From assembly GCA_965207225.1 (NCBI GenBank), contig CBDBLV010000002.1, positions 64,001-128,000 of the forward strand: 64,000 bases of DNA, read 5' to 3'. Source of the DNA: Dehalococcoidia bacterium (GTDB taxonomy: Bacteria > Chloroflexota > Dehalococcoidia > Plut-88900). Under the pieces are notes generated by a model that worked only from the letters and a program-made list of their open reading frames with translations, ran no database searches and was not told the DNA's origin. Both the position numbers and the translations under genes were made by a program. Shown piece after piece: positions 1-64,000 of this stretch (its first letter is position 1; every line of letters starts with the position of its first letter).

Positions 1-169
1 TTCAGCTGAGGTTAAGCGCCATCTTGGGTTGGAAGATTGAAACCTGAGGACGGATCAGGGGTAGCATCAGCAGGTGGTTGACGAAGAATCGTGAGCAGGA
101 AGCTTTGCACCTCGGTGTGCAAAGCTTCCGGAATCACCCTCACCCTCGACGGGGGAGGAGATTAGGCAA

Positions 170-1339
170 TTAGATGCCCCTGTCGGCGACTAGTTTGTGA
201 TAGCCGTACTGGGTGGTGAGGGGCCTGGTGAAGCGGTCGGGTTTGAGTTGTTCGATGTCGGTGGGGAGGGGACGGTCGAAGACTAGGTCGGCGATTATCT
301 TGCCGAGATAGGCGCTGCAGAGGATGCCGGGGAGGGTGACGGCGGCGTAGAGGCCCGACCACCCGGGAATTTCACCTAGGACGGTTATGCCATCGGCGGG
401 ATTGGGTCGGGGGCCGGCGAGGTGTTCGACCAACTTCGCATCTTCAATGAAGGGCATCATGCGGGAGGCGCGTTCCAGGATTCCCTGCCGGGCCTCGGCG
501 GTGGGGATGTTGTCGAACTTGTCTGGCTCGGCCGTAGTGCCGGCGTATATCAGGCCGTTGGCCCTACGGTGCAGATAAATGGGCAACTCTTCGCCGCCCG
601 AGGTCTCGTAGCTGGCGACCCAGTAGGGCCAGTAGTCCTCGTCATCCTTGCGGAGGGTGAGGATTTCGCCCTTCATGGCGCCAACTTCTATAGGAAACTC
701 CGTCCACTCTTTTGCCTTGCCGGTCCATGCACCCATGGCTAGGACAGCTCCATCGCATTCTACGGTACCGACGGAGGACTCGACGCCGGTGACCTTGCCA
801 CCTGACTGGACTATTCCAGTTGCTTCGCCGATTACTACCTCCGCGCCGCGATTCTCGGCGGCCTTGGCATAGGCGAGGGTGGTGCGGTAAGCGTCGAGCT
901 GGCCTGCAGCTTCTTCGAGCATACCACCAAGGATGGGGTCGGCCAGGCGGGGCTCTATGCGACGGATGTCGTCAGCGGTGAGCATGGCCTGGCCGGAGGT
1001 CGGGCCCCATTCCTGCATGTATTCCCAAGTGGGCTGGCTGCGGGCGACCTCCATCCAGGGCATCTCCCGCATCATGATGTCGATGCCGGCCTGCTCGGCG
1101 ACGTCAGGTATGACATACTTGAGGAACCGGACTGCCCGACGCATGAAGTCGGCGTGGAAGGGAGGCTCGATCCAATGGAGGGGAACGCCAAAGGCCCCTG
1201 CCCCGTGGCCCGAGGCGCCGCTGCCCAGGGCATCGCGCTCCAGGATGATGACTTTGGCACTGGCCTCGGCGAGGAAATGTGCGCAGGACGCGCCTACGAT
1301 TCCTCCGCCGATTACTACTATGTCCGCTTTGTGTCGCAA
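170..1339 (-). CDS. FAD-dependent oxidoreductase, DAO/glycine oxidase (ThiO/SoxB-like) family, paralog 1
   Basis: N-terminal VVIGGGIVG dinucleotide-binding motif, GASGHGAG, VLAMGAW, GPRP. TTG start after an AGGAG RBS. Confidence 0.88.
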   Translation of the reverse strand: MRHKADIVVIGGGIVGASCAHFLAEASAKVIILERDALGSGASGHGAGAFGVPLHWIEPPFHADFMRRAVRFLKYVIPDVAEQAGIDIMMREMPWMEVARSQPTWEYMQEWGPTSGQAMLTADDIRRIEPRLADPILGGMLEEAAGQLDAYRTTLAYAKAAENRGAEVVIGEATGIVQSGGKVTGVESSVGTVECDGAVLAMGAWTGKAKEWTEFPIEVGAMKGEILTLRKDDEDYWPYWVASYETSGGEELPIYLHRRANGLIYAGTTAEPDKFDNIPTAEARQGILERASRMMPFIEDAKLVEHLAGPRPNPADGITVLGEIPGWSGLYAAVTLPGILCSAYLGKIIADLVFDRPLPTDIEQLKPDRFTRPLTTQYGYHKLVADRGI

Positions 1340-1849
1340 TTTGGGCTCCTTGTTGATTGCGGTCTGATTTTTTTGACCCTTATTCCTGCGTTATTCCAGC
1401 ATTTAATTTTGGGGATTATATACCTGTATACCACTAAACTAACGACAGGCGGGCCGATAGGGCTGGGTTTTGCAAGCCGGGACAAAACGCAACCGATTAG
1501 TCCTCTCCCATGACGCTTAATCTACCTCTTGGACTCCATGGATAAACGGGGAGGCCATCAGTATCCTCACGTCCTCGTTGGTAAGGAGCATATCGGGGTA
1601 GTCATAGACAAACCCGGTTGCCATCAAAGCATTCCAATCACAGGAGTCCAGATCTTCATTGCAGCATGGCGGATGTGGCAAGGCAAGAGTGTAGCCTATT
1701 TGATGGGCAAAGCCACCAAGATAGCCCCATTTGTCCCGATCATGCCCACATAGAATAGTCCGTCAACGAGGGCCTCTGGATCCGAAGTGTGGAGAATGGT
1801 CACTCCGACCCCCGCGCCCCAACCCCAACTGCATGGAGACGTTTAGGGT

Positions 1850-3022
1850 TTAGATTCCTCTGTTGGCGGCCAGTTTATGGTAGCCGTACTGGGTTGTGTG
1901 AGGTTTGGTGAAGCGGTCGGGTTTGAGTTGCTCTATGTCGCAGGGAAGTGGACGGTCGAATACTAGGTCGGCGATTATTTTACCCAGGTAGGCGCTGCAG
2001 AGGATGCCAGGCAGGGTGACGGCCGCGAACAATCCTTGCCAGCCAGGGACAGCACCGAGAACGGTGATGCCGTCGGAGGGGTTGGGGCGGGGGCCCGCCA
2101 GGTGCTCCACAAGCTCTGCGTCTTCTATGCAGGGCATCATGCGGGAAACGCGCCCGAGGATGGCCTGGCGGCCCTCGGCGGTGGGTATGTTGTCGAACTT
2201 GCCGGGCTCTATGGTGGCGCCGGCATAGATGAGGCCGTTGGCTCGGCGGTGCAGGTGGACGGGGAGCTCTTCCCCGTCTTCGGAGGTCTCGAAACTGGCG
2301 ACCCAATAAGGCCAATAGTCTTCATCATCTTTGCGAAGGGTGAGGAGGTCGCCCTTCATACCATCAATTTCAAGGGGGAAACCGGTCCACTCCTTGGCCT
2401 TGCCGGTCCAGGCACCCATGGCAAGGACTGCACCATCACACTCTATGGTTCCCACAGAGGACTCTACTCCGGTAATTCTGCCTCCACTTTGAGAAAGGCC
2501 GATGGCTTCGCCTATGACGACCTCTGCGCCACGGTTCTCGGCGACCTTGGCGTAGGCGAGAGTGGTCCGGTAGGCGTCGAGCTGTCCGGCGCCCTCCTCC
2601 AGTATTCCTCCAAGTATGGGTTCGGCGATGCGGGGTTCGATGCGGTGAATGTCTTCAGGCGTGACCATGACATGGCCGGATTTAGGGCCCTGTTCGAGCA
2701 TGTAGTCCCAGGTGGGCTGGGTTCGTGCGACCTCCAGCCAGGGCATCTCCCGCATCATGATATCGATGCCTGCCTGTTCAGCTATGTCGGGAACGATGTA
2801 TTTGAGGAACCGGACGGAGCGGCGCATGAAATCGGCGTGGAACTGGGGCTCGACGTAGTGAAGAGGGAGAGTGAAGGCTCCGGCCCCGTGACCCGAGGCC
2901 CCGCTGCCGAGGGCGTCGCGCTCCAGGACGATGACCTTGGCGCCCGCCTCGGTGAGGAAGTAGGCGCAGGCTGTGCCTACGATGCCGCCGCCGATTACTA
3001 CGATGTCTGCTTTATGCGGCAA
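1850..3022 (-). CDS. FAD-dependent oxidoreductase, DAO/glycine oxidase family, paralog 2
   Basis: Same motifs and colinear with 170-1339, with long identical stretches. Same AGGAGCCCAAA-TTG start context. Confidence 0.88.
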   Translation of the reverse strand: MPHKADIVVIGGGIVGTACAYFLTEAGAKVIVLERDALGSGASGHGAGAFTLPLHYVEPQFHADFMRRSVRFLKYIVPDIAEQAGIDIMMREMPWLEVARTQPTWDYMLEQGPKSGHVMVTPEDIHRIEPRIAEPILGGILEEGAGQLDAYRTTLAYAKVAENRGAEVVIGEAIGLSQSGGRITGVESSVGTIECDGAVLAMGAWTGKAKEWTGFPLEIDGMKGDLLTLRKDDEDYWPYWVASFETSEDGEELPVHLHRRANGLIYAGATIEPGKFDNIPTAEGRQAILGRVSRMMPCIEDAELVEHLAGPRPNPSDGITVLGAVPGWQGLFAAVTLPGILCSAYLGKIIADLVFDRPLPCDIEQLKPDRFTKPHTTQYGYHKLAANRGI

Positions 3023-3054
3023 TTTGGGCTCCTTTTGTGTGAGCGGTCAGCTAT

Positions 3055-3195
3055 TGTTCACCCTCACCCCAACCCTCTCCCATCAAGTAAGAGGGGTAGG
3101 CTCTCCCCACCCATTCCGTTCTCGAGGCTCTTCGACTCGGCCCAGGGAGAGCGGAATGCCATGCCCCAGATTCCTCGCGGGGCATCGGAATGACA
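3055..3195. repeat. Cluster of REP-like intergenic palindromic repeats
   Basis: CCCTCACCCCAACCCTCTCCC..GAGGGG, TTCGACTCGGCCCAGGGAGAGCGG and AGATTCCTCGCGGGGCATCGGAATGAC. 3131-3160 matches the reverse complement of 11091-11120 at 27/30 nt. Confidence 0.6.
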
Positions 3196-3202
3196 TCGGA
3201 AG

Positions 3203-4360
3203 TTATACCGAGAGGGAGTAGAGTTTGGCGCAGTTGTCCCACATCACTTTCTTTTTGGCTTCTTCGCTGAGGGGGAGCTTCAGGAAGCTGTCGGTGGCGA
3301 AGGGGTAGATGGAGTCGGGGTGGGGGTAGTCGGTGGAGAAGACGAAGTTGTCGGTGCCGACCCAGTCTATGGCGTACTTGGAGGGTTCCTCGTCTGGGTC
3401 TATGACTGCATAGCACTGGCGCTTGAAATACTCGCTGGGGGCCATAGAGAGGTATTTGGAGGCCTGCTCCTGACGGTGTTCGTAGTGCTCGTCCATGCGC
3501 CAGAGCCAGAAGGGAAGCCAACCGGCGTTACATTCCAGGTGCGCAACCCTGATCCCGGGGAACTTCTCCAGGACGCCGCCGGCGCACATGCAGAGGGCAG
3601 CGTACATCTGCTCAACGGGGTGGCAGGCTACGTGGCCCATGGTCCAGATGCGGTCGGGTTCGTCGTAGAAGCGGTCGGCGATGGCCTGGGGGAGATTACA
3701 CTTGAAGGTCTCGTGGAAGGTGACAGCCATGTCCAGCTCCTGGCAGACGGCCCAGAGCCTGTCATACTCGTCGCTGTGCCAGTTGCGGCCCCTGATGGGG
3801 TTGGGGTGGAGGTAGATGCCGACGAAATCCAGCTCCTCGCGGGTACGGCGGATCTCGGCGACGGCGTTGTCGATGTTGGAGACGAGGATCATGGCGATGC
3901 CCTTGAGCCGGGAGGGACTTTCGGAGCAGAAGTCGGCGAGCCAGTTGTTGTAGGCCTTGGCTACGGCGTCCGCGAAGGGTTCATCTTCGTAGTCAACGCC
4001 AGCGACGACCATGCCCCGGGATGGATACAGGTTGGCAACATCAAGCCCCTCGACCTCCATGGCGTTGACCTGGGAGACGGGGTCGAAGCGGCTGTCTATG
4101 GCCTCCTGCATGTATTTGTTGCTGCGGGAGTGGGAGATGTTGAGTCGGGCTTTTTCCTCCTCATGCTCAAGGTGTTTCTGGTTGGAGAGGAAAGCGCCTA
4201 GGATGTCCCCTTCGATGGTGGTGTTCATATCGACGGGATCTTTGCTGGTGCCGACGGGCGCCCGGTCCTTGTAGACGGGATCGATGTAGTTTAGCCAGAG
4301 GTCCCAAGGCTCGTGGGTGTGCATGTCACTGTCCATGACTTTGAAACCGTTCTTTGCCAT
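3203..4360 (-). CDS. Amidohydrolase family protein (Amidohydro_2), paralog 1
   Basis: DSDMH metal-binding start, FHE, LECNAGWLPFWLWRMDEH, FSTDYPHPDS. Confidence 0.9.
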   Translation of the reverse strand: MAKNGFKVMDSDMHTHEPWDLWLNYIDPVYKDRAPVGTSKDPVDMNTTIEGDILGAFLSNQKHLEHEEEKARLNISHSRSNKYMQEAIDSRFDPVSQVNAMEVEGLDVANLYPSRGMVVAGVDYEDEPFADAVAKAYNNWLADFCSESPSRLKGIAMILVSNIDNAVAEIRRTREELDFVGIYLHPNPIRGRNWHSDEYDRLWAVCQELDMAVTFHETFKCNLPQAIADRFYDEPDRIWTMGHVACHPVEQMYAALCMCAGGVLEKFPGIRVAHLECNAGWLPFWLWRMDEHYEHRQEQASKYLSMAPSEYFKRQCYAVIDPDEEPSKYAIDWVGTDNFVFSTDYPHPDSIYPFATDSFLKLPLSEEAKKKVMWDNCAKLYSLSV

Positions 4361-4376
4361 TGGGGGCTCCTTTCAG

Positions 4377-5534
4377 CTAGTTGGCGATGCCATATAGCCT
4401 GGCGCAGTTGTCCCAGAGGACTTTCCTCTTGGACTCTTCAGATAAGGGGAGATTCAGAAATTCGTCGGTGGCGAAGGGGTATTTGCCGTCGGCGTGGGGG
4501 TAGTCGGTGGAGAAGACGAAATTGTCGTCGCCAATCCAGTCTACGGCGTACTTGGCGGGGCCTTCGTCAGGGTCGATTGCGAGGTAGCACTGGCGCTTGA
4601 AGGTCTCGCTGGGGAGCACCGACTGGTAGCGGGAGGCCTGTTCCTGGCGGTGCTCGTAGTGCTCGTCCATGCGCCAGAGCCAGAATGGGAGCCATCCGGT
4701 GTTGCATTCGAGGAAGGCGACGCGGAGTTCGGTATATTTGTCCAGGATGCCACCCGCGCAGAAGCAGAGGCAGGCGTACATCTGCTCAATGGGATGGCAG
4801 GCTACGTGTCCCATGGTCCAGATGTGGTCCGGTTCGTTATAGAAGCGGTCGGCGATGGCCTGGGGAAGGCTGCACTTGAAGGTCTCGTGGAAAGTTACAG
4901 GGACGTCGAGGTCCTGGCACTCCTGCCATAGCGGGTCGTAGACGGGGTTGTGCCAGTTGCGGCCCTGCACGGGATTCGGGTGTAGGTAGGCAGAGAGGAA
5001 GCCCATTTCGTTGTGGGTGCGTCGCACTTCGGTGACGGCCTCTTCAACGTCGGTGGCGAGCACCATGGCGGCGGCACGCATCTTGTTCGGGTCTTCGCTG
5101 CAGAAGTCGTGAATCCAATCGTTGTAGGCCCGGGCCACGGCGCCCGCGTACCGTCCGTCCTGGTAAGGCACACCTGCAACTGACATGCCTCGGGTGGGGA
5201 AGATAATGGCGAGGTCGAGCCCTTCGGTGTCCATGGCCTGAAGCTGGGACACGGGGTCGAAGCCCCGGTCTATGGCGGGCTTCAGGTACTTGTTCCCGTG
5301 CTCGGCCTCTACCTTGCGGCGGCTTGTTTCCTCTTCGTTGCTTTGGATGTCGGCATCAGCGAGAAAGGCAGCGATGGGCTTTCCCTGAATGGCCATGTTC
5401 ATGACCAACTGGTCTTTGGTCATTCCGACGGGCGCGAGGTCACGGTACTCGGGGTCGATGTTGTTCAGCCACACATCCCAGGTCTCGTTGACGTGCATGT
5501 CGCTGTCCATGACCTTGAAGCCGTTTTTGGTCAT
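4377..5534 (-). CDS. Amidohydrolase family protein (Amidohydro_2), paralog 2
   Basis: Same motifs. Start set at MTKNGFKVMDSDMH (5534) by alignment to the paralog. Confidence 0.88.
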   Translation of the reverse strand: MTKNGFKVMDSDMHVNETWDVWLNNIDPEYRDLAPVGMTKDQLVMNMAIQGKPIAAFLADADIQSNEEETSRRKVEAEHGNKYLKPAIDRGFDPVSQLQAMDTEGLDLAIIFPTRGMSVAGVPYQDGRYAGAVARAYNDWIHDFCSEDPNKMRAAAMVLATDVEEAVTEVRRTHNEMGFLSAYLHPNPVQGRNWHNPVYDPLWQECQDLDVPVTFHETFKCSLPQAIADRFYNEPDHIWTMGHVACHPIEQMYACLCFCAGGILDKYTELRVAFLECNTGWLPFWLWRMDEHYEHRQEQASRYQSVLPSETFKRQCYLAIDPDEGPAKYAVDWIGDDNFVFSTDYPHADGKYPFATDEFLNLPLSEESKRKVLWDNCARLYGIAN

Positions 5535-5657
5535 AGGTGAGTCCTTTCGGTGTGGTCGAGGTCTCGGGGGGCTGAATGGAGCCATGATACTCCGAGGGTT
5601 GGGAGGTAATCAAACCTGCGTCAAACGGTCGTTGACCGCCACCCGACGAATGCTAAA

Positions 5658-6032
5658 ATGAGCACAACGCCACAGCGGGAGAGCAGCCTGGAGACCCTCG
5701 AACAGGCAAGAAAAATCACCGAAATCGCTTCAGAGAGGCAGGCAGCCGATGTCCTGCTTCTGGACGTCGCCGAAATCTGCGGCTTCGCCGACTACTTCGT
5801 GATTATGAGCTCCCTCACCCCCCGCCACACCGAGGCCCTCCGCCAGGAAATAGAGTCGGGCCTCAAGGACTCCGACATGCCTATGCTTCACCGTGAAGGC
5901 TCTGCAGGTTCCGGCTGGGTCCTCCTTGACTACGGAGACATAGTCGTCCACATCTTCTCCGCCGCAGAGCGAGAGTATTACAGGCTGGAGAGCCTCTGGC
6001 AGCAGGGCAACACCATAGTCCGCATCCAGTAG
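5658..6032 (+). CDS. rsfS: Ribosome silencing factor RsfS (Iojap)
   Basis: ADYFVI, REG..SGWVLLDYGDIVVHIF...REYYRLESLW signature. Confidence 0.95.
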   Translation: MSTTPQRESSLETLEQARKITEIASERQAADVLLLDVAEICGFADYFVIMSSLTPRHTEALRQEIESGLKDSDMPMLHREGSAGSGWVLLDYGDIVVHIFSAAEREYYRLESLWQQGNTIVRIQ

Positions 6033-6039
6033 CCCTCCG

Positions 6040-6495
6040 CTACTCCAATATCCACGGCTCCACGTTTCGCTCGTAGTCGATTAGTTCCCCGTCCTCGAAG
6101 AACAGCGCCAGCTCCGACTCCGCGTTCTCCGACGAGTCCGACCCGTGCACCAAGTTCCGGCCAATGTCCAGCCCGAAGTCCCCGCGAATCGTCCCCGGAG
6201 CTGCCTTCTTGGGGTCCGTGACGCCCATCATATTCCGGACCACCTCCACAGCCTGAGGCCCTTCCAGCGCTATCGCCACTATCGGACTCGACGTTATGAA
6301 GTTCACCAGCCCCTCGAAGAACGGCTTCCCCTCGTGCACCCCGTAGTGCCGACCCGCCAGCGCCCGGTCCATGTGGACCATCTTCATCCCCACTATCTTC
6401 AACCCCTTCGCCTCGAACCGCGCAATCACCTGCCCGGATAGCCCCCTCTGAACGGCATCGGGCTTCAGCAATACCAGAGTTCTTTCAGTGCTCAT
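6040..6495 (-). CDS. ndk: Nucleoside-diphosphate kinase
   Basis: ERTLVLLKPDAVQRGL, PGTIRGDFG, NLVHGSDS. Confidence 0.97.
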   Translation of the reverse strand: MSTERTLVLLKPDAVQRGLSGQVIARFEAKGLKIVGMKMVHMDRALAGRHYGVHEGKPFFEGLVNFITSSPIVAIALEGPQAVEVVRNMMGVTDPKKAAPGTIRGDFGLDIGRNLVHGSDSSENAESELALFFEDGELIDYERNVEPWILE

Positions 6496-6602
6496 ACATT
6501 CGACGCGCCGCCCGAAGTCGACGCAGTCCTCCTTTTCAGTGGTTTACCTCTCGAATTTTGGTCATCGTAGTTACAGCCGGGCTTATGTTAGCAGACGGGC
6601 CC

Positions 6603-7292
6603 TCATCCCCCTGGCGGCCGAGTCGACTTCGTGATCGACGGCCGGCGTATATACAGCGGTTGCAGCGTCACCGGGTCATCAGCCTCTCCGCCTCCGATCT
6701 TCCGGATGCCTATCTCACCCATAGCCACAACCCGGGACGCTCGCCCCACCCCCGCGGGTACCAACCCCCGCCCCCCTAGCCTTTCCCTTATCTCCGACTC
6801 CATCTCGTCCGTTATCGGCCCACAGAAAATCGTCGCCTCACGAACGGAGTCGGCCAGGTCCTCGATAGTGGTCAGGTGCTCATCAACCGTCTTTTCCATC
6901 TCAGACCCATTCGCCCCGTACATCGCCGCCGCCACCTCCCCCCTCCCCACCGGCATCAGGGCGCAGACCGGCGCCCCCAGCCCCATCATCGGGTACGCAA
7001 CAGCATCCAGCGTGTGCACGGCGACCAGCGGCGCACCGGTGCCCACGGCCAATCCCTTGGCCGTAGTCATCCCCACCCTCAGCCCAGAGAAGCCGCCCGG
7101 ACCCAGGCTAACCACGATGCCCCCCAGGTCGTTCAAGGCTATGCCAGCCTTGTCCAGGAGGTGTCGGATGGCTGGCACCAGTTCCTTCGTATGGTTTTGC
7201 CGCGTGCGCCAGTGGAATTGACCGGCCACCCCCGCATCATCCATCAAAGCTACACCCAGGTCCCTCGTCGCCGTGTCAACTACCAGGTACAA
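6603..7292 (-). CDS. tsaB: tRNA threonylcarbamoyladenosine biosynthesis protein TsaB
   Basis: DTAT, NHTKEL, GPGGFSGLRVG, PLYIR. Lies next to tsaE. Confidence 0.93.
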   Translation of the reverse strand: MYLVVDTATRDLGVALMDDAGVAGQFHWRTRQNHTKELVPAIRHLLDKAGIALNDLGGIVVSLGPGGFSGLRVGMTTAKGLAVGTGAPLVAVHTLDAVAYPMMGLGAPVCALMPVGRGEVAAAMYGANGSEMEKTVDEHLTTIEDLADSVREATIFCGPITDEMESEIRERLGGRGLVPAGVGRASRVVAMGEIGIRKIGGGEADDPVTLQPLYIRRPSITKSTRPPGG

Positions 7293-7820
7293 CTACGCCT
7301 CCCTGCATGGATGGTTGTCCTGATCGACTGCTTCCCTCAACTTCCCAAGCAGCGCCTCGTGCTTGTGACCACCGGCACTCAACTCTACAACCCGCTCCTC
7401 CGCACCCGTGACGCTGAAGACTACTCTCAGGTGATCTTCCGGGAATATGGAATCTGCCTTCTCTGCCCACTCAACTACGCATACCCCGCCATTGCCGTAT
7501 GTTTCGTCCAGTCCCAAGTCTTCGGCCTCCAGAGGGTCGTCGACCCGATACAGATCGGCGTGAAAAAGGGTGTGCCTCCCCTCGTATTCGGAGACCAGCA
7601 CGAAGGTCGGGCTGCGGGCATGCTCGTTGACACCCAGGCCCCAAGCTATCCCCTGGGTCATGCATGTCTTCCCTGCCCCCAGGTCGCCCGACATGAGTAC
7701 CAGTTCGCCTCCCCCCATCACCTCCCCAAGCCGTCGACCCAGCGCCTGCGTTTCTTCCGGCCCATGTGTCGTAATTATCAATTTCTTTAAGTCGCTCACC
7801 GGCTCGAAAAATGCTCCCAT
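7293..7820 (-). CDS. tsaE: t6A biosynthesis ATPase TsaE (true start may be slightly downstream)
   Basis: GDLGAGKT, SPTFVLV, HADLYR, VVEWA. Confidence 0.93.
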   Translation of the reverse strand: MGAFFEPVSDLKKLIITTHGPEETQALGRRLGEVMGGGELVLMSGDLGAGKTCMTQGIAWGLGVNEHARSPTFVLVSEYEGRHTLFHADLYRVDDPLEAEDLGLDETYGNGGVCVVEWAEKADSIFPEDHLRVVFSVTGAEERVVELSAGGHKHEALLGKLREAVDQDNHPCREA

Positions 7821-8797
7821 CCGGAATTCGGTGCATCAATCGGCACGCCAATTTCATCCAACAGGATAACCGACCCGGCATCGCCTCCAATCATTTCTCC
7901 TATGATAGTCAGCCGAGTCTCCATCTCCCCCGAGGCCCTCTCCAACACCTCCCGAGGCCCCGCCACCAGCAGTTCATAGTCCTCCCCGGCGGTCAACGCC
8001 AGCCCCACGGCCTCAGGCCCGAAGGTCACCTTCACGTCGGTGGAAATAGGCAAATCATCCACTGACACCCGCGCCGTCAACCCGCTCATCCCGCACATCT
8101 TCGGCAGGTCCGACATAAGCCCGTCACTCAGGTCCATCGCCGCCCTCACCCCGGCCGCGAGCAGCGTCTGACCCTCTGTCACCCGTGGCACGGGCCTGTT
8201 GTGCGCCCCCTTCAACCTCTGTCCCACATCGCTGGGGACCTCAATCCCTTCATTCAACACTCTGAACCCGCCCCCCGAGCTCCCCAGCCACCCCGTCACC
8301 GCTATCAGGTCGCCCACCCTGGCAGCATCTCGCCGCAGATAACACCCCTGCCCCGGGGCCTCGCCAATCACAGCGACGTTTATCATCATGCATGGCCCCC
8401 CGACCATATCGCCCCCAACCACCCTGCACCCTAACTCATCCCCGATCTCCTTCATCCCTCGGTACAGTTCGGCCACATCTTCCACGTCGGTATCGGGGTT
8501 CAGCCCTAATGAGACCAGGGCATACCTGGGCACCCCCCCCATAGCCGCAATGTCGCTCAAATTGATAGCCAGCGCCTTCCAACCCAGCTCCCGACACGAA
8601 GTTGTTTCCAACCGAAAGTGTACGTTCTGTACCATCGTGTCCGTCGTAGCCAGCTCGACCCCCGACCCCGTCCGCCAGGCCGCCGTGTCGTCCCCGATGT
8701 CCAGCAGCACCCCATCCCCCTCACCCGGCGCCCCTGCACCTACTACATCGGCGATCATTTCCACTAGGCCAAACTCCCCCATCTCCGAAATCTTCAT
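7796..8797 (-). CDS. thiL: Thiamine-monophosphate kinase
   Basis: GEFGL, IGDDTA, NLSDIAAMGG, DLSDGL, GEDYEL. Confidence 0.95.
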   Translation of the reverse strand: MKISEMGEFGLVEMIADVVGAGAPGEGDGVLLDIGDDTAAWRTGSGVELATTDTMVQNVHFRLETTSCRELGWKALAINLSDIAAMGGVPRYALVSLGLNPDTDVEDVAELYRGMKEIGDELGCRVVGGDMVGGPCMMINVAVIGEAPGQGCYLRRDAARVGDLIAVTGWLGSSGGGFRVLNEGIEVPSDVGQRLKGAHNRPVPRVTEGQTLLAAGVRAAMDLSDGLMSDLPKMCGMSGLTARVSVDDLPISTDVKVTFGPEAVGLALTAGEDYELLVAGPREVLERASGEMETRLTIIGEMIGGDAGSVILLDEIGVPIDAPNSGWEHFSSR

Positions 8798-8909
8798 GCC
8801 GAAAATTATAATCGGAATTTCTAGGGGCTAATATGAGACCGTCACCTGTGGCGCCCCGACACCCCGCTTGCTATAGTTGAACCCCCGGTAAATCCGGGGC
8901 CCGAAACCC

Positions 8910-9647
8910 ATGCGCTCCCTAATCCTCGCCGACATCCACGCCAATCTCGAGGCCTTTCACGCCGTCCTCAACGACGCCCATTCCCGCGGCCCCGTCGACC
9001 AACTTTGGTCCCTCGGCGACATCGTCGGCTACGGCCCCAACCCCGCCGAAGTCATAGATCTCCTCAGGCAGCACGATCACGTCTCCGTGGCCGGAAATCA
9101 CGACTGGGCCGCCATCGGCAAGATCGACACCCGGGACTTCAACCCCTACGCCCGCGCCGCCGCCCAATGGACTCAGTCACACCTCTCCAAAGAGCATGCC
9201 GACTACCTGGACAGCCTTCCCCTAACCATCGAAAGAGGTGATTTCACCTTAGTCCACGGCACCCCCCGAGACCCGATCTGGGAATACCTGGTCAGCCAGA
9301 CCTCGGCCCTCGCCAGCCTCGAACACCTGCAGACCGGTCACTGCCTCGTCGGACATTCCCACATCCCATTCTTATGCCGCGTCGACCCCGACGCCCTCAC
9401 CTGCGAGTTCCTGGAATTCCCCACCGGCGTGCCCATCGAGTTGGACAAGGGCCCGCTCTTCATCAACCCCGGAGGCGTCGGCCAGCCCCGAGACCACGAC
9501 CCCACTTCCAACTACGCCATCTACGACAGCGACATCAACTCCATCTGTCACTACCGCGTCCCCTACGACATTCCTGCAACCCAGGAAAAGATGCGCCGGG
9601 CCAACCTCCCCGAGCCCCTCGTCACCCGCCTGAGCCGGGGCGTCTAG
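8910..9647 (+). CDS. Metallophosphoesterase family protein
   Basis: DIHAN, LGDIVGYGP, GNHD, HG, GHSH, NPGGVGQPRD. Confidence 0.92.
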   Translation: MRSLILADIHANLEAFHAVLNDAHSRGPVDQLWSLGDIVGYGPNPAEVIDLLRQHDHVSVAGNHDWAAIGKIDTRDFNPYARAAAQWTQSHLSKEHADYLDSLPLTIERGDFTLVHGTPRDPIWEYLVSQTSALASLEHLQTGHCLVGHSHIPFLCRVDPDALTCEFLEFPTGVPIELDKGPLFINPGGVGQPRDHDPTSNYAIYDSDINSICHYRVPYDIPATQEKMRRANLPEPLVTRLSRGV

Positions 9648-9736
9648 CCCACCCCGTTTCCCGTTGTGGCAGCCCTTGTCGGTTGCTATAATCCGCCCAT
9701 CACCCCAAAGCCCCCGCCCCGGGGCAGGAGGTTCCA

Positions 9737-10765
9737 TTGGCAGCTCTCAAAATTGCTTACGGCTATCCTATTGCCCAGACTTACGTCGATAAGCTCAACG
9801 CACTTCCCGGCGTTGAACTCTTCGACCTCGTCGGCTTGCTCAAATCGGAGAAGGACGCAGCCTCTGACCACGGCCCCGACTCCCCCGAAGCCACCGCCGC
9901 CCGACAGAATGTTGACGACGTCATCGGCCAGATCGAGATCTATTACTCCGCCTCCCTCCCCGGAGGCCTGCCGAAGCGTGCCCCGAACCTCAAATGGCTC
10001 CAGTACGTCTGGGACGGCATCGATCTGGACGTCGGCCAAGACATCCTCGAATCTCCCATCGTCATCACCAACGCCCGACAGCTGTCCAATCGCAACATCG
10101 CCGAGTGGGTGATGATGTGCATCCTGATGTTCAGCAAGAAGCAGCCTCATCTCATCGCCGAAAGACGTGACAAGGTCTGGAGCGGCGATTTCTACGACCA
10201 GATGGAGTTAGAGGGTCAGACCGTTGGAGTCGTGGGCCTGGGCGCCATCGGCGGAGACGTCGCCCGGCTCTCCAAGGCCTTCGGCATGAAAGTCCTCGCA
10301 ACCCGCAGGACCGTAACCGGCCGGCAATACAACGTAGGCGACGTGGACGAGGTAATGCCCGCTTCGGAATTGGATGACCTCCTGAAACGCAGCGACTACA
10401 TAGCCCTCTGCGTTCCCGGCACACCCGGCACCCGACAGCTCATCACAGAACGCGAGCTGGACCTCATGGGCCCGACTTCTTTCCTCATTAACATCGCTCG
10501 CGGCAGCGTGGTTGATGAGGATGCCATGACCAGGGCCCTCAAAGAGAACCGCATTGCCGGCGCAGGCCTCGACGTTTTCGCCACCGAGCCCCTCCCTCAG
10601 GACAGTGAGCTCTGGGACTTGGACAACGTGATTTTCGCCTCGCACAAGGCCGGCGACGTTTTCGGATACGACGACCGTGTCGCCGACCTCTTCACCCGAA
10701 ACGTTGAGCGCTACATCAATGGCGAAGACCTTATCAACTTGGTAGACAAGAAAGCAGGCTACTAG
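9737..10765 (+). CDS. D-2-hydroxyacid dehydrogenase (NAD-binding)
   Basis: GVVGLGAIG, INIARG, AGLDVFATEPLP, catalytic His in ASHKAG. Confidence 0.9.
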   Translation: MAALKIAYGYPIAQTYVDKLNALPGVELFDLVGLLKSEKDAASDHGPDSPEATAARQNVDDVIGQIEIYYSASLPGGLPKRAPNLKWLQYVWDGIDLDVGQDILESPIVITNARQLSNRNIAEWVMMCILMFSKKQPHLIAERRDKVWSGDFYDQMELEGQTVGVVGLGAIGGDVARLSKAFGMKVLATRRTVTGRQYNVGDVDEVMPASELDDLLKRSDYIALCVPGTPGTRQLITERELDLMGPTSFLINIARGSVVDEDAMTRALKENRIAGAGLDVFATEPLPQDSELWDLDNVIFASHKAGDVFGYDDRVADLFTRNVERYINGEDLINLVDKKAGY

Positions 10766-10792
10766 ACCCCGCGCCCCCGTAAGGAGAAAGAG

Positions 10793-10978
10793 ATGCCCAG
10801 AGTCACCATAGACATGTACCCCGGCAGGACCAAGGCCCAGAAGGCAGAGCTCGCCCGAGTCATCACCGACGCCATGGTCACCATCGCCAAGACCCAGGCC
10901 GAGGCCGTGGACATCGTCTTCAACGACGTCTCCCAGGAGAGCTGGTCCTTCGGCGGCGTCCTCGCCTCCGACAGATAA
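10793..10978 (+). CDS. 4-oxalocrotonate tautomerase family protein
   Basis: Pro1 after Met, GRTKAQK, WSFGG, 61 aa, AAGGAG RBS. Confidence 0.9.
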   Translation: MPRVTIDMYPGRTKAQKAELARVITDAMVTIAKTQAEAVDIVFNDVSQESWSFGGVLASDR

Positions 10979-10994
10979 CCCCCTCCCCCTCCAA

Positions 10995-11160
10995 CCATCA
11001 TTCCCACGGAGGTGGGAAACCATCCCTCCTGAACAACCACCTGTGCATAGTCGTCATTCCGGCCCCCGGACCAGACTGCCTCATGGGTGGGGCATTCCGC
11101 TCGCCCTGAGCAGAGTCGAAGCATGTCCTGAGCTCCGTCGAAGGGGGTCTCAAGAGCGGA
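10995..11160. repeat. REP-like palindromic repeat cluster
   Basis: CATTCCCACGGAGGTGGGAA, GTCATTCCGGC, CCCTGAGCAGAGTCGAAG, CCTGAGCTCCGTCGAAGG. Same family as 3055-3195. Confidence 0.55.
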
Positions 11161-11206
11161 ATGGGTGGGGCTTCCTGGGTCGCCATCTCACCCGAGCAGG
11201 CTGACC

Positions 11207-12909
<1,703 letters not shown>

Positions 12910-12913
<4 letters not shown>

Positions 12914-13140
12914 GCCTGTCCTCCTTTGTCTTGGTCGGTCTTTGCAACCGTGCGGGAGCGCAGTCTCTCCAATCGCTCCCGTCTGCGCCACTCCCGCTCC
13001 TCCATGAACAGGCGTATACCCTGCCGGAGGAGCTCGCTCACGGAGAGGTCGTCCTCACGCATCACCCTCCGCACCTGGGCTTCCATCTCCGGGGGCAGCG
13101 AGAACGTGATGGTCTTGGATCGTCGGGTATTGGTCGGCAT
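12910..13140 (-). CDS. CopG/ribbon-helix-helix DNA-binding protein
   Basis: ITFSLP..SVSELLRQGIR pattern. Paralog at 58063. Confidence 0.8.
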
Positions 13141-13233
13141 AGTCTCTCTAGGCTCGCATCTTACATTGCATTGTCTTACTCTACACTATCGGACGTCCAG
13201 CTTCAACTGCAATAGCCGTGGACAAGGCCGGAC

Positions 13234-14901
13234 TCACGGCCTTCCCATGAAGGCATGGCTGGGTTCCATCACGTCGGGATTGCGCCAGGCTTTGCCCAGC
13301 GGCCCCATCTTCTCCAGTCTCTCCCTATGCGACACCCAGAGCGGCAGGCTGACGCCGGAGTGCTCCATCTCCTGTCTGGCAACGCGGAGGAAGTTGGCCT
13401 CGGCCAGGGGGTCGTCGAAGACGATCAGCACCAGTGGGTGATGTCCGTGGTCTTCCAGGGGTCGGTTGGAGGAGTAGTAGCGAAGGTAGGGCTCGAGACG
13501 GGCTGCCATGGTGGAGGGGTTCACCGCCCTGCGCTCGTACTCTAGGAAGAAGGGCATGGCGCGTTCGTTGGCGTATACGATGCCGAAGCCGTCGGGATGG
13601 ACGGAGCGGAGGCTGCGGCCGTACCGGAAGTACCGGACGGCGTGATGGGGTGGCGCAACCTGCACCACACGGTAGCCCTTCGTTCCCTTCGCCTGCCGCT
13701 CCAGCGCAGCCATGAACCGGTGCACCGCCTGGGTGTGTTCGATGGTGCGGGCCAGGGGACGGCTTCGAGCGCCCGGCAGGTCTCGCCAGGACAACGGGGG
13801 ATGTTCGTCCATCGGCTCGACGCTCCAGCGGCGTACGGCAGCCCCCACGGAGGCCCGGTCCCTGCGGGCCAGGAGGGCCAGCCCTCCATCGCTGAGGGCA
13901 TAGCGGCGCTGGCCTGCAAAATTAGCCGGCGCGACCAAATCCAACCTGTTCAGACGCGCGGCCAGCCTCCACGTACGGGAGTCGGAGAGACCAAGGATGC
14001 CCGACAGGTCTTCGATGGTGACCAGAGGCCAATCGGCGAGGCAGTCCAGCATCCGCTTCTCGGCGGGCTTGAGGGCGGCGGGGAGCAGATGGTCGGCGGC
14101 GTCATCGTCAATATCGCTCAGGTCGGCGTCGTCGGGCAGAGAGAGCCTCGAAGTTGGTCGTTCCCAGGGCAACGTACCGCCCGTGCGTAGGCGAGCGAGT
14201 ATCTCGCTGATGGACATGAGTCCGGGAGTGGACGCTCCGTGCCACACCCTATCTTCGTCCGACAGGCTACCTGCCTCCCGCTCAAGGGCCAGGTACACCG
14301 GGCCGGGATAGGGGCTCAACAGCCGCCGTGCCTGGCGCAGCCTCGGCTCGTCGGGCATGAGAACAAGCAGAGCGCGGGGCCTGGGCTGCTCCTGGTCCAG
14401 GGTACGGCGCACCCGGTCGGAGAAGGATGTCCGGTCGGCGGTGGGACCCTGCCGCAGCACGCCGAAGGTCCGGTTGTCGGGGAGCAGCATGGCGGCGTCC
14501 AGCGGGGCGGCGCGATACCACCTGAAGCGGGGAGGGCCGACCGCGTCCGCCACCGCCGATGTCAGCCGGTAGACAACCGCCAGAGCGTCCAGCCGTGCCA
14601 GGAGGATGCGCCGCCAGTGGGCCGATGCCGGATGCGTCCGCAGAAGACTGTCGATGCCGACCCCGCTCTCCGAGGCCAGCGACCGCATCCCCTCTGCTGT
14701 GGCGTACCAACGCCTGGTGGTCGTTGTCAGGGGAGAGGCGTGGCGTATGGAGCCCGCCAACCCCTTCCGCCGCAGCTGGCCCAAGACGTGGCGGGCCGTG
14801 CTCTCGGCCATGTCCGATACGGCAGCCAACTCCAGGTAGTCGAGGAAGGGCATGGCCGCCAGGGTCCCCAGGGCCAGCCCTTCTCGTTCTCCTAGCCTCA
14901 T
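13234..14901 (-). CDS. Replication-relaxation family protein (tandem wHTH + PD-(D/E)XK modules)
   Basis: Two wHTH-like segments, EHTQAVHRF, HPDGFG...FFLEYER. Overlaps the stop of the coupling ATPase. Confidence 0.7.
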   Translation of the reverse strand: MRLGEREGLALGTLAAMPFLDYLELAAVSDMAESTARHVLGQLRRKGLAGSIRHASPLTTTTRRWYATAEGMRSLASESGVGIDSLLRTHPASAHWRRILLARLDALAVVYRLTSAVADAVGPPRFRWYRAAPLDAAMLLPDNRTFGVLRQGPTADRTSFSDRVRRTLDQEQPRPRALLVLMPDEPRLRQARRLLSPYPGPVYLALEREAGSLSDEDRVWHGASTPGLMSISEILARLRTGGTLPWERPTSRLSLPDDADLSDIDDDAADHLLPAALKPAEKRMLDCLADWPLVTIEDLSGILGLSDSRTWRLAARLNRLDLVAPANFAGQRRYALSDGGLALLARRDRASVGAAVRRWSVEPMDEHPPLSWRDLPGARSRPLARTIEHTQAVHRFMAALERQAKGTKGYRVVQVAPPHHAVRYFRYGRSLRSVHPDGFGIVYANERAMPFFLEYERRAVNPSTMAARLEPYLRYYSSNRPLEDHGHHPLVLIVFDDPLAEANFLRVARQEMEHSGVSLPLWVSHRERLEKMGPLGKAWRNPDVMEPSHAFMGRP

Positions 14902-17543
14902 TCAACTCTTGTCCGGCCGCCGCCGGAACCGACGGGAGCGTCCTGGTTGCCGCCCCCGCGCCGCTTGCGGGGCCTCTTGTTCTTCTTGGGCTTGGGCTGG
15001 CTTGCCGTCCCTGCCCCGTTGCTTGTGTTAGAAGGGGGCGGATTCCCACCCGCCTGCTGCTGCCTCTGTTCCTCCTCCTCACGCTCCAGTTCATCCCGGT
15101 ACTCCTGCGCCATCTTGTCCACCTCTTGGTCCTGGGAGGCGATGACCTCAGCCGTGGTCGTGTACGTCTCGGCCCGCGCCTTCACCCGCTCCTCGGCCTC
15201 TGGACTCCCCGCCTCGGGCTCCCGCACTCCCAGGGAGTAGGTGGGCTGTCTCAGCCCGTCCACCGTGGCCCGCACGTAGCAGTGGTGCGTCGGCAGCGAC
15301 ACCAGGTCCTCCTCGTCCAACCTGTCCCTGTCCAGCTCTCCTATCAACTGCCGGGCGTCGGACGCCGCCACCTGGAACACGGCAAGGCACCCCACGTTGG
15401 CAAGGAGCGTGTCCTGCATGGTGTCCGACATCTCCTTCAGCCTAGCAAGGCTCTGGGTGGCCAGGATGAACGACGCCCCAAACTTGCCCAGCTCGGAAAG
15501 CATCGACTCGTAGTCCACCCCGGGCATGGCCTGCATCTCGTCCACCACCACCAGAGCCCCGCGCCTCTCCCCAGGCGGCAGGCTCCCCTGCTCCCTTATC
15601 ACCGCGTCCGTCAGGTTGAGCAAAGAGCCTCCCACCAGGCCGGACACGTCCTGCCCCGCAGCCGACTGGGAGGTGGCGACCAAGAGCACGCCGCCCTCGG
15701 CTATGACCTTCCGCAGGTCCAGGGTGGAGCGGCGCTGCCCCAGGATGGCCCTCGCCTTCTTCGACGTGGCGTAGTAGGCCAGGCGGGTCTGCACCGGGGC
15801 GACGGCGTCGGCCTTCAGCGTACGGGTCCAGTTGCGGAAGTCCCTGGCCCACCAGCCGATGACATAGGGGTCGGACACCCTCCTCAGCACCCGGTTGCGG
15901 TACTGAAGGTCCGACAGCATCCGCAGCCCGTCCAGGATGGTGCACTGCTCGTCCTCCTTCGTGTCCGGGTGGGTGTTGTACTCGTGCAGGCTCTTGACCG
16001 TGTGCTCCAGGATGGACTGCATCCTCGGCCCCCAGACCTGGTCCCACAGCCCCCTGGCGATGCGCACCACCGAGTCGGCAGTCCGGTCCCGGTCGGGGAA
16101 GATGCGGGCGTCCAGCAGGTTGATGCCCGGCGACCGTTCGTCGTCCTTCAGGTCGATGAGGTACGTCCTGTCCACGATCTCCTCGGGCACGTGCCGGAGC
16201 AGAGAGTTGACCAGGTCGTCGTGGGGATCGACCACCACGATGGCGTCCTCGTTGCGGCCCGCCGCCTTCTCCCGCATCTTGTGGACGACCAGGTGGTGCA
16301 TCAGCGTGGACTTGCCCATGCGGGTGCGGGCCACGTAGAGGTGGTGGCGGCCCATGGCGTCAGCGGGGAAGTGCACCTTCCTCGGCTTGCCGACAACGGT
16401 GTCTCCCACGTAGGCCCCGCCGGAGCCGTTCCTGGACGCGGGGGACAGCGCCTTGGCTCCGGCGCGGGCCACCATGGGCAGCTGGTCTCCCGCTCCCAGG
16501 GGATGCCACAGGGAGGCAAGCTCCCGCATCCCCAGCACGTTCCGGCCCGCCAGCAGGCTCCGCGCCGGCGGCACCGGCTCGGTCAGGGGGACCGCCGGGC
16601 GCACCTTGGTCGCCCTGAAGCTGGCCCCTGCGGGGTTGTTGTAGTGGCTGTAGGCCGCAGCCACGTTGCGCAATAGCTCCCTGGCCCTGTTCTCGGTGCC
16701 GTGCTCAGACAGCACGGCGGTCACCTCCAGCTGGGCCTCGTAGGCGAGTTTGGAGACCTTCTCCTTGATCATCACCGGGTCCTGGTACTTGCCGCCGGAG
16801 CGCCACTTCTTGAACCGCCATAACGCCCAGCCCGCCAGCGCCGCCAATGACACCACTCCCAATCCCAACAACACCGCCTTCCACGTCTCGCCACGCTGCA
16901 CCCACAGGTAGCCCTGGAGGGCGGGCAGGGCCAGCAACGCCAGGATGGTTATGGTGACCGCGTTGGTGCGGTCGATCCTGGGCTGTGCGCTGGAGGCGGA
17001 CGTGTTGGGGTCGTAGGCGGGCCTGGGGTTGGTCTTCTCCTGGTGGGCGGCGGACCAGTCCGAACCCAGTGACGATAGTCGCAGCCGGGACACCACCCGC
17101 TCACCCTCCTCTAGGTCGGACAACGAGCCGATGACGGAGATGAGGGGGTCGGAGCCGGGGTCCAGCAGGTCGTCGTCCCGGTAGGGACGCAGGGGCAGGT
17201 ACTCCGGCCCCCGGAGCCGCAGGTCCATCGACCACGCCTGCTCTCCCTCGGCCAGCCTGAGGGGGTCGTCCTCCGGGGCGATCTCGTTCACCCTGGCCTG
17301 GGGGTAGTGGACGCCCACCTGCTGGCGGACGAAGGAGCCCTCTCTACAGCGGGCCAGCAGGGTGACGCCGTCCGCGTCTCCGGCAATCTCCAGCGAGAAG
17401 GGTTCGGGGACCGCGATGGACTCCACCAGGTTCTGCACGCCCAGCATGGTGCGTTCGCCGGAGCGGGGCGGCGTGACGGCCATCAGCTTGACGGCGGGCT
17501 TCTCCCCGCCCTTGAACAACTTGGCTATCGGATTGAGTTTCAT
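14898..17543 (-). CDS. Type IV secretion coupling protein-like ATPase (TraD/VirD4/HerA-like) with 2 TM helices
   Basis: RHHLYVARTRMGKST Walker A variant, VVVDPH, VVVDE Walker B, LATQSLA, ANVG. Confidence 0.8.
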   Translation of the reverse strand: MKLNPIAKLFKGGEKPAVKLMAVTPPRSGERTMLGVQNLVESIAVPEPFSLEIAGDADGVTLLARCREGSFVRQQVGVHYPQARVNEIAPEDDPLRLAEGEQAWSMDLRLRGPEYLPLRPYRDDDLLDPGSDPLISVIGSLSDLEEGERVVSRLRLSSLGSDWSAAHQEKTNPRPAYDPNTSASSAQPRIDRTNAVTITILALLALPALQGYLWVQRGETWKAVLLGLGVVSLAALAGWALWRFKKWRSGGKYQDPVMIKEKVSKLAYEAQLEVTAVLSEHGTENRARELLRNVAAAYSHYNNPAGASFRATKVRPAVPLTEPVPPARSLLAGRNVLGMRELASLWHPLGAGDQLPMVARAGAKALSPASRNGSGGAYVGDTVVGKPRKVHFPADAMGRHHLYVARTRMGKSTLMHHLVVHKMREKAAGRNEDAIVVVDPHDDLVNSLLRHVPEEIVDRTYLIDLKDDERSPGINLLDARIFPDRDRTADSVVRIARGLWDQVWGPRMQSILEHTVKSLHEYNTHPDTKEDEQCTILDGLRMLSDLQYRNRVLRRVSDPYVIGWWARDFRNWTRTLKADAVAPVQTRLAYYATSKKARAILGQRRSTLDLRKVIAEGGVLLVATSQSAAGQDVSGLVGGSLLNLTDAVIREQGSLPPGERRGALVVVDEMQAMPGVDYESMLSELGKFGASFILATQSLARLKEMSDTMQDTLLANVGCLAVFQVAASDARQLIGELDRDRLDEEDLVSLPTHHCYVRATVDGLRQPTYSLGVREPEAGSPEAEERVKARAETYTTTAEVIASQDQEVDKMAQEYRDELEREEEEQRQQQAGGNPPPSNTSNGAGTASQPKPKKNKRPRKRRGGGNQDAPVGSGGGRTRVE

Positions 17544-17925
17544 GGTGCATATTCTCCTTATTGTCTAGCGTCACAGCGAAAAGAACGCATGAGCTATTAT
17601 CGGCCATCCGACACGGGGAAAGCAAGGACCAGATGGCCGCAGAGGACGCTCACGACGCACCGACTCGGCCCGCCGCCTGAGCGCGGGCCGAGGAGCCTGA
17701 CGTGTCGGACTACAATCGCTCAGGGGCGGCTATCGCCCTGGGAGGGCAGTAAGGAGATTAGGAGCACATTGTAGAATACAATCTCGGTGATATCGGTAGC
17801 TGTTTGAAGGGGAATCCGGGATGCCTGTAGACAATCCGGCGAGCAGTTTTACTGCGGGTCAGTGCTAAGTCTATTGTACTGATTGTATTGTAGTCTGTTG
17901 TAGTTTCTGACGCAAGGAGAAGCCA

Positions 17926-18795
17926 ATGGTTGACCATGAGGAACCCAGCGTGGACGGGTCGAAGGGTGCTGGCGACGGCATGAGCATCCCTCTATCGGAT
18001 GCCCCCCTATCGGACGATCCCCTACTGGACCTGCTGGACGCTCTGGTGAATGACCGGGGCAAGGTGGCTGCGGCCGAGGCCCTGGGGGTGAACTACCGCA
18101 CTATGGTGACCTGCCACGAGTCTCGTCACGTGTCACGGCGGATGCGGAAGGCGCTGGCGGAGTTCAGGGACAAGCACGTTGACGGCGGTGATGCGCAGGA
18201 CGATGAGGCCGGGGACATTGTAGCGAGGGTAACGGCACTGGAAGAACGGGTGGCGGCGATGGAGGAAGCGTATGGAGCACTGGTGGAGACCGTCGAGGCC
18301 CAGGCGAGACAACTGACGGACTTGGAGCGCAATGCTGGAGGGTCGGAGGACGGGGCGGAGGAAGAGAAACGGGAGCCGAGCAAGCCTGATCCGGTCGGTG
18401 ATAACGATGGTCAGCGCAAGGAGTGGCAGCCACCACGACGGGATCACGGGCGTCCCGATGCCGGAGTGGTCACGTTGGAAGAGCAGCCGGACGAAGAGCA
18501 CGCCTTCGGGCCGGCTGCCCAGTTGGTAGCCGAGTGGCGCAGTCTAAGGACCCAGGGTGAGACAGCAGGCAGTCGGGTTGACCGGGCATGGGCCTCGGTG
18601 CGCCGTTGGGAGTTGGAGATAGCCATGCTCAGCGACTACGGCCTGACGCTGCCGCCGGAGACCGAACCCCTGGACGCTTCGCGCAGGGAAGACCACCTGC
18701 GGTGGCGGAAGGAGGCGCTGGCAGCGGCCTTGGCGAAAGCAAGGCGGCTGCGCTGGCTGAGGCGAGCACTCACCCTGGGTCTGCGATGGAGCTAG
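17926..18795 (+). CDS. HTH plus coiled-coil hypothetical protein
   Basis: RGKVAAAEALGVNYRT HTH-like segment. Homologous to 62440. AAGGAG RBS. Confidence 0.65.
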   Translation: MVDHEEPSVDGSKGAGDGMSIPLSDAPLSDDPLLDLLDALVNDRGKVAAAEALGVNYRTMVTCHESRHVSRRMRKALAEFRDKHVDGGDAQDDEAGDIVARVTALEERVAAMEEAYGALVETVEAQARQLTDLERNAGGSEDGAEEEKREPSKPDPVGDNDGQRKEWQPPRRDHGRPDAGVVTLEEQPDEEHAFGPAAQLVAEWRSLRTQGETAGSRVDRAWASVRRWELEIAMLSDYGLTLPPETEPLDASRREDHLRWRKEALAAALAKARRLRWLRRALTLGLRWS

Positions 18796-18799
18796 ACGC

Positions 18800-18910
18800 C
18801 CCGTAGCCGTGCCGCGACCTAGGATAAGCACCATATCCACCCAGTCAATGAAGGGGGACCTGCCCAAGGCGTCGAGCAGCTGTCGGTCTGACAGAGACAG
18901 GTTGAAGGAA
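18800..18910 (-). pseudogene. Short remnant of a replication-relaxation gene 5' end
   Basis: LSLSDRQLLDALGRSPFIDWVDMVLILG resembles the N-terminus of 13234-14901 (LGEREGLALGTLAAMPFLDYLEL). Confidence 0.45.
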
Positions 18911-19067
18911 GACTCTATGGAGAGTGATTTTGCTGCCAATAAGTTGTAGAATGTCAGATATTCGGAATAGACATTGAGAAATAGGGGCAATGAAGAACTT
19001 CGATACCCTAGTCGAAACTGTGCCGGTGCATGATCATCACCACTGGGCATCATAGAAGAGGAGACAC

Positions 19068-22000
19068 TTGCCGAAATCGAACCTGGCCACAAAGATTCTA
19101 TATCCCGTCGAGAAGCACGTCGCCCAGGCTCCAATTCGGACGTCGCTTGCTCTCGCGCTGGTTGCAGCAGTTTTCCTCGGCACGCTTCTCATTACCACTG
19201 TTCAGGCCCAGACGCCGCCTCAGAATGGTGAACAATCCTCCGACTCTCCGCCCCTTCCAACTCCCACCGCGATACCTCAGGACGGCTCCCAGGACTCCGA
19301 CTCTGACGGTGTGCAAGGGGCGGGGGCATCTGATCCCACCATAACCGTCACGCGGTACAAGTCACCGGTGACAGAGGGCGGCACAATCTACTTCCGGTTT
19401 ACGGCTAGTAGCGCGCCTTCAGCCCATGTGGAGATTAACCTCCGGGCGACCGGCGGAACGTCATTCCTGACTGCCACACCCGTGAAGAGCATCGGGCTAG
19501 GCCCTGGCCTTACCGTTGCTTGGTTGATCTTGGGAACTGAGGATGACAAAGTCGATGAGCCGAACGGGACGATTACCGCGAGGCTATTGTCCGGTACCGG
19601 GTACAACGTTGGTAGCCCTTCTAGCGCTTCCATTACCATCTTGGACAACGATGTGGCCAGTCCATCGATAGACATAACGGGGCTGGCTACATCCATCCAG
19701 GAGGGTAGGACAGACTCATTCAGGGTGCGCGCATCCGACTTGGTTTCGTCCAGCAGCTACAGCATAGAGGTGACGACAAGCAATTCCGACATCGGGTTCA
19801 ACAGTTCGTGCTCAACGACATCCCGGACCATCACGGTTCCTGCTCGACGCACGTCATACAGCTATTCCCTGACCCTGTATGGATGCGAAGCGACAGGCGG
19901 GATAGTGAGGGCGAAGTTGAAGCGCGGAAGCACGACCCTAGACACCGCCTCTCAGTCAGTAAAGGTCACTACTCCTCCGTCGATAGAGATATCGGGTTTG
20001 GACACGTCTATGGAGGAAGGCGACAACGACTCCTTCAGTGTGAAGGCATCCGACTTGGTTTCGTCCAGCAGCTACAGCATAGAGGTGACGACAAGCAATT
20101 CCGACATCGGGTTCAACAGTTCGTGCTCAACGACATCCCGGACCATCACGGTTCCTGCTCGACGCACGTCATACAGCTATTCCCTGACCCTGTACGGATG
20201 CGAGGCGACAGGCGGGACGGTGACGGCCACGCTGAAGCGCGGGAGCACGGCCGTCGATACAGCTACCCAGAAGGTGGGCGTTTCATCCTCCACAAACACG
20301 GCATTCCAGTTCAGCCCGAGTCCCCTTGCGTTGGGTGGTACCAGCGACGTCTGGAAGGTGCAGACAGGCGTCACTAGCATCTACGTGGACGTTGACTTCT
20401 CGAAGGGATATACAAGGACTCTGGCCTTGACGTAGGCAATATCAACATCAACCGCGTCAACTCCTCCGGCACCGTGCTGAGCACGCTTGAAGTGGACAAT
20501 GAGAACGACAGCGGGATACTGACTGGAGCTAAGGCCGGATCGCTCGTCAGGGTAGACGTGGACAATAACGCGTTCGATGCCAGCCTCGCTCTCGTCACCC
20601 TGACCTTCCATTCAGGCAGCGACGAGACCGGACCAGAGATAGCTAAGGCGACGGTACAGAAGGAATCTAGACCATACTCCCCTACCAGTGGTTCTGCAAC
20701 GGTGGACAAGGCCGCCGATAGCGTCACGTTGACGTGGAGCCCTGGCGCTCCACGCCTGGGGTCTAAGCCAGACCACTACAAGGTCGAGATACCCGGAACG
20801 ACTTTCAGCCCACAAAACGTCGATGATTCGAAAGACCCCGCGAATCTGACGATCTCCAATGCGTCCACCAGCCCTGGACCTGGGACGCACACCGCTAAGG
20901 TGAGACATTGCAACGCAGCCGGTGGGTGTTCGGTGGCGTTGGACATCATGTTCACGGTAGAGGTTCCCAATAGTCCACCCTCATTCGGCCAATCCACCTA
21001 CTCCTTCACAATTCTGGAGGATTCGTCGATTGGGAGCAGAGTCGGAGTTGTGTCTGCAACCGACCCGGATATAGGCGACACCGTGACTTATTCCATAGTT
21101 TCTGGCAATAGTGCTGGTAAGTTTGCCCTCAGCGCAACCACAGGAGAGGTGACGTTAGCGAGGTCAATAGATTATGAGACATCGGCGTCATATCGCCTGA
21201 CAGTACGGGCACTAGACTCGACAGGGGCAGCCGTTGATACCAGTGTTACCATTTCAGTGACGAATGTGAATGAGCGCCCCGCGTTCAGCCAGTCAACCTA
21301 TGATTTCTCTATCCCGGAGGACGCGACCATTGGCGCAGTGGTGGGCGTCGTCCCAACTACGGACCCCGATACTGGCGACAACGTATCCTACTCGTTTCTC
21401 TCAGGTAACGACTCTGGGAAGTTTGCGATAAGTGGCGTCACAGGAAAGATCACTTTGGCCGGCGGCCTTAATCGTGAGACCTCGGAGTCACACTTACTGC
21501 GAATAAGAGCGCGGGACTCGGGAGGGCTAACCGTTTATGCTCCCGTCACCGTCACAGTCGATTATCCGCTCAATATCGGCACAAGCGAATGGGGTGTCCT
21601 TGCTTACAGGCGCATTGTATTGGACTGGATCATACCCACATCCGAAAGAAGCGCAAATCACCAATATCACCTCAATGTCCCGGTCGGCACGGGCTTTCAC
21701 ATAAGGGCATCAGCCAAGGGTGCCAATATCTGTGACTGGAAGTCTCCTCCCCCCGCCAACACTCCGTGGAGCGACTCGGATGAGTCATTTTATCTGGTCC
21801 GTTGCGAGTTGGGGACTGGGACTGCCAACATCACGGTGTGGAAGAGACCTGCAACGGGTGCTCTCCGTACGTCAACCACAGTCTTGACAATTGGCCCCGT
21901 TGAACAGTCATGGCACCGGGCAGACCATCAGATTGGCTACTTCATCGGTGATCCTGATACCACTGACAATCCATTCATGGAAGGTACTAAGCCGACCCAT

Positions 22001-22504
22001 CTTCCTACGAGCTACAACCCAGACGAGACGGCATCGAAATCGGCAGTCAATGAAGCCGGATCGGCTTGGAATAAAGCGCAATCCTACGTGGTCTTTGAAG
22101 CCGTCAGCTCCGCCGCCGACACAACAATCAGAGGCTACTGGAATCCTCAGGGTACCAACCTGGAGGATAAGTGCCCCAAATCCATCGCATGTGTCTACAA
22201 GGGCACCAGTGAGTACCCTGATCTTCGGCGCCAGCCGTTCTGGATAGAGTACCCACCGCAGTTCCCGCGCGACCTTGGACATAAGCGATGGACTAATGAT
22301 CCTGTCATCGCCAAGAACAATCCTAGCCAGTACTATTTCCTGCCTCAAGTAATTATGCACGAGCTCGGGCACACCGCGGGGCTGGGACACAGCCCGGGGA
22401 ACGACGTAATGGGTGGTATTGACTCCAGAAGTCCCCTTGTGACACCCACATCATATGACGTGGACGGCATCAACAATACCTACCAGAGCCACACAAAGCA
22501 TTAG
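19068..22504 (+). pseudogene. Secreted multi-domain metzincin protease/adhesin (Calx-beta-like, Ig-like repeats, FN3, 2 cadherin, matrixin), split by a frameshift near 20410
   Basis: Signal/TM segment, ATDPD and DYET cadherin motifs, HELGHTAGLGHS..VM zinc motif. ORFs 19068-20435 and 20474-22504 join through a -1 frame reading GIYKDSGLDVGNININRVNSSGTVL. Confidence 0.7.
19731..20194 (+). repeat. 149-bp identical intragenic direct repeat (19731-19879 = 20046-20194)
   Basis: Both copies run GCATCCGACTTGG...GACCCTGTA and are offset by 315 bp (105 codons). Confidence 0.85.
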
Positions 22505-24104
22505 GATGGTGCGAGCCATGAGCCGAATACCGAACCCACTCTGCGAACTACCAACCCGTAGTTTGATCCTGACATGCATGATAGGTTTCTTGATGTTGGC
22601 TGTAGGGTGTGGACAGCCGCAAAGCATGAGTCCGAACAGCACAGATTCAGCTACATCGCAAGCTAAATCAGTCGAGCCCGGCCCCATCGCGTCGCAGCCA
22701 CAAACCACCGCCAGTCCCTCCACCACACCGGCAATTGACACAATCCAAGAGTCATTGATGCCTCCTCATTATGGTGCTGCCACTGCGTCGGTGGAACGAC
22801 GCATCTTCGATGCTGATGTGATTGTCAGGGCTTCTCTACTTGCTACCAGTGAGGGCCAGTTGCAATTCAAAGCGATAGAGTACCTAAAGGGAACAGGCCC
22901 TTCAAAGTTTGTTGTAGGAGCACCAACCTTTGGTCGGGACCCTACATGGGACAACCGCGAAGCGGTTCTATTCTTGAGCAAGGCTGAATCTGGAGTGGTT
23001 GGTGCATCTGATGCATTGAGAACTGACGATATAGATTTCACGTTTGTCGAAACCGCTGATGAGAACTATAGGGGCGCTTTGCCAAGTGGCTATACGATAG
23101 ATGCTAGGAATCCCGTGTGGCTGCCTGCGAGGGAGGATGGTGTAAGCGATGCATTGGTGGACGGCGTCGTTACACCGATGTTCATCACTGGCTTAGACTA
23201 TGTTGCGGGGAGTCTTGGCGCAGAGATCTCTCTAAGCGAACTTCGCTCGAAGATAGCGTGGGTTGGAGGGGGAAAGAACATAGAGGGATATGATAGGTGC
23301 ATTGGAGTTGCCTTGAACTACTACCAGTGGTACCGAGACTGGGAGGCGTATTACGGAAGCGCACCTACAATACTGGGGGAGGAGCGAGAAGTAAAGTCGG
23401 GAGAAACTCAAGGAACGGAGATCTATGCGTCTCAACTTATCCGAGAACCTGGATATCACACTGTCCGGATTCGTGGGGAGGACGGACACCTTGTTCTAGG
23501 ACGGAAGGAGGATAACGATCAAGATCCCTCAAATGGATACAGGATCACCGTCAAAACCGCCCGCCCACTGCCCCAAGGTCTGTACAGGTTTTCTACTCAA
23601 TATCAACTCTACGACCAGGTTCCATGTAACTTCCAACCTGAGCCCGGAAAGGGGCAATTGGACTGGGTCGTGCAGGCCCTCGCGCCCACGGGTGCAGTAC
23701 ATGAGGCTTTCTTCGACCCTGTCGCCATAGGTGAGTCTATTGGTGTAAGTGCAGGAGTAAATGGAGTACTGTCTCCCACTTCCTTTACATTGACTGAGGG
23801 CGGCAGTACGAACACGCTGCACAAGATAGCCTGGAAATCAGGAAAGACGACGATGGAGTTTGAGCCGTCCGCTTCGCTGGCAGGTCATCACGCAGACTTC
23901 TTATCGCTAGACGGCTCAGTGTCGCTGCGTCTGGACTTCGACGACGGATCCGAGTCTGTTGTTGGGGCAAAGCGGACCATCACATGGAACGTCTGCAAAC
24001 AGCCATGGGAGAGTGGGAACCTACTTATGCTGCGCATTAGCAAGAGCAGCAGCAACCTCACCGGCGTGACAAACGATGGTCCGTGCAAAGAGAATTCTGA
24101 GTGA
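22455..24104 (+). CDS. Hypothetical lipoprotein (start probably near 22506-22580)
   Basis: Lipobox-like LAVGC followed by an S/T/P-rich linker. Long ORF downstream of the protease gene. Confidence 0.6.
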   Translation: MTWTASTIPTRATQSIRMVRAMSRIPNPLCELPTRSLILTCMIGFLMLAVGCGQPQSMSPNSTDSATSQAKSVEPGPIASQPQTTASPSTTPAIDTIQESLMPPHYGAATASVERRIFDADVIVRASLLATSEGQLQFKAIEYLKGTGPSKFVVGAPTFGRDPTWDNREAVLFLSKAESGVVGASDALRTDDIDFTFVETADENYRGALPSGYTIDARNPVWLPAREDGVSDALVDGVVTPMFITGLDYVAGSLGAEISLSELRSKIAWVGGGKNIEGYDRCIGVALNYYQWYRDWEAYYGSAPTILGEEREVKSGETQGTEIYASQLIREPGYHTVRIRGEDGHLVLGRKEDNDQDPSNGYRITVKTARPLPQGLYRFSTQYQLYDQVPCNFQPEPGKGQLDWVVQALAPTGAVHEAFFDPVAIGESIGVSAGVNGVLSPTSFTLTEGGSTNTLHKIAWKSGKTTMEFEPSASLAGHHADFLSLDGSVSLRLDFDDGSESVVGAKRTITWNVCKQPWESGNLLMLRISKSSSNLTGVTNDGPCKENSE

Positions 24105-24204
24105 GTTAAAGCCCGACATCCCACCAAAAGGGTTCGCAGTTCGGTAGGCTCTGGCCCATCCGAAGAGAGGCTCGGACTCTCAGTCATGGTGGTGGTGCCG
24201 AGGC

Positions 24205-24265
24205 TCACAGCCCGCCGAGCCACATCTCAAAGATAGTTCTGCCTATCGTCAACTCAGGCCCACCA
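24205..24265 (-). other. attR of element 1, containing the displaced LSR C-terminal codons GGPELTIGRTIFEMWLGGL*
   Basis: Joins in frame to LSR1 ...VKS-GGP through the shared core. A homologous tail lies at 31343-31399. Confidence 0.8.
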
Positions 24266-24340
24266 TGTAAGTTTTGAACTCTCCTTTGGCCCCCAGAGCG
24301 GCTGACAACTAGACTTGGTATCGCCTCAAAGCTGTGCTAG

Positions 24341-24701
24341 CTATCGGACGCCTCTCGCAGCAGACCTAGGTGGGCCGGCTAAATCCAATTCCTCGGAGTC
24401 TCCTTCTGGGTTTCGGTGGTCCTTGGCGATGGGAACCTTATAGTGGATGGTGGCCTTGCCGGGCATAACCACTATGTCCCTGACGAAGGTTTCTACGAAG
24501 GCCTTACGCTCGGGCAATTCGCTCTCCTCCGGATACTCTGCCATGTCCTGCGCCCGTGCGACGATGGCCTCCAGGTCGTTCTTCAGCGACTTGCGCTGGG
24601 AGAGGATGGACTGAGCCTTCTTCAACGATGCCTCAAGAAGGCTACGGCGCTCAGCGTTGGCCTTGATCCGGATATCCATGTCAGCCGGGGCGTCGTCGTT
24701 G
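24341..24701 (-). pseudogene. 3' fragment of a large serine recombinase
   Basis: DDAPADMDIRIKANAERRSLLEASL...RKAFVETFVRDIVV matches the LSR3 and LSR2 C-termini. No catalytic domain. Confidence 0.88.
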
Positions 24702-26327
24702 CTACCTTGTTGCGGTGCCCGGAACCTGCTTGAGCCTGTCAACCTCTCCCAGGTGGCAGCGCTTGTACTTTCGCCCGCTCCCACAGGCACACGGGTCATT
24801 CCTGCCTAGGCCGTGGACTGCTATTCTGGCCACGTCTAACAGGTACTCGCGGAGGCCCTGGTCGCCGTGGGAATACTCCGCCCAAAGGGAGTTCCTGGAA
24901 GCCGCCAGACCATGGAGGTCCGTGTACGCGAGGCGGTAGAAGAACGGGACGACCAGTTCGTCCATGAACTCCTTCAGCGTCGTCCGGCGTTCGGCCAGGA
25001 GCTGAAGGCCCAGACAGCAAGCCCCGTTCGGGAAGAAGTGCAGATCGATGGTCTCGACGTTCTCCCGCTCTGCGACTCTGGTGTACCTGCCGCCGACCTC
25101 GTACACGGCGGGCCAGCCGTTCCGGTCGAGCGCGGCTAGGTCGATCCTGATGGAAAACGCATCACTGAGATACGAGTCCATGCTCGTCGTCGCGTCGTCA
25201 CTGCCGATGTGCAGTTTGTCCTCCCCGCCGTCGTAGGCGGCGCGGACCTCCAGCTGACCCGCGATGACCCCGCCCTCGGCGTCAAGGCGGAGGTCGGGGA
25301 AACTAACCGCCAGCCACTCGAGGTCGGCCTGTCCCAGGCTGAGCCGGCCCTGAGCTCTCTGGACCGAGGCGGTGGCCCAGGGCTTGCTCGGCTTGACCAC
25401 TCTCGGCGTCGCCACCGTTGCTGCAGCGCCAGCCATGGCGCTCAGGTTGCCGAACCCGTCCCCGAACAGTTCCTGCCACTTCTTGACGCTCGACTTCTCA
25501 TCTTCGTCATGGTACGCGTCCTCGATCCTTGCGGCGTAGCTGGAGATCATGTCCCTGAAGTGGCTGTACTTGGCCTGGTCCCAGTGCCGCGTGAAGGTCT
25601 CGCTGGGAAGAGCGGGATTGCGGATCTCGGGCATGGTCGGATGGGACTGCAGGAACTCATTCATGCGCGTGATCACGGTCAGCAGCGCGTCCGGGATGGC
25701 CTTGTACTCCGCGTCTCCCTCCCAGTCATGCACCGTGTTGCCTATCAGCGTCGTCAGCAGGATCGATGGCGCGGTGAAGGTCTTCTTGTGGTCTCGGAGG
25801 TACTTGAGCAGCCGGGTGACGAGCTTGAGGTTGCCGTTGGTAATGCGGTTCTTGTCGTTGAACCAGTCGCGGAACCCCGAGCCGTCCGTCACCTCGTACT
25901 CGTTCGTCTTCCTGTTGCAGATGAAGTGGTTGCCGTTGTAGGTGATGCAGGGAACAAGGTCTATCTTGAAGTCGCCCGTGTAGTTCACCGTGACGCACCT
26001 GGTGTTCCTCTGCACCTTGTCGGCGTAGTTGCCGTTGGCCTTGAGGCACCGGTATACGTCGTCGATGAAGTCCTTCGGGCCCTTGGCGCTGTCGTACTCC
26101 ACGTAGACGAGGCGGTCCACGTCGTACTCGTCAGTGTCCTTGACGGGCCTGATGGTCGTCCCGAGGGCGTAGGAGCCCTGCCGCTCCGTGCTTTTGAAGC
26201 CCACCAGATTCTGGCTCAGGTACTCCGACACGGCCTTGTCGCTCCTCTTCAACCTCTCGTACCGGGAGGGGTTGAGATTCACGTGGTCCCTCATGAATTC
26301 GTTGAAGTCGTTCACTCGCCTCGTCAT
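24702..26327 (-). CDS. CBASS CD-NTase (SMODS) fused to a prokaryotic E2-like domain and SEC-C motif
   Basis: QGSYALGTTIRP..EYDVD, IDLVP, NP..PSE, internal KPW at aa 315-317, then P-VYE-GG..HFFPNGACCL..EYSHG..GRNDPCACGSGRKYKRCH. Confidence 0.85.
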   Translation of the reverse strand: MTRRVNDFNEFMRDHVNLNPSRYERLKRSDKAVSEYLSQNLVGFKSTERQGSYALGTTIRPVKDTDEYDVDRLVYVEYDSAKGPKDFIDDVYRCLKANGNYADKVQRNTRCVTVNYTGDFKIDLVPCITYNGNHFICNRKTNEYEVTDGSGFRDWFNDKNRITNGNLKLVTRLLKYLRDHKKTFTAPSILLTTLIGNTVHDWEGDAEYKAIPDALLTVITRMNEFLQSHPTMPEIRNPALPSETFTRHWDQAKYSHFRDMISSYAARIEDAYHDEDEKSSVKKWQELFGDGFGNLSAMAGAAATVATPRVVKPSKPWATASVQRAQGRLSLGQADLEWLAVSFPDLRLDAEGGVIAGQLEVRAAYDGGEDKLHIGSDDATTSMDSYLSDAFSIRIDLAALDRNGWPAVYEVGGRYTRVAERENVETIDLHFFPNGACCLGLQLLAERRTTLKEFMDELVVPFFYRLAYTDLHGLAASRNSLWAEYSHGDQGLREYLLDVARIAVHGLGRNDPCACGSGRKYKRCHLGEVDRLKQVPGTATR

Positions 26328-27241
26328 TCGCTATCCTCCAAACTGGCCATGATGGCCTTGCTGTAATGGGTGAAGTCCCTGTCGGCCAGGGCCTTCAGAC
26401 TCTCCATGCTCTTGATGTCATCCAGCTTCCAGGACTTGATCTCCGGGTCGAGGCGCAGGTGCCGGTCTCCGAGCAGCAACTTGGCCATGTTGGTCGATGC
26501 CTGGGACTGCAGACCCAGTACGTACGACACCAACTTCGGTCCGCCCCAGCCGGTCAGGAGGCCCCATGCTCCCCTCCGCGTGTAGAAGCTGGCGGTACGT
26601 CCGGTTCCCACTGACAGGACGCGGATATTGTCGATCGGGCGCCGGAACTTGGCCATCGCCTCCGTGACGGCGATGATGGCGGGGTTGTTGGCCCAGAGTC
26701 CTCCGTCCGCCAAGAGGTACTCGCCAACCTGCCATGGGTCGAAGTACAACGGCGCGGCGCAAGATGCCAGGATCGCGTCTCGCAGCTTCACCTGTCCGTC
26801 CCGCATGTACGGCTCGCCCAACTCCTCCAGGTAGCGGGACTTGAAGACGTGCACTCCTCCAGTCGAGATGTCCGAGCCGGTAATCATCAGCGGGGTCGGC
26901 ACCTCTCGCATCGTCACCTCGGGCAGGTATTCGCCGATGACCTGGTCCAGGGGGTGCGTGGAGTAGCGGCTCCGCAAGACCGGGAAGAGGCTGAACCTTC
27001 TCCTGCTGAAGATGCGGTTGGCCTGGCTCTCGAACAGGCCCACCAGGGTCTTCATGGGGATGCCCATCGATGCCGCGCCCGCTAGGATGGACCCGGTGCT
27101 GGTTCCGGCGATGAGGTCGAAGCGCTCCCGCACTGGCGCGCCAATGGTGTCCTCCAACCTGGCGAGGACGTGCGCGCCGTACACCCCCCGGATGCCACCG
27201 CCGTCGAGAGCCAGTATGTTAAACACGCCGCCGGTACGCAT
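26324..27241 (-). CDS. Patatin-like phospholipase (CapV-like CBASS effector)
   Basis: DGGGIRG, GTSTG (catalytic Ser), ADGGLWANNP. 4-nt overlap with the CD-NTase gene. Confidence 0.9.
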   Translation of the reverse strand: MRTGGVFNILALDGGGIRGVYGAHVLARLEDTIGAPVRERFDLIAGTSTGSILAGAASMGIPMKTLVGLFESQANRIFSRRRFSLFPVLRSRYSTHPLDQVIGEYLPEVTMREVPTPLMITGSDISTGGVHVFKSRYLEELGEPYMRDGQVKLRDAILASCAAPLYFDPWQVGEYLLADGGLWANNPAIIAVTEAMAKFRRPIDNIRVLSVGTGRTASFYTRRGAWGLLTGWGGPKLVSYVLGLQSQASTNMAKLLLGDRHLRLDPEIKSWKLDDIKSMESLKALADRDFTHYSKAIMASLEDSE

Positions 27242-27385
27242 GGTGCGCTAGTTCTCCTCACGGATGCCGTCGGCCGCCGGGCGGTTCTGCACGGCTGCGC
27301 GTCGGGGGCGAGCGACTCCTGGGAGCCCGAAGCTCCCCGGAGGTTCATCCCGCCAGCAAGTGGTGCGTGGTCTGTCCATGGGGGC

Positions 27386-27441
27386 AGTATACCACGAACT
27401 CACCGACTTCACTAGCTTTAATGAATTTGGTGTGGTATTAT
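27386..27441. promoter_or_regulatory. Back-to-back extended -10 promoters flanking an imperfect 15-bp inverted repeat
   Basis: TGGTATACT on the minus strand (27394-27386) and TGGTATTAT on the plus strand (27433-27441). Arms 27401-27415 and 27418-27432 match at 11/15. Confidence 0.5.
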
Positions 27442-27469
27442 GGGGCCAAAAGGAGAAGGAGGCTCACAG

Positions 27470-27736
27470 ATGTCCGACCCAAAGAAAACCGAGATCACCG
27501 TTGTCGTCAACGGAAAGCCTGCGGAGGTCTTCGCTATCGAGGACCAGCCCATCGGCGCCATCATCCCCGATGCGCTCGATCAGACAGGCAACACCGGCCA
27601 GCCGCCGGAGAACTGGGAGCTCAGGGACGCCGAAGGGAACCTGCTGGACCCGAACAAGAACTTCGGGGACTACCCATTCTCGGAGAAGGACCGGCTCTTC
27701 CTGAACCTCAAGGCGGGGGTCGGTGGCGGTGGCTAG
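27470..27736 (+). CDS. Ubiquitin-like protein, DUF2604-like (type II BilA-like)
   Basis: VVVNG..GNTGQPPENWELRDAEG..LFLNLKAGVGGGG. AGGAGG RBS. Confidence 0.85.
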   Translation: MSDPKKTEITVVVNGKPAEVFAIEDQPIGAIIPDALDQTGNTGQPPENWELRDAEGNLLDPNKNFGDYPFSEKDRLFLNLKAGVGGGG

Positions 27737-28340
27737 CGATACCGGTCAGTACGCGGACCCCACGGTGTCCCGCGCGAAGTTCGACCGAGAAATCGCCGAG
27801 TACCGGGCCTTGGAGGCCGACTACCGAACCCGTGGGTGGTTCTTGGTGAAGGCCGAGTGGCCTGTCGCGGTCGTACTCCTGGCTTCGAACAAGACCAAGC
27901 CGCCAGCCCTAGTGGCCGCCGTTCAGTTCGATTACACCAACTACGACGCCGAGCCGCCTTCCGTCCGCTTCATCGATCCCTTCTCTGGACGGTCTCTGTC
28001 CTCAAGGGAGCTACCCCTTCGGATGCAACGTATGGTCCCCGGACCGGAGTTGCCCATTCCTGGACCAGGTGGTGGCAAGGCACAGTTGAATACGCCAGAG
28101 AATCTGATGCAAGCCAACTCCCCCGAGGACGTACCCTTCCTCTGCATCGCCGGGGTGAAGGAGTACCATGACCACCCGGGCCATTCCGGTGACCCGTGGG
28201 AGATGCATCGTTCCTCGGGTGGAGGCCGGCTGGTTCGCCTGCTGGAGGTAATCTCCAAGTACGGCGTGGAGCCGATTCAGGGCTTCACCGTCAATCTAGT
28301 GCCACAAGTTACCTTTGCGCTTTCGGAGCCTCCCCAGTGA
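27723..28340 (+). CDS. Prokaryotic E2 enzyme (BilB-like)
   Basis: FDYTNYDAEPPSV, PFLCIAGVKEYHDHPGHSGDPW with a candidate catalytic Cys. Lies between the Ubl and JAB genes. Confidence 0.8.
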   Translation: MAVASDTGQYADPTVSRAKFDREIAEYRALEADYRTRGWFLVKAEWPVAVVLLASNKTKPPALVAAVQFDYTNYDAEPPSVRFIDPFSGRSLSSRELPLRMQRMVPGPELPIPGPGGGKAQLNTPENLMQANSPEDVPFLCIAGVKEYHDHPGHSGDPWEMHRSSGGGRLVRLLEVISKYGVEPIQGFTVNLVPQVTFALSEPPQ

Positions 28341-28828
28341 CCCTCCGAGGCGTGGGGCGGTTCCGAATCACGGAGGAGGCCGTTCGCGCAACCGTGGATG
28401 CCATTCGCTCCGCCGGGGAGGAGGGCTACGAGTTGTTCGTCATTTGGTCTGGTACACGCGATGGCGACGTGTTCACCGTCGCCGATGTGCACATTCCTGA
28501 CCAGGTCTCCTACAAGACGGGTGGCGGACTCTGCGTGAAGATCGACGGTTCTGAACTCCATCGGCTGAATGTCTGGCTCTACGAGGCCCAGCAAGTCGTA
28601 GGAGCTCAGGTCCATAGCCATCCTCGTGAGGCCTACCACTCGGACACGGACAACGCATACCCGGTCGCCACGCTGGACGGCAGCCTGTCGATAGTCCTCC
28701 CGTATTTCGGCCGCGACGGTTGGGAATCACGCGAGATCGCCGCATACCGCCTCGGGCGGGACGGCTGGGATAGAGTGCGCGGCCCGCTCAGCGGTCTGGT
28801 TGAGGTGGTCGGTGATGGCGCTAGCTGA
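28337..28828 (+). CDS. JAB/MPN metallopeptidase (BilC-like)
   Basis: E...QVHSHPREAYHSDTD. GTGA overlap with the E2 stop. Confidence 0.88.
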   Translation: MTLRGVGRFRITEEAVRATVDAIRSAGEEGYELFVIWSGTRDGDVFTVADVHIPDQVSYKTGGGLCVKIDGSELHRLNVWLYEAQQVVGAQVHSHPREAYHSDTDNAYPVATLDGSLSIVLPYFGRDGWESREIAAYRLGRDGWDRVRGPLSGLVEVVGDGAS

Positions 28829-30353
28829 CTACTTCCCCCGCGACGCGTTGGCCATATCTCAAGTCCTCCAGGGGTTTGAGACCGACGCCTTCACCGAAAA
28901 GCTTGAGGGTGTACGAGTGGCGATCGCATTCGACGAAGAGGCGGCAACCAGCCGAGACGGGCGCTCCCTCCTTGACCTTACGGTCAGGCTTGCGGCTCGC
29001 CTGTACCCGAGCCTGACGTTTCTGCCGGTCCCTGCCGTCGACGACGTCGCCGAGGAGCTTATTGCGCTGGCCATCAGCATCAATCCCAACATCGAGACCT
29101 CCAGGTCGGGTGTCGCCCACGCTGCGCTCTCTATAGGCGTGGATGCGCCTCCCGTCGATGCGCCAACCGTTTACGCGGGTTGCGACGGCTGGGTTGGCAT
29201 GGTTGGAACTCAAGGATCATACCGCACGAGCGACCAGGGCAACCCCTTTGGAGCTGGCTTTGCGGCCTGTATAGCGGCAGCCAACCTGTTTCGCTTCCTC
29301 TTCCTCCCCGCCGGCGAGGGTTCCCTGGACGCCAACGTCAGTTTTCCTCCCGATGCGGACTCTCTTCCATTGCTGACGGCTTCCGCACTGGCAGATCCCC
29401 TGGTGTTGGTCGGCGTTGGAGCAGTAGGCAATAGCGCCTCCTGGTCTCTGGCGCGGACGCCCCTCACCGGACAGATTCACCTTGTTGACCCGGAAGTCGT
29501 CGAACTGAGCAATCTCCAGCGCTACGTTCTCTGTGGCCGGAGCGACGAAAGCGGCATAAAGGTTGACATCGCCGGCAAAGAGTTTGGAGGCGGGCTAACG
29601 GCGCTTCCTCACAGGGAAACATTCGCCTCCTTCCTCGTGACCAACGGCTACAGGTGGGAACGCATTCTAGTTGCTCTCGATTCCGCTCGTGACAGGAGGG
29701 CGGTACAGGCAAGCCTGCCGCGGTGGATCGCCAACGCGTGGACCCAATTGGGTGATCTCGGCGTGTCCTCTCATTCCTTCTTGGGAGAAGACGCCTGTCT
29801 TGCATGCCTGTACTTGGCGGACCAGAAGACGAAGAGCGAAGATCAGATCATCGCTGAAGGCCTCAGGATTCCCCAATTCCAGACCCAGGTCCGTTTCCTG
29901 CTGGGAAATGGCCAGGCGACCGGCAAAGAAATCTGTGACGCGGTTGCCGGCGCCTGGGGCATACCACCCGAGAAACTTGCTCCCTACGCAGCTAGGCCGA
30001 TACGTGAGCTCTGGGTGGAGGGCATCTGCGGCGGCGGCATAATTCCTCTCGGTGAGGCCGGACCTGCACCGAGAGAGCTGCAGGTTCCCCTTGCCTTCCA
30101 ATCGGCGCTTGCCGGCGTCTTGCTGGCCGCTGAGACTGTGGTCGACGTGTTGACCGCCGGGGCCCGGCGCAAGACCCTGTTGCGCCGGATCGACGTCCTG
30201 CGTCCCCTAGGAGAAGTCGCGCCCCAACCGGCACGTAAGGCAGGGACGGGGACTTGTATCTGTGAGGACAACGACTTTGTCGCTGCCTATCGAGCGAAAT
30301 ACATGCCAGAAGCAGACATCCATGTTGGGGGCGGCTCAGGCCAAGTGGAATGA
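28815..30353 (+). CDS. E1/ThiF-family ubiquitin-activating enzyme (BilD-like)
   Basis: GVGAVG, DPEVVELSNLQRY, ALDS, CLAC, EGICGG and a C-terminal CIC, preceded by an inactive N-terminal domain. Confidence 0.88.
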   Translation: MALADYFPRDALAISQVLQGFETDAFTEKLEGVRVAIAFDEEAATSRDGRSLLDLTVRLAARLYPSLTFLPVPAVDDVAEELIALAISINPNIETSRSGVAHAALSIGVDAPPVDAPTVYAGCDGWVGMVGTQGSYRTSDQGNPFGAGFAACIAAANLFRFLFLPAGEGSLDANVSFPPDADSLPLLTASALADPLVLVGVGAVGNSASWSLARTPLTGQIHLVDPEVVELSNLQRYVLCGRSDESGIKVDIAGKEFGGGLTALPHRETFASFLVTNGYRWERILVALDSARDRRAVQASLPRWIANAWTQLGDLGVSSHSFLGEDACLACLYLADQKTKSEDQIIAEGLRIPQFQTQVRFLLGNGQATGKEICDAVAGAWGIPPEKLAPYAARPIRELWVEGICGGGIIPLGEAGPAPRELQVPLAFQSALAGVLLAAETVVDVLTAGARRKTLLRRIDVLRPLGEVAPQPARKAGTGTCICEDNDFVAAYRAKYMPEADIHVGGGSGQVE

Positions 30354-30431
30354 GCCATCTACCTGTACGGCGTTCGTGTGAAAAGAACCAGGAACTTGGA
30401 GAGCTACAGAATCCCATAGGTTAGGTGCGCT

Positions 30432-31142
30432 TTGACACCACTCTTTCGCCGGTTATACAATGCCGCCACTATGACTGAGGCTCCGAAAGCATGGGTCGTA
30501 TTCCTGTCGAAACTGATCTCGGAGTCTTCAGACAGAGTTCAGGCTGACCCGCTCTTGCTCAAAGACCAAGACGTTGCGGCGGGCATCCGAGACTACATAG
30601 GTGCTCAGTTACACTCCTCCGATAGTCCGCAGATTCTTGTCTTGGACTTGGGCGGAAGCGCGTACACTCCCTTGGCCTTGCAGGAACTTATCCTCCCACT
30701 CGCTCAGAGGATTCGCGGGGGTGAGTATGGAATCATGCGGCTGGTCATCAGCACTTCAAACCCGGGAGTGGGAAACCACATCCGTTACATGGCGCAAGCA
30801 CACGAATTGCCCCTTTATGTCTCTCCCTCGCCCAACCTATGGGAAGGCCATCCAGTCGGCGGCCTGACAGAAACCGAAAGGGGCACCCTGGACACGATCA
30901 CCGCGTTTGGCGGTCGTCTGACGGCGTCCAGCCTGGCGGCCATAGATAGCATAAGGCCGAGCGCTGCGACGAATAGACTGGTGAATCTGGATCGAGAGGG
31001 CTATCTTCTGCGGCAGCCTCGCGGCCGCCGAGAGGGTGACTTCTACTTCGAACCCCGATCCGCAACAGCGACTCCGAAGGTCTTCGAAGGACCACTTCTC
31101 ATTAGAGAGAACACCACCGGACCCAGTGCGGTCGCCTGGTAA
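30432..31142 (+). CDS. STAS-like plus winged-HTH transcriptional regulator (CapS-like)
   Basis: ILVLDLGG...TPLALQELI STAS-like segment and LTASSLA..SAATNRLVNLDREGYLLR wHTH. Confidence 0.55.
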   Translation: MTPLFRRLYNAATMTEAPKAWVVFLSKLISESSDRVQADPLLLKDQDVAAGIRDYIGAQLHSSDSPQILVLDLGGSAYTPLALQELILPLAQRIRGGEYGIMRLVISTSNPGVGNHIRYMAQAHELPLYVSPSPNLWEGHPVGGLTETERGTLDTITAFGGRLTASSLAAIDSIRPSAATNRLVNLDREGYLLRQPRGRREGDFYFEPRSATATPKVFEGPLLIRENTTGPSAVAW

Positions 31143-31334
31143 GGGCTGTCCACCGAAGTTCGGCTCGCATCATCAGCAGGTTCAAACGCCGTTCGCAGTT
31201 CGTCTGCCCTGGCGCGATACAGGGGCGGGAACAATGCCGGCCCAGAGCGCGCATCTGCCGTATCGATAGCGGTCGTGCCTATCGTCCAGCAAGGCCGGGG
31301 AGGAGGGAGCCGACCTCTCTGTGGGAATGCGCCG

Positions 31335-32996
31335 CTACGGGCTCACAGGCCCCCGAGCCACAGTTCGAAGACGGTCCTGTCTACCGTATACGTTGGTGGA
31401 TTGAGCCGGACTTACATACCGCCCAGCAGACTTGGGTGGGCCGGCCAAATCCAGTTCCTCGGAGTCCCCTTCGGGGTTTGGGCTGTCCTTGACGATGGGA
31501 ACCTTATAGTGGATGGTAGCCTTACTGGGCATAACCACGATGTGCCTGACCAAGGTCTGTACGAAGGCCTTTCGATCGGGAAATTTGCTCGCCTCTGGAT
31601 ACTCTGCCGTGCTCAGCGTCTTGGCGGTAATGGTCGCCACACCGTCCCGGGTAGCCCTGCGCTGGGACAGAGTGGCGTTGGCCTCCTGTAGCAAGGCCTC
31701 GAGGCGCGCCCGCTGATCCCTGTTGGCCCTGATCCGTAGAGTGGCGGTGTCGGCCAGGTCGCCGCCGCTGGACTCTATGAAGTCCCAGATCCGGTCAAGT
31801 CGGAGACGTACCTCTTTGAGTTCAGACTCGATGGTCTCGATTCGGCCTCGTTGCTCTTGGATCAACCTATCCAGTTCATTGACCACAACTGTCGTCATAT
31901 CGTCGTTGTCGTCCCTGGTGAGGATGCTGGAACGAATCCTACCAACGATCATCTGCTCGAAGCGGCGAGCATTTAGGCGGGGAGTGTCGCAGGCACCCTT
32001 GCCGCGCTTTATCAGGGACTGACATACGTAGTAGTGAAACCTGCCGCCCTTGGCGTCCTGGCCCGAGAGTAACGTCTCGCATCTGTAACACTTGACCAGT
32101 CCACTTAGTAAATAGGATCTCGCAATCCTTCGGGGGTGGGTGGTCTTAGACGCACGGGAACGCATCCGGCTGTTGACCCGGCGAAACTGGGCCCTGGAGA
32201 CGATGGCGGGGAATGCGTCCTCTACCCGTACCGGGTCGGCGTCGTCCTTGGCCTTGGCGCCCCAGACGAGAGTCCCCGTGTAGACCTCGTTCCTCAGGAT
32301 GAAGTCGACCGCGCTATTGGACCAGAGCTTTCCTGCGGCGCTTGGGATCTCCTCGTCGTTGATGGCGCGAGCGATGTCCAGCATCCCTAATCCGGTCTCG
32401 GCCATGTCGAAGATGCGCCTGACGACGGGCGCCGTAACGGCGTCGGGTTGCAGTCTGGGGCGCTCCTTCTCCCCATCATGGACCATGACCCTCTTGTAGC
32501 CATAGGGCGTCCTGCTGGAGACCCAGAAGCCGCGGGAGGCGGCTTCCCGCATACCTCGCCTGACATCCGTCGCCAGGTCTTCCGAGTAGTACTCATCCAC
32601 GGTTTCGATGATGGCCTCGGTGAGCGTGCCCGCTGGAGTGTCATCGGTCTGTTCCGTTATCGACACCACCGTCACGCCTCGCCTGCGGAGCAAGGACTTG
32701 TAGGCGATGGCCTGCTCGCGATTCCTGGTGAAGCGTGAGAACTTCCAGACCAGGACCTCTCTGAACGGGGCCTCTGGTGACCTGGCCTCATCGATCATCT
32801 TGTTGAATTCGGGCCTGTCGTCGATGAGCCCACTCTTAGCCTCGTCGACGTACTCGCGCACGACCACGTAGTTGTTCTTGTCGGCGTAGACTCTCAGCGC
32901 CCGAAGCTGGGCGGCCACCGAGAGGTCCACATCCTGACGGTCGCTGGACACTCTGGCGTAAAGAGCCACTGGCGTGGGCTCAAGTCGTTCATTCAT
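31335..32996 (-). CDS. Large serine recombinase LSR2
   Basis: YARVSSDRQD, SRFTR, CYRC Zn ribbon. The conserved tail sits out of frame at 31343-31399. Confidence 0.9.
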   Translation of the reverse strand: MNERLEPTPVALYARVSSDRQDVDLSVAAQLRALRVYADKNNYVVVREYVDEAKSGLIDDRPEFNKMIDEARSPEAPFREVLVWKFSRFTRNREQAIAYKSLLRRRGVTVVSITEQTDDTPAGTLTEAIIETVDEYYSEDLATDVRRGMREAASRGFWVSSRTPYGYKRVMVHDGEKERPRLQPDAVTAPVVRRIFDMAETGLGMLDIARAINDEEIPSAAGKLWSNSAVDFILRNEVYTGTLVWGAKAKDDADPVRVEDAFPAIVSRAQFRRVNSRMRSRASKTTHPRRIARSYLLSGLVKCYRCETLLSGQDAKGGRFHYYVCQSLIKRGKGACDTPRLNARRFEQMIVGRIRSSILTRDDNDDMTTVVVNELDRLIQEQRGRIETIESELKEVRLRLDRIWDFIESSGGDLADTATLRIRANRDQRARLEALLQEANATLSQRRATRDGVATITAKTLSTAEYPEASKFPDRKAFVQTLVRHIVVMPSKATIHYKVPIVKDSPNPEGDSEELDLAGPPKSAGRYVSPAQSTNVYGRQDRLRTVARGPVSP

Positions 32997-33143
32997 CTGC
33001 GTATCTTCCATCCGCATAATGTTTGGCCGGGCCCCATGTGGTCTGAGATAGCAACTCGTCTCTACAGCTCAAGTGCTCTTCTCCGCGGAGCCGGCCGCTA
33101 GGAGGCGGACCCATCAGGCATGGCTCAATTCCCCAAATCCCAG

Positions 33144-33425
33144 TCAGACGGTATCAAGGATATCGTCTGCCGCCTCGTAGCCCGCTCTCGTAACTTCGAA
33201 CACCTCTCCCTTGTAACCGATGTCCCTGATGTAGCCAGACTGTGCTAGCTCTTCAAGGCCACCAACCCATTGAGCTATGGTTCTCGGTTTCCGGTCTGGG
33301 ATCATCGTCTTGCCGTTAGTGTCAATCGACAGCCCTCCGAAGGTGCGGGTTAAGCTGATTAGTCCATCGCCGCAGACCGCTTCTCGCAGAATAGATCGAG
33401 CCTCAAATGATGCCGTCGTACCCAT
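33144..33425 (-). CDS. Small wHTH-like hypothetical protein, possibly a fragment
   Basis: LEELAQSGYIRDIGYKGEVFEVTRAGYEAAD wHTH-wing pattern. Confidence 0.4.
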   Translation of the reverse strand: MGTTASFEARSILREAVCGDGLISLTRTFGGLSIDTNGKTMIPDRKPRTIAQWVGGLEELAQSGYIRDIGYKGEVFEVTRAGYEAADDILDTV

Positions 33426-33489
33426 AATCCAACTACCCCCTTCTCAAGTGTCTTCTATGTTATACTCACAATAACCGTCGTGTAACTCA

Positions 33490-34536
33490 ATGCATAGAGC
33501 TTTTACATCTAATGTACATCGAAATAGCGTTGAGAGGATGAAGGTGACGCCAGAGGGAGAACTACAGCCTTTCCAGGCAATGACGCGTGGACCGTTCGCA
33601 GCTCTCCTCCGAGTGCCTGAGGATGGTTTCACCCTACGTGAGGATCTCGTCGTCACAGTTGGCGAGGGCGCTGGGGAGAACACTACCGGACCCTGGTTGG
33701 TCAGACCGGACAGTCTGTACGTGCGCCAGTACCCACCACTAGCCGTTTCTAATCTGCACAGGCGGTTTGCTCGGACAGAACCGATTGCCGAGTCCATCCT
33801 TGCATTTGCCGACAAGTATGGGCTCTTGGGTCACGGGTCATGGCTTGAGGACTCAGGCTCCAGCGGCCAGGCAATGTTGATCGGGGAGTCTGTGGGGTTC
33901 TGGAAGAAGGAGATCGAGCGCATGACCCGACTAATCGCCCTTTGGGAGTTCGTCCTGCGGGGAGGCCGGAGGGAACTGAGCCAGTTGGTCGAGTGGTCTC
34001 CACAGGGCGCAGCGCGACAGGTCCGACTGTATCTAGTGGACATAGACGGAAAGCTCCGACCGGACCTCGCACAGTTCATGCGACAACGCCCTGCCGAGTT
34101 TCGTGATCACTTCCGGCAGAACAAGGATCTGGCCACCCGATTGAGACACTCAGAGGTGAGGGTGATCGCGCACGAGGAGATCGGTAGCGATATAGAGCTG
34201 TTGGAACGATGGAGGCATGGCGATCCAGTAGAGCCGGTCCGCTACTTCGTGCATCGAGAGGTGAACATCAGCCTACGGGGCCACGTCAGTCCCGCCGTAC
34301 TCCCCTTCCGTAAAGGTGAGATCTTCTTCTTTCCAGACTGTCTCTTGAGCTCGCTCTACACACAATTCATGCTGGAGCTCTCGGGGCGTAGCCGCCCTGC
34401 GATGATCTGTAGTCGACCTGGCTGTGGACGCTACTTCGAGCCAACGCACGGCCGGCAGAAGTACTGCGATAAGAGTTGCCAGCAACTGGCCTACTACTAT
34501 CGTAGGAAGGCAGGAGAGAAGGCAAAGACGCGTTAA
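33490..34536 (+). CDS. Hypothetical protein with a C-terminal CGNR-like zinc finger
   Basis: CSRPGCGRYF...QKYCDKSC followed by basic residues. Confidence 0.65.
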   Translation: MHRAFTSNVHRNSVERMKVTPEGELQPFQAMTRGPFAALLRVPEDGFTLREDLVVTVGEGAGENTTGPWLVRPDSLYVRQYPPLAVSNLHRRFARTEPIAESILAFADKYGLLGHGSWLEDSGSSGQAMLIGESVGFWKKEIERMTRLIALWEFVLRGGRRELSQLVEWSPQGAARQVRLYLVDIDGKLRPDLAQFMRQRPAEFRDHFRQNKDLATRLRHSEVRVIAHEEIGSDIELLERWRHGDPVEPVRYFVHREVNISLRGHVSPAVLPFRKGEIFFFPDCLLSSLYTQFMLELSGRSRPAMICSRPGCGRYFEPTHGRQKYCDKSCQQLAYYYRRKAGEKAKTR

Positions 34537-34600
34537 CGGGGCATGAGCGGAACGGCGATGCTCAGGCTGTTCGCCACGGGTTCAGCAACTTACCCGGCCA

Positions 34601-35407
34601 GTGAAGGGAGCTTTCGAGGGAAATATGTCCATGCCTCTAGTCGAGGAGATCCACGCCCTGGAGACCAAACTGGCCTTGATCGACAGACCAGATTGGGGCC
34701 CAGGGCATAGACCCTCTGCCCCGGCCATTATCGAAGCGTCCTTTTGGGCTCGAACCATTCTGGAGATTATCTCTAGTGCCGACCTCGAACAGATGGGACA
34801 TCTAGTCGAGACCTACATCTGCACCGTTCACGGTGTCTCGGACCCCGACCATCCTGGAAGCGCGAAAGCCGTATACGACGACAACAAACGCATTCCGCTG
34901 ATGCAACTACTCGGTTACATCATGCACGTCCGATACTTTTCGTTTGCCATTCACACCGACGGCAACCACTGCTTGGACGTCATGAGCGACCGACACGATC
35001 GCACCCTCGTCTACTATTCGGACTTCGTAAAGGCTCTGAGATCGTTGGTGCTGCCCCAAAGATCCGCAGCCGCCGCTATCTGCGAACTGACGGAACAGGC
35101 CACACAGAAGCAATTAATGGGAACCTCCGGTTACGAAGTGGGTATCTTCTCCTCCGTAAACTTCGGCTGGGTTCTGTCTGGCTTCGTGAAGAACCGCTCC
35201 TCACTGAAACGCCAGATACTCTCAGCGATCTTCAACATCGACCAAGTACCAGATCACGCACTGAACGATGTTTGGTTCTTCGTTAGCAGGACGGGTCCCG
35301 GTAACCAGATGGTGATCGGACTCACTCCTCCATGGGAGGACGACCAAAACGTCTTCTCACCATCTTTCGACAGGACGTTGCTGTACGACATAATCAAGAG
35401 CCATTAG
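34601..35407 (+). CDS. Hypothetical protein
   Basis: 268-aa ORF with globular composition and no recognised motif. Confidence 0.55.
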   Translation: MKGAFEGNMSMPLVEEIHALETKLALIDRPDWGPGHRPSAPAIIEASFWARTILEIISSADLEQMGHLVETYICTVHGVSDPDHPGSAKAVYDDNKRIPLMQLLGYIMHVRYFSFAIHTDGNHCLDVMSDRHDRTLVYYSDFVKALRSLVLPQRSAAAAICELTEQATQKQLMGTSGYEVGIFSSVNFGWVLSGFVKNRSSLKRQILSAIFNIDQVPDHALNDVWFFVSRTGPGNQMVIGLTPPWEDDQNVFSPSFDRTLLYDIIKSH

Positions 35408-35462
35408 CCGCCTACCAGCAAACTTGCTGGTGACCGAACGGCCGATGCGCCCTAGCTCCACA

Positions 35463-37058
35463 CTAAGAGGGCTTCGTGACGCGATTTCTGGCAGGCGTGG
35501 CTGAGCCGCCCAGCACAATCTCCTCGGACTCCGCTTCGGGCATGTGACTGTCGTCGGGCATGGGTACGTTGTAGTGGATCACGGCCTTGCTTGGCATGAC
35601 CACAATCTCCCCGACGAAGGTCTCGGCAAAGGCCTTGCGCTCGGACAACTCGCTCTCCCCTAGAAACTCGCCCATGTCCTGCGCCCGTGCAACGATGGCC
35701 TCCAGGTCGGACTTGACCGACCTGCGCTGGGAAAGGATGGACTGAGCCTCCTCCAACGATGCCTCAAGAAGGCTCCGCCTCTCAGTGTTGGCCTTGATCC
35801 GGATATCCATGTCAGCCGGGACGTCGTCGGTGGTCTCCACAACGTCCCAGAGCCGACCTAGCCGGCGCCGCACGTCAGCCAGTTCAGATTCGATGGTCTC
35901 CAGTCTCCCACGTTGTTCGCGGACCAGGCCATCCAGCTCCTTAGCAACGACTTTCGTCAGATCGCCAATGATGCCTTCGGTTAGGATGCTAGAGCGAATC
36001 GTCCTGACGATCACATCCTCGAAGCGGCGGGCGTTGAGCCTGGGGGTATCGCAGCCGCCGCTCCCACGTTTGATCAGGGACTGGCAGACGTAGTAATGGA
36101 ATCTGCCGCTCTTGGCGTCCTGGCCCGAGAGCAACGTCTTGCATCTGTAGCACTTGACGAGCCCGCTGAACATGTAGGAGCTTCCCACCCTACGGGGATG
36201 GGCGATCCTGGGTGCGCGGGAACGCGTCCTGGCGTTCACCCGGCGGAACAGAGCCTTGGAGACTATGGGCGAGAACGCCCTCTCCACTCGAACCGGCTCA
36301 GCCTCGTCTCCGGCAGCGGTGCCCCAGACGAGAGTCCCTGTGTACACCTCGTTGGTGAGGATGAAGCGGACCGCATTACTGGTCCAGTGCTTGCCGGTGG
36401 CGCTGGAGATGCCCTGGCCGTTGAGGGTGCGGGTGATGTCCAGCATCCCTTTTCCGGTGTCGGCCAGCTCGAAGATCCGTTTGACGACATAGGCCGTTTC
36501 CTCATCGGGTTCCAGCTTGGGCCGCTTCTTGGCACCGTCCTGCACCATGATCCTGTTGTAGCCGTAGGGTGTCCTGCTGGCGACCCAGAAACCCCGGGAA
36601 GCGGCCTCTCGCATCCCGCGCCGGACCTCTTGCGCCAGATTCTCCGAATAGAATTCGTCGACGCTCTCGATGATTCCTTCAAGGAGTTTGCCAGCTGGAG
36701 TGTCGTCGGCGTTCTCAGTTATGGAGACGACCCTGACGCCGCGCCTGCGGAGCATGGACTTATAGGCGACGGCGTGCTCGCGCTTCCTGGTGAACCGTGA
36801 GAACTTCCAGACCAGTATCTCCCGGAATGCGGCATCGGGAGATCTGGCTTCTTCTATCATCTTGTTGAACTGGGGCCGGTCGTCGACCCAGCCGCTCTCG
36901 GCCTCGTCGACGTACTCACGGACGACCACCTGGCCATTCTTCTCGGCGTGGTCCCTCAGCGCCCGCAACTGGGCTGCGACCGACAGGTCCACGTCCTGAC
37001 GGTCGCTGGAGACCCTGGCGTAGAGGGCCACCGGTGTGGGTTCGGGTCTTTCACTCAT
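35463..37058 (-). CDS. Large serine recombinase LSR3
   Basis: MSERPEPTPVALYARVSS, SRFTR, FYSENL, CYRC. Confidence 0.92.
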   Translation of the reverse strand: MSERPEPTPVALYARVSSDRQDVDLSVAAQLRALRDHAEKNGQVVVREYVDEAESGWVDDRPQFNKMIEEARSPDAAFREILVWKFSRFTRKREHAVAYKSMLRRRGVRVVSITENADDTPAGKLLEGIIESVDEFYSENLAQEVRRGMREAASRGFWVASRTPYGYNRIMVQDGAKKRPKLEPDEETAYVVKRIFELADTGKGMLDITRTLNGQGISSATGKHWTSNAVRFILTNEVYTGTLVWGTAAGDEAEPVRVERAFSPIVSKALFRRVNARTRSRAPRIAHPRRVGSSYMFSGLVKCYRCKTLLSGQDAKSGRFHYYVCQSLIKRGSGGCDTPRLNARRFEDVIVRTIRSSILTEGIIGDLTKVVAKELDGLVREQRGRLETIESELADVRRRLGRLWDVVETTDDVPADMDIRIKANTERRSLLEASLEEAQSILSQRRSVKSDLEAIVARAQDMGEFLGESELSERKAFAETFVGEIVVMPSKAVIHYNVPMPDDSHMPEAESEEIVLGGSATPARNRVTKPS

Positions 37059-37195
37059 CTTGGGTTCCTTCCACTGTTCGTGCTGTTCGGTCACGGCAGC
37101 CCATGGAACGGTTCCCGTGCAGCCATTCCGCCTAACAGGCATCTTGGGATGCGACAAATGTGGTGGTGGAAATTGCCGAGAAGAGGCTTCCGCGA

Positions 37196-37550
37196 TTGGG
37201 ACATTCAAGCGGCCGCTGCGGATTTTCGGCATGGACGGCCGCCAGAGACAGGACGTCGAGGTGGTCGTGGGCACCGGTGCCTTCTACACCACGTTGCCCG
37301 TTGGCCTGTTGCGCAGCCTGGGAATAGAGCCGAGGGGCAAACGCAGGTCCCACAAGCCGGTGGGCGGGGGATCGATCTGGACTATGGCCAGGCCTGGGTT
37401 TCGATAGACGGCAAGAGCGAGATCACCCAGGTGGTATTCGGAGAGGACGATTCTCCGGCCCTGCCGGGGACATACAGCCTTGATTGTGTGGCCCTGGAGG
37501 TGGACCACATCGAACAGCGGCTGGCCCCCAAGACCCTGATCTTGTACTAG
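37196..37550 (+). pseudogene. Degenerate clan AA (retropepsin-like) aspartic protease
   Basis: VVGTGAFYTTLP (DTG changed to GTG), a frameshift near 37370, then PALPGTYSLD..LEVD. Confidence 0.65.
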
Positions 37551-37649
37551 GGCCAGCGCCCTTTCCCGTTTGCGACTCCACCCGGCCTCCTCTGCGCTCC
37601 GCGTCGGCCCTCCCCGACGATACCGGCGCCTCTTCAGCTCGACTCCTTC

Positions 37650-37850
37650 CTAACACCCTGAAGTGTCACTCGCATCCCCTTCCGAGTCTTCTTCATTCGG
37701 TCTCGGCGGCTGTGCAACCCTGGGCTTAGGCGCCTGCTCTCTCAGGTGAGCGCGGAGAGCGACCTTCGCCAGGATGCTCAGTCCCTGCCGGATTGTCTTT
37801 TGTTGAGTTGCGGAGTACGACTGCCACTCCGACGTCTTATCATCTTCCAT
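37650..37850 (-). CDS. Small protein upstream of LSR3
   Basis: Starts immediately after the E1 stop. Amphipathic helix QGLSILAKVALRAHLR. Confidence 0.45.
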   Translation of the reverse strand: MEDDKTSEWQSYSATQQKTIRQGLSILAKVALRAHLREQAPKPRVAQPPRPNEEDSEGDASDTSGC

Positions 37851-39266
37851 TCATCTACTCATGTAGGCCGTTGATGGGCCAGGCTCCAGCGTAGCGGCTG
37901 TCGTACCTGGGTTGAATGGCGGACCATCACTACACACCACCGCCTGGCGCAGCTCAAGAGAGCGTAGGCTCCCATCTACAAGCTCGTATCGAGGTCCGCC
38001 CGATCCCAGCCTTATGAGCTCGGCGATGACCACTGCCGCCGTGACTGCACCCACAAATGACGCACCAACGGTGCGGCCAGCCAACGTGATGATTCCACAA
38101 TCGTCGACTCCGTCTTGAGCTAGTGCGCGGTAGGCGGGATTCTCGGCCACGGCATCCGCATCGGGCCGGTGTCCTTCCGTCCCCCAGCGATGCCTTGCTG
38201 TTCGGCTGGCCGGGAACGTGTGGGTCTGAAATGCGAGGTATTCCTGGGTGCCGGCACCCAGGCCAGCTTCAATGACGCGGTCAAACCCAACAACTTCGAG
38301 GTCCGCTCGGGCAAGAGCATTGTCTACGCCACACAGAGCAACACGTGGCTCATCCCCTGCAACCACAAAGTCGCCCGCGAATTTCCGCTCCACTATGGAA
38401 GTGCGGAACCCGCGTAGTTCACACCAAGCCGCCATCGCTCGGGTCTTCTTCGCCCCCAGGATCGCCCGCGCTGTGAGGAGCGAGGTGCTGTCATTGGCCT
38501 CGACGAGCTCATCAAAATCCTGGAGTACGAGGTTGACCTCCTCAGGGGACTCATAGGGCAGGAGACCGAGTGTCCAAAGAAACGCTTGGCCCAGGTGGCC
38601 GAGCCCGATAATCCAGGCACTTGCCGGCAGTCGTTCTAGTTTGGGTCCCAGCTCATCAGCGTCTAGCCAGTTGATGGCCTTATCCGGCTGCCACAGCGAC
38701 AGTCCAACATCTCGTCGCCCAGCCACGGCGTTATCGCCGCGCACGAACTGGAATGCCTCTGAAACCCCGAGTGCTCCCGCGAGAACTCCTGCCGGAATGC
38801 ACTCTTGCCGCTCCGGGAGTTGAAGACCTTGATGCAGAGGTGCAACGCCCGCACGCCAGCCATCAAACGTCGCGCGCACAGCGAACTCAGCATCCGTAGG
38901 CGGCGGGGACTTACCCCCCATCACGATGCGCGGAATGCCAGGAGCGCAGTCAGCAATGACCCCTCCTAGATCTACAATGGCTTCCCGCAGGGTGCGGCAA
39001 CGTCCCCAGGACACCAACAGGGGCACATCAAGCGTACCCTCGACACTCACTCCGCCCAGAAAGCTGCGACGGCCTGTGTTTACCGCTGTCAGCAACGCTG
39101 CCTGCATCGTTGGTGAGTGGGCGACACTGCCCCCCACCACGATGCCGAGTCGATAGCTGTCGAAGAGGCGCCGTGCCTCTTCGAGGCTTCCCGCCTCTCC
39201 CGTATCTAGGACGAGCTTGAGGTGTCTGTGCAACTCATCTGGTCCTATGACTGCGTTCTTTGTCAT
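37851..39266 (-). CDS. E1/ThiF-family enzyme (type I BilD-like)
   Basis: IGLGHLG, QDFD..VEANDSTS, CGVDN, EAGLG, DDCG candidate catalytic Cys. ATGA overlap with the JAB stop. Confidence 0.85.
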   Translation of the reverse strand: MTKNAVIGPDELHRHLKLVLDTGEAGSLEEARRLFDSYRLGIVVGGSVAHSPTMQAALLTAVNTGRRSFLGGVSVEGTLDVPLLVSWGRCRTLREAIVDLGGVIADCAPGIPRIVMGGKSPPPTDAEFAVRATFDGWRAGVAPLHQGLQLPERQECIPAGVLAGALGVSEAFQFVRGDNAVAGRRDVGLSLWQPDKAINWLDADELGPKLERLPASAWIIGLGHLGQAFLWTLGLLPYESPEEVNLVLQDFDELVEANDSTSLLTARAILGAKKTRAMAAWCELRGFRTSIVERKFAGDFVVAGDEPRVALCGVDNALARADLEVVGFDRVIEAGLGAGTQEYLAFQTHTFPASRTARHRWGTEGHRPDADAVAENPAYRALAQDGVDDCGIITLAGRTVGASFVGAVTAAVVIAELIRLGSGGPRYELVDGSLRSLELRQAVVCSDGPPFNPGTTAATLEPGPSTAYMSR

Positions 39267-39793
39267 GCCCATACTCCTGTATAGAAGAAACGTCCCCAAC
39301 CGGCTGCCCTGTAATTGCGCCACCTGTGACTGCCGAGATACTCGTAGACGCCCACGTCCCGCATCCTGAAGTCAATCGCGAAGTTCGGCACGATCAGCGC
39401 CACGTGACCAGCCTGCGCGATCATCGGGTTGTCCCTGTCAAGCGGGCTCTGCCGCGCCGGTCCGGAGCCGCCGTGCGTGTGCAAATCGGCAAGCACCCTC
39501 AGACCGGTCTCCCGACAGAGCTGCCACAACGGTCCGAAACCCGCTCCATCAAAGACCACAATGCCGGAGTCAAGGCAGGCTGGGTCGAAATCGTCGTAGT
39601 ACGCGAATCTCACCACATGGCCACGCAGGCCATCTCTGTAGCCGAGCAGGAACGCGCCACTTTCGTGGCGACCTTCTCCGCGTCTGGCGACCTCAGTAAG
39701 CCCCTGCCGCCAAACCGCCCTGGGGCACCTCAGTCTATGCCTAGGCGCCGTTAGGGCCCGAATAGTCGCTCGAATTGAGAAGGTCATGGACAA
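39263..39793 (-). CDS. JAB/MPN peptidase (type I BilC-like)
   Basis: ESGAFLLG...ADLHTH..QSPLD. Confidence 0.88.
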   Translation of the reverse strand: MSMTFSIRATIRALTAPRHRLRCPRAVWRQGLTEVARRGEGRHESGAFLLGYRDGLRGHVVRFAYYDDFDPACLDSGIVVFDGAGFGPLWQLCRETGLRVLADLHTHGGSGPARQSPLDRDNPMIAQAGHVALIVPNFAIDFRMRDVGVYEYLGSHRWRNYRAAGWGRFFYTGVWA

Positions 39794-40229
39794 TCCTCAA
39801 GTAGTGTGTGATGTCGCTCTCTGGCGACCAGATCATCGAGGGGTGTTGCGTCCGCCACCCGTCGTGGCCCTCGATGGAGAGGCGGTCACAAGGTAGATAG
39901 AGGCACCGGCCGTTGTTCCATCCAGGATTGAAGGCCTTGGATACACGTTTCGTTCCACTTGGCCAGCGCTCCGGTGGCAGTGGAGCATCTTCTTCAGCAT
40001 CCCATGGCTGAGCTGTTGGGGGCGACTGAGGATAGTTCGTGCACTCGAAGCGCAGCGCATACTCAGTTGGACCACCCTCCCTCCCAGCCGCCTGGACAGC
40101 GATTACGGCGTGGGGCCAGTTTATGGAGAGCAGGCGCCACCGGCCGCGGTCGAAGCCACTCTGGAACGGTCCGGCTTCGAGGTGGGCCCGAAACACCTGC
40201 TCGTCCACTCCCATTGTCTGCGCGGACAA
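39741..40229 (-). CDS. E2 enzyme (type I BilB-like)
   Basis: FECTNYPQSPP..WD, FNPGW, LYLPCDR, H..W. Confidence 0.8.
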   Translation of the reverse strand: MSAQTMGVDEQVFRAHLEAGPFQSGFDRGRWRLLSINWPHAVIAVQAAGREGGPTEYALRFECTNYPQSPPTAQPWDAEEDAPLPPERWPSGTKRVSKAFNPGWNNGRCLYLPCDRLSIEGHDGWRTQHPSMIWSPESDITHYLRIVHDLLNSSDYSGPNGA

Positions 40230-40232
40230 GCC

Positions 40233-40754
40233 CTAACCCTCCACCCGCTGCTTCGCAACCAGGTCAAAGCAGAGGGTCCCGTCCGGGAATTTCACGAGCG
40301 TGCCGATATGCACCTCTTCGTCAGGCTGGTCGCCTGAGTTGCAGACCTTGAGCACATGCTCGGCGGCGTCAACGGGCGACAGGTTGTACTGGTCCTTCCC
40401 GGTCGCCCATTCCTTCACCCGGTCAACCGTCGCCGATGGGGCGAAGAACCCCTTCTTCTGGTCCTGGTTGTAGTTGACCGTGACCTCGACGCTCTTGCAG
40501 CGGTGTATGTGCACGCGGCTGCGGGGAGTGAGGCCGGCCTCATCGATCTTCACGTCCAGTTCCAGGGTGACGTCGGTGTTTTCGATGAAGACGCACACCT
40601 CTGTGTCCTCAGGCCCGCTCAGGCCATGTTCGCGGGCTATCTTGACGATATCCGCCACGGTGTCCTTCGGGCCGAGTTTCACAAGGGTGATCTTCGGGAT
40701 GCCCTCTCCCTGGATGAAGATCTCAATCTGGTCCGGCGCATTGAGCTGAGTCAT
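40233..40754 (-). CDS. ISG15-like ubiquitin-like protein with two Ubl domains (type I BilA-like)
   Basis: 173 aa with two beta-grasp-like halves, ending RVEG. First gene before E2-JAB-E1. Confidence 0.8.
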   Translation of the reverse strand: MTQLNAPDQIEIFIQGEGIPKITLVKLGPKDTVADIVKIAREHGLSGPEDTEVCVFIENTDVTLELDVKIDEAGLTPRSRVHIHRCKSVEVTVNYNQDQKKGFFAPSATVDRVKEWATGKDQYNLSPVDAAEHVLKVCNSGDQPDEEVHIGTLVKFPDGTLCFDLVAKQRVEG

Positions 40755-40875
40755 TCGACTGTCCTTTCTCCCACAGCGGTGGGACTCTCTGGAGTGGGCG
40801 TCGTTTGATGCCCCTACTAAGACAATCGGAGAAGAAGGGACAGACCGGAAATGGCCGTGCCAGCGGCAGTGACGG

Positions 40876-43800
40876 TTACGTGTCCTCGCCCAGCGGGCAG
40901 ATAAAGTAGTGAGGACAACGGGGACAGATGCGGTCGCTAGGCTTGGGTGAGAAATCCTCGCGCAGGATGCCTTTGATGGCTTCGTTGTAACGGTCCAGGC
41001 GAGTCTTGATGGGTCCGGGTCGTGGGTCGACCGGGTCTACCTGATCGGCCGACAGGTAACGTACCTGTACGCGCCGTCGAACGCGTGGCTCAGCCTCCTG
41101 GGCCGCCGTCACGTACAGAGCATAGATGTCCTTTCCGACCTCGCTCTTCGTCGGACGACCGGTGCGGAGACGCTCAACGACCTCGGAGCCATCGCTGAGC
41201 ACCTCGACATGATCGGGCGTGAATCGAATCAGGCCATGTGGCACCGACACCTCCCACGTTGGCCTTGTTGCGGATCCTTGAGACGTGTATGGGCGTCTCG
41301 CAGCCATCTCTACCAGGTCAACGGCTGAGGCACGATACAACTCCTTGTACGGGTGCTCTTCCGGCCCTTGCTCCTGCCAGACTTCTGCCAGGTAAGCGAG
41401 CGCGGCCGTCTCATCTACAGGATTTCCAGAGGCGCGTTCCTCCGCCATCCAGCGCAACACACGATAGACGCAGCGGTGAAACTCGACGTACCCGGAATCC
41501 TCGCGTCTCCGATTCAACCCGAGGACGCTCTCGTAGAAGTACTGACGCGGGCAACGGATGTAGACATCTAGGTCTTCAGCGGCGAAGGGCTCGCTTGCCG
41601 GCGTGGGGTCTGCTACGAAGACCGGAGCAGTAGTCGTGGATGCCCAAGTGACGGGGCTCGACTGATCTCTGGGCAACAGGCCTGCCATCTTGTCGAGCAG
41701 ATCTGACGCATGGCTGTTCTGCGCTCCGTACCTGCGAACTCGCGAAAGACACAGGAAGTCTCTCGCACGGGATAGCCCGACGAAGAAGAGGCACTCCTCT
41801 TCTTCGTCGTGGTCATCACTGGCGGATACGATCATACCCTCGGGAGGAGGACAGGGCTGTGCCTGACGTCGGGCCGGGAACAGACCTTTGCCCAGAAACG
41901 GCAAGTAGACGGCCTGAAACTCCAGTCCCTTGCTCGCATGCACGGTCAGGAGTCGCACTGCATCGATGTCGTCCGCCCAGGTCGGCAGATGCCGGAGTTG
42001 CTTCTCGTCTCCGTATATCTCAAGTCGGCGCACGTATCGCAAGAGACGGAGCTTGGCGTCAGTCGCCTCCCCGGGAGCCGCCGGTCGCTGTTCGTGGACG
42101 AACTGGAGGAATTGATACAGCGCCAGCAAGCGTTGCTGCCCAGCCACGGACGGATCGCCCAAGAGGGTGTCCAGATAGCGGCTTCTCTCGAACAGGTAGT
42201 AGGTGAGCAGCGTCCAGGGTCCGACATGCCTCATCCCATCTACATGGCGTCCCAGCAGAGCGAGACCTTCTCGACCCTTTGGCGAGATGGTCGCTTCCGT
42301 CGCAGCCAGAGCCAATGCGCCCGGGAAAGGGACGTTCCATTCCTTTGCCAGTTCGAGCAGCGCGAGAACATCATCGAGCGGGATGTCGTACTCGGGAAAC
42401 CGCGCCAATCGAACTAGACCCCGCCCATCAGGTTCGCAGGCGAAGGACAAGAGGGATAGCATGTCTCGGATTTCCGGACGCTCGAAGAGGTCACCCAAGT
42501 AGAGAACCGGCACGCCTAAGCCTTCGAGTTCGGCTGCGACTCTGCCAAGGTTTGTATGGGAACGACAAAGAACGGCTTGCTGGCTGTAAGGGATGCCGGA
42601 GGCCCGCTGACGCTCAATCTCCGTAGCCATTCCGGCCGCCTCAGCAGCAAGGTCGTCGGCAACCTCCAACAAGACCCGCCCGCCAGAGTCTGGACGCTTC
42701 GGCTCCCAACGGACGAACCCTGGTCCGCCCTGGCTTGCCCGCATACCGGGTGCCAGCCCTGCGAAGACATCCACAATAGCTGGTTGGGACCTGTAGTTGT
42801 ATCTGAGAGACTTTAGCTTTGCCCCAGGAAAGTCCTCGCCGAATCGCCGCATATTGGCCGGGGCGGCGCCGCGGAACCGGTATATTGCCTGACGTGTATC
42901 CCCTACAACCCAAAGACCTGCGCCCGCACCGGCCAGCTCCTTAAGGAAAAGCCCGCTGGCACGGTTCACGTCCTGGTACTCATCGACCAGAACATGGCGA
43001 TAGGTGCTCCGCAGCGTGTCCCGCACATCGACGTGCGTCCTGAGGAGCGACACTGATTTGTAGATGAGATCCCCGAAGTCGAGTAGATGCTCCCGGTCAA
43101 GGACATCCTGATACTTCCTGTAGACGCGCGCAACCTCGACGGCTTTCTCGGCCGCCTCCGTCTCGTCAGGCGTCGTGGCCCGAGCAAGCATGTTCTCCCC
43201 AAGATCGGCATACTCTTGTGGCCCTACCAGCTCGTCCTTCGCCCGGGATATTGCCGACATGATGTCACGCAGGTAGAGAGCGGGGTCATACAAGTTCTGA
43301 TAGTGGTCCAGCTCCAAGTCTGAGACCATCCCCTCCAGCAGGGCGATAGAGTCGGACGGATCCAGCACGCCTACCCGGGCTGGGAGACCTACGTGAGCGC
43401 TGTACCTGCGCAGCAACTCCAGACCAAAGGCATGAAAGGTCCCGATCCAGATGCGGGGTGCATCATCAGGTCTGGCCTCTGCCACACGTGACCGCAGTTC
43501 CTCGGCCGCGCGGTTCGAGAACGTCAGCGCAAGGATCGATGTTGGAGGCACCCCTTGTTCAAGGAGAAACACGATCCGGCCCACCAAGGTGCGGGTCTTT
43601 CCGGTCCCCGGACCGGCTTCCAGGAGCAACGGCCCCCGCGGCGCGTGAGCAGCGTCCTGCTGGCTGGGGTCCATGGGACGTTCGTCCGTTCCGCCAGCAG
43701 ATACGCCAGCAGGACGGATTTCCGGCGTGAGCAGTGCCCGTGCCATCTGCTGTAGAACAAGCGACTCGGGAAGGCCCAGCCTCTCTGCTGTGTTGCTTGC

Positions 43801-44268
43801 GCTGGCCCTATCAGTCTCGTACCAGGCACGCAGGACGTCAGTCGGGAGCAAGAACTCCCGTGCAAAGACATTCGCCTCACGCTCTCTCAGTTCCTCCGGC
43901 CCATAACCCTCAACCCGATTTACGCCAACCGGCAAGGGTTCCTCAATGGCCTCGGGATCGAGGTTGAATTCTCGCTGGCTCTCCCGTTCGGGGTGCAACC
44001 ACAAGTGGGCATACTCGTGAGCATGATAGAAGCGAGCCAGCCTGGGTTCGACTTCGCGGTTGAACCACACCCTCTTCATGACGTGGTCGAGCGCCGCATC
44101 GGCGCCGTCCAGCAACGAGTCGCCGGCGGCCAGGGCGATTCTTTCGAAGCCAGTCAGCCGCTCTGCCGCAGCGAGCAGTGATTCAGCTGAGGGATCTCCC
44201 CCCGCTTCTCTAAGCGCTGCGGAGCGCTGCGTCCGTGCCAGCCTCCTTATTTCGTCCCAGTGGCTCAC
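40876..44268 (-). CDS. IrrE/ImmA metallopeptidase - UvrD/PcrA SF1 helicase - Fe-S PD-(D/E)XK-fold fusion
   Basis: RFYHAHEYAH..EREANVFAREFLLP; AGPGTGKT, VDEYQD, QAIYRFRGA, NYRS, TVHASKGLEF, SRAR; CPRQY...CPRCPHYFIC. Confidence 0.9.
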   Translation of the reverse strand: MSHWDEIRRLARTQRSAALREAGGDPSAESLLAAAERLTGFERIALAAGDSLLDGADAALDHVMKRVWFNREVEPRLARFYHAHEYAHLWLHPERESQREFNLDPEAIEEPLPVGVNRVEGYGPEELREREANVFAREFLLPTDVLRAWYETDRASASNTAERLGLPESLVLQQMARALLTPEIRPAGVSAGGTDERPMDPSQQDAAHAPRGPLLLEAGPGTGKTRTLVGRIVFLLEQGVPPTSILALTFSNRAAEELRSRVAEARPDDAPRIWIGTFHAFGLELLRRYSAHVGLPARVGVLDPSDSIALLEGMVSDLELDHYQNLYDPALYLRDIMSAISRAKDELVGPQEYADLGENMLARATTPDETEAAEKAVEVARVYRKYQDVLDREHLLDFGDLIYKSVSLLRTHVDVRDTLRSTYRHVLVDEYQDVNRASGLFLKELAGAGAGLWVVGDTRQAIYRFRGAAPANMRRFGEDFPGAKLKSLRYNYRSQPAIVDVFAGLAPGMRASQGGPGFVRWEPKRPDSGGRVLLEVADDLAAEAAGMATEIERQRASGIPYSQQAVLCRSHTNLGRVAAELEGLGVPVLYLGDLFERPEIRDMLSLLSFACEPDGRGLVRLARFPEYDIPLDDVLALLELAKEWNVPFPGALALAATEATISPKGREGLALLGRHVDGMRHVGPWTLLTYYLFERSRYLDTLLGDPSVAGQQRLLALYQFLQFVHEQRPAAPGEATDAKLRLLRYVRRLEIYGDEKQLRHLPTWADDIDAVRLLTVHASKGLEFQAVYLPFLGKGLFPARRQAQPCPPPEGMIVSASDDHDEEEECLFFVGLSRARDFLCLSRVRRYGAQNSHASDLLDKMAGLLPRDQSSPVTWASTTTAPVFVADPTPASEPFAAEDLDVYIRCPRQYFYESVLGLNRRREDSGYVEFHRCVYRVLRWMAEERASGNPVDETAALAYLAEVWQEQGPEEHPYKELYRASAVDLVEMAARRPYTSQGSATRPTWEVSVPHGLIRFTPDHVEVLSDGSEVVERLRTGRPTKSEVGKDIYALYVTAAQEAEPRVRRRVQVRYLSADQVDPVDPRPGPIKTRLDRYNEAIKGILREDFSPKPSDRICPRCPHYFICPLGEDT

Positions 44269-44927
44269 GGTTCCCCCGTAGACCGTTCAAGCGCATACCA
44301 GTGTTCAGCATGCTCGGGACTGATTGTCGGGTCAGCGCGAACCGCGTCGAAGAAGTCCTCCTGCGCCATGAGCTTCGGTGCTTGCTCGGAGCGATGCTCG
44401 GTCCCAGCCGCCAGTATCGGGTCCTGCTGTAGGTAGGCCCTGATGTTCGTTGCCTCGCGTTCAACTGCTTGGGCAATGCGGTCAATCAGCTCTTCCGGGA
44501 TGGTGGCCCAGGCGATCAAGCGGCGGTCAAGCTTTCTGAGGAGGCTGTCCCCCAATCCAACATCATGCGCCAACCGGCGCGGCTCAAGACCCCGTGCTTG
44601 CCCTTCCGCTATCAGACTCTCAAAAGGCACCGCCGGATCTGAGGTAGACTCCGTCGATTGCCCGTGAAGTATGTTCTGGACAACACTCATGCCTCGAAGC
44701 ACCAGCGTTTCTTCGGTGACTTCCTCCGCGTTAGGTGCGGCAGGCAACCACGTCATCAGGCTCCAGCTGGCTGCGAACTCGATGATCTCTCGCTCGAACT
44801 CCGGGTAGCGCCGAGTCCATTCTTCAAGCGGGCTATTGGGGCCGACACCGGACGCCACGTAGGCATCGAGTACGTCCTCCAGGAATTCCTGGTCCATTGG
44901 TCTGTTCATCTCTGTTCTCCTCGCCAT
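44265..44927 (-). CDS. Putative anti-sigma-like N-domain plus XRE-like HTH protein
   Basis: PLEEWTRRYPEFEREI in the N-domain, ARGLEPRRLAHDVGLGDSLLRKLD as HTH-like segment. Overlaps both neighbours. Confidence 0.55.
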   Translation of the reverse strand: MARRTEMNRPMDQEFLEDVLDAYVASGVGPNSPLEEWTRRYPEFEREIIEFAASWSLMTWLPAAPNAEEVTEETLVLRGMSVVQNILHGQSTESTSDPAVPFESLIAEGQARGLEPRRLAHDVGLGDSLLRKLDRRLIAWATIPEELIDRIAQAVEREATNIRAYLQQDPILAAGTEHRSEQAPKLMAQEDFFDAVRADPTISPEHAEHWYALERSTGEP

Positions 44928-45712
44928 GCCTCCAGAATCTCATCAGCTCTGGACAACCAGTTTCTGATCGTTCGAGGTGTCTTGCCGAAGTGTCGGCTGA
45001 TAGTCCGTACAGCCGGGTCCTTGTCTTCGATTGGCCAGTCTTCCAGGTGGCGGAGTAGGTATGCGGACCGGATGGGCTCCTCCAATTGATTCAGCGCCGC
45101 TTCAATCAAGACGTTGTCGATCGCCTCCGATGCGACGGAGCGACCACCTGAAGCAGCCGGCACCACCTCGGCGCCCTGCTGAGTTAGTTCGTCGATGGCC
45201 ACTTGGTCGTAGTCACCGCTGGACTCAGTGTCAAACTGTTTGATTTGCTTCCGAAAGACATCCACCGTGATTCTCTCGATGACCGTCCAGAAGCGGACTT
45301 GAAGAAAGTCCCCGCGGTCGCTATCCAGGTCCAGTATCCGGGTGAATACCTCCGCGACGACTGCTGCGTTCCCATCTTCCCTCAGATCCGTTCTCAAGCC
45401 GCTCAACTTACCGTTTATCCAGGTCGCACAACGCTTCAGCAGGCACTCGGTGAGGTCGTTGACGCATTTTCGATTTCCCACTGCGTGGTGGTGCCGTATC
45501 AGATAAACCAGCGACTCCTCCTTCAGAAATACGGGCGACTCTTCGTCACGAACTATCAGTCGGCTTCGAAGCTCTTCGTCGTTCAGTCCGAGGGCCCCTT
45601 CGATCTGCCTGTCCACAACCGCCAGGCGCTGGTAAAGCTGACCATGCGCGTTGCGGTGTGTCAGTGGCTGCGGCAGGCAGGATTCAACCTGCCGTGAGGT
45701 TTCATGCTCCAT
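44906..45712 (-). CDS. ECF-like RNA polymerase sigma factor
   Basis: Region-2-like segment (..RITVDVFRK) and region-4-like ALNQLEEPIRSAYLL..ISRHFGKTPRTIRNWLSRA. Confidence 0.7.
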   Translation of the reverse strand: MEHETSRQVESCLPQPLTHRNAHGQLYQRLAVVDRQIEGALGLNDEELRSRLIVRDEESPVFLKEESLVYLIRHHHAVGNRKCVNDLTECLLKRCATWINGKLSGLRTDLREDGNAAVVAEVFTRILDLDSDRGDFLQVRFWTVIERITVDVFRKQIKQFDTESSGDYDQVAIDELTQQGAEVVPAASGGRSVASEAIDNVLIEAALNQLEEPIRSAYLLRHLEDWPIEDKDPAVRTISRHFGKTPRTIRNWLSRADEILEAWRGEQR

Positions 45713-45922
45713 CTATGGCCTCATGTACGAGTCTCATGTTCAACCGCTCCAACTCACCTGACTTCCTAATCGTGTGTGACCCCGCAGACCGGAAAGTATG
45801 ACTCTGCGGTCGACAGCAATCTGGACGCCCACCCCCCTGGTTTGAATGGGTCCATCGCCGGGTCTTCCGACCTATCGTTTGCGCCTTCCTCCTTGTCGTC
45901 CCTACGTCTGTATCTGCATTGC

Positions 45923-46756
45923 TCACTCCTGCTGGCTGGTCACCTCCAGCAGATCCTGGCTGAGAGCAACGCTCGATGCGGCGATGAAATCGGAGTCCTC
46001 CGTAGCCGGAACGGCCCTGACAACCAACTGGGTGCCCATGTCGGTCGGTGTGCTGAACAGGCGCTGAAACATCGACAATGCCTCAAAGGTCACCGCGCTC
46101 GAGATCTCGTGCGCCTGCAGGAGTCTGAACTCCTCTGCCATCTCGGCAGTGTCAATGGTGCGAAGGAGCCGGTAGATATCAAAGGCGTCCTTGGGGAGTT
46201 GGTCCCGGCGGCGGATATCGTCGTCCTGGAGACGTTCCCCGATCTTGTGTACCTTCGCCACCAGCAGCGCGGCCGGGCTTGCTACTTTTAGCAGGCATGA
46301 GCGGTCCGAACCTGGAACCAGAGAGCTGACCCTCCTGCGACTATGGCCAACAAGAGCACCCTCGAGTCCATGAACCTTCATGGCCGCCCTGTTCCCATGG
46401 ACGCCAAGCCGGGCGGCCCTGCGGCCAGGCCCGCCCACAGCCTGCGGCACCAGCAGGTCGACCTGCGCCCCACCAGCTCTCCTGTACAGTCCGGGTTGGT
46501 CAGACAGCCGGAATCCTGCGAGGCCCATGGCGTCGCCTAAGGCAGGGCTATCCCTCAGCAGGTCTGGATCAAGCGCGAGGTCTGCGTCATAGGTAAACCG
46601 GGCAACGCCGAAGCTGTCATCCTCGCCCTCTATCTGCACGTATATCGCCTGGGCGCCCACCAGAATGACCGCATCGCTGTGGGGTCCCAGCGCCTCGATG
46701 GCGTCGAGCAGCGTCTCGCGAGCATCTATGTAGTGTTGGTCATCGATAGTTTCCAT
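45923..46756 (-). CDS. Nucleotidyltransferase-fold toxin (AbiEii-like)
   Basis: ILVGAQA..TYDAD, VDLL, ALLVAK, KDAFD. Confidence 0.75.
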   Translation of the reverse strand: METIDDQHYIDARETLLDAIEALGPHSDAVILVGAQAIYVQIEGEDDSFGVARFTYDADLALDPDLLRDSPALGDAMGLAGFRLSDQPGLYRRAGGAQVDLLVPQAVGGPGRRAARLGVHGNRAAMKVHGLEGALVGHSRRRVSSLVPGSDRSCLLKVASPAALLVAKVHKIGERLQDDDIRRRDQLPKDAFDIYRLLRTIDTAEMAEEFRLLQAHEISSAVTFEALSMFQRLFSTPTDMGTQLVVRAVPATEDSDFIAASSVALSQDLLEVTSQQE

Positions 46757-47862
46757 CTGTCCTCATTGTCCCGCATCCACTCCAAGAGGGCCTCCGCCTC
46801 GGTCGGTCCTCGCCCAGGCCCCTTCATGAGGTCGAGCAGGACCTGGGTCACGCGGGCGTAGGTGATGCCGTCGTCGCGTTCAGCGCGCTCGAACGCCACG
46901 GGGTCGAATGGGCGTACGAGGAGAACATTGCCTCCGGTATCTGCCGGGCGCAGTCCCAACAACCGCGCCGCAGTCTCCGGATCCTCAACGTAGAGTGACG
47001 CCAGGCGCGGCTCTGCAAACGGAGCCAGACGATACGCCGCAAAGGACCCGGTCACGGTGTATCGGAGTCCCGTTTCGCGAAGTCGGGCGAACAGCGCCCC
47101 CGTTCCCCTAGGTTCAAGCCACGATGTGAGGGTGTTGGAGGCCGTGAAATCGTAGTCCATGGCCCATCTACGGGCCAGAGCCTCCCAGTCTACCGAGACG
47201 ATGCGTCCTCTTGGGCTCTCCTTGGCGACGATCTCGTCCGCCTCCAACAGGTTGCACACCCTCGATATCATGGCGGGGGAGCTTGCAGTCTCAGCAGCTA
47301 GCTCCCGGGTTCCGAAGGGGGTCCGATAGTCGAGGAGGCCCCTGACGACGCGGCCAGCGCGGCCTCCCTTCAGCGAGCGAAGGGGGCGCTCTTCTCTGAA
47401 CGGGTTCCTGTCCGCCCCCTGGGTCTCGATATACACTGCGGGACGTTCAATGGCGAATCTGATGTTGCCGGTCGAGTCGGCATAGCTGATGCCGGCCTCC
47501 GCAAGCCGTTCCCTCGTTAGGGGGCTCAGGTAGGTCGAAACGAGCATGAAGGCGGGATTGACGCTTGCTTGTCTGCTCCTCGGGTATGACAGCGCCTTCA
47601 GCTGGGACTCCACACTGCCGACGAGCCTGGGTTCCACCGGGTTCGCCTTGACCTCAACGATGATGTCGGACGAGAGTCCATCGGGGTCTCGGATTTCCCA
47701 GATGGCGTCGATTCCGCGGGCGGGGTCCCGCGGGGACCGTACAGCCTCACGCCCCTCGCGGTCGAGCAGGCGCCACCGCCGGGGCAGTCGCGTGCCTATG
47801 TCCTTAGCGGCCTCGTCTAGGAGTCGTGTTTCTGATATGTAGCTGTTGCGCAGCATGTGCAA
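46726..47862 (-). CDS. AbiEi-like antitoxin/regulator (restriction-endonuclease-like N-domain + wHTH + AbiEi C-domain)
   Basis: IDA..VEVK, GISYADSTGN, wHTH, TGSFAA, QVLLDL..GPGR..EA. Confidence 0.75.
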   Translation of the reverse strand: MHMLRNSYISETRLLDEAAKDIGTRLPRRWRLLDREGREAVRSPRDPARGIDAIWEIRDPDGLSSDIIVEVKANPVEPRLVGSVESQLKALSYPRSRQASVNPAFMLVSTYLSPLTRERLAEAGISYADSTGNIRFAIERPAVYIETQGADRNPFREERPLRSLKGGRAGRVVRGLLDYRTPFGTRELAAETASSPAMISRVCNLLEADEIVAKESPRGRIVSVDWEALARRWAMDYDFTASNTLTSWLEPRGTGALFARLRETGLRYTVTGSFAAYRLAPFAEPRLASLYVEDPETAARLLGLRPADTGGNVLLVRPFDPVAFERAERDDGITYARVTQVLLDLMKGPGRGPTEAEALLEWMRDNEDRWKLSMTNTT

Positions 47863-48028
47863 CAGTATAAATTCTGCACCACTGAGTAGTCAAGAGCGAC
47901 TTGGCCACTTGATTCCAAGCATCCCTAGCGCCGCCGTACCCAACCGGTCACTCGTATGCGACTCCGCAACAACGGAAGTGACGATAGGACGCCGCCCCTG
48001 CATGAGAAGAGGGGCAAGACGCACGTGC

Positions 48029-48862
48029 CTACGATTCATTCCATAGGCGGGCGAGTGCCTGGATGAAGGCTCGGGCCTTGTCGATGGACCACTGGTCCCC
48101 GGATGAACCGAAGAGGTCGACCAGCTGGTTCTGGCACGTGAAATCGGCCAGTTCCGCCGTCCAGAGCCAGTTGACGACTTCGACGTAGGTTTCACGGAGG
48201 CTGCTTCTGAACAGGCCATTGGGGACGTTGTACAGGAGGCACTCCACAAAGTACGACGGTGCCGTGCCCTTGGCGAGTGCGTTGCTGTCAACGAGGTGAT
48301 TGCGCGCCGCCTTGAACATGCGGGTTGCCCGCTTGTACCTGCCGCTGGTGCCCCGCTCCTTCCTTGCTCCCTTGGAATGATGCTGCTGGGGATAACTCAC
48401 GGCCCAACGATGCTCGTCGGGGATGTAGAGTGCAATCCCGTTGCCACACTTCAGCGTCACGACAACGTCGGCCGCTGCCGGAATCGGACCTCCGGCGATC
48501 TTCAGGGATTTGCGGCCTGGAGTCACCGCTTGACCGAACCTGGCTCTGAGGGCGGCTAACACAAGCCGGCGGAACGACTGCCATCTTCCATATGCAAGCT
48601 CGTGAGACTCGCTGTTCTGGAGTTGCGGCCCGGTGAGTGCCGCCACCCTGGGCCTCAGACGCTCATCGAGTTGCACGACCAGGTCCACGTCGCTGTCCCT
48701 TCGCAGGTTCGTGTCATTCTTGTAAGAGCCCTGAAGAAACATCTCGTGCACCGGTAGACCCTGCCGAGCCAAGGCGTCACGGATTGCCGTGTGTGCCTGA
48801 ACGGATGCCGTCGCCGCGTGGTGATGGCTCCACTGTCCTAGTGTCGAATCCGGGATGGGCAA
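48029..48862 (-). CDS. CD-NTase, CdnE-like
   Basis: FLQGSYKNDTNLRRDSDVD, ADVV, SYPQQH..G..K, YKRATRMFK, SYFVECLLYNVP. Confidence 0.88.
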   Translation of the reverse strand: MPIPDSTLGQWSHHHAATASVQAHTAIRDALARQGLPVHEMFLQGSYKNDTNLRRDSDVDLVVQLDERLRPRVAALTGPQLQNSESHELAYGRWQSFRRLVLAALRARFGQAVTPGRKSLKIAGGPIPAAADVVVTLKCGNGIALYIPDEHRWAVSYPQQHHSKGARKERGTSGRYKRATRMFKAARNHLVDSNALAKGTAPSYFVECLLYNVPNGLFRSSLRETYVEVVNWLWTAELADFTCQNQLVDLFGSSGDQWSIDKARAFIQALARLWNES

Positions 48863-48874
48863 AGTGCGCTCTCC

Positions 48875-49945
48875 CTAGTGCTCAGGCCGCTGCGTCGAAG
48901 GGCCGCCTACATCGCCGTTAGGGACCGTTCCGATTCGGCTTGGGCTCTCGATGCCGTTGCCCGACGGGTCGCGTCTGTACCTGTTCCGTACCGTCTCGGC
49001 CGCCTGCGACAGCTGATCCAGCAGGCTCAGGACGATGGGATCGTTGGCTCCGACGTGGGGATTGAGCGGCTGCAGGCTCATCTCAACATGCACCTCCTGC
49101 GTGCCCACGGGAACCACGAATCTTGCGGCCTGGTCTTTCGCGCCCCTTATGGCGCTGAGGACGATCCTCCCCAAGTCTTGCTCTAGAGTTCCACGCATGG
49201 AGGCCATGGCATCCTGTTCGTCCATCACGCGCTGTTGTTTCATTACCTCCATTGCCTTGTCGCAGCCCCATGAGCATAGCTCCGCGAGAATCAGGTCTCC
49301 CGTTCTCGGAAACGTGGGGCCCTCCAGGTCGGGCGGAGAGCCTCGGAAGCTCGCAAAGACCAGCTTCCCGTCGTCATCCAGCATCATGTCGAGGTCGGAC
49401 CACGTTGAGTCGCCATCCACACTCCGTCTCGTCAACTCGTCCGCCACCTGCTCCATGAATTGCATCTGTCGTTTGGCGTCCGCCGGCAGGCTGGGGTCGA
49501 AGTCCCACCAAGGCCGGGACGGCCTGAGTCCGGGAATGAGGGACCGTCTGTGAGGGGCGAGAATCGTGAACAGCGGGATTCCCAACTCATCTGCCACTCG
49601 AAGGGAGTTGCTAGGACGGTTGGACCGCACGACCTCAATGAATGCCAGGGGCTTGCGGTGGGTGTCCAGGATGGTGAGGTCCGGACGGCACCGGCCGTTG
49701 ATCGGCGCGGACTGTTGCTGCTCCATCACTACGAAGCCGGCACCCCGCAGGAGATCGTAGCTGTGAGGGTGCATTCGTTCACAGGTCCACAGGATCTGCT
49801 GGGAAGGCTCGCGGTGCCTCCCGCGATGCGTGGGGGCGTGACTATCTCTACTCTCTCCGAACTCGCACGAGACACATCCGCTCAGCTTGCGGTCTAGGTG
49901 GTCGAAGAGGTCCTGCTTCCACCGTTCGTGCTGTTCCGACGGCAT
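48875..49945 (-). CDS. Hypothetical protein with an N-terminal PD-(D/E)XK (CoiA-like) nuclease motif
   Basis: HERWK, RPDLTILD...AFIEVVRSN. Ends 12 bp upstream of the CD-NTase. Confidence 0.55.
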   Translation of the reverse strand: MPSEQHERWKQDLFDHLDRKLSGCVSCEFGESRDSHAPTHRGRHREPSQQILWTCERMHPHSYDLLRGAGFVVMEQQQSAPINGRCRPDLTILDTHRKPLAFIEVVRSNRPSNSLRVADELGIPLFTILAPHRRSLIPGLRPSRPWWDFDPSLPADAKRQMQFMEQVADELTRRSVDGDSTWSDLDMMLDDDGKLVFASFRGSPPDLEGPTFPRTGDLILAELCSWGCDKAMEVMKQQRVMDEQDAMASMRGTLEQDLGRIVLSAIRGAKDQAARFVVPVGTQEVHVEMSLQPLNPHVGANDPIVLSLLDQLSQAAETVRNRYRRDPSGNGIESPSRIGTVPNGDVGGPSTQRPEH

Positions 49946-49950
49946 GATGT

Positions 49951-50772
49951 CTATCCTCCATTCTCGGGACGGTCGTCTTCGAGTCCTTTTTCAGATTGAG
50001 TAAACGACTCAGGCTCCAGCTTTCCCCATCTCAGCAGGAAGAGCCTCAATGGCGCCGCAACAAGGGAGCTCAGCAAGACACCGACGATGGTCAGCGATAC
50101 CGCCGACCAGGCCGGACTGAGTTCAAGCATGTGCGGAACAGTGACTGCAATGATGATGACCGGCAGAAACAGCGTGGCCATGGCAAGTGCCTGCATGCCT
50201 GGACCGCTCAATGGGCAGTCCTTCCGTCGTCCGGCGACCTCCAATATCTTCCGTGCCAGAGGTGCCCAGATAATTCCTCCGAAAATCACCACCGGCACCG
50301 GCAACAGCAGAAGCTCCAACCAACTCTCGTCACCGGCCAGTGCGGCAGTCCAGTAGACCATCGTCAAGGCGATTGCGAGCACCAGCGCCATTAGCAGCAA
50401 CCCGCTCCCGCGCATCAGCTTCCAGACCACCCATCCATAAGGGAGTATGAGCATCGAAACGGCCACGTTGATCGCCAACCCATGCCAATCGAACTCGTCG
50501 ACGGCTGCAAGCAGCAATGCGAGCACGAAGAATGCCGAGATCCCGTACTGTTCCCCTCGCTTCTTCCAGGGTCTCGGTTCGGACAAGAGCTCTTCCACCG
50601 GCAACACGGCGACGAGCAGGCTTATCGAGACACGGGCGGACAGGTCATCTATCACGCTGAAATACCAAGTGAAGGCGTAGATTGGCGCGCAGTGAATCAC
50701 GCTGACCAAGAGAACACCGGGGAGATTGGAACGATACTTCCTGTAAGCGTCGCGAACAAAGGTCAGTCTCAC
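49951..50772 (-). CDS. Multi-pass membrane protein (about 8 TM)
   Basis: Alternating hydrophobic helices. Ends 5 bp from the next gene. Confidence 0.7.
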   Translation of the reverse strand: MRLTFVRDAYRKYRSNLPGVLLVSVIHCAPIYAFTWYFSVIDDLSARVSISLLVAVLPVEELLSEPRPWKKRGEQYGISAFFVLALLLAAVDEFDWHGLAINVAVSMLILPYGWVVWKLMRGSGLLLMALVLAIALTMVYWTAALAGDESWLELLLLPVPVVIFGGIIWAPLARKILEVAGRRKDCPLSGPGMQALAMATLFLPVIIIAVTVPHMLELSPAWSAVSLTIVGVLLSSLVAAPLRLFLLRWGKLEPESFTQSEKGLEDDRPENGG

Positions 50773-50969
50773 TGTCCGCTCTCCTTCCCCAGCGGCATGC
50801 GGTATCCTGCCCGATGCCCTGCAATGATGTGTTTAGGGCTGTCCGTGTCTTTGTCCAAATCGTGCCCGAGCCACCTTAGGTGAATGATGTACGCGCGAAC
50901 CCGTCGATTCCCGCTTCGAGTCGATGCGCAGCCATGTCCTGACCTGTCTTCAGTGGCCCGCATAGAGCA

Positions 50970-51668
50970 TCACTCCCGCGCCGTCGGCTGGAAATTGTTG
51001 CCCAGGTCTGCGTCGTCCACTAGGCCGTTTCGCACGGCCCAGACCACGATCTCCTGCTTCGACTCGACGCCCAGCTTCTCCTGGATGCGGTAGATCGCGT
51101 TCTTGATGGTCGAGGCCTTGTTGCCCCTTGCCTCGGCGATCTGCGCGTAGGACTTGCCGCCGGCGAACATCCTCAGGATCTCCCTTTCACGCTCCGTTAT
51201 CTCCTCCAGCACCCGGCCGGCGGCGATGCCACGCTGCCCCCGTATCAAGGCGAAGACCCTCCTGATCGACCTGTCTGGTATCCGCAGCCGCCCCTTCGCT
51301 ACGTCCCGTATCGCATCCGCCAGCTCCTCCGGCCCCGAGTGTTTCTGCAGGTAGCCCGTCGCGCCCGCGGCGACCGCCTCCACGACGGCATCCTCCGTGG
51401 AGGACGCCGTGAGCATCAGCACCTGCGTTCCCGGCAGCGCCTCCATGATCTCGCGGCAGGCATCGACACCGTCCTTGCCGGGCATCATCACGTCCATCAC
51501 GATAACGTCGGGCTCGACCCGCGCCGCCATCGTGACCGCCTCGACTCCGTCCGAGGCCTGTCCGACGACCTCGAAGTCCTCCTCGCTGCCCAGGGCGTCC
51601 CTCAGCCCGTTCCTCATGATCGGATGGTCGTCTGCCACCATCACCCTGATCCGTTCGCCGGTTGTCAT
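50970..51668 (-). CDS. NarL/LuxR-family response regulator
   Basis: VADDHP, MDVMMP..DG, LT, GYLQK, TEREREIL..IAE HTH. Confidence 0.93.
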   Translation of the reverse strand: MTTGERIRVMVADDHPIMRNGLRDALGSEEDFEVVGQASDGVEAVTMAARVEPDVIVMDVMMPGKDGVDACREIMEALPGTQVLMLTASSTEDAVVEAVAAGATGYLQKHSGPEELADAIRDVAKGRLRIPDRSIRRVFALIRGQRGIAAGRVLEEITEREREILRMFAGGKSYAQIAEARGNKASTIKNAIYRIQEKLGVESKQEIVVWAVRNGLVDDADLGNNFQPTARE

Positions 51669-51688
51669 CTTCAACTCCTCCATAAGAG

Positions 51689-52966
51689 CTATTCGAGCGG
51701 CATCTCGCAGGTCACGGTCGTCCCGCCGCCGGGCCCGCCCGTCTCCACGACGAGCCTCCCGCCCAGCCTCTCGGCATCCGCCTCCATGCCCCTGAAGCCG
51801 CGGCCTGTCTCGGCGTAGTCGTCCGGGAGACCGGCGCCGTCGTCGGATACGGACAGCCGCAGTCCGTCGTTGTCGAACTCCAGCCGGACCTCGACCCGGC
51901 TTGCCTTGGCGTGCAGAAATGCGTTCGTGAGCGCGTTGTGGGCTATGGAAAAGAGGCGTGACTTCGTCTCCACGGCGAGGGGAGGCTCGGTCCCGGTCTG
52001 GAGCAACTCCGCGGGGATCGACGCGGTCTTGGCGAAGTTGTCCGTGTGCGACCACAGCACCCGTCCGAGCTCCCGTCCCTCGAAGAGGTAGCCCTCGTCG
52101 ATGGGCCTTCTCAGCTCCCACATGGCCGCCTTCGACAGCGACGAGGTCGCGGCCAGCGTCTCGGCCAGTTCCTTGTTTCCGTCGCCGGCGAGCTTCATCG
52201 CCCTGTGAACACCCATCGACACCATGTATGCGGTCTGCGCGGCGGTGTCGTGGATGGCCTGGGAGAGCTCGATGCGCTCCCGGTGAAGCTCCCGCTCCCG
52301 TTCGGCCGAGCGCCTCCGCCTCACCCGCTCGAACCGTGCGATCAGGCTCACGCATCCGGCGATGCCGTACATCGCCGCTACTCTCCCGAGCAGGTCCTTC
52401 TCCTCCCCGGAAGCGAAGTCAAGGCCCGGGTGCGCCGTCAGGCTGACGATGGAGTAGACGAGGGTGACCATCGTCGTCCACGCCAGGCTGAGCCACAGTG
52501 ACGTAAAGACCACGGCGAAGAGCGCGAGCGCGACGTAGTATCCGACATATATGTATGTGTTGAAGTCACCGGATATGACGAGGGCGCCGGTGATCAGGGC
52601 GATGTCCATGGCGTGGAGGAAGAGCAGCCAGCGCCACGTCACCGTCCATCCCCTGTGCAGTCGGTAGTGGACCAGGCCGTTGAACACCACCAGCGGCACG
52701 TGCAGGTACAGGTACTCCCTGTGGGTGTCGACCCAGAAATCGGGGCGATACGCCAGCTGGCCCAGGGCGACCGCCCATGTGGCCCACCGGAGCCAGACGG
52801 AGACCCTCGCCGCGAACAGCATCACCTCCGGGTCGGCGTGAACGGTTCGCAGGAGCCACCCGGACTTGCGGGCTCCCGGCGTGGCCGCGCGACCCCGCCG
52901 CCACCAGCGCTTTGCCCGCTGGGCTGCGGCCATTTGAGCTACCACACCGAGACCGTCCTCCGTCAA
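51689..52966 (-). CDS. Membrane sensor histidine kinase (HisKA_3 type)
   Basis: TM N-domain, ERIELSQAIHD, ALTNAFLHA, DDGAG, GRGFRGM. Confidence 0.9.
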   Translation of the reverse strand: MTEDGLGVVAQMAAAQRAKRWWRRGRAATPGARKSGWLLRTVHADPEVMLFAARVSVWLRWATWAVALGQLAYRPDFWVDTHREYLYLHVPLVVFNGLVHYRLHRGWTVTWRWLLFLHAMDIALITGALVISGDFNTYIYVGYYVALALFAVVFTSLWLSLAWTTMVTLVYSIVSLTAHPGLDFASGEEKDLLGRVAAMYGIAGCVSLIARFERVRRRRSAERERELHRERIELSQAIHDTAAQTAYMVSMGVHRAMKLAGDGNKELAETLAATSSLSKAAMWELRRPIDEGYLFEGRELGRVLWSHTDNFAKTASIPAELLQTGTEPPLAVETKSRLFSIAHNALTNAFLHAKASRVEVRLEFDNDGLRLSVSDDGAGLPDDYAETGRGFRGMEADAERLGGRLVVETGGPGGGTTVTCEMPLE

Positions 52967-52979
52967 TAGCGGACTCCCC
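52875..52979 (+). repeat. About 105-bp imperfect direct repeat, copy 1 (5' end of the kinase gene)
   Basis: Matches 57485-57589. Confidence 0.8.
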
Positions 52980-53296
52980 CTTTGTGACTATGTTGAACGA
53001 CTAGCTTCGGGCGCCCCCAAATTACCGTTTCCGATGGGCCGTTGTCGAGTGCCGAACGCACCCCACCACAGGGGTCTATACGACTACACGAACGAGGGCC
53101 TGAAAGTGGTCTGCTTCGCCCTTACAAACACACCACTTTTGGCCCCGTGAATGCATGCGAAACGCCCCCTCCAAAAGCCCTGTCAACAATGTGACGCACG
53201 GCTCTTGTTGACCCCGCTCATTTCCGGCTAGCTTCAGAGTTGACCTATTGCGGCAGTTTCGAGCGCGTCGTCTCCGTGGGATGGCGTGCTCGATGA

Positions 53297-56200
53297 ATGC
53301 GAAAACTCCTATTGAGACGAGGCAGACACATGAGGATTATTGGTGGACTCCAGGACCGGCCGGTGCGAGTGGCCGCGCTCTTTGCAGCGCTCGCGTTGCT
53401 GGCGCTGTTCGCGGCGACATTCGGAGGCGATTTCATCGCGAGGGCCCAGGCGCAGGACGGCGTCATGAACGCCCCGACCCTGACCAGCGACACGCCGGGA
53501 ACAATGGTCGTCACCTGGCAGACCCCCAGCCCCGAACCCAGCGACTACCGCATCGACTACGCGAAGTCCGGCGAGGACTACACCTCCTGGAAGGTTGACG
53601 AGGGACACGCCTACCCGGCCGGCGCGGAGACGACGCTTACCATCGAGGGTCTTGAGGCCGGTGCCGAGTACAAGGTGCGCATGCGGGCGCGCTATAACAC
53701 GGGCGACCACGCGGAGAGCCCCTGGAGCGGCGACTGGACCGACGACGCGACCGTACTCGTGGCGGCCGAGACCGAAGAAAACACCGGGACCCAGGAAGAC
53801 CCCACGCCAACGCCAACCCCAACACCTACACCGACACCCACGCCCCTTCCCAGGGGAACGATACCCGCACTGGCCGCGTCGAGCCTGGAGGCGGGTTCCC
53901 TGACCCTTCTCTGGCAGGCCCCCAGCCCCGCGCCCACGGACTACCGCATCGACTTCGAGAAGTCCGGCGAGGACTACACGTCGTGGAAGGTTGAGGAGGG
54001 CCACGTCTACCCCGCAGGCGCGGAGACGACGGTCACCATCACCGGGCTCGAGCCCGGCGTGGAGTACAAGGTGCGCATGAAGGCGCGCTACTACGACGGC
54101 GACCACGCAGAGAACCCCTGGAGCGGCTCCTATACCGACAACGTCCTGATGGTCGTGGCCGCCAAGCAGTCCGGGCAGGACAGGGGCGCGCGGGGAGCGA
54201 GCGACCCGCCGCCGGACGGCGCAATGAGCGACCCCGAGCTGACCAGCGACACGCCCGGGACCATCGTCGTCACCTGGGAGGTTCCCAGCCCCGAACCCAG
54301 CGACTACCGCATCGACTACGCGAAGTCAGCCGACGAGTACACCTCCCCGGAGGACGAGGACGGTCACGTCTACCCGGCAGGCACGGAGACGACGGCTACG
54401 CTCACCGGCCTCGACGCCGGTGTGGAGTACAAGGTGCGCATGCAGGCCCGCTACGCCGGGGACAATCCCTCGAACGGCCCCTGGACCGGCGACGTGTACA
54501 TCACCGTGGCCTCCGGGAGCGGGAACCTGCTGCCGCCTCCCGGCATCGTGGAGTTCATCGACTCCGACGACCTCGTGACCGCGCAGCAGAGCGAAGTCGA
54601 AACGCTGTACAGCAACCTGGAACAGGAAAGCACGAGTATTGCTAGTAGTACTGCCATTGGCGTCGTTGGAATTGCTCAAACGGACAATGCCGCGGCCGTC
54701 CCGTTCCATACCGGCCGGAACCCGGGTGGCTACCTCCTACAGGGCGCGAAGGTCGACATTGCCAGCGTAACGGGTACTGCTGGTGGCACCTTCCAGGGCA
54801 CGCTGAAGGCGTCTATCTATGACGACTCCGGCGGCACGCCCGGGAGCGAGGTCCACCCCCTGGGTGACATCACCGACCTGATGGACGGGCAGATGCCCGG
54901 GGAAACCACCCTCGAATCGGACGGCTCGTTCCTGTTGCATCCAGGCACGACCTACTGGCTGGTGCTGGAGCTGGACGGCCAGACCTCTGGTTCCTTCGTC
55001 GATCTCCGGGCTACGGAGAGTGAGGAGCCGGACCCGGGCGCCGAGCGCGGCTAGTCCTCCGGCCCTGTCTATGAGCGCGCCACCTCGTCGGGGTCTTGGT
55101 CGGACACTGGTGGCGACAGAACGAAGTTCGCGATTCTGGGCGAGGCGGTGCCCACGCCGGTTCTGATCAGCAACCTGAACCAGACCGAGTCTGGTGCTGA
55201 CCATGAGATAGGCCACCTGGGTTTTACCGCAAATGCAGACGCTGCCCTTGCCATTCCGTTCCGTACCGGCGGAAACCCGAGCGGCTACCTCCTTCAGGGC
55301 GCGACGGTCGATATTGCGAGTGTGACAAAAGCGGGTGCTGGCAGCTTCCAGGGCACGCTGAAGGCGTCTATCCATGACGACTCCGGCGGCACGCCCGGGA
55401 CCGAGGTCCACCCTCAGGGTGGTACCACCCTGATGTCCGGGCAGACTCTCGGGGTAACCACCCTCGACGCGGACGGTCTGGTCGTACTGCTTCCGGACAG
55501 GCGCTACTGGCTGGTTCTGGAGCTGAACGACCAGACCCCTGGTTCCATAGCCTCGCTCCACACCACGGGGAGTCAGGAGGCGGACCCGGGCGGCGAGCCC
55601 GGCTGGTCCTACGGCACCGAGTCACCGTATGAGCGTTTTACTTCGTCGTCGGACTGGACCCAGGCGCGTTCTCTCTCCCACAGAATAAAATTCGCGATTC
55701 TGGGGGAGGCGCTGCCGAATCCCCCGACGCTGATCAGCAACCTGGGGCAGACAAGTGACGACTCTGTGAGAGTCGTCGGCAATGTTAGCGACCAGTTTGG
55801 CCCCAATTCTGTCGACCGTGCGCAGGCCATCCGGTTCTTCACCGGCGCAAATCAGGATGGATATGCCGTGAACGGCGTCCAAGTCGCAATTCCTACAGTC
55901 ACAAATGCGGCATCGGTCAAGCTCAAGGCGGCGATCTACGATGACGCCTCCGGCTCGCCCGGTTCCCTGGTCGGCACTGTGGGAGAGCTAACCGGCCCGA
56001 CGGCCGGGATACTGCCGATCGACGCGGACAGCGACATCACCCTGGATGCGGACACATACTACTGGCTCGTGCTGGAGCTGGACGATGCACTCGCCGGTTC
56101 GACAATCAACTTGTCGGGAACCGGCTCCGAGAACCTGGATCCCGGGAGGGCCCTGTCGGGATGGTCCCTGGGAAGCGCGCTTCAGCGCTGGGGGGCTAAC

Positions 56201-57349
56201 CCTCCGGTGAATTGGACAAGTGCGCCGCGCTTCAAGTTCGCGCTTCTCGGCGAGCCGAACCCTTGCGCGGCGCCAGGCATCACCGACACCTCGGCTGCGG
56301 TCAACATTCCCGACGCCGCGCTGCGCAGCGTTATCGAGGCAGCCCTCGGAAAGAACGCCGGCGACACCATCACCTACGCGGAGCTCGCCACGGTCGAGGA
56401 GATCAGAGCCGAGAACAGCGGTATCGCCAGCATGGAGGGGCTTCAGTATGCGACCGGGCTGAAGGTCTTGTGGCTGAAAGACAACCGGATCTCGTCGTCA
56501 ATCAGCTTCTGCGGCCTGACCAGGTTGGAGAGACTGTTCCTGTCGCGCAACAACATCGGCGGCAGCATCGACCTGACCGGCCTCAACGCCTTGCGCTCGG
56601 TGTGGATCGAACACAACCGCATCACGAGGCTCTGGCTCCCGGCCGCTCCCAACCTCCATACCATGAACGCCAACAATAACCGGCTCGCCTCCGTCGAATT
56701 CAACGGACCCTTGCCCGACCTGGAGACTTTCGACGTCTGGAAGAACAACCTCACGGAGATTGACCTTACCCACGTAGGAGCAACGGGAACGGAAGATAGG
56801 GAAGCTGGTCGATTGGGACATCTCATTCTGGCTGATAACAATCTCACCAGCCTCGACATTCCCGCCACCAAGGGATACGTGTCTGTGTACGCGCAGGACA
56901 ACGAATTGACCTCGGTGACCATCCCGGCCCTCAAGCAACTCGAGGTACTGAACCTGCGGTCCAACAACCTCACCTCAGTCACCTTTGGCGGGAACCCGCC
57001 CAAGCTCACGTACCTCGATCTGGGCCACAACGAGCTGCGAACAGAGGGTCGTAGAAATGACGAAGCCGTGCTCTGGTCGGGCATTAGATTCTCACAGCTC
57101 GAAATCCTCCACCTCTCCGGCAACAAGCTCGACACCTTGAAGTTCGAGAGCAACCAGGTTCCCAAGCTGGCACGGCTCTATTTGGACCACAACAAGGACT
57201 ACAAGTTCGCCCTTTTGAACAGTGAGGCCTTCATCAGCCTCAACAGGTCCAACGCACCCAACCTCACCTACATCGATCTGAGAGGCAACAACGGCAGCGC
57301 CAGCATGGTAACTTCCCGGTGTAGCTCCGGCATGACGTGCCTTTACTGA
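53297..57349 (+). pseudogene. Large surface protein (3 FN3, PT linker, 3 beta-sandwich repeats, LRR) with one in-frame TAG at 55052-55054
   Basis: ORFs 53297-55054 and 55148-57349 are in the same frame. DPGAERG*SSG aligns with DPGGEPGWSYG of the next repeat. LxxLxLxxN repeats. Confidence 0.78.
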
Positions 57350-57484
57350 TCCACCGGTGGCGACTCACGCCGCGTCCACAACTGACACGGCAAACAGCCG
57401 GCGCGCGAGAGACGGTGATAAAGTGGCTCCGGACCGGGGACGAGAGCCTCTCGTCCCGGTCCGGGATGCCCGCTGGAGGAATCG

Positions 57485-57589
57485 CCCGGCCTGGCCCCGC
57501 GACCGCGCCGCCACCAGCGCCTTGCCCGCTGGGCCGCGCCCATTTGAGCCACCACACCGGGACCGTCCTCCGTCAATAGTGGACTCCCC
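57485..57589 (+). repeat. Direct repeat copy 2 (remnant of a paralogous kinase 5' end)
   Basis: Minus-strand MTEDGPGVVAQMGAAQRARRWWRRGR versus MTEDGLGVVAQMAAAQRAKRWWRRGR. Confidence 0.8.
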
Positions 57590-57853
57590 TCTACTTGAAG
57601 GAGAACAACGGAGAAGGCGAAGGCATCGGCAGGCGGCAGTGCACCGCGAACTACAAGGTCAAACCTACCCGCCGCAGGATACGCGAGATGCTGGAACTCA
57701 AACCGGTGCGCGCTGGACCTGCAGAAGACCCCCTACCTTCACACGCTGCGGATGCCCCTGGCAGAGGCCGTCGCGCTAGACGAGGCGGATCTGGCAGCGG
57801 AAGCTCAGGTGGACACGTTCGGCAACGAGTGCGAGGGTCACTGCGGGGTGTGA
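57579..57853 (+). pseudogene. Internally deleted remnant of a phage/MGE-type PAPS-reductase-like gene
   Basis: GIGRRQCTANYKVKPTRRRIREML, then in another frame PYLHTLRMPLAEAV..FGNECEGHCGV*. Confidence 0.55.
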
Positions 57854-58062
57854 ACGGTTGTGCGTGACGCCCCGATGCGAGAATCAGGCTTGCCACCTGA
57901 ATACTCGAATGTCCCCTTTGGGAAAGCCTCCACACCGTCGTTTCCACCACTCCATTTCCCCCTTTCAGAGCACCCGCTATAGGGGCTGCGCCCCTTGACA
58001 CCGGGAGCCGTACCGTTCATAGTACGGGTATGACTAAGTATTACTCGTGAGAACAGAAAAAC

Positions 58063-58287
58063 ATGGCACGTACCACGAAGATCGTCACCTTCTCCATTCC
58101 GCCTGCTATGGAAGAGCAACTGAGGCAGGTGGCCGAGGAGGATGGCCGAACCGTGAGCGAGCTACTGCGCGAGGGGTTTCGCCTCTACCTAGAGGAGCGG
58201 GAATGGCGAAGACGGGAAGGGACGCAGATGCGGCGCTCACGACAAACTACAGACCAAGAGGAAACTGGTAGGGGGAGGGACAGTTGA
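58063..58287 (+). CDS. CopG/RHH protein
   Basis: VTFSIPP..TVSELLREG..EEREWRRRE. Paralog of 12910-13140. Confidence 0.8.
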   Translation: MARTTKIVTFSIPPAMEEQLRQVAEEDGRTVSELLREGFRLYLEEREWRRREGTQMRRSRQTTDQEETGRGRDS

Positions 58288-58805
58288 GGCGACAGATAGA
58301 CCGGCTAAAGCCAATTGTCTCTGGAATCATATCCGGCTTCATCGCCAGAGAACTCAAGGACGCCCGCGAGAGATGGCGACGAGGATTGAAGGGAGAGCAA
58401 CCCTGGCTGTCGGTCCTGATCACCACCGTCAGCATGTACGCATTGTGGCAATGGGCGTTTGGACAGGGTTTCCTTTTTGGGTTGTCATTCCTCACCGCAG
58501 CAACTCTTGCCATCCTGCGCGGCCACATATTTACCCATCCATATCGGCTGATTCTCGTAGCGATGGCGGTGGTGATCGGCTCTCTTGTCATCCCCGGCCT
58601 CAGGGGGGACGCCTGGCAAGCACTTAGAGGAGGGGATGTTATTGGTGCCGTTGCCATTGTGGGGGTAGGCATATTGCTCTGGAGATTGAAGAAGCAGTTG
58701 GAAACTGGACAGACGGGAACCCCCCATCGCGTGCCCCAAAGAGGAGACGCAAATCGCGGCGACGATAGAGCCTTGAGCAACCGAAGAACAAACCCCCGTA
58801 GCTAG
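58284..58805 (+). CDS. Hypothetical membrane protein
   Basis: About 4 hydrophobic segments. Overlaps the RHH stop. Confidence 0.6.
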   Translation: MRRQIDRLKPIVSGIISGFIARELKDARERWRRGLKGEQPWLSVLITTVSMYALWQWAFGQGFLFGLSFLTAATLAILRGHIFTHPYRLILVAMAVVIGSLVIPGLRGDAWQALRGGDVIGAVAIVGVGILLWRLKKQLETGQTGTPHRVPQRGDANRGDDRALSNRRTNPRS

Positions 58806-58819
58806 TGAATCTCAAGTAG

Positions 58820-59263
58820 ATGACCAAGAAGGAGAGACCGATGAACGACAGGAATGACTACATACCAGCCGCCCTCTACGCCAGGGTCTCCAGCGACCGT
58901 CAGGACGTCGATCTGTCCGTGGCGGCTCAGATGCGGGCGCTCCGGGACTACGCCGAGAAGAACGGCTACCTGGTTGCCCGAGAGTACATCGACGAGGCCG
59001 AGAGCGGGCGCGTCGCGGACCGCCCCGAGTTCCGCAAGATGCTCGACGAGGCCACCAAGCCCGACGCCCCCTTTCAGGAAATCCTGGTCTGGAAGTTCTC
59101 GCGCTTCACCCGCAAGCGCGAGCACGCCGTCGCCTTCAAGTCCATGCTCCGGCGCAAGGGCGTCAGGGTCGTCTCTATCACCGAGCAGGCCGACGACTCG
59201 CCAACCGGAAAGCTGCTTGAGGGCATCATCGAGAGCGTGGACGAGTTCTACTCCGAGAACCTG
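58820..59263 (+). pseudogene. LSR4, truncated by an insertion after FYSENL
   Basis: Close to the LSR1 N-terminus up to ESVDEFYSENL, then the homology stops abruptly. Confidence 0.9.
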
Positions 59264-60842
59264 TTACCGGTGGTTCAATTGACTCTAACTCTTCCGTTGG
59301 GATGCCGAGGGTGAGATTGACGTTGTTCTCCCCGTCGATGGTCACCTCGTCGAGAAGGAGCCGCAACACCTCGCGGCGCTCCTCGTCCGGCAGGTCGTCC
59401 AGTCTGTCGCCGACCCGGTTGGCCCACTCGACCACGTGCTCACCCAAAGCCAGCTTCTCCATCGCCGCCATCTCCCTGGCGCGAAGGTCGTCCAGCCCTG
59501 CCCGCAGCGTCTCCAACCGCTCGGTGATGAACTTGCGCTGCCGGTCCATCTGCTCCTCGGTGATCTTCTCGGTGACGTAGAGTCTGATCACCCGGTCTTC
59601 CTCGAACTGCACCCTCTGAAGCTCGCGTTCCGCCCTGGCAATCTGGTTCTCCAGCCCTCCGTCCTCCTGCGTGTCCAGCGACTCGATGCCGGCAACGATG
59701 AGGCCGGGGGACTCCAGCACCTTCTTGACCTCGCCCCAGACCAGTCCCTCCAGCCGCTCCGCACGGATCATCGTGTGCTTGCGGCAACCCGTGCGGAAGT
59801 GCTGCACGCCGTAGCACTTGTAGTAGCGGCGGGGGACGTCCATCTCGTACTTGTAGACCTTGCCGTTGCGCTTGACCGTCCGCTTCCTGGTGGCCATGCA
59901 GCCCATGAGCATCCCGCACCCGGTGCACCGGACAAGGTGCTGCAACAGGTAGAATATCTTGGTGTTGCGGTAGGAGCGGGTGCGTCGCTTCTTCATGAGG
60001 CTCTGGGCCATATCCCAGGTCTGCTCGTCCACTATCTGCGGGAACGGCACGGGTATCCAGGTCTCCCTGTCCTTCTCGTAAACTCTCGTCCCATCCTCGG
60101 TGGATACGTAGCGGGCCTTGCCGTACCACCACGTGCCCTTGTAGGTCTCGTTGCTGAGGATACGGTATACCTGTCCGTCCCACCACCGCTTGCCGCCGTT
60201 GGCGACGGGAACGCCGTCGGCCATGAGACGCTGGCCGATCACCCGCGCTCCAAGGTCGTCCCGCACGCACATGCGGAAGATGCGGCGGACGACCTCGGCC
60301 TCGTCCTCCGCTATCTCGGGCCTGCCGTCGTCCCCGATGCGATAGCCGTAGGGGACGTTGCCGATGGGGATTCGGCCCTGCTTGGCCGCGCCGCGCCTGC
60401 CCATCGACGCCCTCTCCCGGAAGTTGTCCAGCTCGATCTTGCCGATGGCGGCCATGAGGCCGAAGGTCTTCATGTCGATGGCGTCCATGACGGCTTCCAA
60501 CTCTATGTGGTGCGCCTCGACCACCTCCATGAGGGCGGCTGCAGGGTACATGCCCCGGCTGAGCCGGTCGGACTTCCAGCAGACGATGGTGTCGAAGCGT
60601 CCCCGCCTGGCGTCGGCGAGCATCCTCTGAAACTCAGGGCGCTTCTTCGACCAGCCCTGTCCCACCTCCTGGTAGCGGGCCACGATGGTCAGGCCGCGCT
60701 TTTCGCAGTGGGCCTCCATGTCGGATGTCTGCTCGGAGATGGAGGTCTTGTCCTCGGCGTCCTGGCTCTGGTCCGAGACGCGGGCGTAGATGGCCGCCCT
60801 GCCTTCCTTCGCCTTGCGGCGCTGCATCTTGATTCTTGGCAT
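59226..60842 (-). CDS. Large serine recombinase LSR5 (different subfamily)
   Basis: IYARVS, SDRLSR, PYGY, CTGC. Its last codons run antisense into LSR4. Confidence 0.92.
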   Translation of the reverse strand: MPRIKMQRRKAKEGRAAIYARVSDQSQDAEDKTSISEQTSDMEAHCEKRGLTIVARYQEVGQGWSKKRPEFQRMLADARRGRFDTIVCWKSDRLSRGMYPAAALMEVVEAHHIELEAVMDAIDMKTFGLMAAIGKIELDNFRERASMGRRGAAKQGRIPIGNVPYGYRIGDDGRPEIAEDEAEVVRRIFRMCVRDDLGARVIGQRLMADGVPVANGGKRWWDGQVYRILSNETYKGTWWYGKARYVSTEDGTRVYEKDRETWIPVPFPQIVDEQTWDMAQSLMKKRRTRSYRNTKIFYLLQHLVRCTGCGMLMGCMATRKRTVKRNGKVYKYEMDVPRRYYKCYGVQHFRTGCRKHTMIRAERLEGLVWGEVKKVLESPGLIVAGIESLDTQEDGGLENQIARAERELQRVQFEEDRVIRLYVTEKITEEQMDRQRKFITERLETLRAGLDDLRAREMAAMEKLALGEHVVEWANRVGDRLDDLPDEERREVLRLLLDEVTIDGENNVNLTLGIPTEELESIEPPVTGSRSRTRPRSR

Positions 60843-60870
60843 GGTTGTCTCCTCTGTGTATAGGACTTGG

Positions 60871-61212
60871 CTAAGGCCAACGTCGCAGCGTCAGTCGTTC
60901 GGTGGCCAAACGGTTCATGCTAACACCGGCCTCGGCTGCGTCCATCGCCAGGGCGCGGTGGGTCTCCGGGGGAATGCGCAGGGTGATCGTCCCGCTGTAG
61001 CGGCGTGTGGATATCGGCTCCGGCACTTCAATGCCCTCCTCCAGATTCAGTTGGACGGCGTGGGACACCACCTCTCGAATCCCGGTCAGGGCCTTTTCCG
61101 GCGTACCGTCCAGGTGGCTCAGCAGGCCGAACTCGGCGCACAGGCCGACGTACTCCCCGTCCTCGTCGGACCAGAAGACCCGGTAGGTGTAGCGGTCGAT
61201 CAATTCAGCCAT
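60871..61212 (-). CDS. hicB: HicB-family antitoxin
   Basis: YRVFWSDEDGEYVG..EF, YSG..TLRIPPETHR.LA..A...GVSMN. Confidence 0.88.
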   Translation of the reverse strand: MAELIDRYTYRVFWSDEDGEYVGLCAEFGLLSHLDGTPEKALTGIREVVSHAVQLNLEEGIEVPEPISTRRYSGTITLRIPPETHRALAMDAAEAGVSMNRLATERLTLRRWP

Positions 61213-61453
61213 GCATTTCCTCCAATCTGTCGATTGCCCTGAGCGCCTGACGGACCTGGTAAGCCTTGGCCATTCCCCGAACGGGCTGGATGTTCACCAG
61301 CGGCCTGCCCTGCCAGGGCATCCTGTAGAAGAGATGGCTGCCCCTCTGTCTCGGCTCTCCGAAGTAGCGGTCGCAGACCCTTCTGAGGTCGTCGAACCGG
61401 ACGTTCCGAGGGTTGCGCCGCATGTTGTCCAGTGTCCTGTCCACGATATTCAC
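61205..61453 (-). CDS. hicA: HicA-family toxin
   Basis: NPRNVRFDDL..FGEPRQRGSH..AKAYQVRQ. Confidence 0.85.
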   Translation of the reverse strand: MNIVDRTLDNMRRNPRNVRFDDLRRVCDRYFGEPRQRGSHLFYRMPWQGRPLVNIQPVRGMAKAYQVRQALRAIDRLEEMHG

Positions 61454-61509
61454 ATGATGGCACTAATGCCACCCCGTGTCAAGGACGACGCAGCTTCCTG
61501 CAAGACGCC

Positions 61510-61716
61510 TCAGTCCTCCCCATCCGGGCCGTGCTGAGGCGATGGGTCCTCAGGGGAAGCCTCTTCGTCCTGGGTCAATTTGGCCAGTATGGTGAAGAGC
61601 CTGCGCAGGCGGTCCCGGGCGTCGGGAGCGGGGTTGCAGTTGATCGCCACCACGCGCAGTTCTGCGGAGGCTTCCCTTCGCGTCTTCTGCTCTGTCCTGC
61701 GGGTGGCTTCTTTCAA
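61510..61716 (-). CDS. Small hypothetical protein upstream of hicAB-LSR5
   Basis: PAPDARDRLRRLFTILAK amphipathic helix. Confidence 0.45.
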   Translation of the reverse strand: MKEATRRTEQKTRREASAELRVVAINCNPAPDARDRLRRLFTILAKLTQDEEASPEDPSPQHGPDGED

Positions 61717-62270
61717 GATCGCTGCTCTTGTCGCTTTGCTTGCGGTCGGATAGGTGCTCAGGGTTGACCTACCGGACTACGGCCCGGTCGTTACGTCAGT
61801 GTGGACGACCGGAATGGCGAGCGTTATCCCTCAGAGGGGGTATTCATCCGTGCAACCGGTTTCATTCATCCCCCGTAGCGATGGCGAGACGCAATGGGGC
61901 CAGACCCGGCTACCGGGATGAGGCCGTGGAGGCCACGGCGTCACCGGGGTTGTTGGTCGCTCTGTCGAACTCAGCGCCACCTCGCTCACCTCGTCGTGGT
62001 CTGCTGCGACGCACTTGATCGCAGCGTTCACCAGAGAGTGTGAACGGTTCAGACGCGAAAAAAGACCTCACGCAAGGTGGCACCTTCCGAGGTCCCTTTT
62101 TGGCGGGCCGTTTCTTGCAGTGGCAGGGGTGTACAGGAAAAGGAGTTTGGTGACTGACTGGTCAAAGTCGTGATTCCGTAGCTGAACCAGGGGCAAAACC
62201 CACTCTACCGGACGTGAGCGGTGAGCAATCTGATGAAAGGGCGGAGTCCGGTCTCCAATGACAAAAAGAT

Positions 62271-62354
62271 GCTTGAGGTGGGGGTGCATGACGCGGCCAA
62301 AATCGACGGCCCGATGACAAAACCGGCCAAAAAGTGCGCTTGAGGTGGGGGTGC
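62271..62354 (+). repeat. 17-bp perfect direct repeat GCTTGAGGTGGGGGTGC (62271-62287 and 62338-62354)
   Basis: Read directly. Both copies are preceded by TGACAAAA and followed by ACGCGG. Confidence 0.7.
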
Positions 62355-62439
62355 GTTACGCGGGGTGCGACATCGCAGAAAACACGGACTTGGCGGAATT
62401 CACAGCTGAGACGAATTTCTTGAGGAGGAGGACATTGCC

Positions 62440-62883
62440 ATGAAGACCACCGGACACGGCATTGAGGACAGCAAAGACGTGGAGAACATGTACCACATGC
62501 GGCTCATGACGTTGCTGCAAGAGCTGGTGCGGGAGCGCGGGTACAGGGGCGCTGCGCGGGCGCTGGAGATCGACCAGCGCACGGTGGCCGAGAGCGCAAG
62601 GACGGGAAGGCTGTCGCGGCGTATGCGGGAGGCCCTGGAGCGGGCTTTGCGGTAGGGCGTGGGTTCTACGGCGGTCCGCCAGCGGGAGCCCAACGACGCC
62701 TTGGAGGAACGGTTGGGGGCGCTGGAGGGCGCGGTGAAGGCCCTGGGGCAGGACGACTTCATGGGGGCGAAGATGACCGGGGGCGCTCACGCCCACGCCG
62801 TTCCTTCCCAGCAAGGCGCTGATGGAGGGGGAGACGGAGCGGAGCGTCAGGACGGGAGAAAAATCCTCCGTCGGAGTCCTTGA
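62440..62883 (+). pseudogene. HTH/coiled-coil gene (paralog of 17926) with an internal TAG, ending just before IS630
   Basis: LLQELVRERGYRGAARALEIDQRTV..LSRRMREAL. The stop at 62653-62655 is followed by in-frame ALEERLGALE. Confidence 0.65.
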
Positions 62884-62904
62884 CCCGGCGCAAGTATCTC
62901 GACC

Positions 62905-64000
62905 TAGTACCGTTTCAACTTGAATATGCTGGATAGATGTGTTGAAGTTTAGTGCGAGCGTGGTGAGTGGAGAAGCGCCAGTCTATGACAGCGCCGGCCT
63001 CATTGCGCTCACGTTCCAGCGCCAAGACTTCTCGCTTCAGTACAGCCTCGTCGCCGATTCGGCGGTTGAGACACTGGTTGCTCAAGACACTCAGCTCTAT
63101 CTCGGCCATGTTCAGCCAACTGCCGTGTACTGGGGTGTAGTGGAACTCGAGGCTCTTGGCAATACGGCGCGCTTCCGCCGGCTCGAAGGCATCGTACAAC
63201 GAACCCAGCTTGTGTGTGTTGAGATTGTCCAGCACCAGCCGTATCGTCTGGGTGTGAGGGTACGCCTCATCGACCAGCCATCTCATCTGATATACGAAAT
63301 CCACGGCAGTACGTTGCTCGGTCACCTCGACATGCTTCCAGCCGGCTTTCGGCTCACAGATCATGAACAGGTTGCGTGTGCCGTTTCGCTTGTACTCGTA
63401 GTCATATCGTTCCACCCGCCCCGGCTTGGCCCTGATGGATGGCCTCTTATCGGCCACCAGTTGCTTGGACGTCTCGTCGAAGCAGACCACGGGACGGTCC
63501 GGGTCGTAGTCTTCATCATACAGGTCGAGCACGTCCTCCATTCGAGCTACGAACTCCCCGCTCACTTGGGGGACGCACCACTCCTTCTTCTTCCACGGCT
63601 TGAGTTCGTTTTTTTGAGTATCTGGCGCACCGTCTCGAGCGAGATGCTCTCGGCAAACCCCATCGCCACCACCCTGTCGGCAAGCAGTTGCAGCGTCCAA
63701 ACCGCGTGGCCTTCGGGTGCGTTGCTGCACGCGATGGCTATCAGATGTGCTTCCTGCCTGCCGTCCAACTTGCGCTTCTGCCCCGGTCGCGCTCGCTCAT
63801 TGAGGGCCCCGTCGAGCCCCTCGTGCACAAACCGGGTGCGCACACGCCCCACCGTGGATACGCTTATCAATAGGCCATTGGCGATGTCGCGGTCGGGCAT
63901 ACCTTCGTCTGCCTTCAGCAACACCAACGCTCGCTTCACCTTACGAGCCGAGGCTTCGCCACGACTCACTAACTGCTTCAGATGTGTCCGCTCCGACCCG
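62905..64000 (-). mobile_element. IS630-family insertion sequence (runs off the window), transposase needs a -1 frameshift
   Basis: HTH ORF (63562 onward) plus DDE ORF (CFDE, VLDNL, SWLNMAEIE). A7 slippery site at 63609-63615. The end reads ..GGTACTAG on the minus strand. Confidence 0.92.

What the first reader, a model, noticed from the sequence alone, without database searches (positions are those of the whole stretch)
37851..45712. Sigma factor / anti-sigma-HTH / IrrE-peptidase-helicase module wired to an ISG15-like (Bil) conjugation operon
Seen: seven co-directional genes. Sigma (44906-45712) overlaps a 220-aa protein, which overlaps a 1130-aa fusion with an intact HExxH IrrE/ImmA peptidase, all SF1 helicase motifs, and a 4-Cys AddB/Cas4-like C-domain whose D-x-K motif looks degenerate (ERLR). 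After 121 bp come double-Ubl, E2, JAB and E1. Known: IrrE/ImmA/CapP peptidases cleave HTH partners after DNA damage, and Bil systems conjugate Ubl to phage proteins. Inference: the helicase senses phage or damaged DNA, the fused peptidase clips the partner (anti-sigma-like N-domain plus XRE-like HTH), and the freed sigma switches on the ubiquitin-like defence. I do not know this trio as a described regulator of Bil.
Basis: partly seen in the sequence, partly recalled or inferred. Interest (0 to 1): 0.9.

Follow-up and report, generated by a model that had tools for sequence, protein, structure and literature searches.

The report
Sigma-factor switch wired to ubiquitin-like defence
A seven-gene mobile cassette joins a bacterial ubiquitin-like anti-phage system to its own sigma factor, an anti-sigma partner and a protease fused to a DNA helicase, which looks like an undescribed way of switching such defences on when DNA is disturbed.

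Summary
Seven co-directional minus-strand genes at 37851-45712 encode a divergent ECF-like sigma, a 214-aa partner, a 1130-aa M78 peptidase/UvrD helicase/4-Cys nuclease-like fusion, and BilABCD (PADLOC E 3e-50 to 2e-170).

- **Paired promoter motif.** The same bipartite motif (TTCCGGT, 16 nt, GATT) lies upstream of sigma and in the 121-bp spacer before bilA. TTCCG[GC] occurs at both places in 54 of 61 related loci (control 0.175 per segment).
- **Predicted binding.** The partner's N-domain is modelled between sigma domains 2 and 4 (ipSAE 0.90, best control 0.13).
- **CapH-like half.** The partner's C-half has an XRE HTH fold like CapH, DdrO and ImmR.
- **CapP-like peptidase.** The peptidase's closest solved relatives are CapP and IrrE.
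- **Swapped cargo.** Of 80 loci from several phyla, 51 carry BilABCD. Others carry a Bub operon, a PolB-like exonuclease or a WGR-PARP.

Cleavage, DNA sensing and sigma-dependent transcription remain untested. Seven literature searches found no description of this module. Verdict: real, a new variant of the DNA-damage-responsive controllers. Interest 0.78.

The parts
45768..45794 (-). P1: bipartite promoter-like motif (TTCCGGT, 16 nt, GATT) about 56 nt upstream of the sigma ATG
   Evidence: TTCCGGT is invariant in 11 of 11 aligned loci while the flanks diverge. Homology between relatives begins about 85 nt upstream of the sigma ATG.
44906..45712 (-). Divergent ECF-like sigma factor, 268 aa. 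Domain 2 is about residues 64-165 and domain 4 about 191-268, with an N-terminal extension of about 60 aa.
   Evidence: Pfam Sigma70_r4_2 6e-7. TIGR02937 is weak at 2e-4. Model pLDDT 77. The 20 top VIA rows (all with Z 8.1 or more) are sigma factors, for example SigL Z 10.5 over 77-268 and SigW Z 9.9 over 64-267. One copy in the genome.
44265..44909 (-). Partner protein 'p214' (214 aa from 44909; the longer ORF starts at 44927). It has a four-helix anti-sigma-like N-domain, an XRE HTH (residues 101-170 in 220-aa numbering), a conserved disordered linker EHRSEQAP and two C-terminal helices.
   Evidence: No Pfam or NCBIfam family. 235 homologues. Model. Complex. Fold matches. The linker motif aromatic/hydrophobic-[RK]-[AS]-x3-P is conserved in 22 diverse members.
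43684..44268 (-). M78 (ImmA/IrrE/CapP-type) Zn-metallopeptidase domain of the 1130-aa fusion, residues 1-195
   Evidence: Pfam PF06114 4.6e-11. H84, E85, H88 and E129 are invariant. Profile against PDB: CapP 7t5t 3.8e-6, IrrE 3dte 2.9e-4.
41719..43674 (-). UvrD/PcrA-type SF1 helicase core of the fusion, residues 199-850
   Evidence: Pfam UvrD-helicase 4.4e-67 and UvrD_C 1.8e-26. TIGR01073 pcrA 4.5e-90, below the equivalog cut-off. Motifs are invariant in the family.
40879..41583 (-). C-terminal 4-Cys PD-(D/E)XK-like domain, residues 896-1130, with a degenerate catalytic motif
   Evidence: Pfam PDDEXK_1 1.5e-10. C906, C1115, C1118 and C1124 are invariant. ER[LI]RTG in 11 of 11 orthologues. [EQRA]R[LIV]RTG, with the D of 'PD' replaced in some distant members.
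40824..40850 (-). P2: second copy of the bipartite motif, with the same 16-nt gap, inside the 121-bp spacer 40755-40875 and about 70 nt upstream of the bilA ATG
   Evidence: TTTCCGGTCTG and GATTGTC are invariant in 11 of 11 loci. The window holds only these two matches, against 0.08 expected.
40233..40754 (-). bilA, ubiquitin-like protein, 173 aa, C-terminal Gly
   Evidence: PADLOC BilA 3.3e-50. Translation.
39741..40229 (-). bilB, E2-like
   Evidence: PADLOC BilB 2.4e-67. Pfam DUF7665 1.3e-61.
39263..39793 (-). bilC, JAB/JAMM peptidase (start codon uncertain; the ORF overlaps bilB by 53 nt)
   Evidence: PADLOC BilC 3.1e-61. Pfam Prok-JAB is weak at 0.0036.
37851..39323 (-). bilD, E1-like (start codon uncertain; the profile match begins at residue 27)
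   Evidence: PADLOC BilD 2.4e-170.

Best explanation
The cassette is a self-contained signal-transduction unit with four working parts.

1. **Sensor and protease.** The 1130-aa protein has a UvrD-type motor and a 4-Cys, catalytically degenerate nuclease-like domain. These take the place of the passive ssDNA-binding GAF domain of CapP/IrrE and engage abnormal DNA (ssDNA, ends, damaged or replicating phage DNA). This activates its N-terminal M78 peptidase. (Inferred.)
2. **Anti-sigma partner.** Its N-domain holds sigma between domains 2 and 4. (Predicted.) Its C-half is a CapH/DdrO/ImmR-like HTH plus linker that the peptidase recognises and cuts. The most likely site is the conserved hydrophobic-Arg/Lys bond His178|Arg179 (220-aa numbering), about 10 residues after the HTH. 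(Inferred by analogy with the CapH cut at Phe82|Arg83.)
3. **Sigma release.** Freed sigma joins RNA polymerase.
4. **Two promoters.** Sigma initiates at two promoters of the same bipartite type. P1 lies before its own operon and gives positive feedback. P2 lies before bilABCD. Ubl conjugation against phage is therefore made only on alarm.

The seven genes move as one block. In other lineages the same trio drives other cargo.
For: **Synteny**
- 10 of 10 loci found through the partner carry all seven genes in the same order.
- 51 of 80 loci found through the peptidase domain carry all four Bil genes directly downstream. These loci include Chloroflexota, Acidobacteriota, Alpha- and Gammaproteobacteria, Planctomycetota, Armatimonadota, Latescibacterota and Heliomicrobium.
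- Sigma is detected in 66 of the 71 loci that have at least 2.5 kb upstream.
- Homology to five relatives (L011, L013-L016) is confined to the cassette, from about 85 nt before sigma to about the bilD stop.

**Cargo swap in the same slot**
- Type II Bub in L027.
- Type I Bub in L127.
- PolB-like/DEDDh exonuclease in 10 loci.
- WGR-PARP in 2 loci.
- A methyltransferase in 1 locus.

**Promoters**
- The window has two matches against 0.08 expected.
- TTCCG[GC] occurs at both places in 54 of 61 loci, against a control of 0.175 per segment.
- The -10-like half differs between lineages but matches within a locus.

**Sigma and partner**
- ipSAE 0.90, best control 0.13. That mark was reached by 58 of 80 solved complexes and 2 of 110 mismatched pairs. 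The runs agree in at least 73% of contacts and the partner's pLDDT is at least 77.
- Start and stop codons overlap as ATGA, as in translationally coupled pairs (sequence).

**Folds**
- Sigma.
- Partner HTH.
- Peptidase relatives CapP and IrrE.

**Conserved cut-site-like motif**
- Present in 22 diverse partners.
- CapP is ssDNA-activated and cuts CapH at Phe82|Arg83 (passages read).
Against: - No experiment supports any step: no cleavage, no DNA binding, no transcription start.
- Only the sigma:partner pair was modelled.
- The complex pass may partly reflect likeness to solved sigma/anti-sigma complexes.
- No anti-sigma structure appeared among the fold matches of the partner's N-domain, so that point is inconclusive.
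- Foldseek gave no match at E <= 0.001 for either model.
- A cut near the C-terminus does not by itself explain release of sigma from the N-domain. Further degradation or loss of oligomerisation must be assumed.
- The loose motif pattern is at chance level genome-wide: 5 matches against 7 for the reversed control.
- A cruder window-identity test beat all 50 controls in only 23 of 61 loci.
- The related loci are kin, not independent samples.
- Solitary M78-helicase genes without sigma exist (L028, L177). The fusion therefore has, or had, a function of its own.
Confidence: 0.6

Rival explanations
1. The shared motif is an operator, not a promoter. The partner's XRE HTH binds it and represses both operons as CapH does. 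The M78 peptidase relieves repression by cleavage. The sigma is accessory, or both mechanisms act together.
For: - The HTH fold is closest to the CapH N-domain (Z 7.2, rmsd 2.1, 63 residues, 25% identity) and to other DNA-binding repressors.
- The motif holds a CCGG core.
- The known CapH/CapP, DdrO/IrrE and ImmR/ImmA pairs all work by repressor cleavage (passages read).
Against: - The motif is asymmetric and bipartite with a fixed 16-nt gap at both sites, like a -35/-10 pair.
- Its orientation is always that of the downstream genes.
- A sigma gene is retained in 66 of the 71 loci with enough upstream sequence.
- The partner's N-domain is predicted to clamp sigma.
- No sigma-70-type promoter was found on the coding strand of the cassette for a repressor to block (a consensus scan only).
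Confidence: 0.17
2. The M78-helicase-nuclease is mainly an effector or repair enzyme that acts on phage or damaged DNA itself. Sigma and the partner answer to another signal. Bil is simply co-expressed.
For: - The helicase motifs are intact.
- PADLOC's best matches are defence helicases: RTasHel 4.9e-74, GajB 9.2e-72.
- Solitary copies lie among housekeeping and repair genes. In L028 the gene is near a methylpurine-DNA glycosylase gene.
Against: - The nuclease catalytic motif is degenerate throughout the family, while the 4 Cys are invariant.
- The peptidase active site is invariant. It has no obvious role in a pure DNA enzyme.
- The partner carries exactly the kind of HTH that M78 peptidases cut.
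Confidence: 0.1
3. The M78 peptidase works inside the ubiquitin-like pathway, for example by trimming BilA or removing conjugates, rather than in regulation.
For: [quoted passage not shown]
Against: - BilA already ends in Gly, and BilC is the dedicated JAB peptidase.
- The same trio precedes an exonuclease in 10 loci and a WGR-PARP in 2, with no Ubl gene detected downstream.
Confidence: 0.05
4. Chance neighbours in a defence island, with no functional link between the trio and Bil.
For: The window region is an island holding AbiE and two serine recombinases.
Against: - The gene order is conserved across several phyla, down to 22-30% identity of sigma and partner.
- The motif is shared at both promoter positions.
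- The unit is bounded as one block.
Confidence: 0.02

Closest known systems
CapH + CapP (and the related DdrO/IrrE and ImmR/ImmA pairs): DNA-damage-activated M78 peptidase that cleaves an XRE-HTH protein to switch on an adjacent immune operon
   Same: - M78 HExxH peptidase whose closest solved relatives are CapP and IrrE.
- A partner with a CapH-like HTH followed by a short C-terminal helical part.
- A conserved hydrophobic-Arg/Lys bond after the HTH, like the CapH cut at Phe82|Arg83.
- Found next to Bil and Bub operons, as CapH/CapP is.
   Different: - No GAF domain. A UvrD helicase plus a 4-Cys nuclease-like domain takes its place.
- The partner carries an extra N-terminal domain predicted to bind a sigma factor.
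- A sigma gene is part of the module.
- The genes are co-directional with the cargo, not divergent.
- Output is probably activation by a freed sigma rather than loss of a repressor.
ECF sigma/anti-sigma pairs released by regulated proteolysis (for example sigmaE/RseA, SigW/RsiW)
   Same: - Two-domain sigma whose fold matches SigW, SigL, SigH, CnrH and sigmaE.
- The anti-sigma gene is translationally coupled just downstream.
- The partner is predicted to sit between domains 2 and 4.
- The same promoter motif lies before the sigma's own operon, as in autoregulated ECF sigmas (general behaviour recalled).
   Different: - By sequence only region 4 passes a curated cut-off.
- An N-terminal extension of about 60 aa.
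- The anti-sigma has no Cys in its N-domain, so it has no zinc motif. It is fused to an XRE HTH.
- The presumed protease is a cytoplasmic M78 enzyme fused to a helicase, not a membrane site-1/site-2 protease.
DdvS/DdvA of Myxococcus xanthus: ECF sigma and anti-sigma that control a CBASS/CRISPR-Cas island (PMC11506125; title and start of abstract seen in search listing)
   Same: A dedicated sigma/anti-sigma pair that governs expression of phage-defence genes.
   Different: - DdvA is a transmembrane anti-sigma.
- Here the partner is a 214-aa protein with an HTH.
- The trigger is presumably a helicase-linked peptidase.
- The cargo differs.
CapW/BrxR and CapK+CapS: the other described DNA-damage-responsive 'Cap' controllers (PMC13373217, passages read)
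   Same: - A portable controller placed directly upstream of variable immune cargo.
- The cargo lists overlap (Bil and Bub). In L127 the first cargo protein carries a DUF1508 (YegP-like) stretch. YegP is a CapK/CapS cargo.
   Different: - Different proteins and chemistry: a WYL repressor and a kinase/STAS repressor, against a sigma, an anti-sigma and a peptidase-helicase.
- That paper counts three families and does not mention this one ('helicase' 0 and 'M78' 0 occurrences).
AddB/Cas4-type iron-sulfur PD-(D/E)XK nucleases and helicase-nucleases of AddAB/AdnAB type
   Same: An SF1 motor followed by a PD-(D/E)XK-like domain with one N-terminal Cys and a C-terminal CxxCx5C.
   Different: - The catalytic (D/E)xK is replaced by ER[LI]R in the close family and varies further in distant members.
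- An M78 peptidase is fused at the N-terminus.

Membership tests
Bil (bacterial ISG15-like) system, BilABCD | Four genes in the order Ubl (BilA), E2 (BilB), JAB peptidase (BilC), E1 (BilD) | tested here: met
   PADLOC BilA 3.3e-50, BilB 2.4e-67, BilC 3.1e-61, BilD 2.4e-170, in that order on one strand.
Bil (bacterial ISG15-like) system, BilABCD | Ubl ends in a C-terminal glycine ready for activation | tested here: met
   BilA ends ...RVEG.
Bil (bacterial ISG15-like) system, BilABCD | Protects against phage by conjugating Ubl to phage tail protein | not testable with these tools
   Known for other Bil systems (abstract and passages of 10.1101/2023.09.04.556158). Not tested for this copy.
Sigma-70 family, ECF-like (group 4) | Region 4 (-35 binding) domain | tested here: met
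   Pfam Sigma70_r4_2, 29.5 bits against a cut-off of 25.7. VIA: CnrH domain 4 Z 10.8, rmsd 1.4, 67 residues. SigmaE region 4 on DNA Z 9.8.
Sigma-70 family, ECF-like (group 4) | Region 2 (core and -10 binding) domain | tested here: met
   Below cut-off by sequence: TIGR02937 20.9 bits against 42.9. By fold: SigL Z 10.5 over 77-268, SigW Z 9.9 over 64-267, SigA domain 2 Z 7.3 over 62-161, SigR N-fragment Z 6.4 over 77-158.
Sigma-70 family, ECF-like (group 4) | Binds core RNA polymerase and directs initiation at cognate promoters | not testable with these tools
   Only indirect: paired bipartite motif before sigma and before the cargo.
Anti-sigma factor (class I anti-sigma domain) | Helical N-domain that binds between sigma domains 2 and 4 | tested here: met
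   Prediction only. ipSAE 0.90 against a best control of 0.13. That mark was reached by 58 of 80 solved complexes and 2 of 110 mismatched pairs. The runs agree in at least 73% of contacts and the partner's pLDDT is at least 77. Partner residues 14-90 contact sigma 76-157 and 200-243. Four helices at 9-25, 34-40, 42-60 and 72-90.
Anti-sigma factor (class I anti-sigma domain) | Fold likeness to solved anti-sigma domains | tested here: inconclusive
   The N-domain matched only generic helical bundles (Z 5-7.3). No anti-sigma chain was among the 50 rows listed.
CapH/CapP (IrrE/DdrO, ImmA/ImmR) module | M78 Zn-peptidase with HExxH and a downstream Glu ligand | tested here: met
   Pfam PF06114 4.6e-11. 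H84, E85, H88 and E129 invariant. CapP 3.8e-6 and IrrE 2.9e-4.
CapH/CapP (IrrE/DdrO, ImmA/ImmR) module | Peptidase carries a C-terminal GAF domain as sensor | tested here: not met
   No GAF family in Pfam. Residues 199-1130 are UvrD helicase plus PDDEXK_1.
CapH/CapP (IrrE/DdrO, ImmA/ImmR) module | Partner is an XRE-type HTH protein with a short C-terminal domain | tested here: met
   By fold only: residues 101-170 match CapH NTD Z 7.2 (rmsd 2.1, 63 aa), SinR 6.9, DdrO 6.2, ImmR 6.2. These Z values are middling, and no Pfam HTH family matched.
CapH/CapP (IrrE/DdrO, ImmA/ImmR) module | Regulator genes lie upstream of the cargo and are divergently transcribed | tested here: not met
   All seven genes are co-directional. 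The divergent arrangement is described for Bil-linked capH/capP.
CapH/CapP (IrrE/DdrO, ImmA/ImmR) module | ssDNA-stimulated cleavage of the partner | not testable with these tools
   Inferred only. The candidate bond is His178|Arg179 within a motif conserved in 22 diverse partners.
UvrD/PcrA/Rep SF1A helicases | Conserved helicase motifs (Walker A, DExQ, III, V, VI) | tested here: met
   It does not reach the equivalog cut-offs of PcrA, Rep or UvrD, so it is a distinct branch.
AddB/Cas4-type Fe-S PD-(D/E)XK nuclease | Four cluster-binding cysteines | tested here: met
   C906, C1115, C1118 and C1124 are invariant in 27 sequences.
AddB/Cas4-type Fe-S PD-(D/E)XK nuclease | Catalytic D...(D/E)xK | tested here: not met
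   ER[LI]RTG in 11 of 11 orthologues. QRIR, RRVR, RRIR and ARVV in distant members. The canonical motif itself is recalled.

The most novel reading that the evidence does not exclude
This is a fourth, sigma-factor-based class of alarm-responsive controllers of bacterial immune and stress operons. [quoted passage not shown]

- An ATP-driven helicase with an Fe-S, nuclease-dead DNA-binding domain replaces a passive ssDNA-binding domain as the sensor.
- The sensor activates a fused peptidase, which destroys a hybrid anti-sigma/HTH protein.
- The output is a private sigma with its own promoter pair and positive feedback.
- The module is spread through several phyla.
- It is tied above all to ubiquitin-like conjugation systems (Bil, Bub I, Bub II), but also to a WGR-PARP and a PolB-like exonuclease.

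Bacteria would thus link ubiquitin-like modification and PARP to a DNA-disturbance signal, as eukaryotes do.
Probability: 0.45. Interest if true: 0.85.

Novelty: new variant of a known kind. Interest (0 to 1): 0.78.

Why it matters
- **Regulation of Ubl immunity.** How bacterial ubiquitin-like immune systems are switched on is largely unknown. Three controller families have been described so far (passages read in PMC13373217), and all are repressor-based. This cassette suggests an activator-based route that joins two textbook mechanisms, anti-sigma proteolysis and IrrE/CapP-type cleavage, through a helicase sensor.
- **Direct tests.** The model gives concrete experiments: a defined promoter pair, a predicted interface and a candidate scissile bond.
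- **Cultured carriers.** Carriers among cultured, harmless soil and water bacteria include Paraburkholderia phenoliruptrix LMG 22037, Pseudomonas tumuqii LAMW06, Bradyrhizobium viridifuturi SEMIA 690 and Rhodopseudomonas rhenobacensis DSM 12706.
- **Wider cargo.** The cargo swaps point to bacterial WGR-PARP and a PolB-like exonuclease as members of the same alarm regulon type.
- **Tools.** Lineage-specific sigma/promoter pairs could serve as orthogonal expression switches.

Tried and rejected
**Searches and tests that led nowhere or were weak**
- A locus search with full-length fusion proteins (A3) was flooded by ordinary UvrD helicases. Only 5 of its 80 loci were full-length relatives.
A five-sequence one (A5) worked.
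- Sequence searches of solved structures found nothing useful for the partner profile, the nuclease-like domain, BilA or the single N-terminal sequence.
- Foldseek found no match at E <= 0.001 for the partner or for sigma (best 1.0e-3, sigmaE/RseA).
- No anti-sigma chain was listed for the partner's N-domain.
- The loose motif pattern is at chance level in the whole genome: 5 matches against 7 for the reversed control.
- The third site with a TTCCGGTCTGT start (contig C5) has a 17-nt gap and lies inside an ORF on the other strand. I treated it as chance.
- A 28-nt window-identity statistic was weak: it beat all 50 controls in 23 of 61 loci. The 6-mer count replaced it.
- The sigma-70 promoter and terminator scan of 37300-46100 was at shuffle level. 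It found nothing on the coding strand at the spacer.
- BilD was found in only 2 of 401 genomes of the phylum sample, the window's own included. The share of Bil operons that carry the trio could therefore not be measured. A BilD-based locus scan was not run, because its best-80 rule would favour close relatives.

**RNA**
- One sponge metatranscriptome run (X1) gave contigs 88-95% alike on 39356-40789 and 42857-44501.
- Contigs cannot show a start, a strand or true transcription, and DNA may be present in such a library. No cover was seen over 40790-42856, and nothing follows from that.

**Not run**

**Literature**
- Seven searches and passages of five papers gave no description of a sigma / anti-sigma-HTH / M78-helicase module.
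- Supplementary tables of those papers (operon catalogues) were not available and might list such neighbours. Chambers et al. note one Bil operon whose capH/capP are not divergent.

**Considered and rejected**
- A chance neighbourhood.
- A Ubl-processing role for the peptidase.
Both are set out under the rival explanations.

Full report
**What is there.** The minus strand of 37851-45712 holds seven tightly packed ORFs.
- The last four are a Bil system: PADLOC BilA 3.3e-50, BilB 2.4e-67, BilC 3.1e-61, BilD 2.4e-170.
- BilA ends in ...VEG.
- The first ORF (268 aa) passes the Pfam cut-off for sigma-70 region 4 (29.5 against 25.7 bits). It is weak for the whole ECF model (TIGR02937 20.9 against 42.9 bits).
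- The second ORF has no family in Pfam or NCBIfam, even at E 10.
- The third (1130 aa) joins Peptidase_M78 (4.6e-11), a UvrD helicase (4.4e-67 and 1.8e-26) and PDDEXK_1 (1.5e-10).
- In 27 family representatives of 31-53% identity, the HExxH, E129, the helicase motifs and the four Cys are invariant.
- The degenerate nuclease motif is conserved as ER[LI]RTG in 11 of 11 orthologues. It drifts further in distant members.
- The second ORF very probably starts at 44909 (214 aa), because nearly all listed homologues are 214 aa long. This makes both upstream gene junctions 4-nt overlaps.

**A conserved block.**
- The partner has 235 homologues and sigma has 273. The named ones come from Chloroflexota metagenome-assembled genomes.
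- A scan of one genome per species with the partner alignment gave 10 loci. All 10 have the seven genes in the same order. One is from an Acidimicrobiia genome.
- Against the five relatives L011 and L013-L016, DNA homology is limited to the stretch from about 85 nt before the sigma ATG to about the bilD stop. The cassette therefore moves as a unit.
- In the window it sits between an AbiEii/AbiEi pair and two large serine recombinases.

**The fusion protein family and its neighbours.**
- An exhaustive profile-free search showed that the M78-helicase-nuclease-like fusion is a large family. Most of the best 150 cluster representatives align over nearly the full length at 33-55% identity.
- A scan with the N-terminal peptidase domain found 135 relatives, and 80 loci were kept. 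They span Chloroflexota, Acidobacteriota, Alpha- and Gammaproteobacteria, Binatia, Planctomycetota, Armatimonadota, Latescibacterota and Heliomicrobium. Twelve duplicate earlier loci.

Tally of the 80 loci:

| Downstream of the fusion gene | Loci |
|---|---|
| All four Bil genes | 51 |
| PolB-like/DEDDh 3'-5' exonuclease (one partial) | 10 |
| WGR-PARP protein (L133, L145) | 2 |
| Type I Bub operon (L127: DUF1508 + Multi_ubiq + E2, then JAB + E1) | 1 |
| Large methyltransferase plus an MBL-fold protein (L122) | 1 |
| Decayed cassette (L117) | 1 |
| No evident cargo (L156, L177) | 2 |
| Contig ends too soon to tell | 12 |

- Outside this set, L027 (Sphingomonas cavernae) has the trio before a type II Bub operon: Multi_ubiq, E2-E1 and DUF6527 (types as in PMC11601603).
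- L028 has a solitary fusion gene among housekeeping genes.
- A sigma-like gene was detected in 66 of the 71 loci with at least 2.5 kb upstream, and the partner in 58 of 71.
- ORF-level comparison recovers more partners.

**Promoters.**
- Aligning the two non-coding stretches of the window and ten relatives shows one shared motif at both places. Upstream of sigma it reads TTTCCGGTCTG, then 12 nt, then CGATTA. In the spacer before bilA it reads TTTCCGGTCTG, then 12 nt, then CGATTG. The surrounding sequence diverges.
- The pattern TTCCGGT, 14-17 nt, GATT occurs twice in the window, against 0.08 expected. Both copies have a 16-nt gap.
- Genome-wide the loose pattern is at chance level: 5 matches against 7 for the control.
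- Across the distant loci, TTCCG[GC] is present both within 220 nt before sigma and within 220 nt after the fusion gene in 54 of 61 loci. A random 220-nt segment of the same loci has it with frequency 0.175. The loci are related, so this is not a probability.
- The -10-like half changes between lineages but agrees within a locus: CGATT in Chloroflexota, CTATT/CCATT in the acidobacterial exonuclease loci, CCTATTT in the PARP locus L133, TCACGACTGG in the Bub locus L127, and GGAATT in several Rhizobiales.
- This within-locus agreement is what a private sigma with an autoregulated promoter and a cargo promoter would give.
- No sigma-70-type promoter and no terminator were found at the spacer (a consensus scan at shuffle level).

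**Proteins.**
- The sigma model (pLDDT 77) matches only sigma factors among the 20 top VIA rows (all with Z 8.1 or more). Examples are CnrH domain 4 (Z 10.8, rmsd 1.4, 67 residues), SigL (Z 10.5, 154 residues over 77-268) and SigW with RsiW (Z 9.9 over 64-267).
- All the top Foldseek rows for sigma are sigma factors too, with a best E of 1.0e-3.
- The partner model (pLDDT 70) has four N-terminal helices (9-90) and a five-helix domain at 101-170. A low-confidence but highly conserved linker follows (173-186, EHRSEQAP), then two C-terminal helices.
- Residues 101-170 match the CapH N-domain (Z 7.2, rmsd 2.1, 63 of 66 residues, 25% identity), SinR (6.9), P22 c2 (6.7), DdrO (6.2) and ImmR (6.2). 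These Z values are middling, but each match covers the whole small domain. The list includes all three known substrates of M78 peptidases.
- The peptidase profile's best solved relatives are CapP (3.8e-6) and IrrE (2.9e-4).
- In 22 diverse partners the linker keeps an aromatic or hydrophobic residue followed by Arg/Lys, Ala/Ser and a Pro four residues on.
- CapP cuts CapH at Phe82|Arg83, just after its HTH, and is activated by ssDNA (passages read).

**Complex.**
- Sigma (26-row alignment) and partner (25 rows) were folded together. ipSAE was 0.90, 0.89 and 0.90, against a best control of 0.13.
- That mark was reached by 58 of 80 solved complexes and 2 of 110 mismatched pairs.
- The runs agree in at least 73% of contacts and the partner's pLDDT is at least 77.
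- Partner residues 14-90 touch sigma 76-157 (domain 2) and 200-243 (domain 4). This is the classic anti-sigma arrangement.
- The pass may owe something to solved sigma/anti-sigma complexes. It supports binding and does not show it.

**Reading.** The best account is a helicase-coupled peptidase that senses disturbed DNA and cuts a hybrid anti-sigma/HTH protein. That frees a private sigma, which then drives its own operon and the cargo operon.
- Supported by computation: the parts, their conserved linkage, the paired motif and the predicted sigma:partner interface.
- Inferred: what the helicase senses, that the peptidase cuts the partner and where, and how a cut near the C-terminus frees sigma.
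- The main rival is that the HTH half also, or instead, acts as a repressor at the shared motif.

**Literature.**
- A sigma/anti-sigma pair, DdvS/DdvA, controls a CBASS/CRISPR island in Myxococcus (PMC11506125, search listing only).
- Seven searches found no description of the present trio.
- Supplementary operon tables could not be read.

**RNA.** Contigs of one sponge metatranscriptome run lie on bilC-bilA and on the partner and the 5' part of the fusion gene, at 88-95% likeness. This is compatible with expression of a relative's cassette but shows neither a start nor true transcription.

**Verdict.** The module is a new variant of the DNA-damage-responsive controller theme. It is widespread, portable and preferentially tied to ubiquitin-like conjugation systems.

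Noticed in passing
window 45923-47862 (-): An AbiEii-like nucleotidyltransferase toxin (277 aa, PF08843 2.8e-6) and an AbiEi-like antitoxin/regulator (378 aa) lie directly upstream of the cassette. Three relatives (L009, L010, L012) share this flank.
   Followed up: partly
window 48029-48862 (-): A 277-aa protein has weak NTP_transf_2 and SMODS-like matches (3.5e-5 and 6.3e-4). Two unassigned ORFs follow at 48875-50772. This may be another defence gene set.
   Followed up: no
window 31335-37274: Two large serine recombinases (31335-33017 and 35463-37274, both minus strand) flank two ORFs of no known family (33490-34536 and 34601-35407, plus strand). They lie just downstream of bilD and suggest an integrative element.
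   Followed up: no
window 40770-40783 (-): A short inverted repeat (CCCAC, 4 nt, GTGGG) lies directly before the bilA ribosome-binding site. It is conserved in most of the 11 aligned loci. Seven of the ten relatives also carry an extra insert of about 24 nt with its own inverted repeat in the 5' leader. This may be a leader structure.
   Followed up: no
fusion protein residue 101 (window about 43966-43968) and relatives L016, L025, L026: Many family members have a Cys about 13 residues after the second His of HExxH (the consensus). This is the place where CapP has its 'cysteine switch' loop. The window's copy has Phe there.
   Followed up: no
G000:C5:1078951-1078978 (L023 1501-1528): A third genomic match begins TTCCGGTCTGT but has a 17-nt gap. 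It lies inside a 199-aa ORF on the other strand and about 180 nt before a 76-aa ORF. It is probably chance.
   Followed up: partly
L133 13629-14915 and L145 about 13566-14768: A bacterial WGR + PARP catalytic-domain protein (PARP 2e-34, WGR 2e-9) occupies the cargo slot behind the trio in a Chloroflexia contig. A 30%-identical relative does so in an Armatimonadota contig.
   Followed up: partly
L130 14147-14932 and nine further acidobacterial loci: A protein of about 261 aa, a PolB-exonuclease-like/DEDDh 3'-5' exonuclease, is the only co-directional gene after a longer (about 1220 aa) fusion protein. Some of these spacers are about 480 nt long.
   Followed up: partly
L027 16314-21037: A calcineurin-like phosphoesterase (426 aa) and an AAA_27/SMC-like ATPase (1168 aa) follow the type II Bub operon of Sphingomonas cavernae, an SbcCD-like pair. 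A relaxase/DUF3363 gene lies upstream, so the region may be plasmid-borne or an ICE.
   Followed up: no
L156 8781-9692; L117 9968-13414: Signs of decay. In L156 a transposase-like PDDEXK_2/DUF4351 gene sits between the partner and the fusion gene. In L117 the fusion gene is split in two, only a bilA remnant follows, and sigma and partner lie further upstream.
   Followed up: partly
L011 15137-15662: In one Dehalococcoidia genome the bilC match is split into two pieces, one base out of frame. This is a frameshift or an assembly error.
   Followed up: no
window 37000-37316 and 46193-46500: Both runs laid show much higher summed contig depth at the two ends of the stretch than over the cassette, with many loose ends near 37002-37060. 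This suggests repeated or shared sequence at the serine-recombinase end.
   Followed up: no
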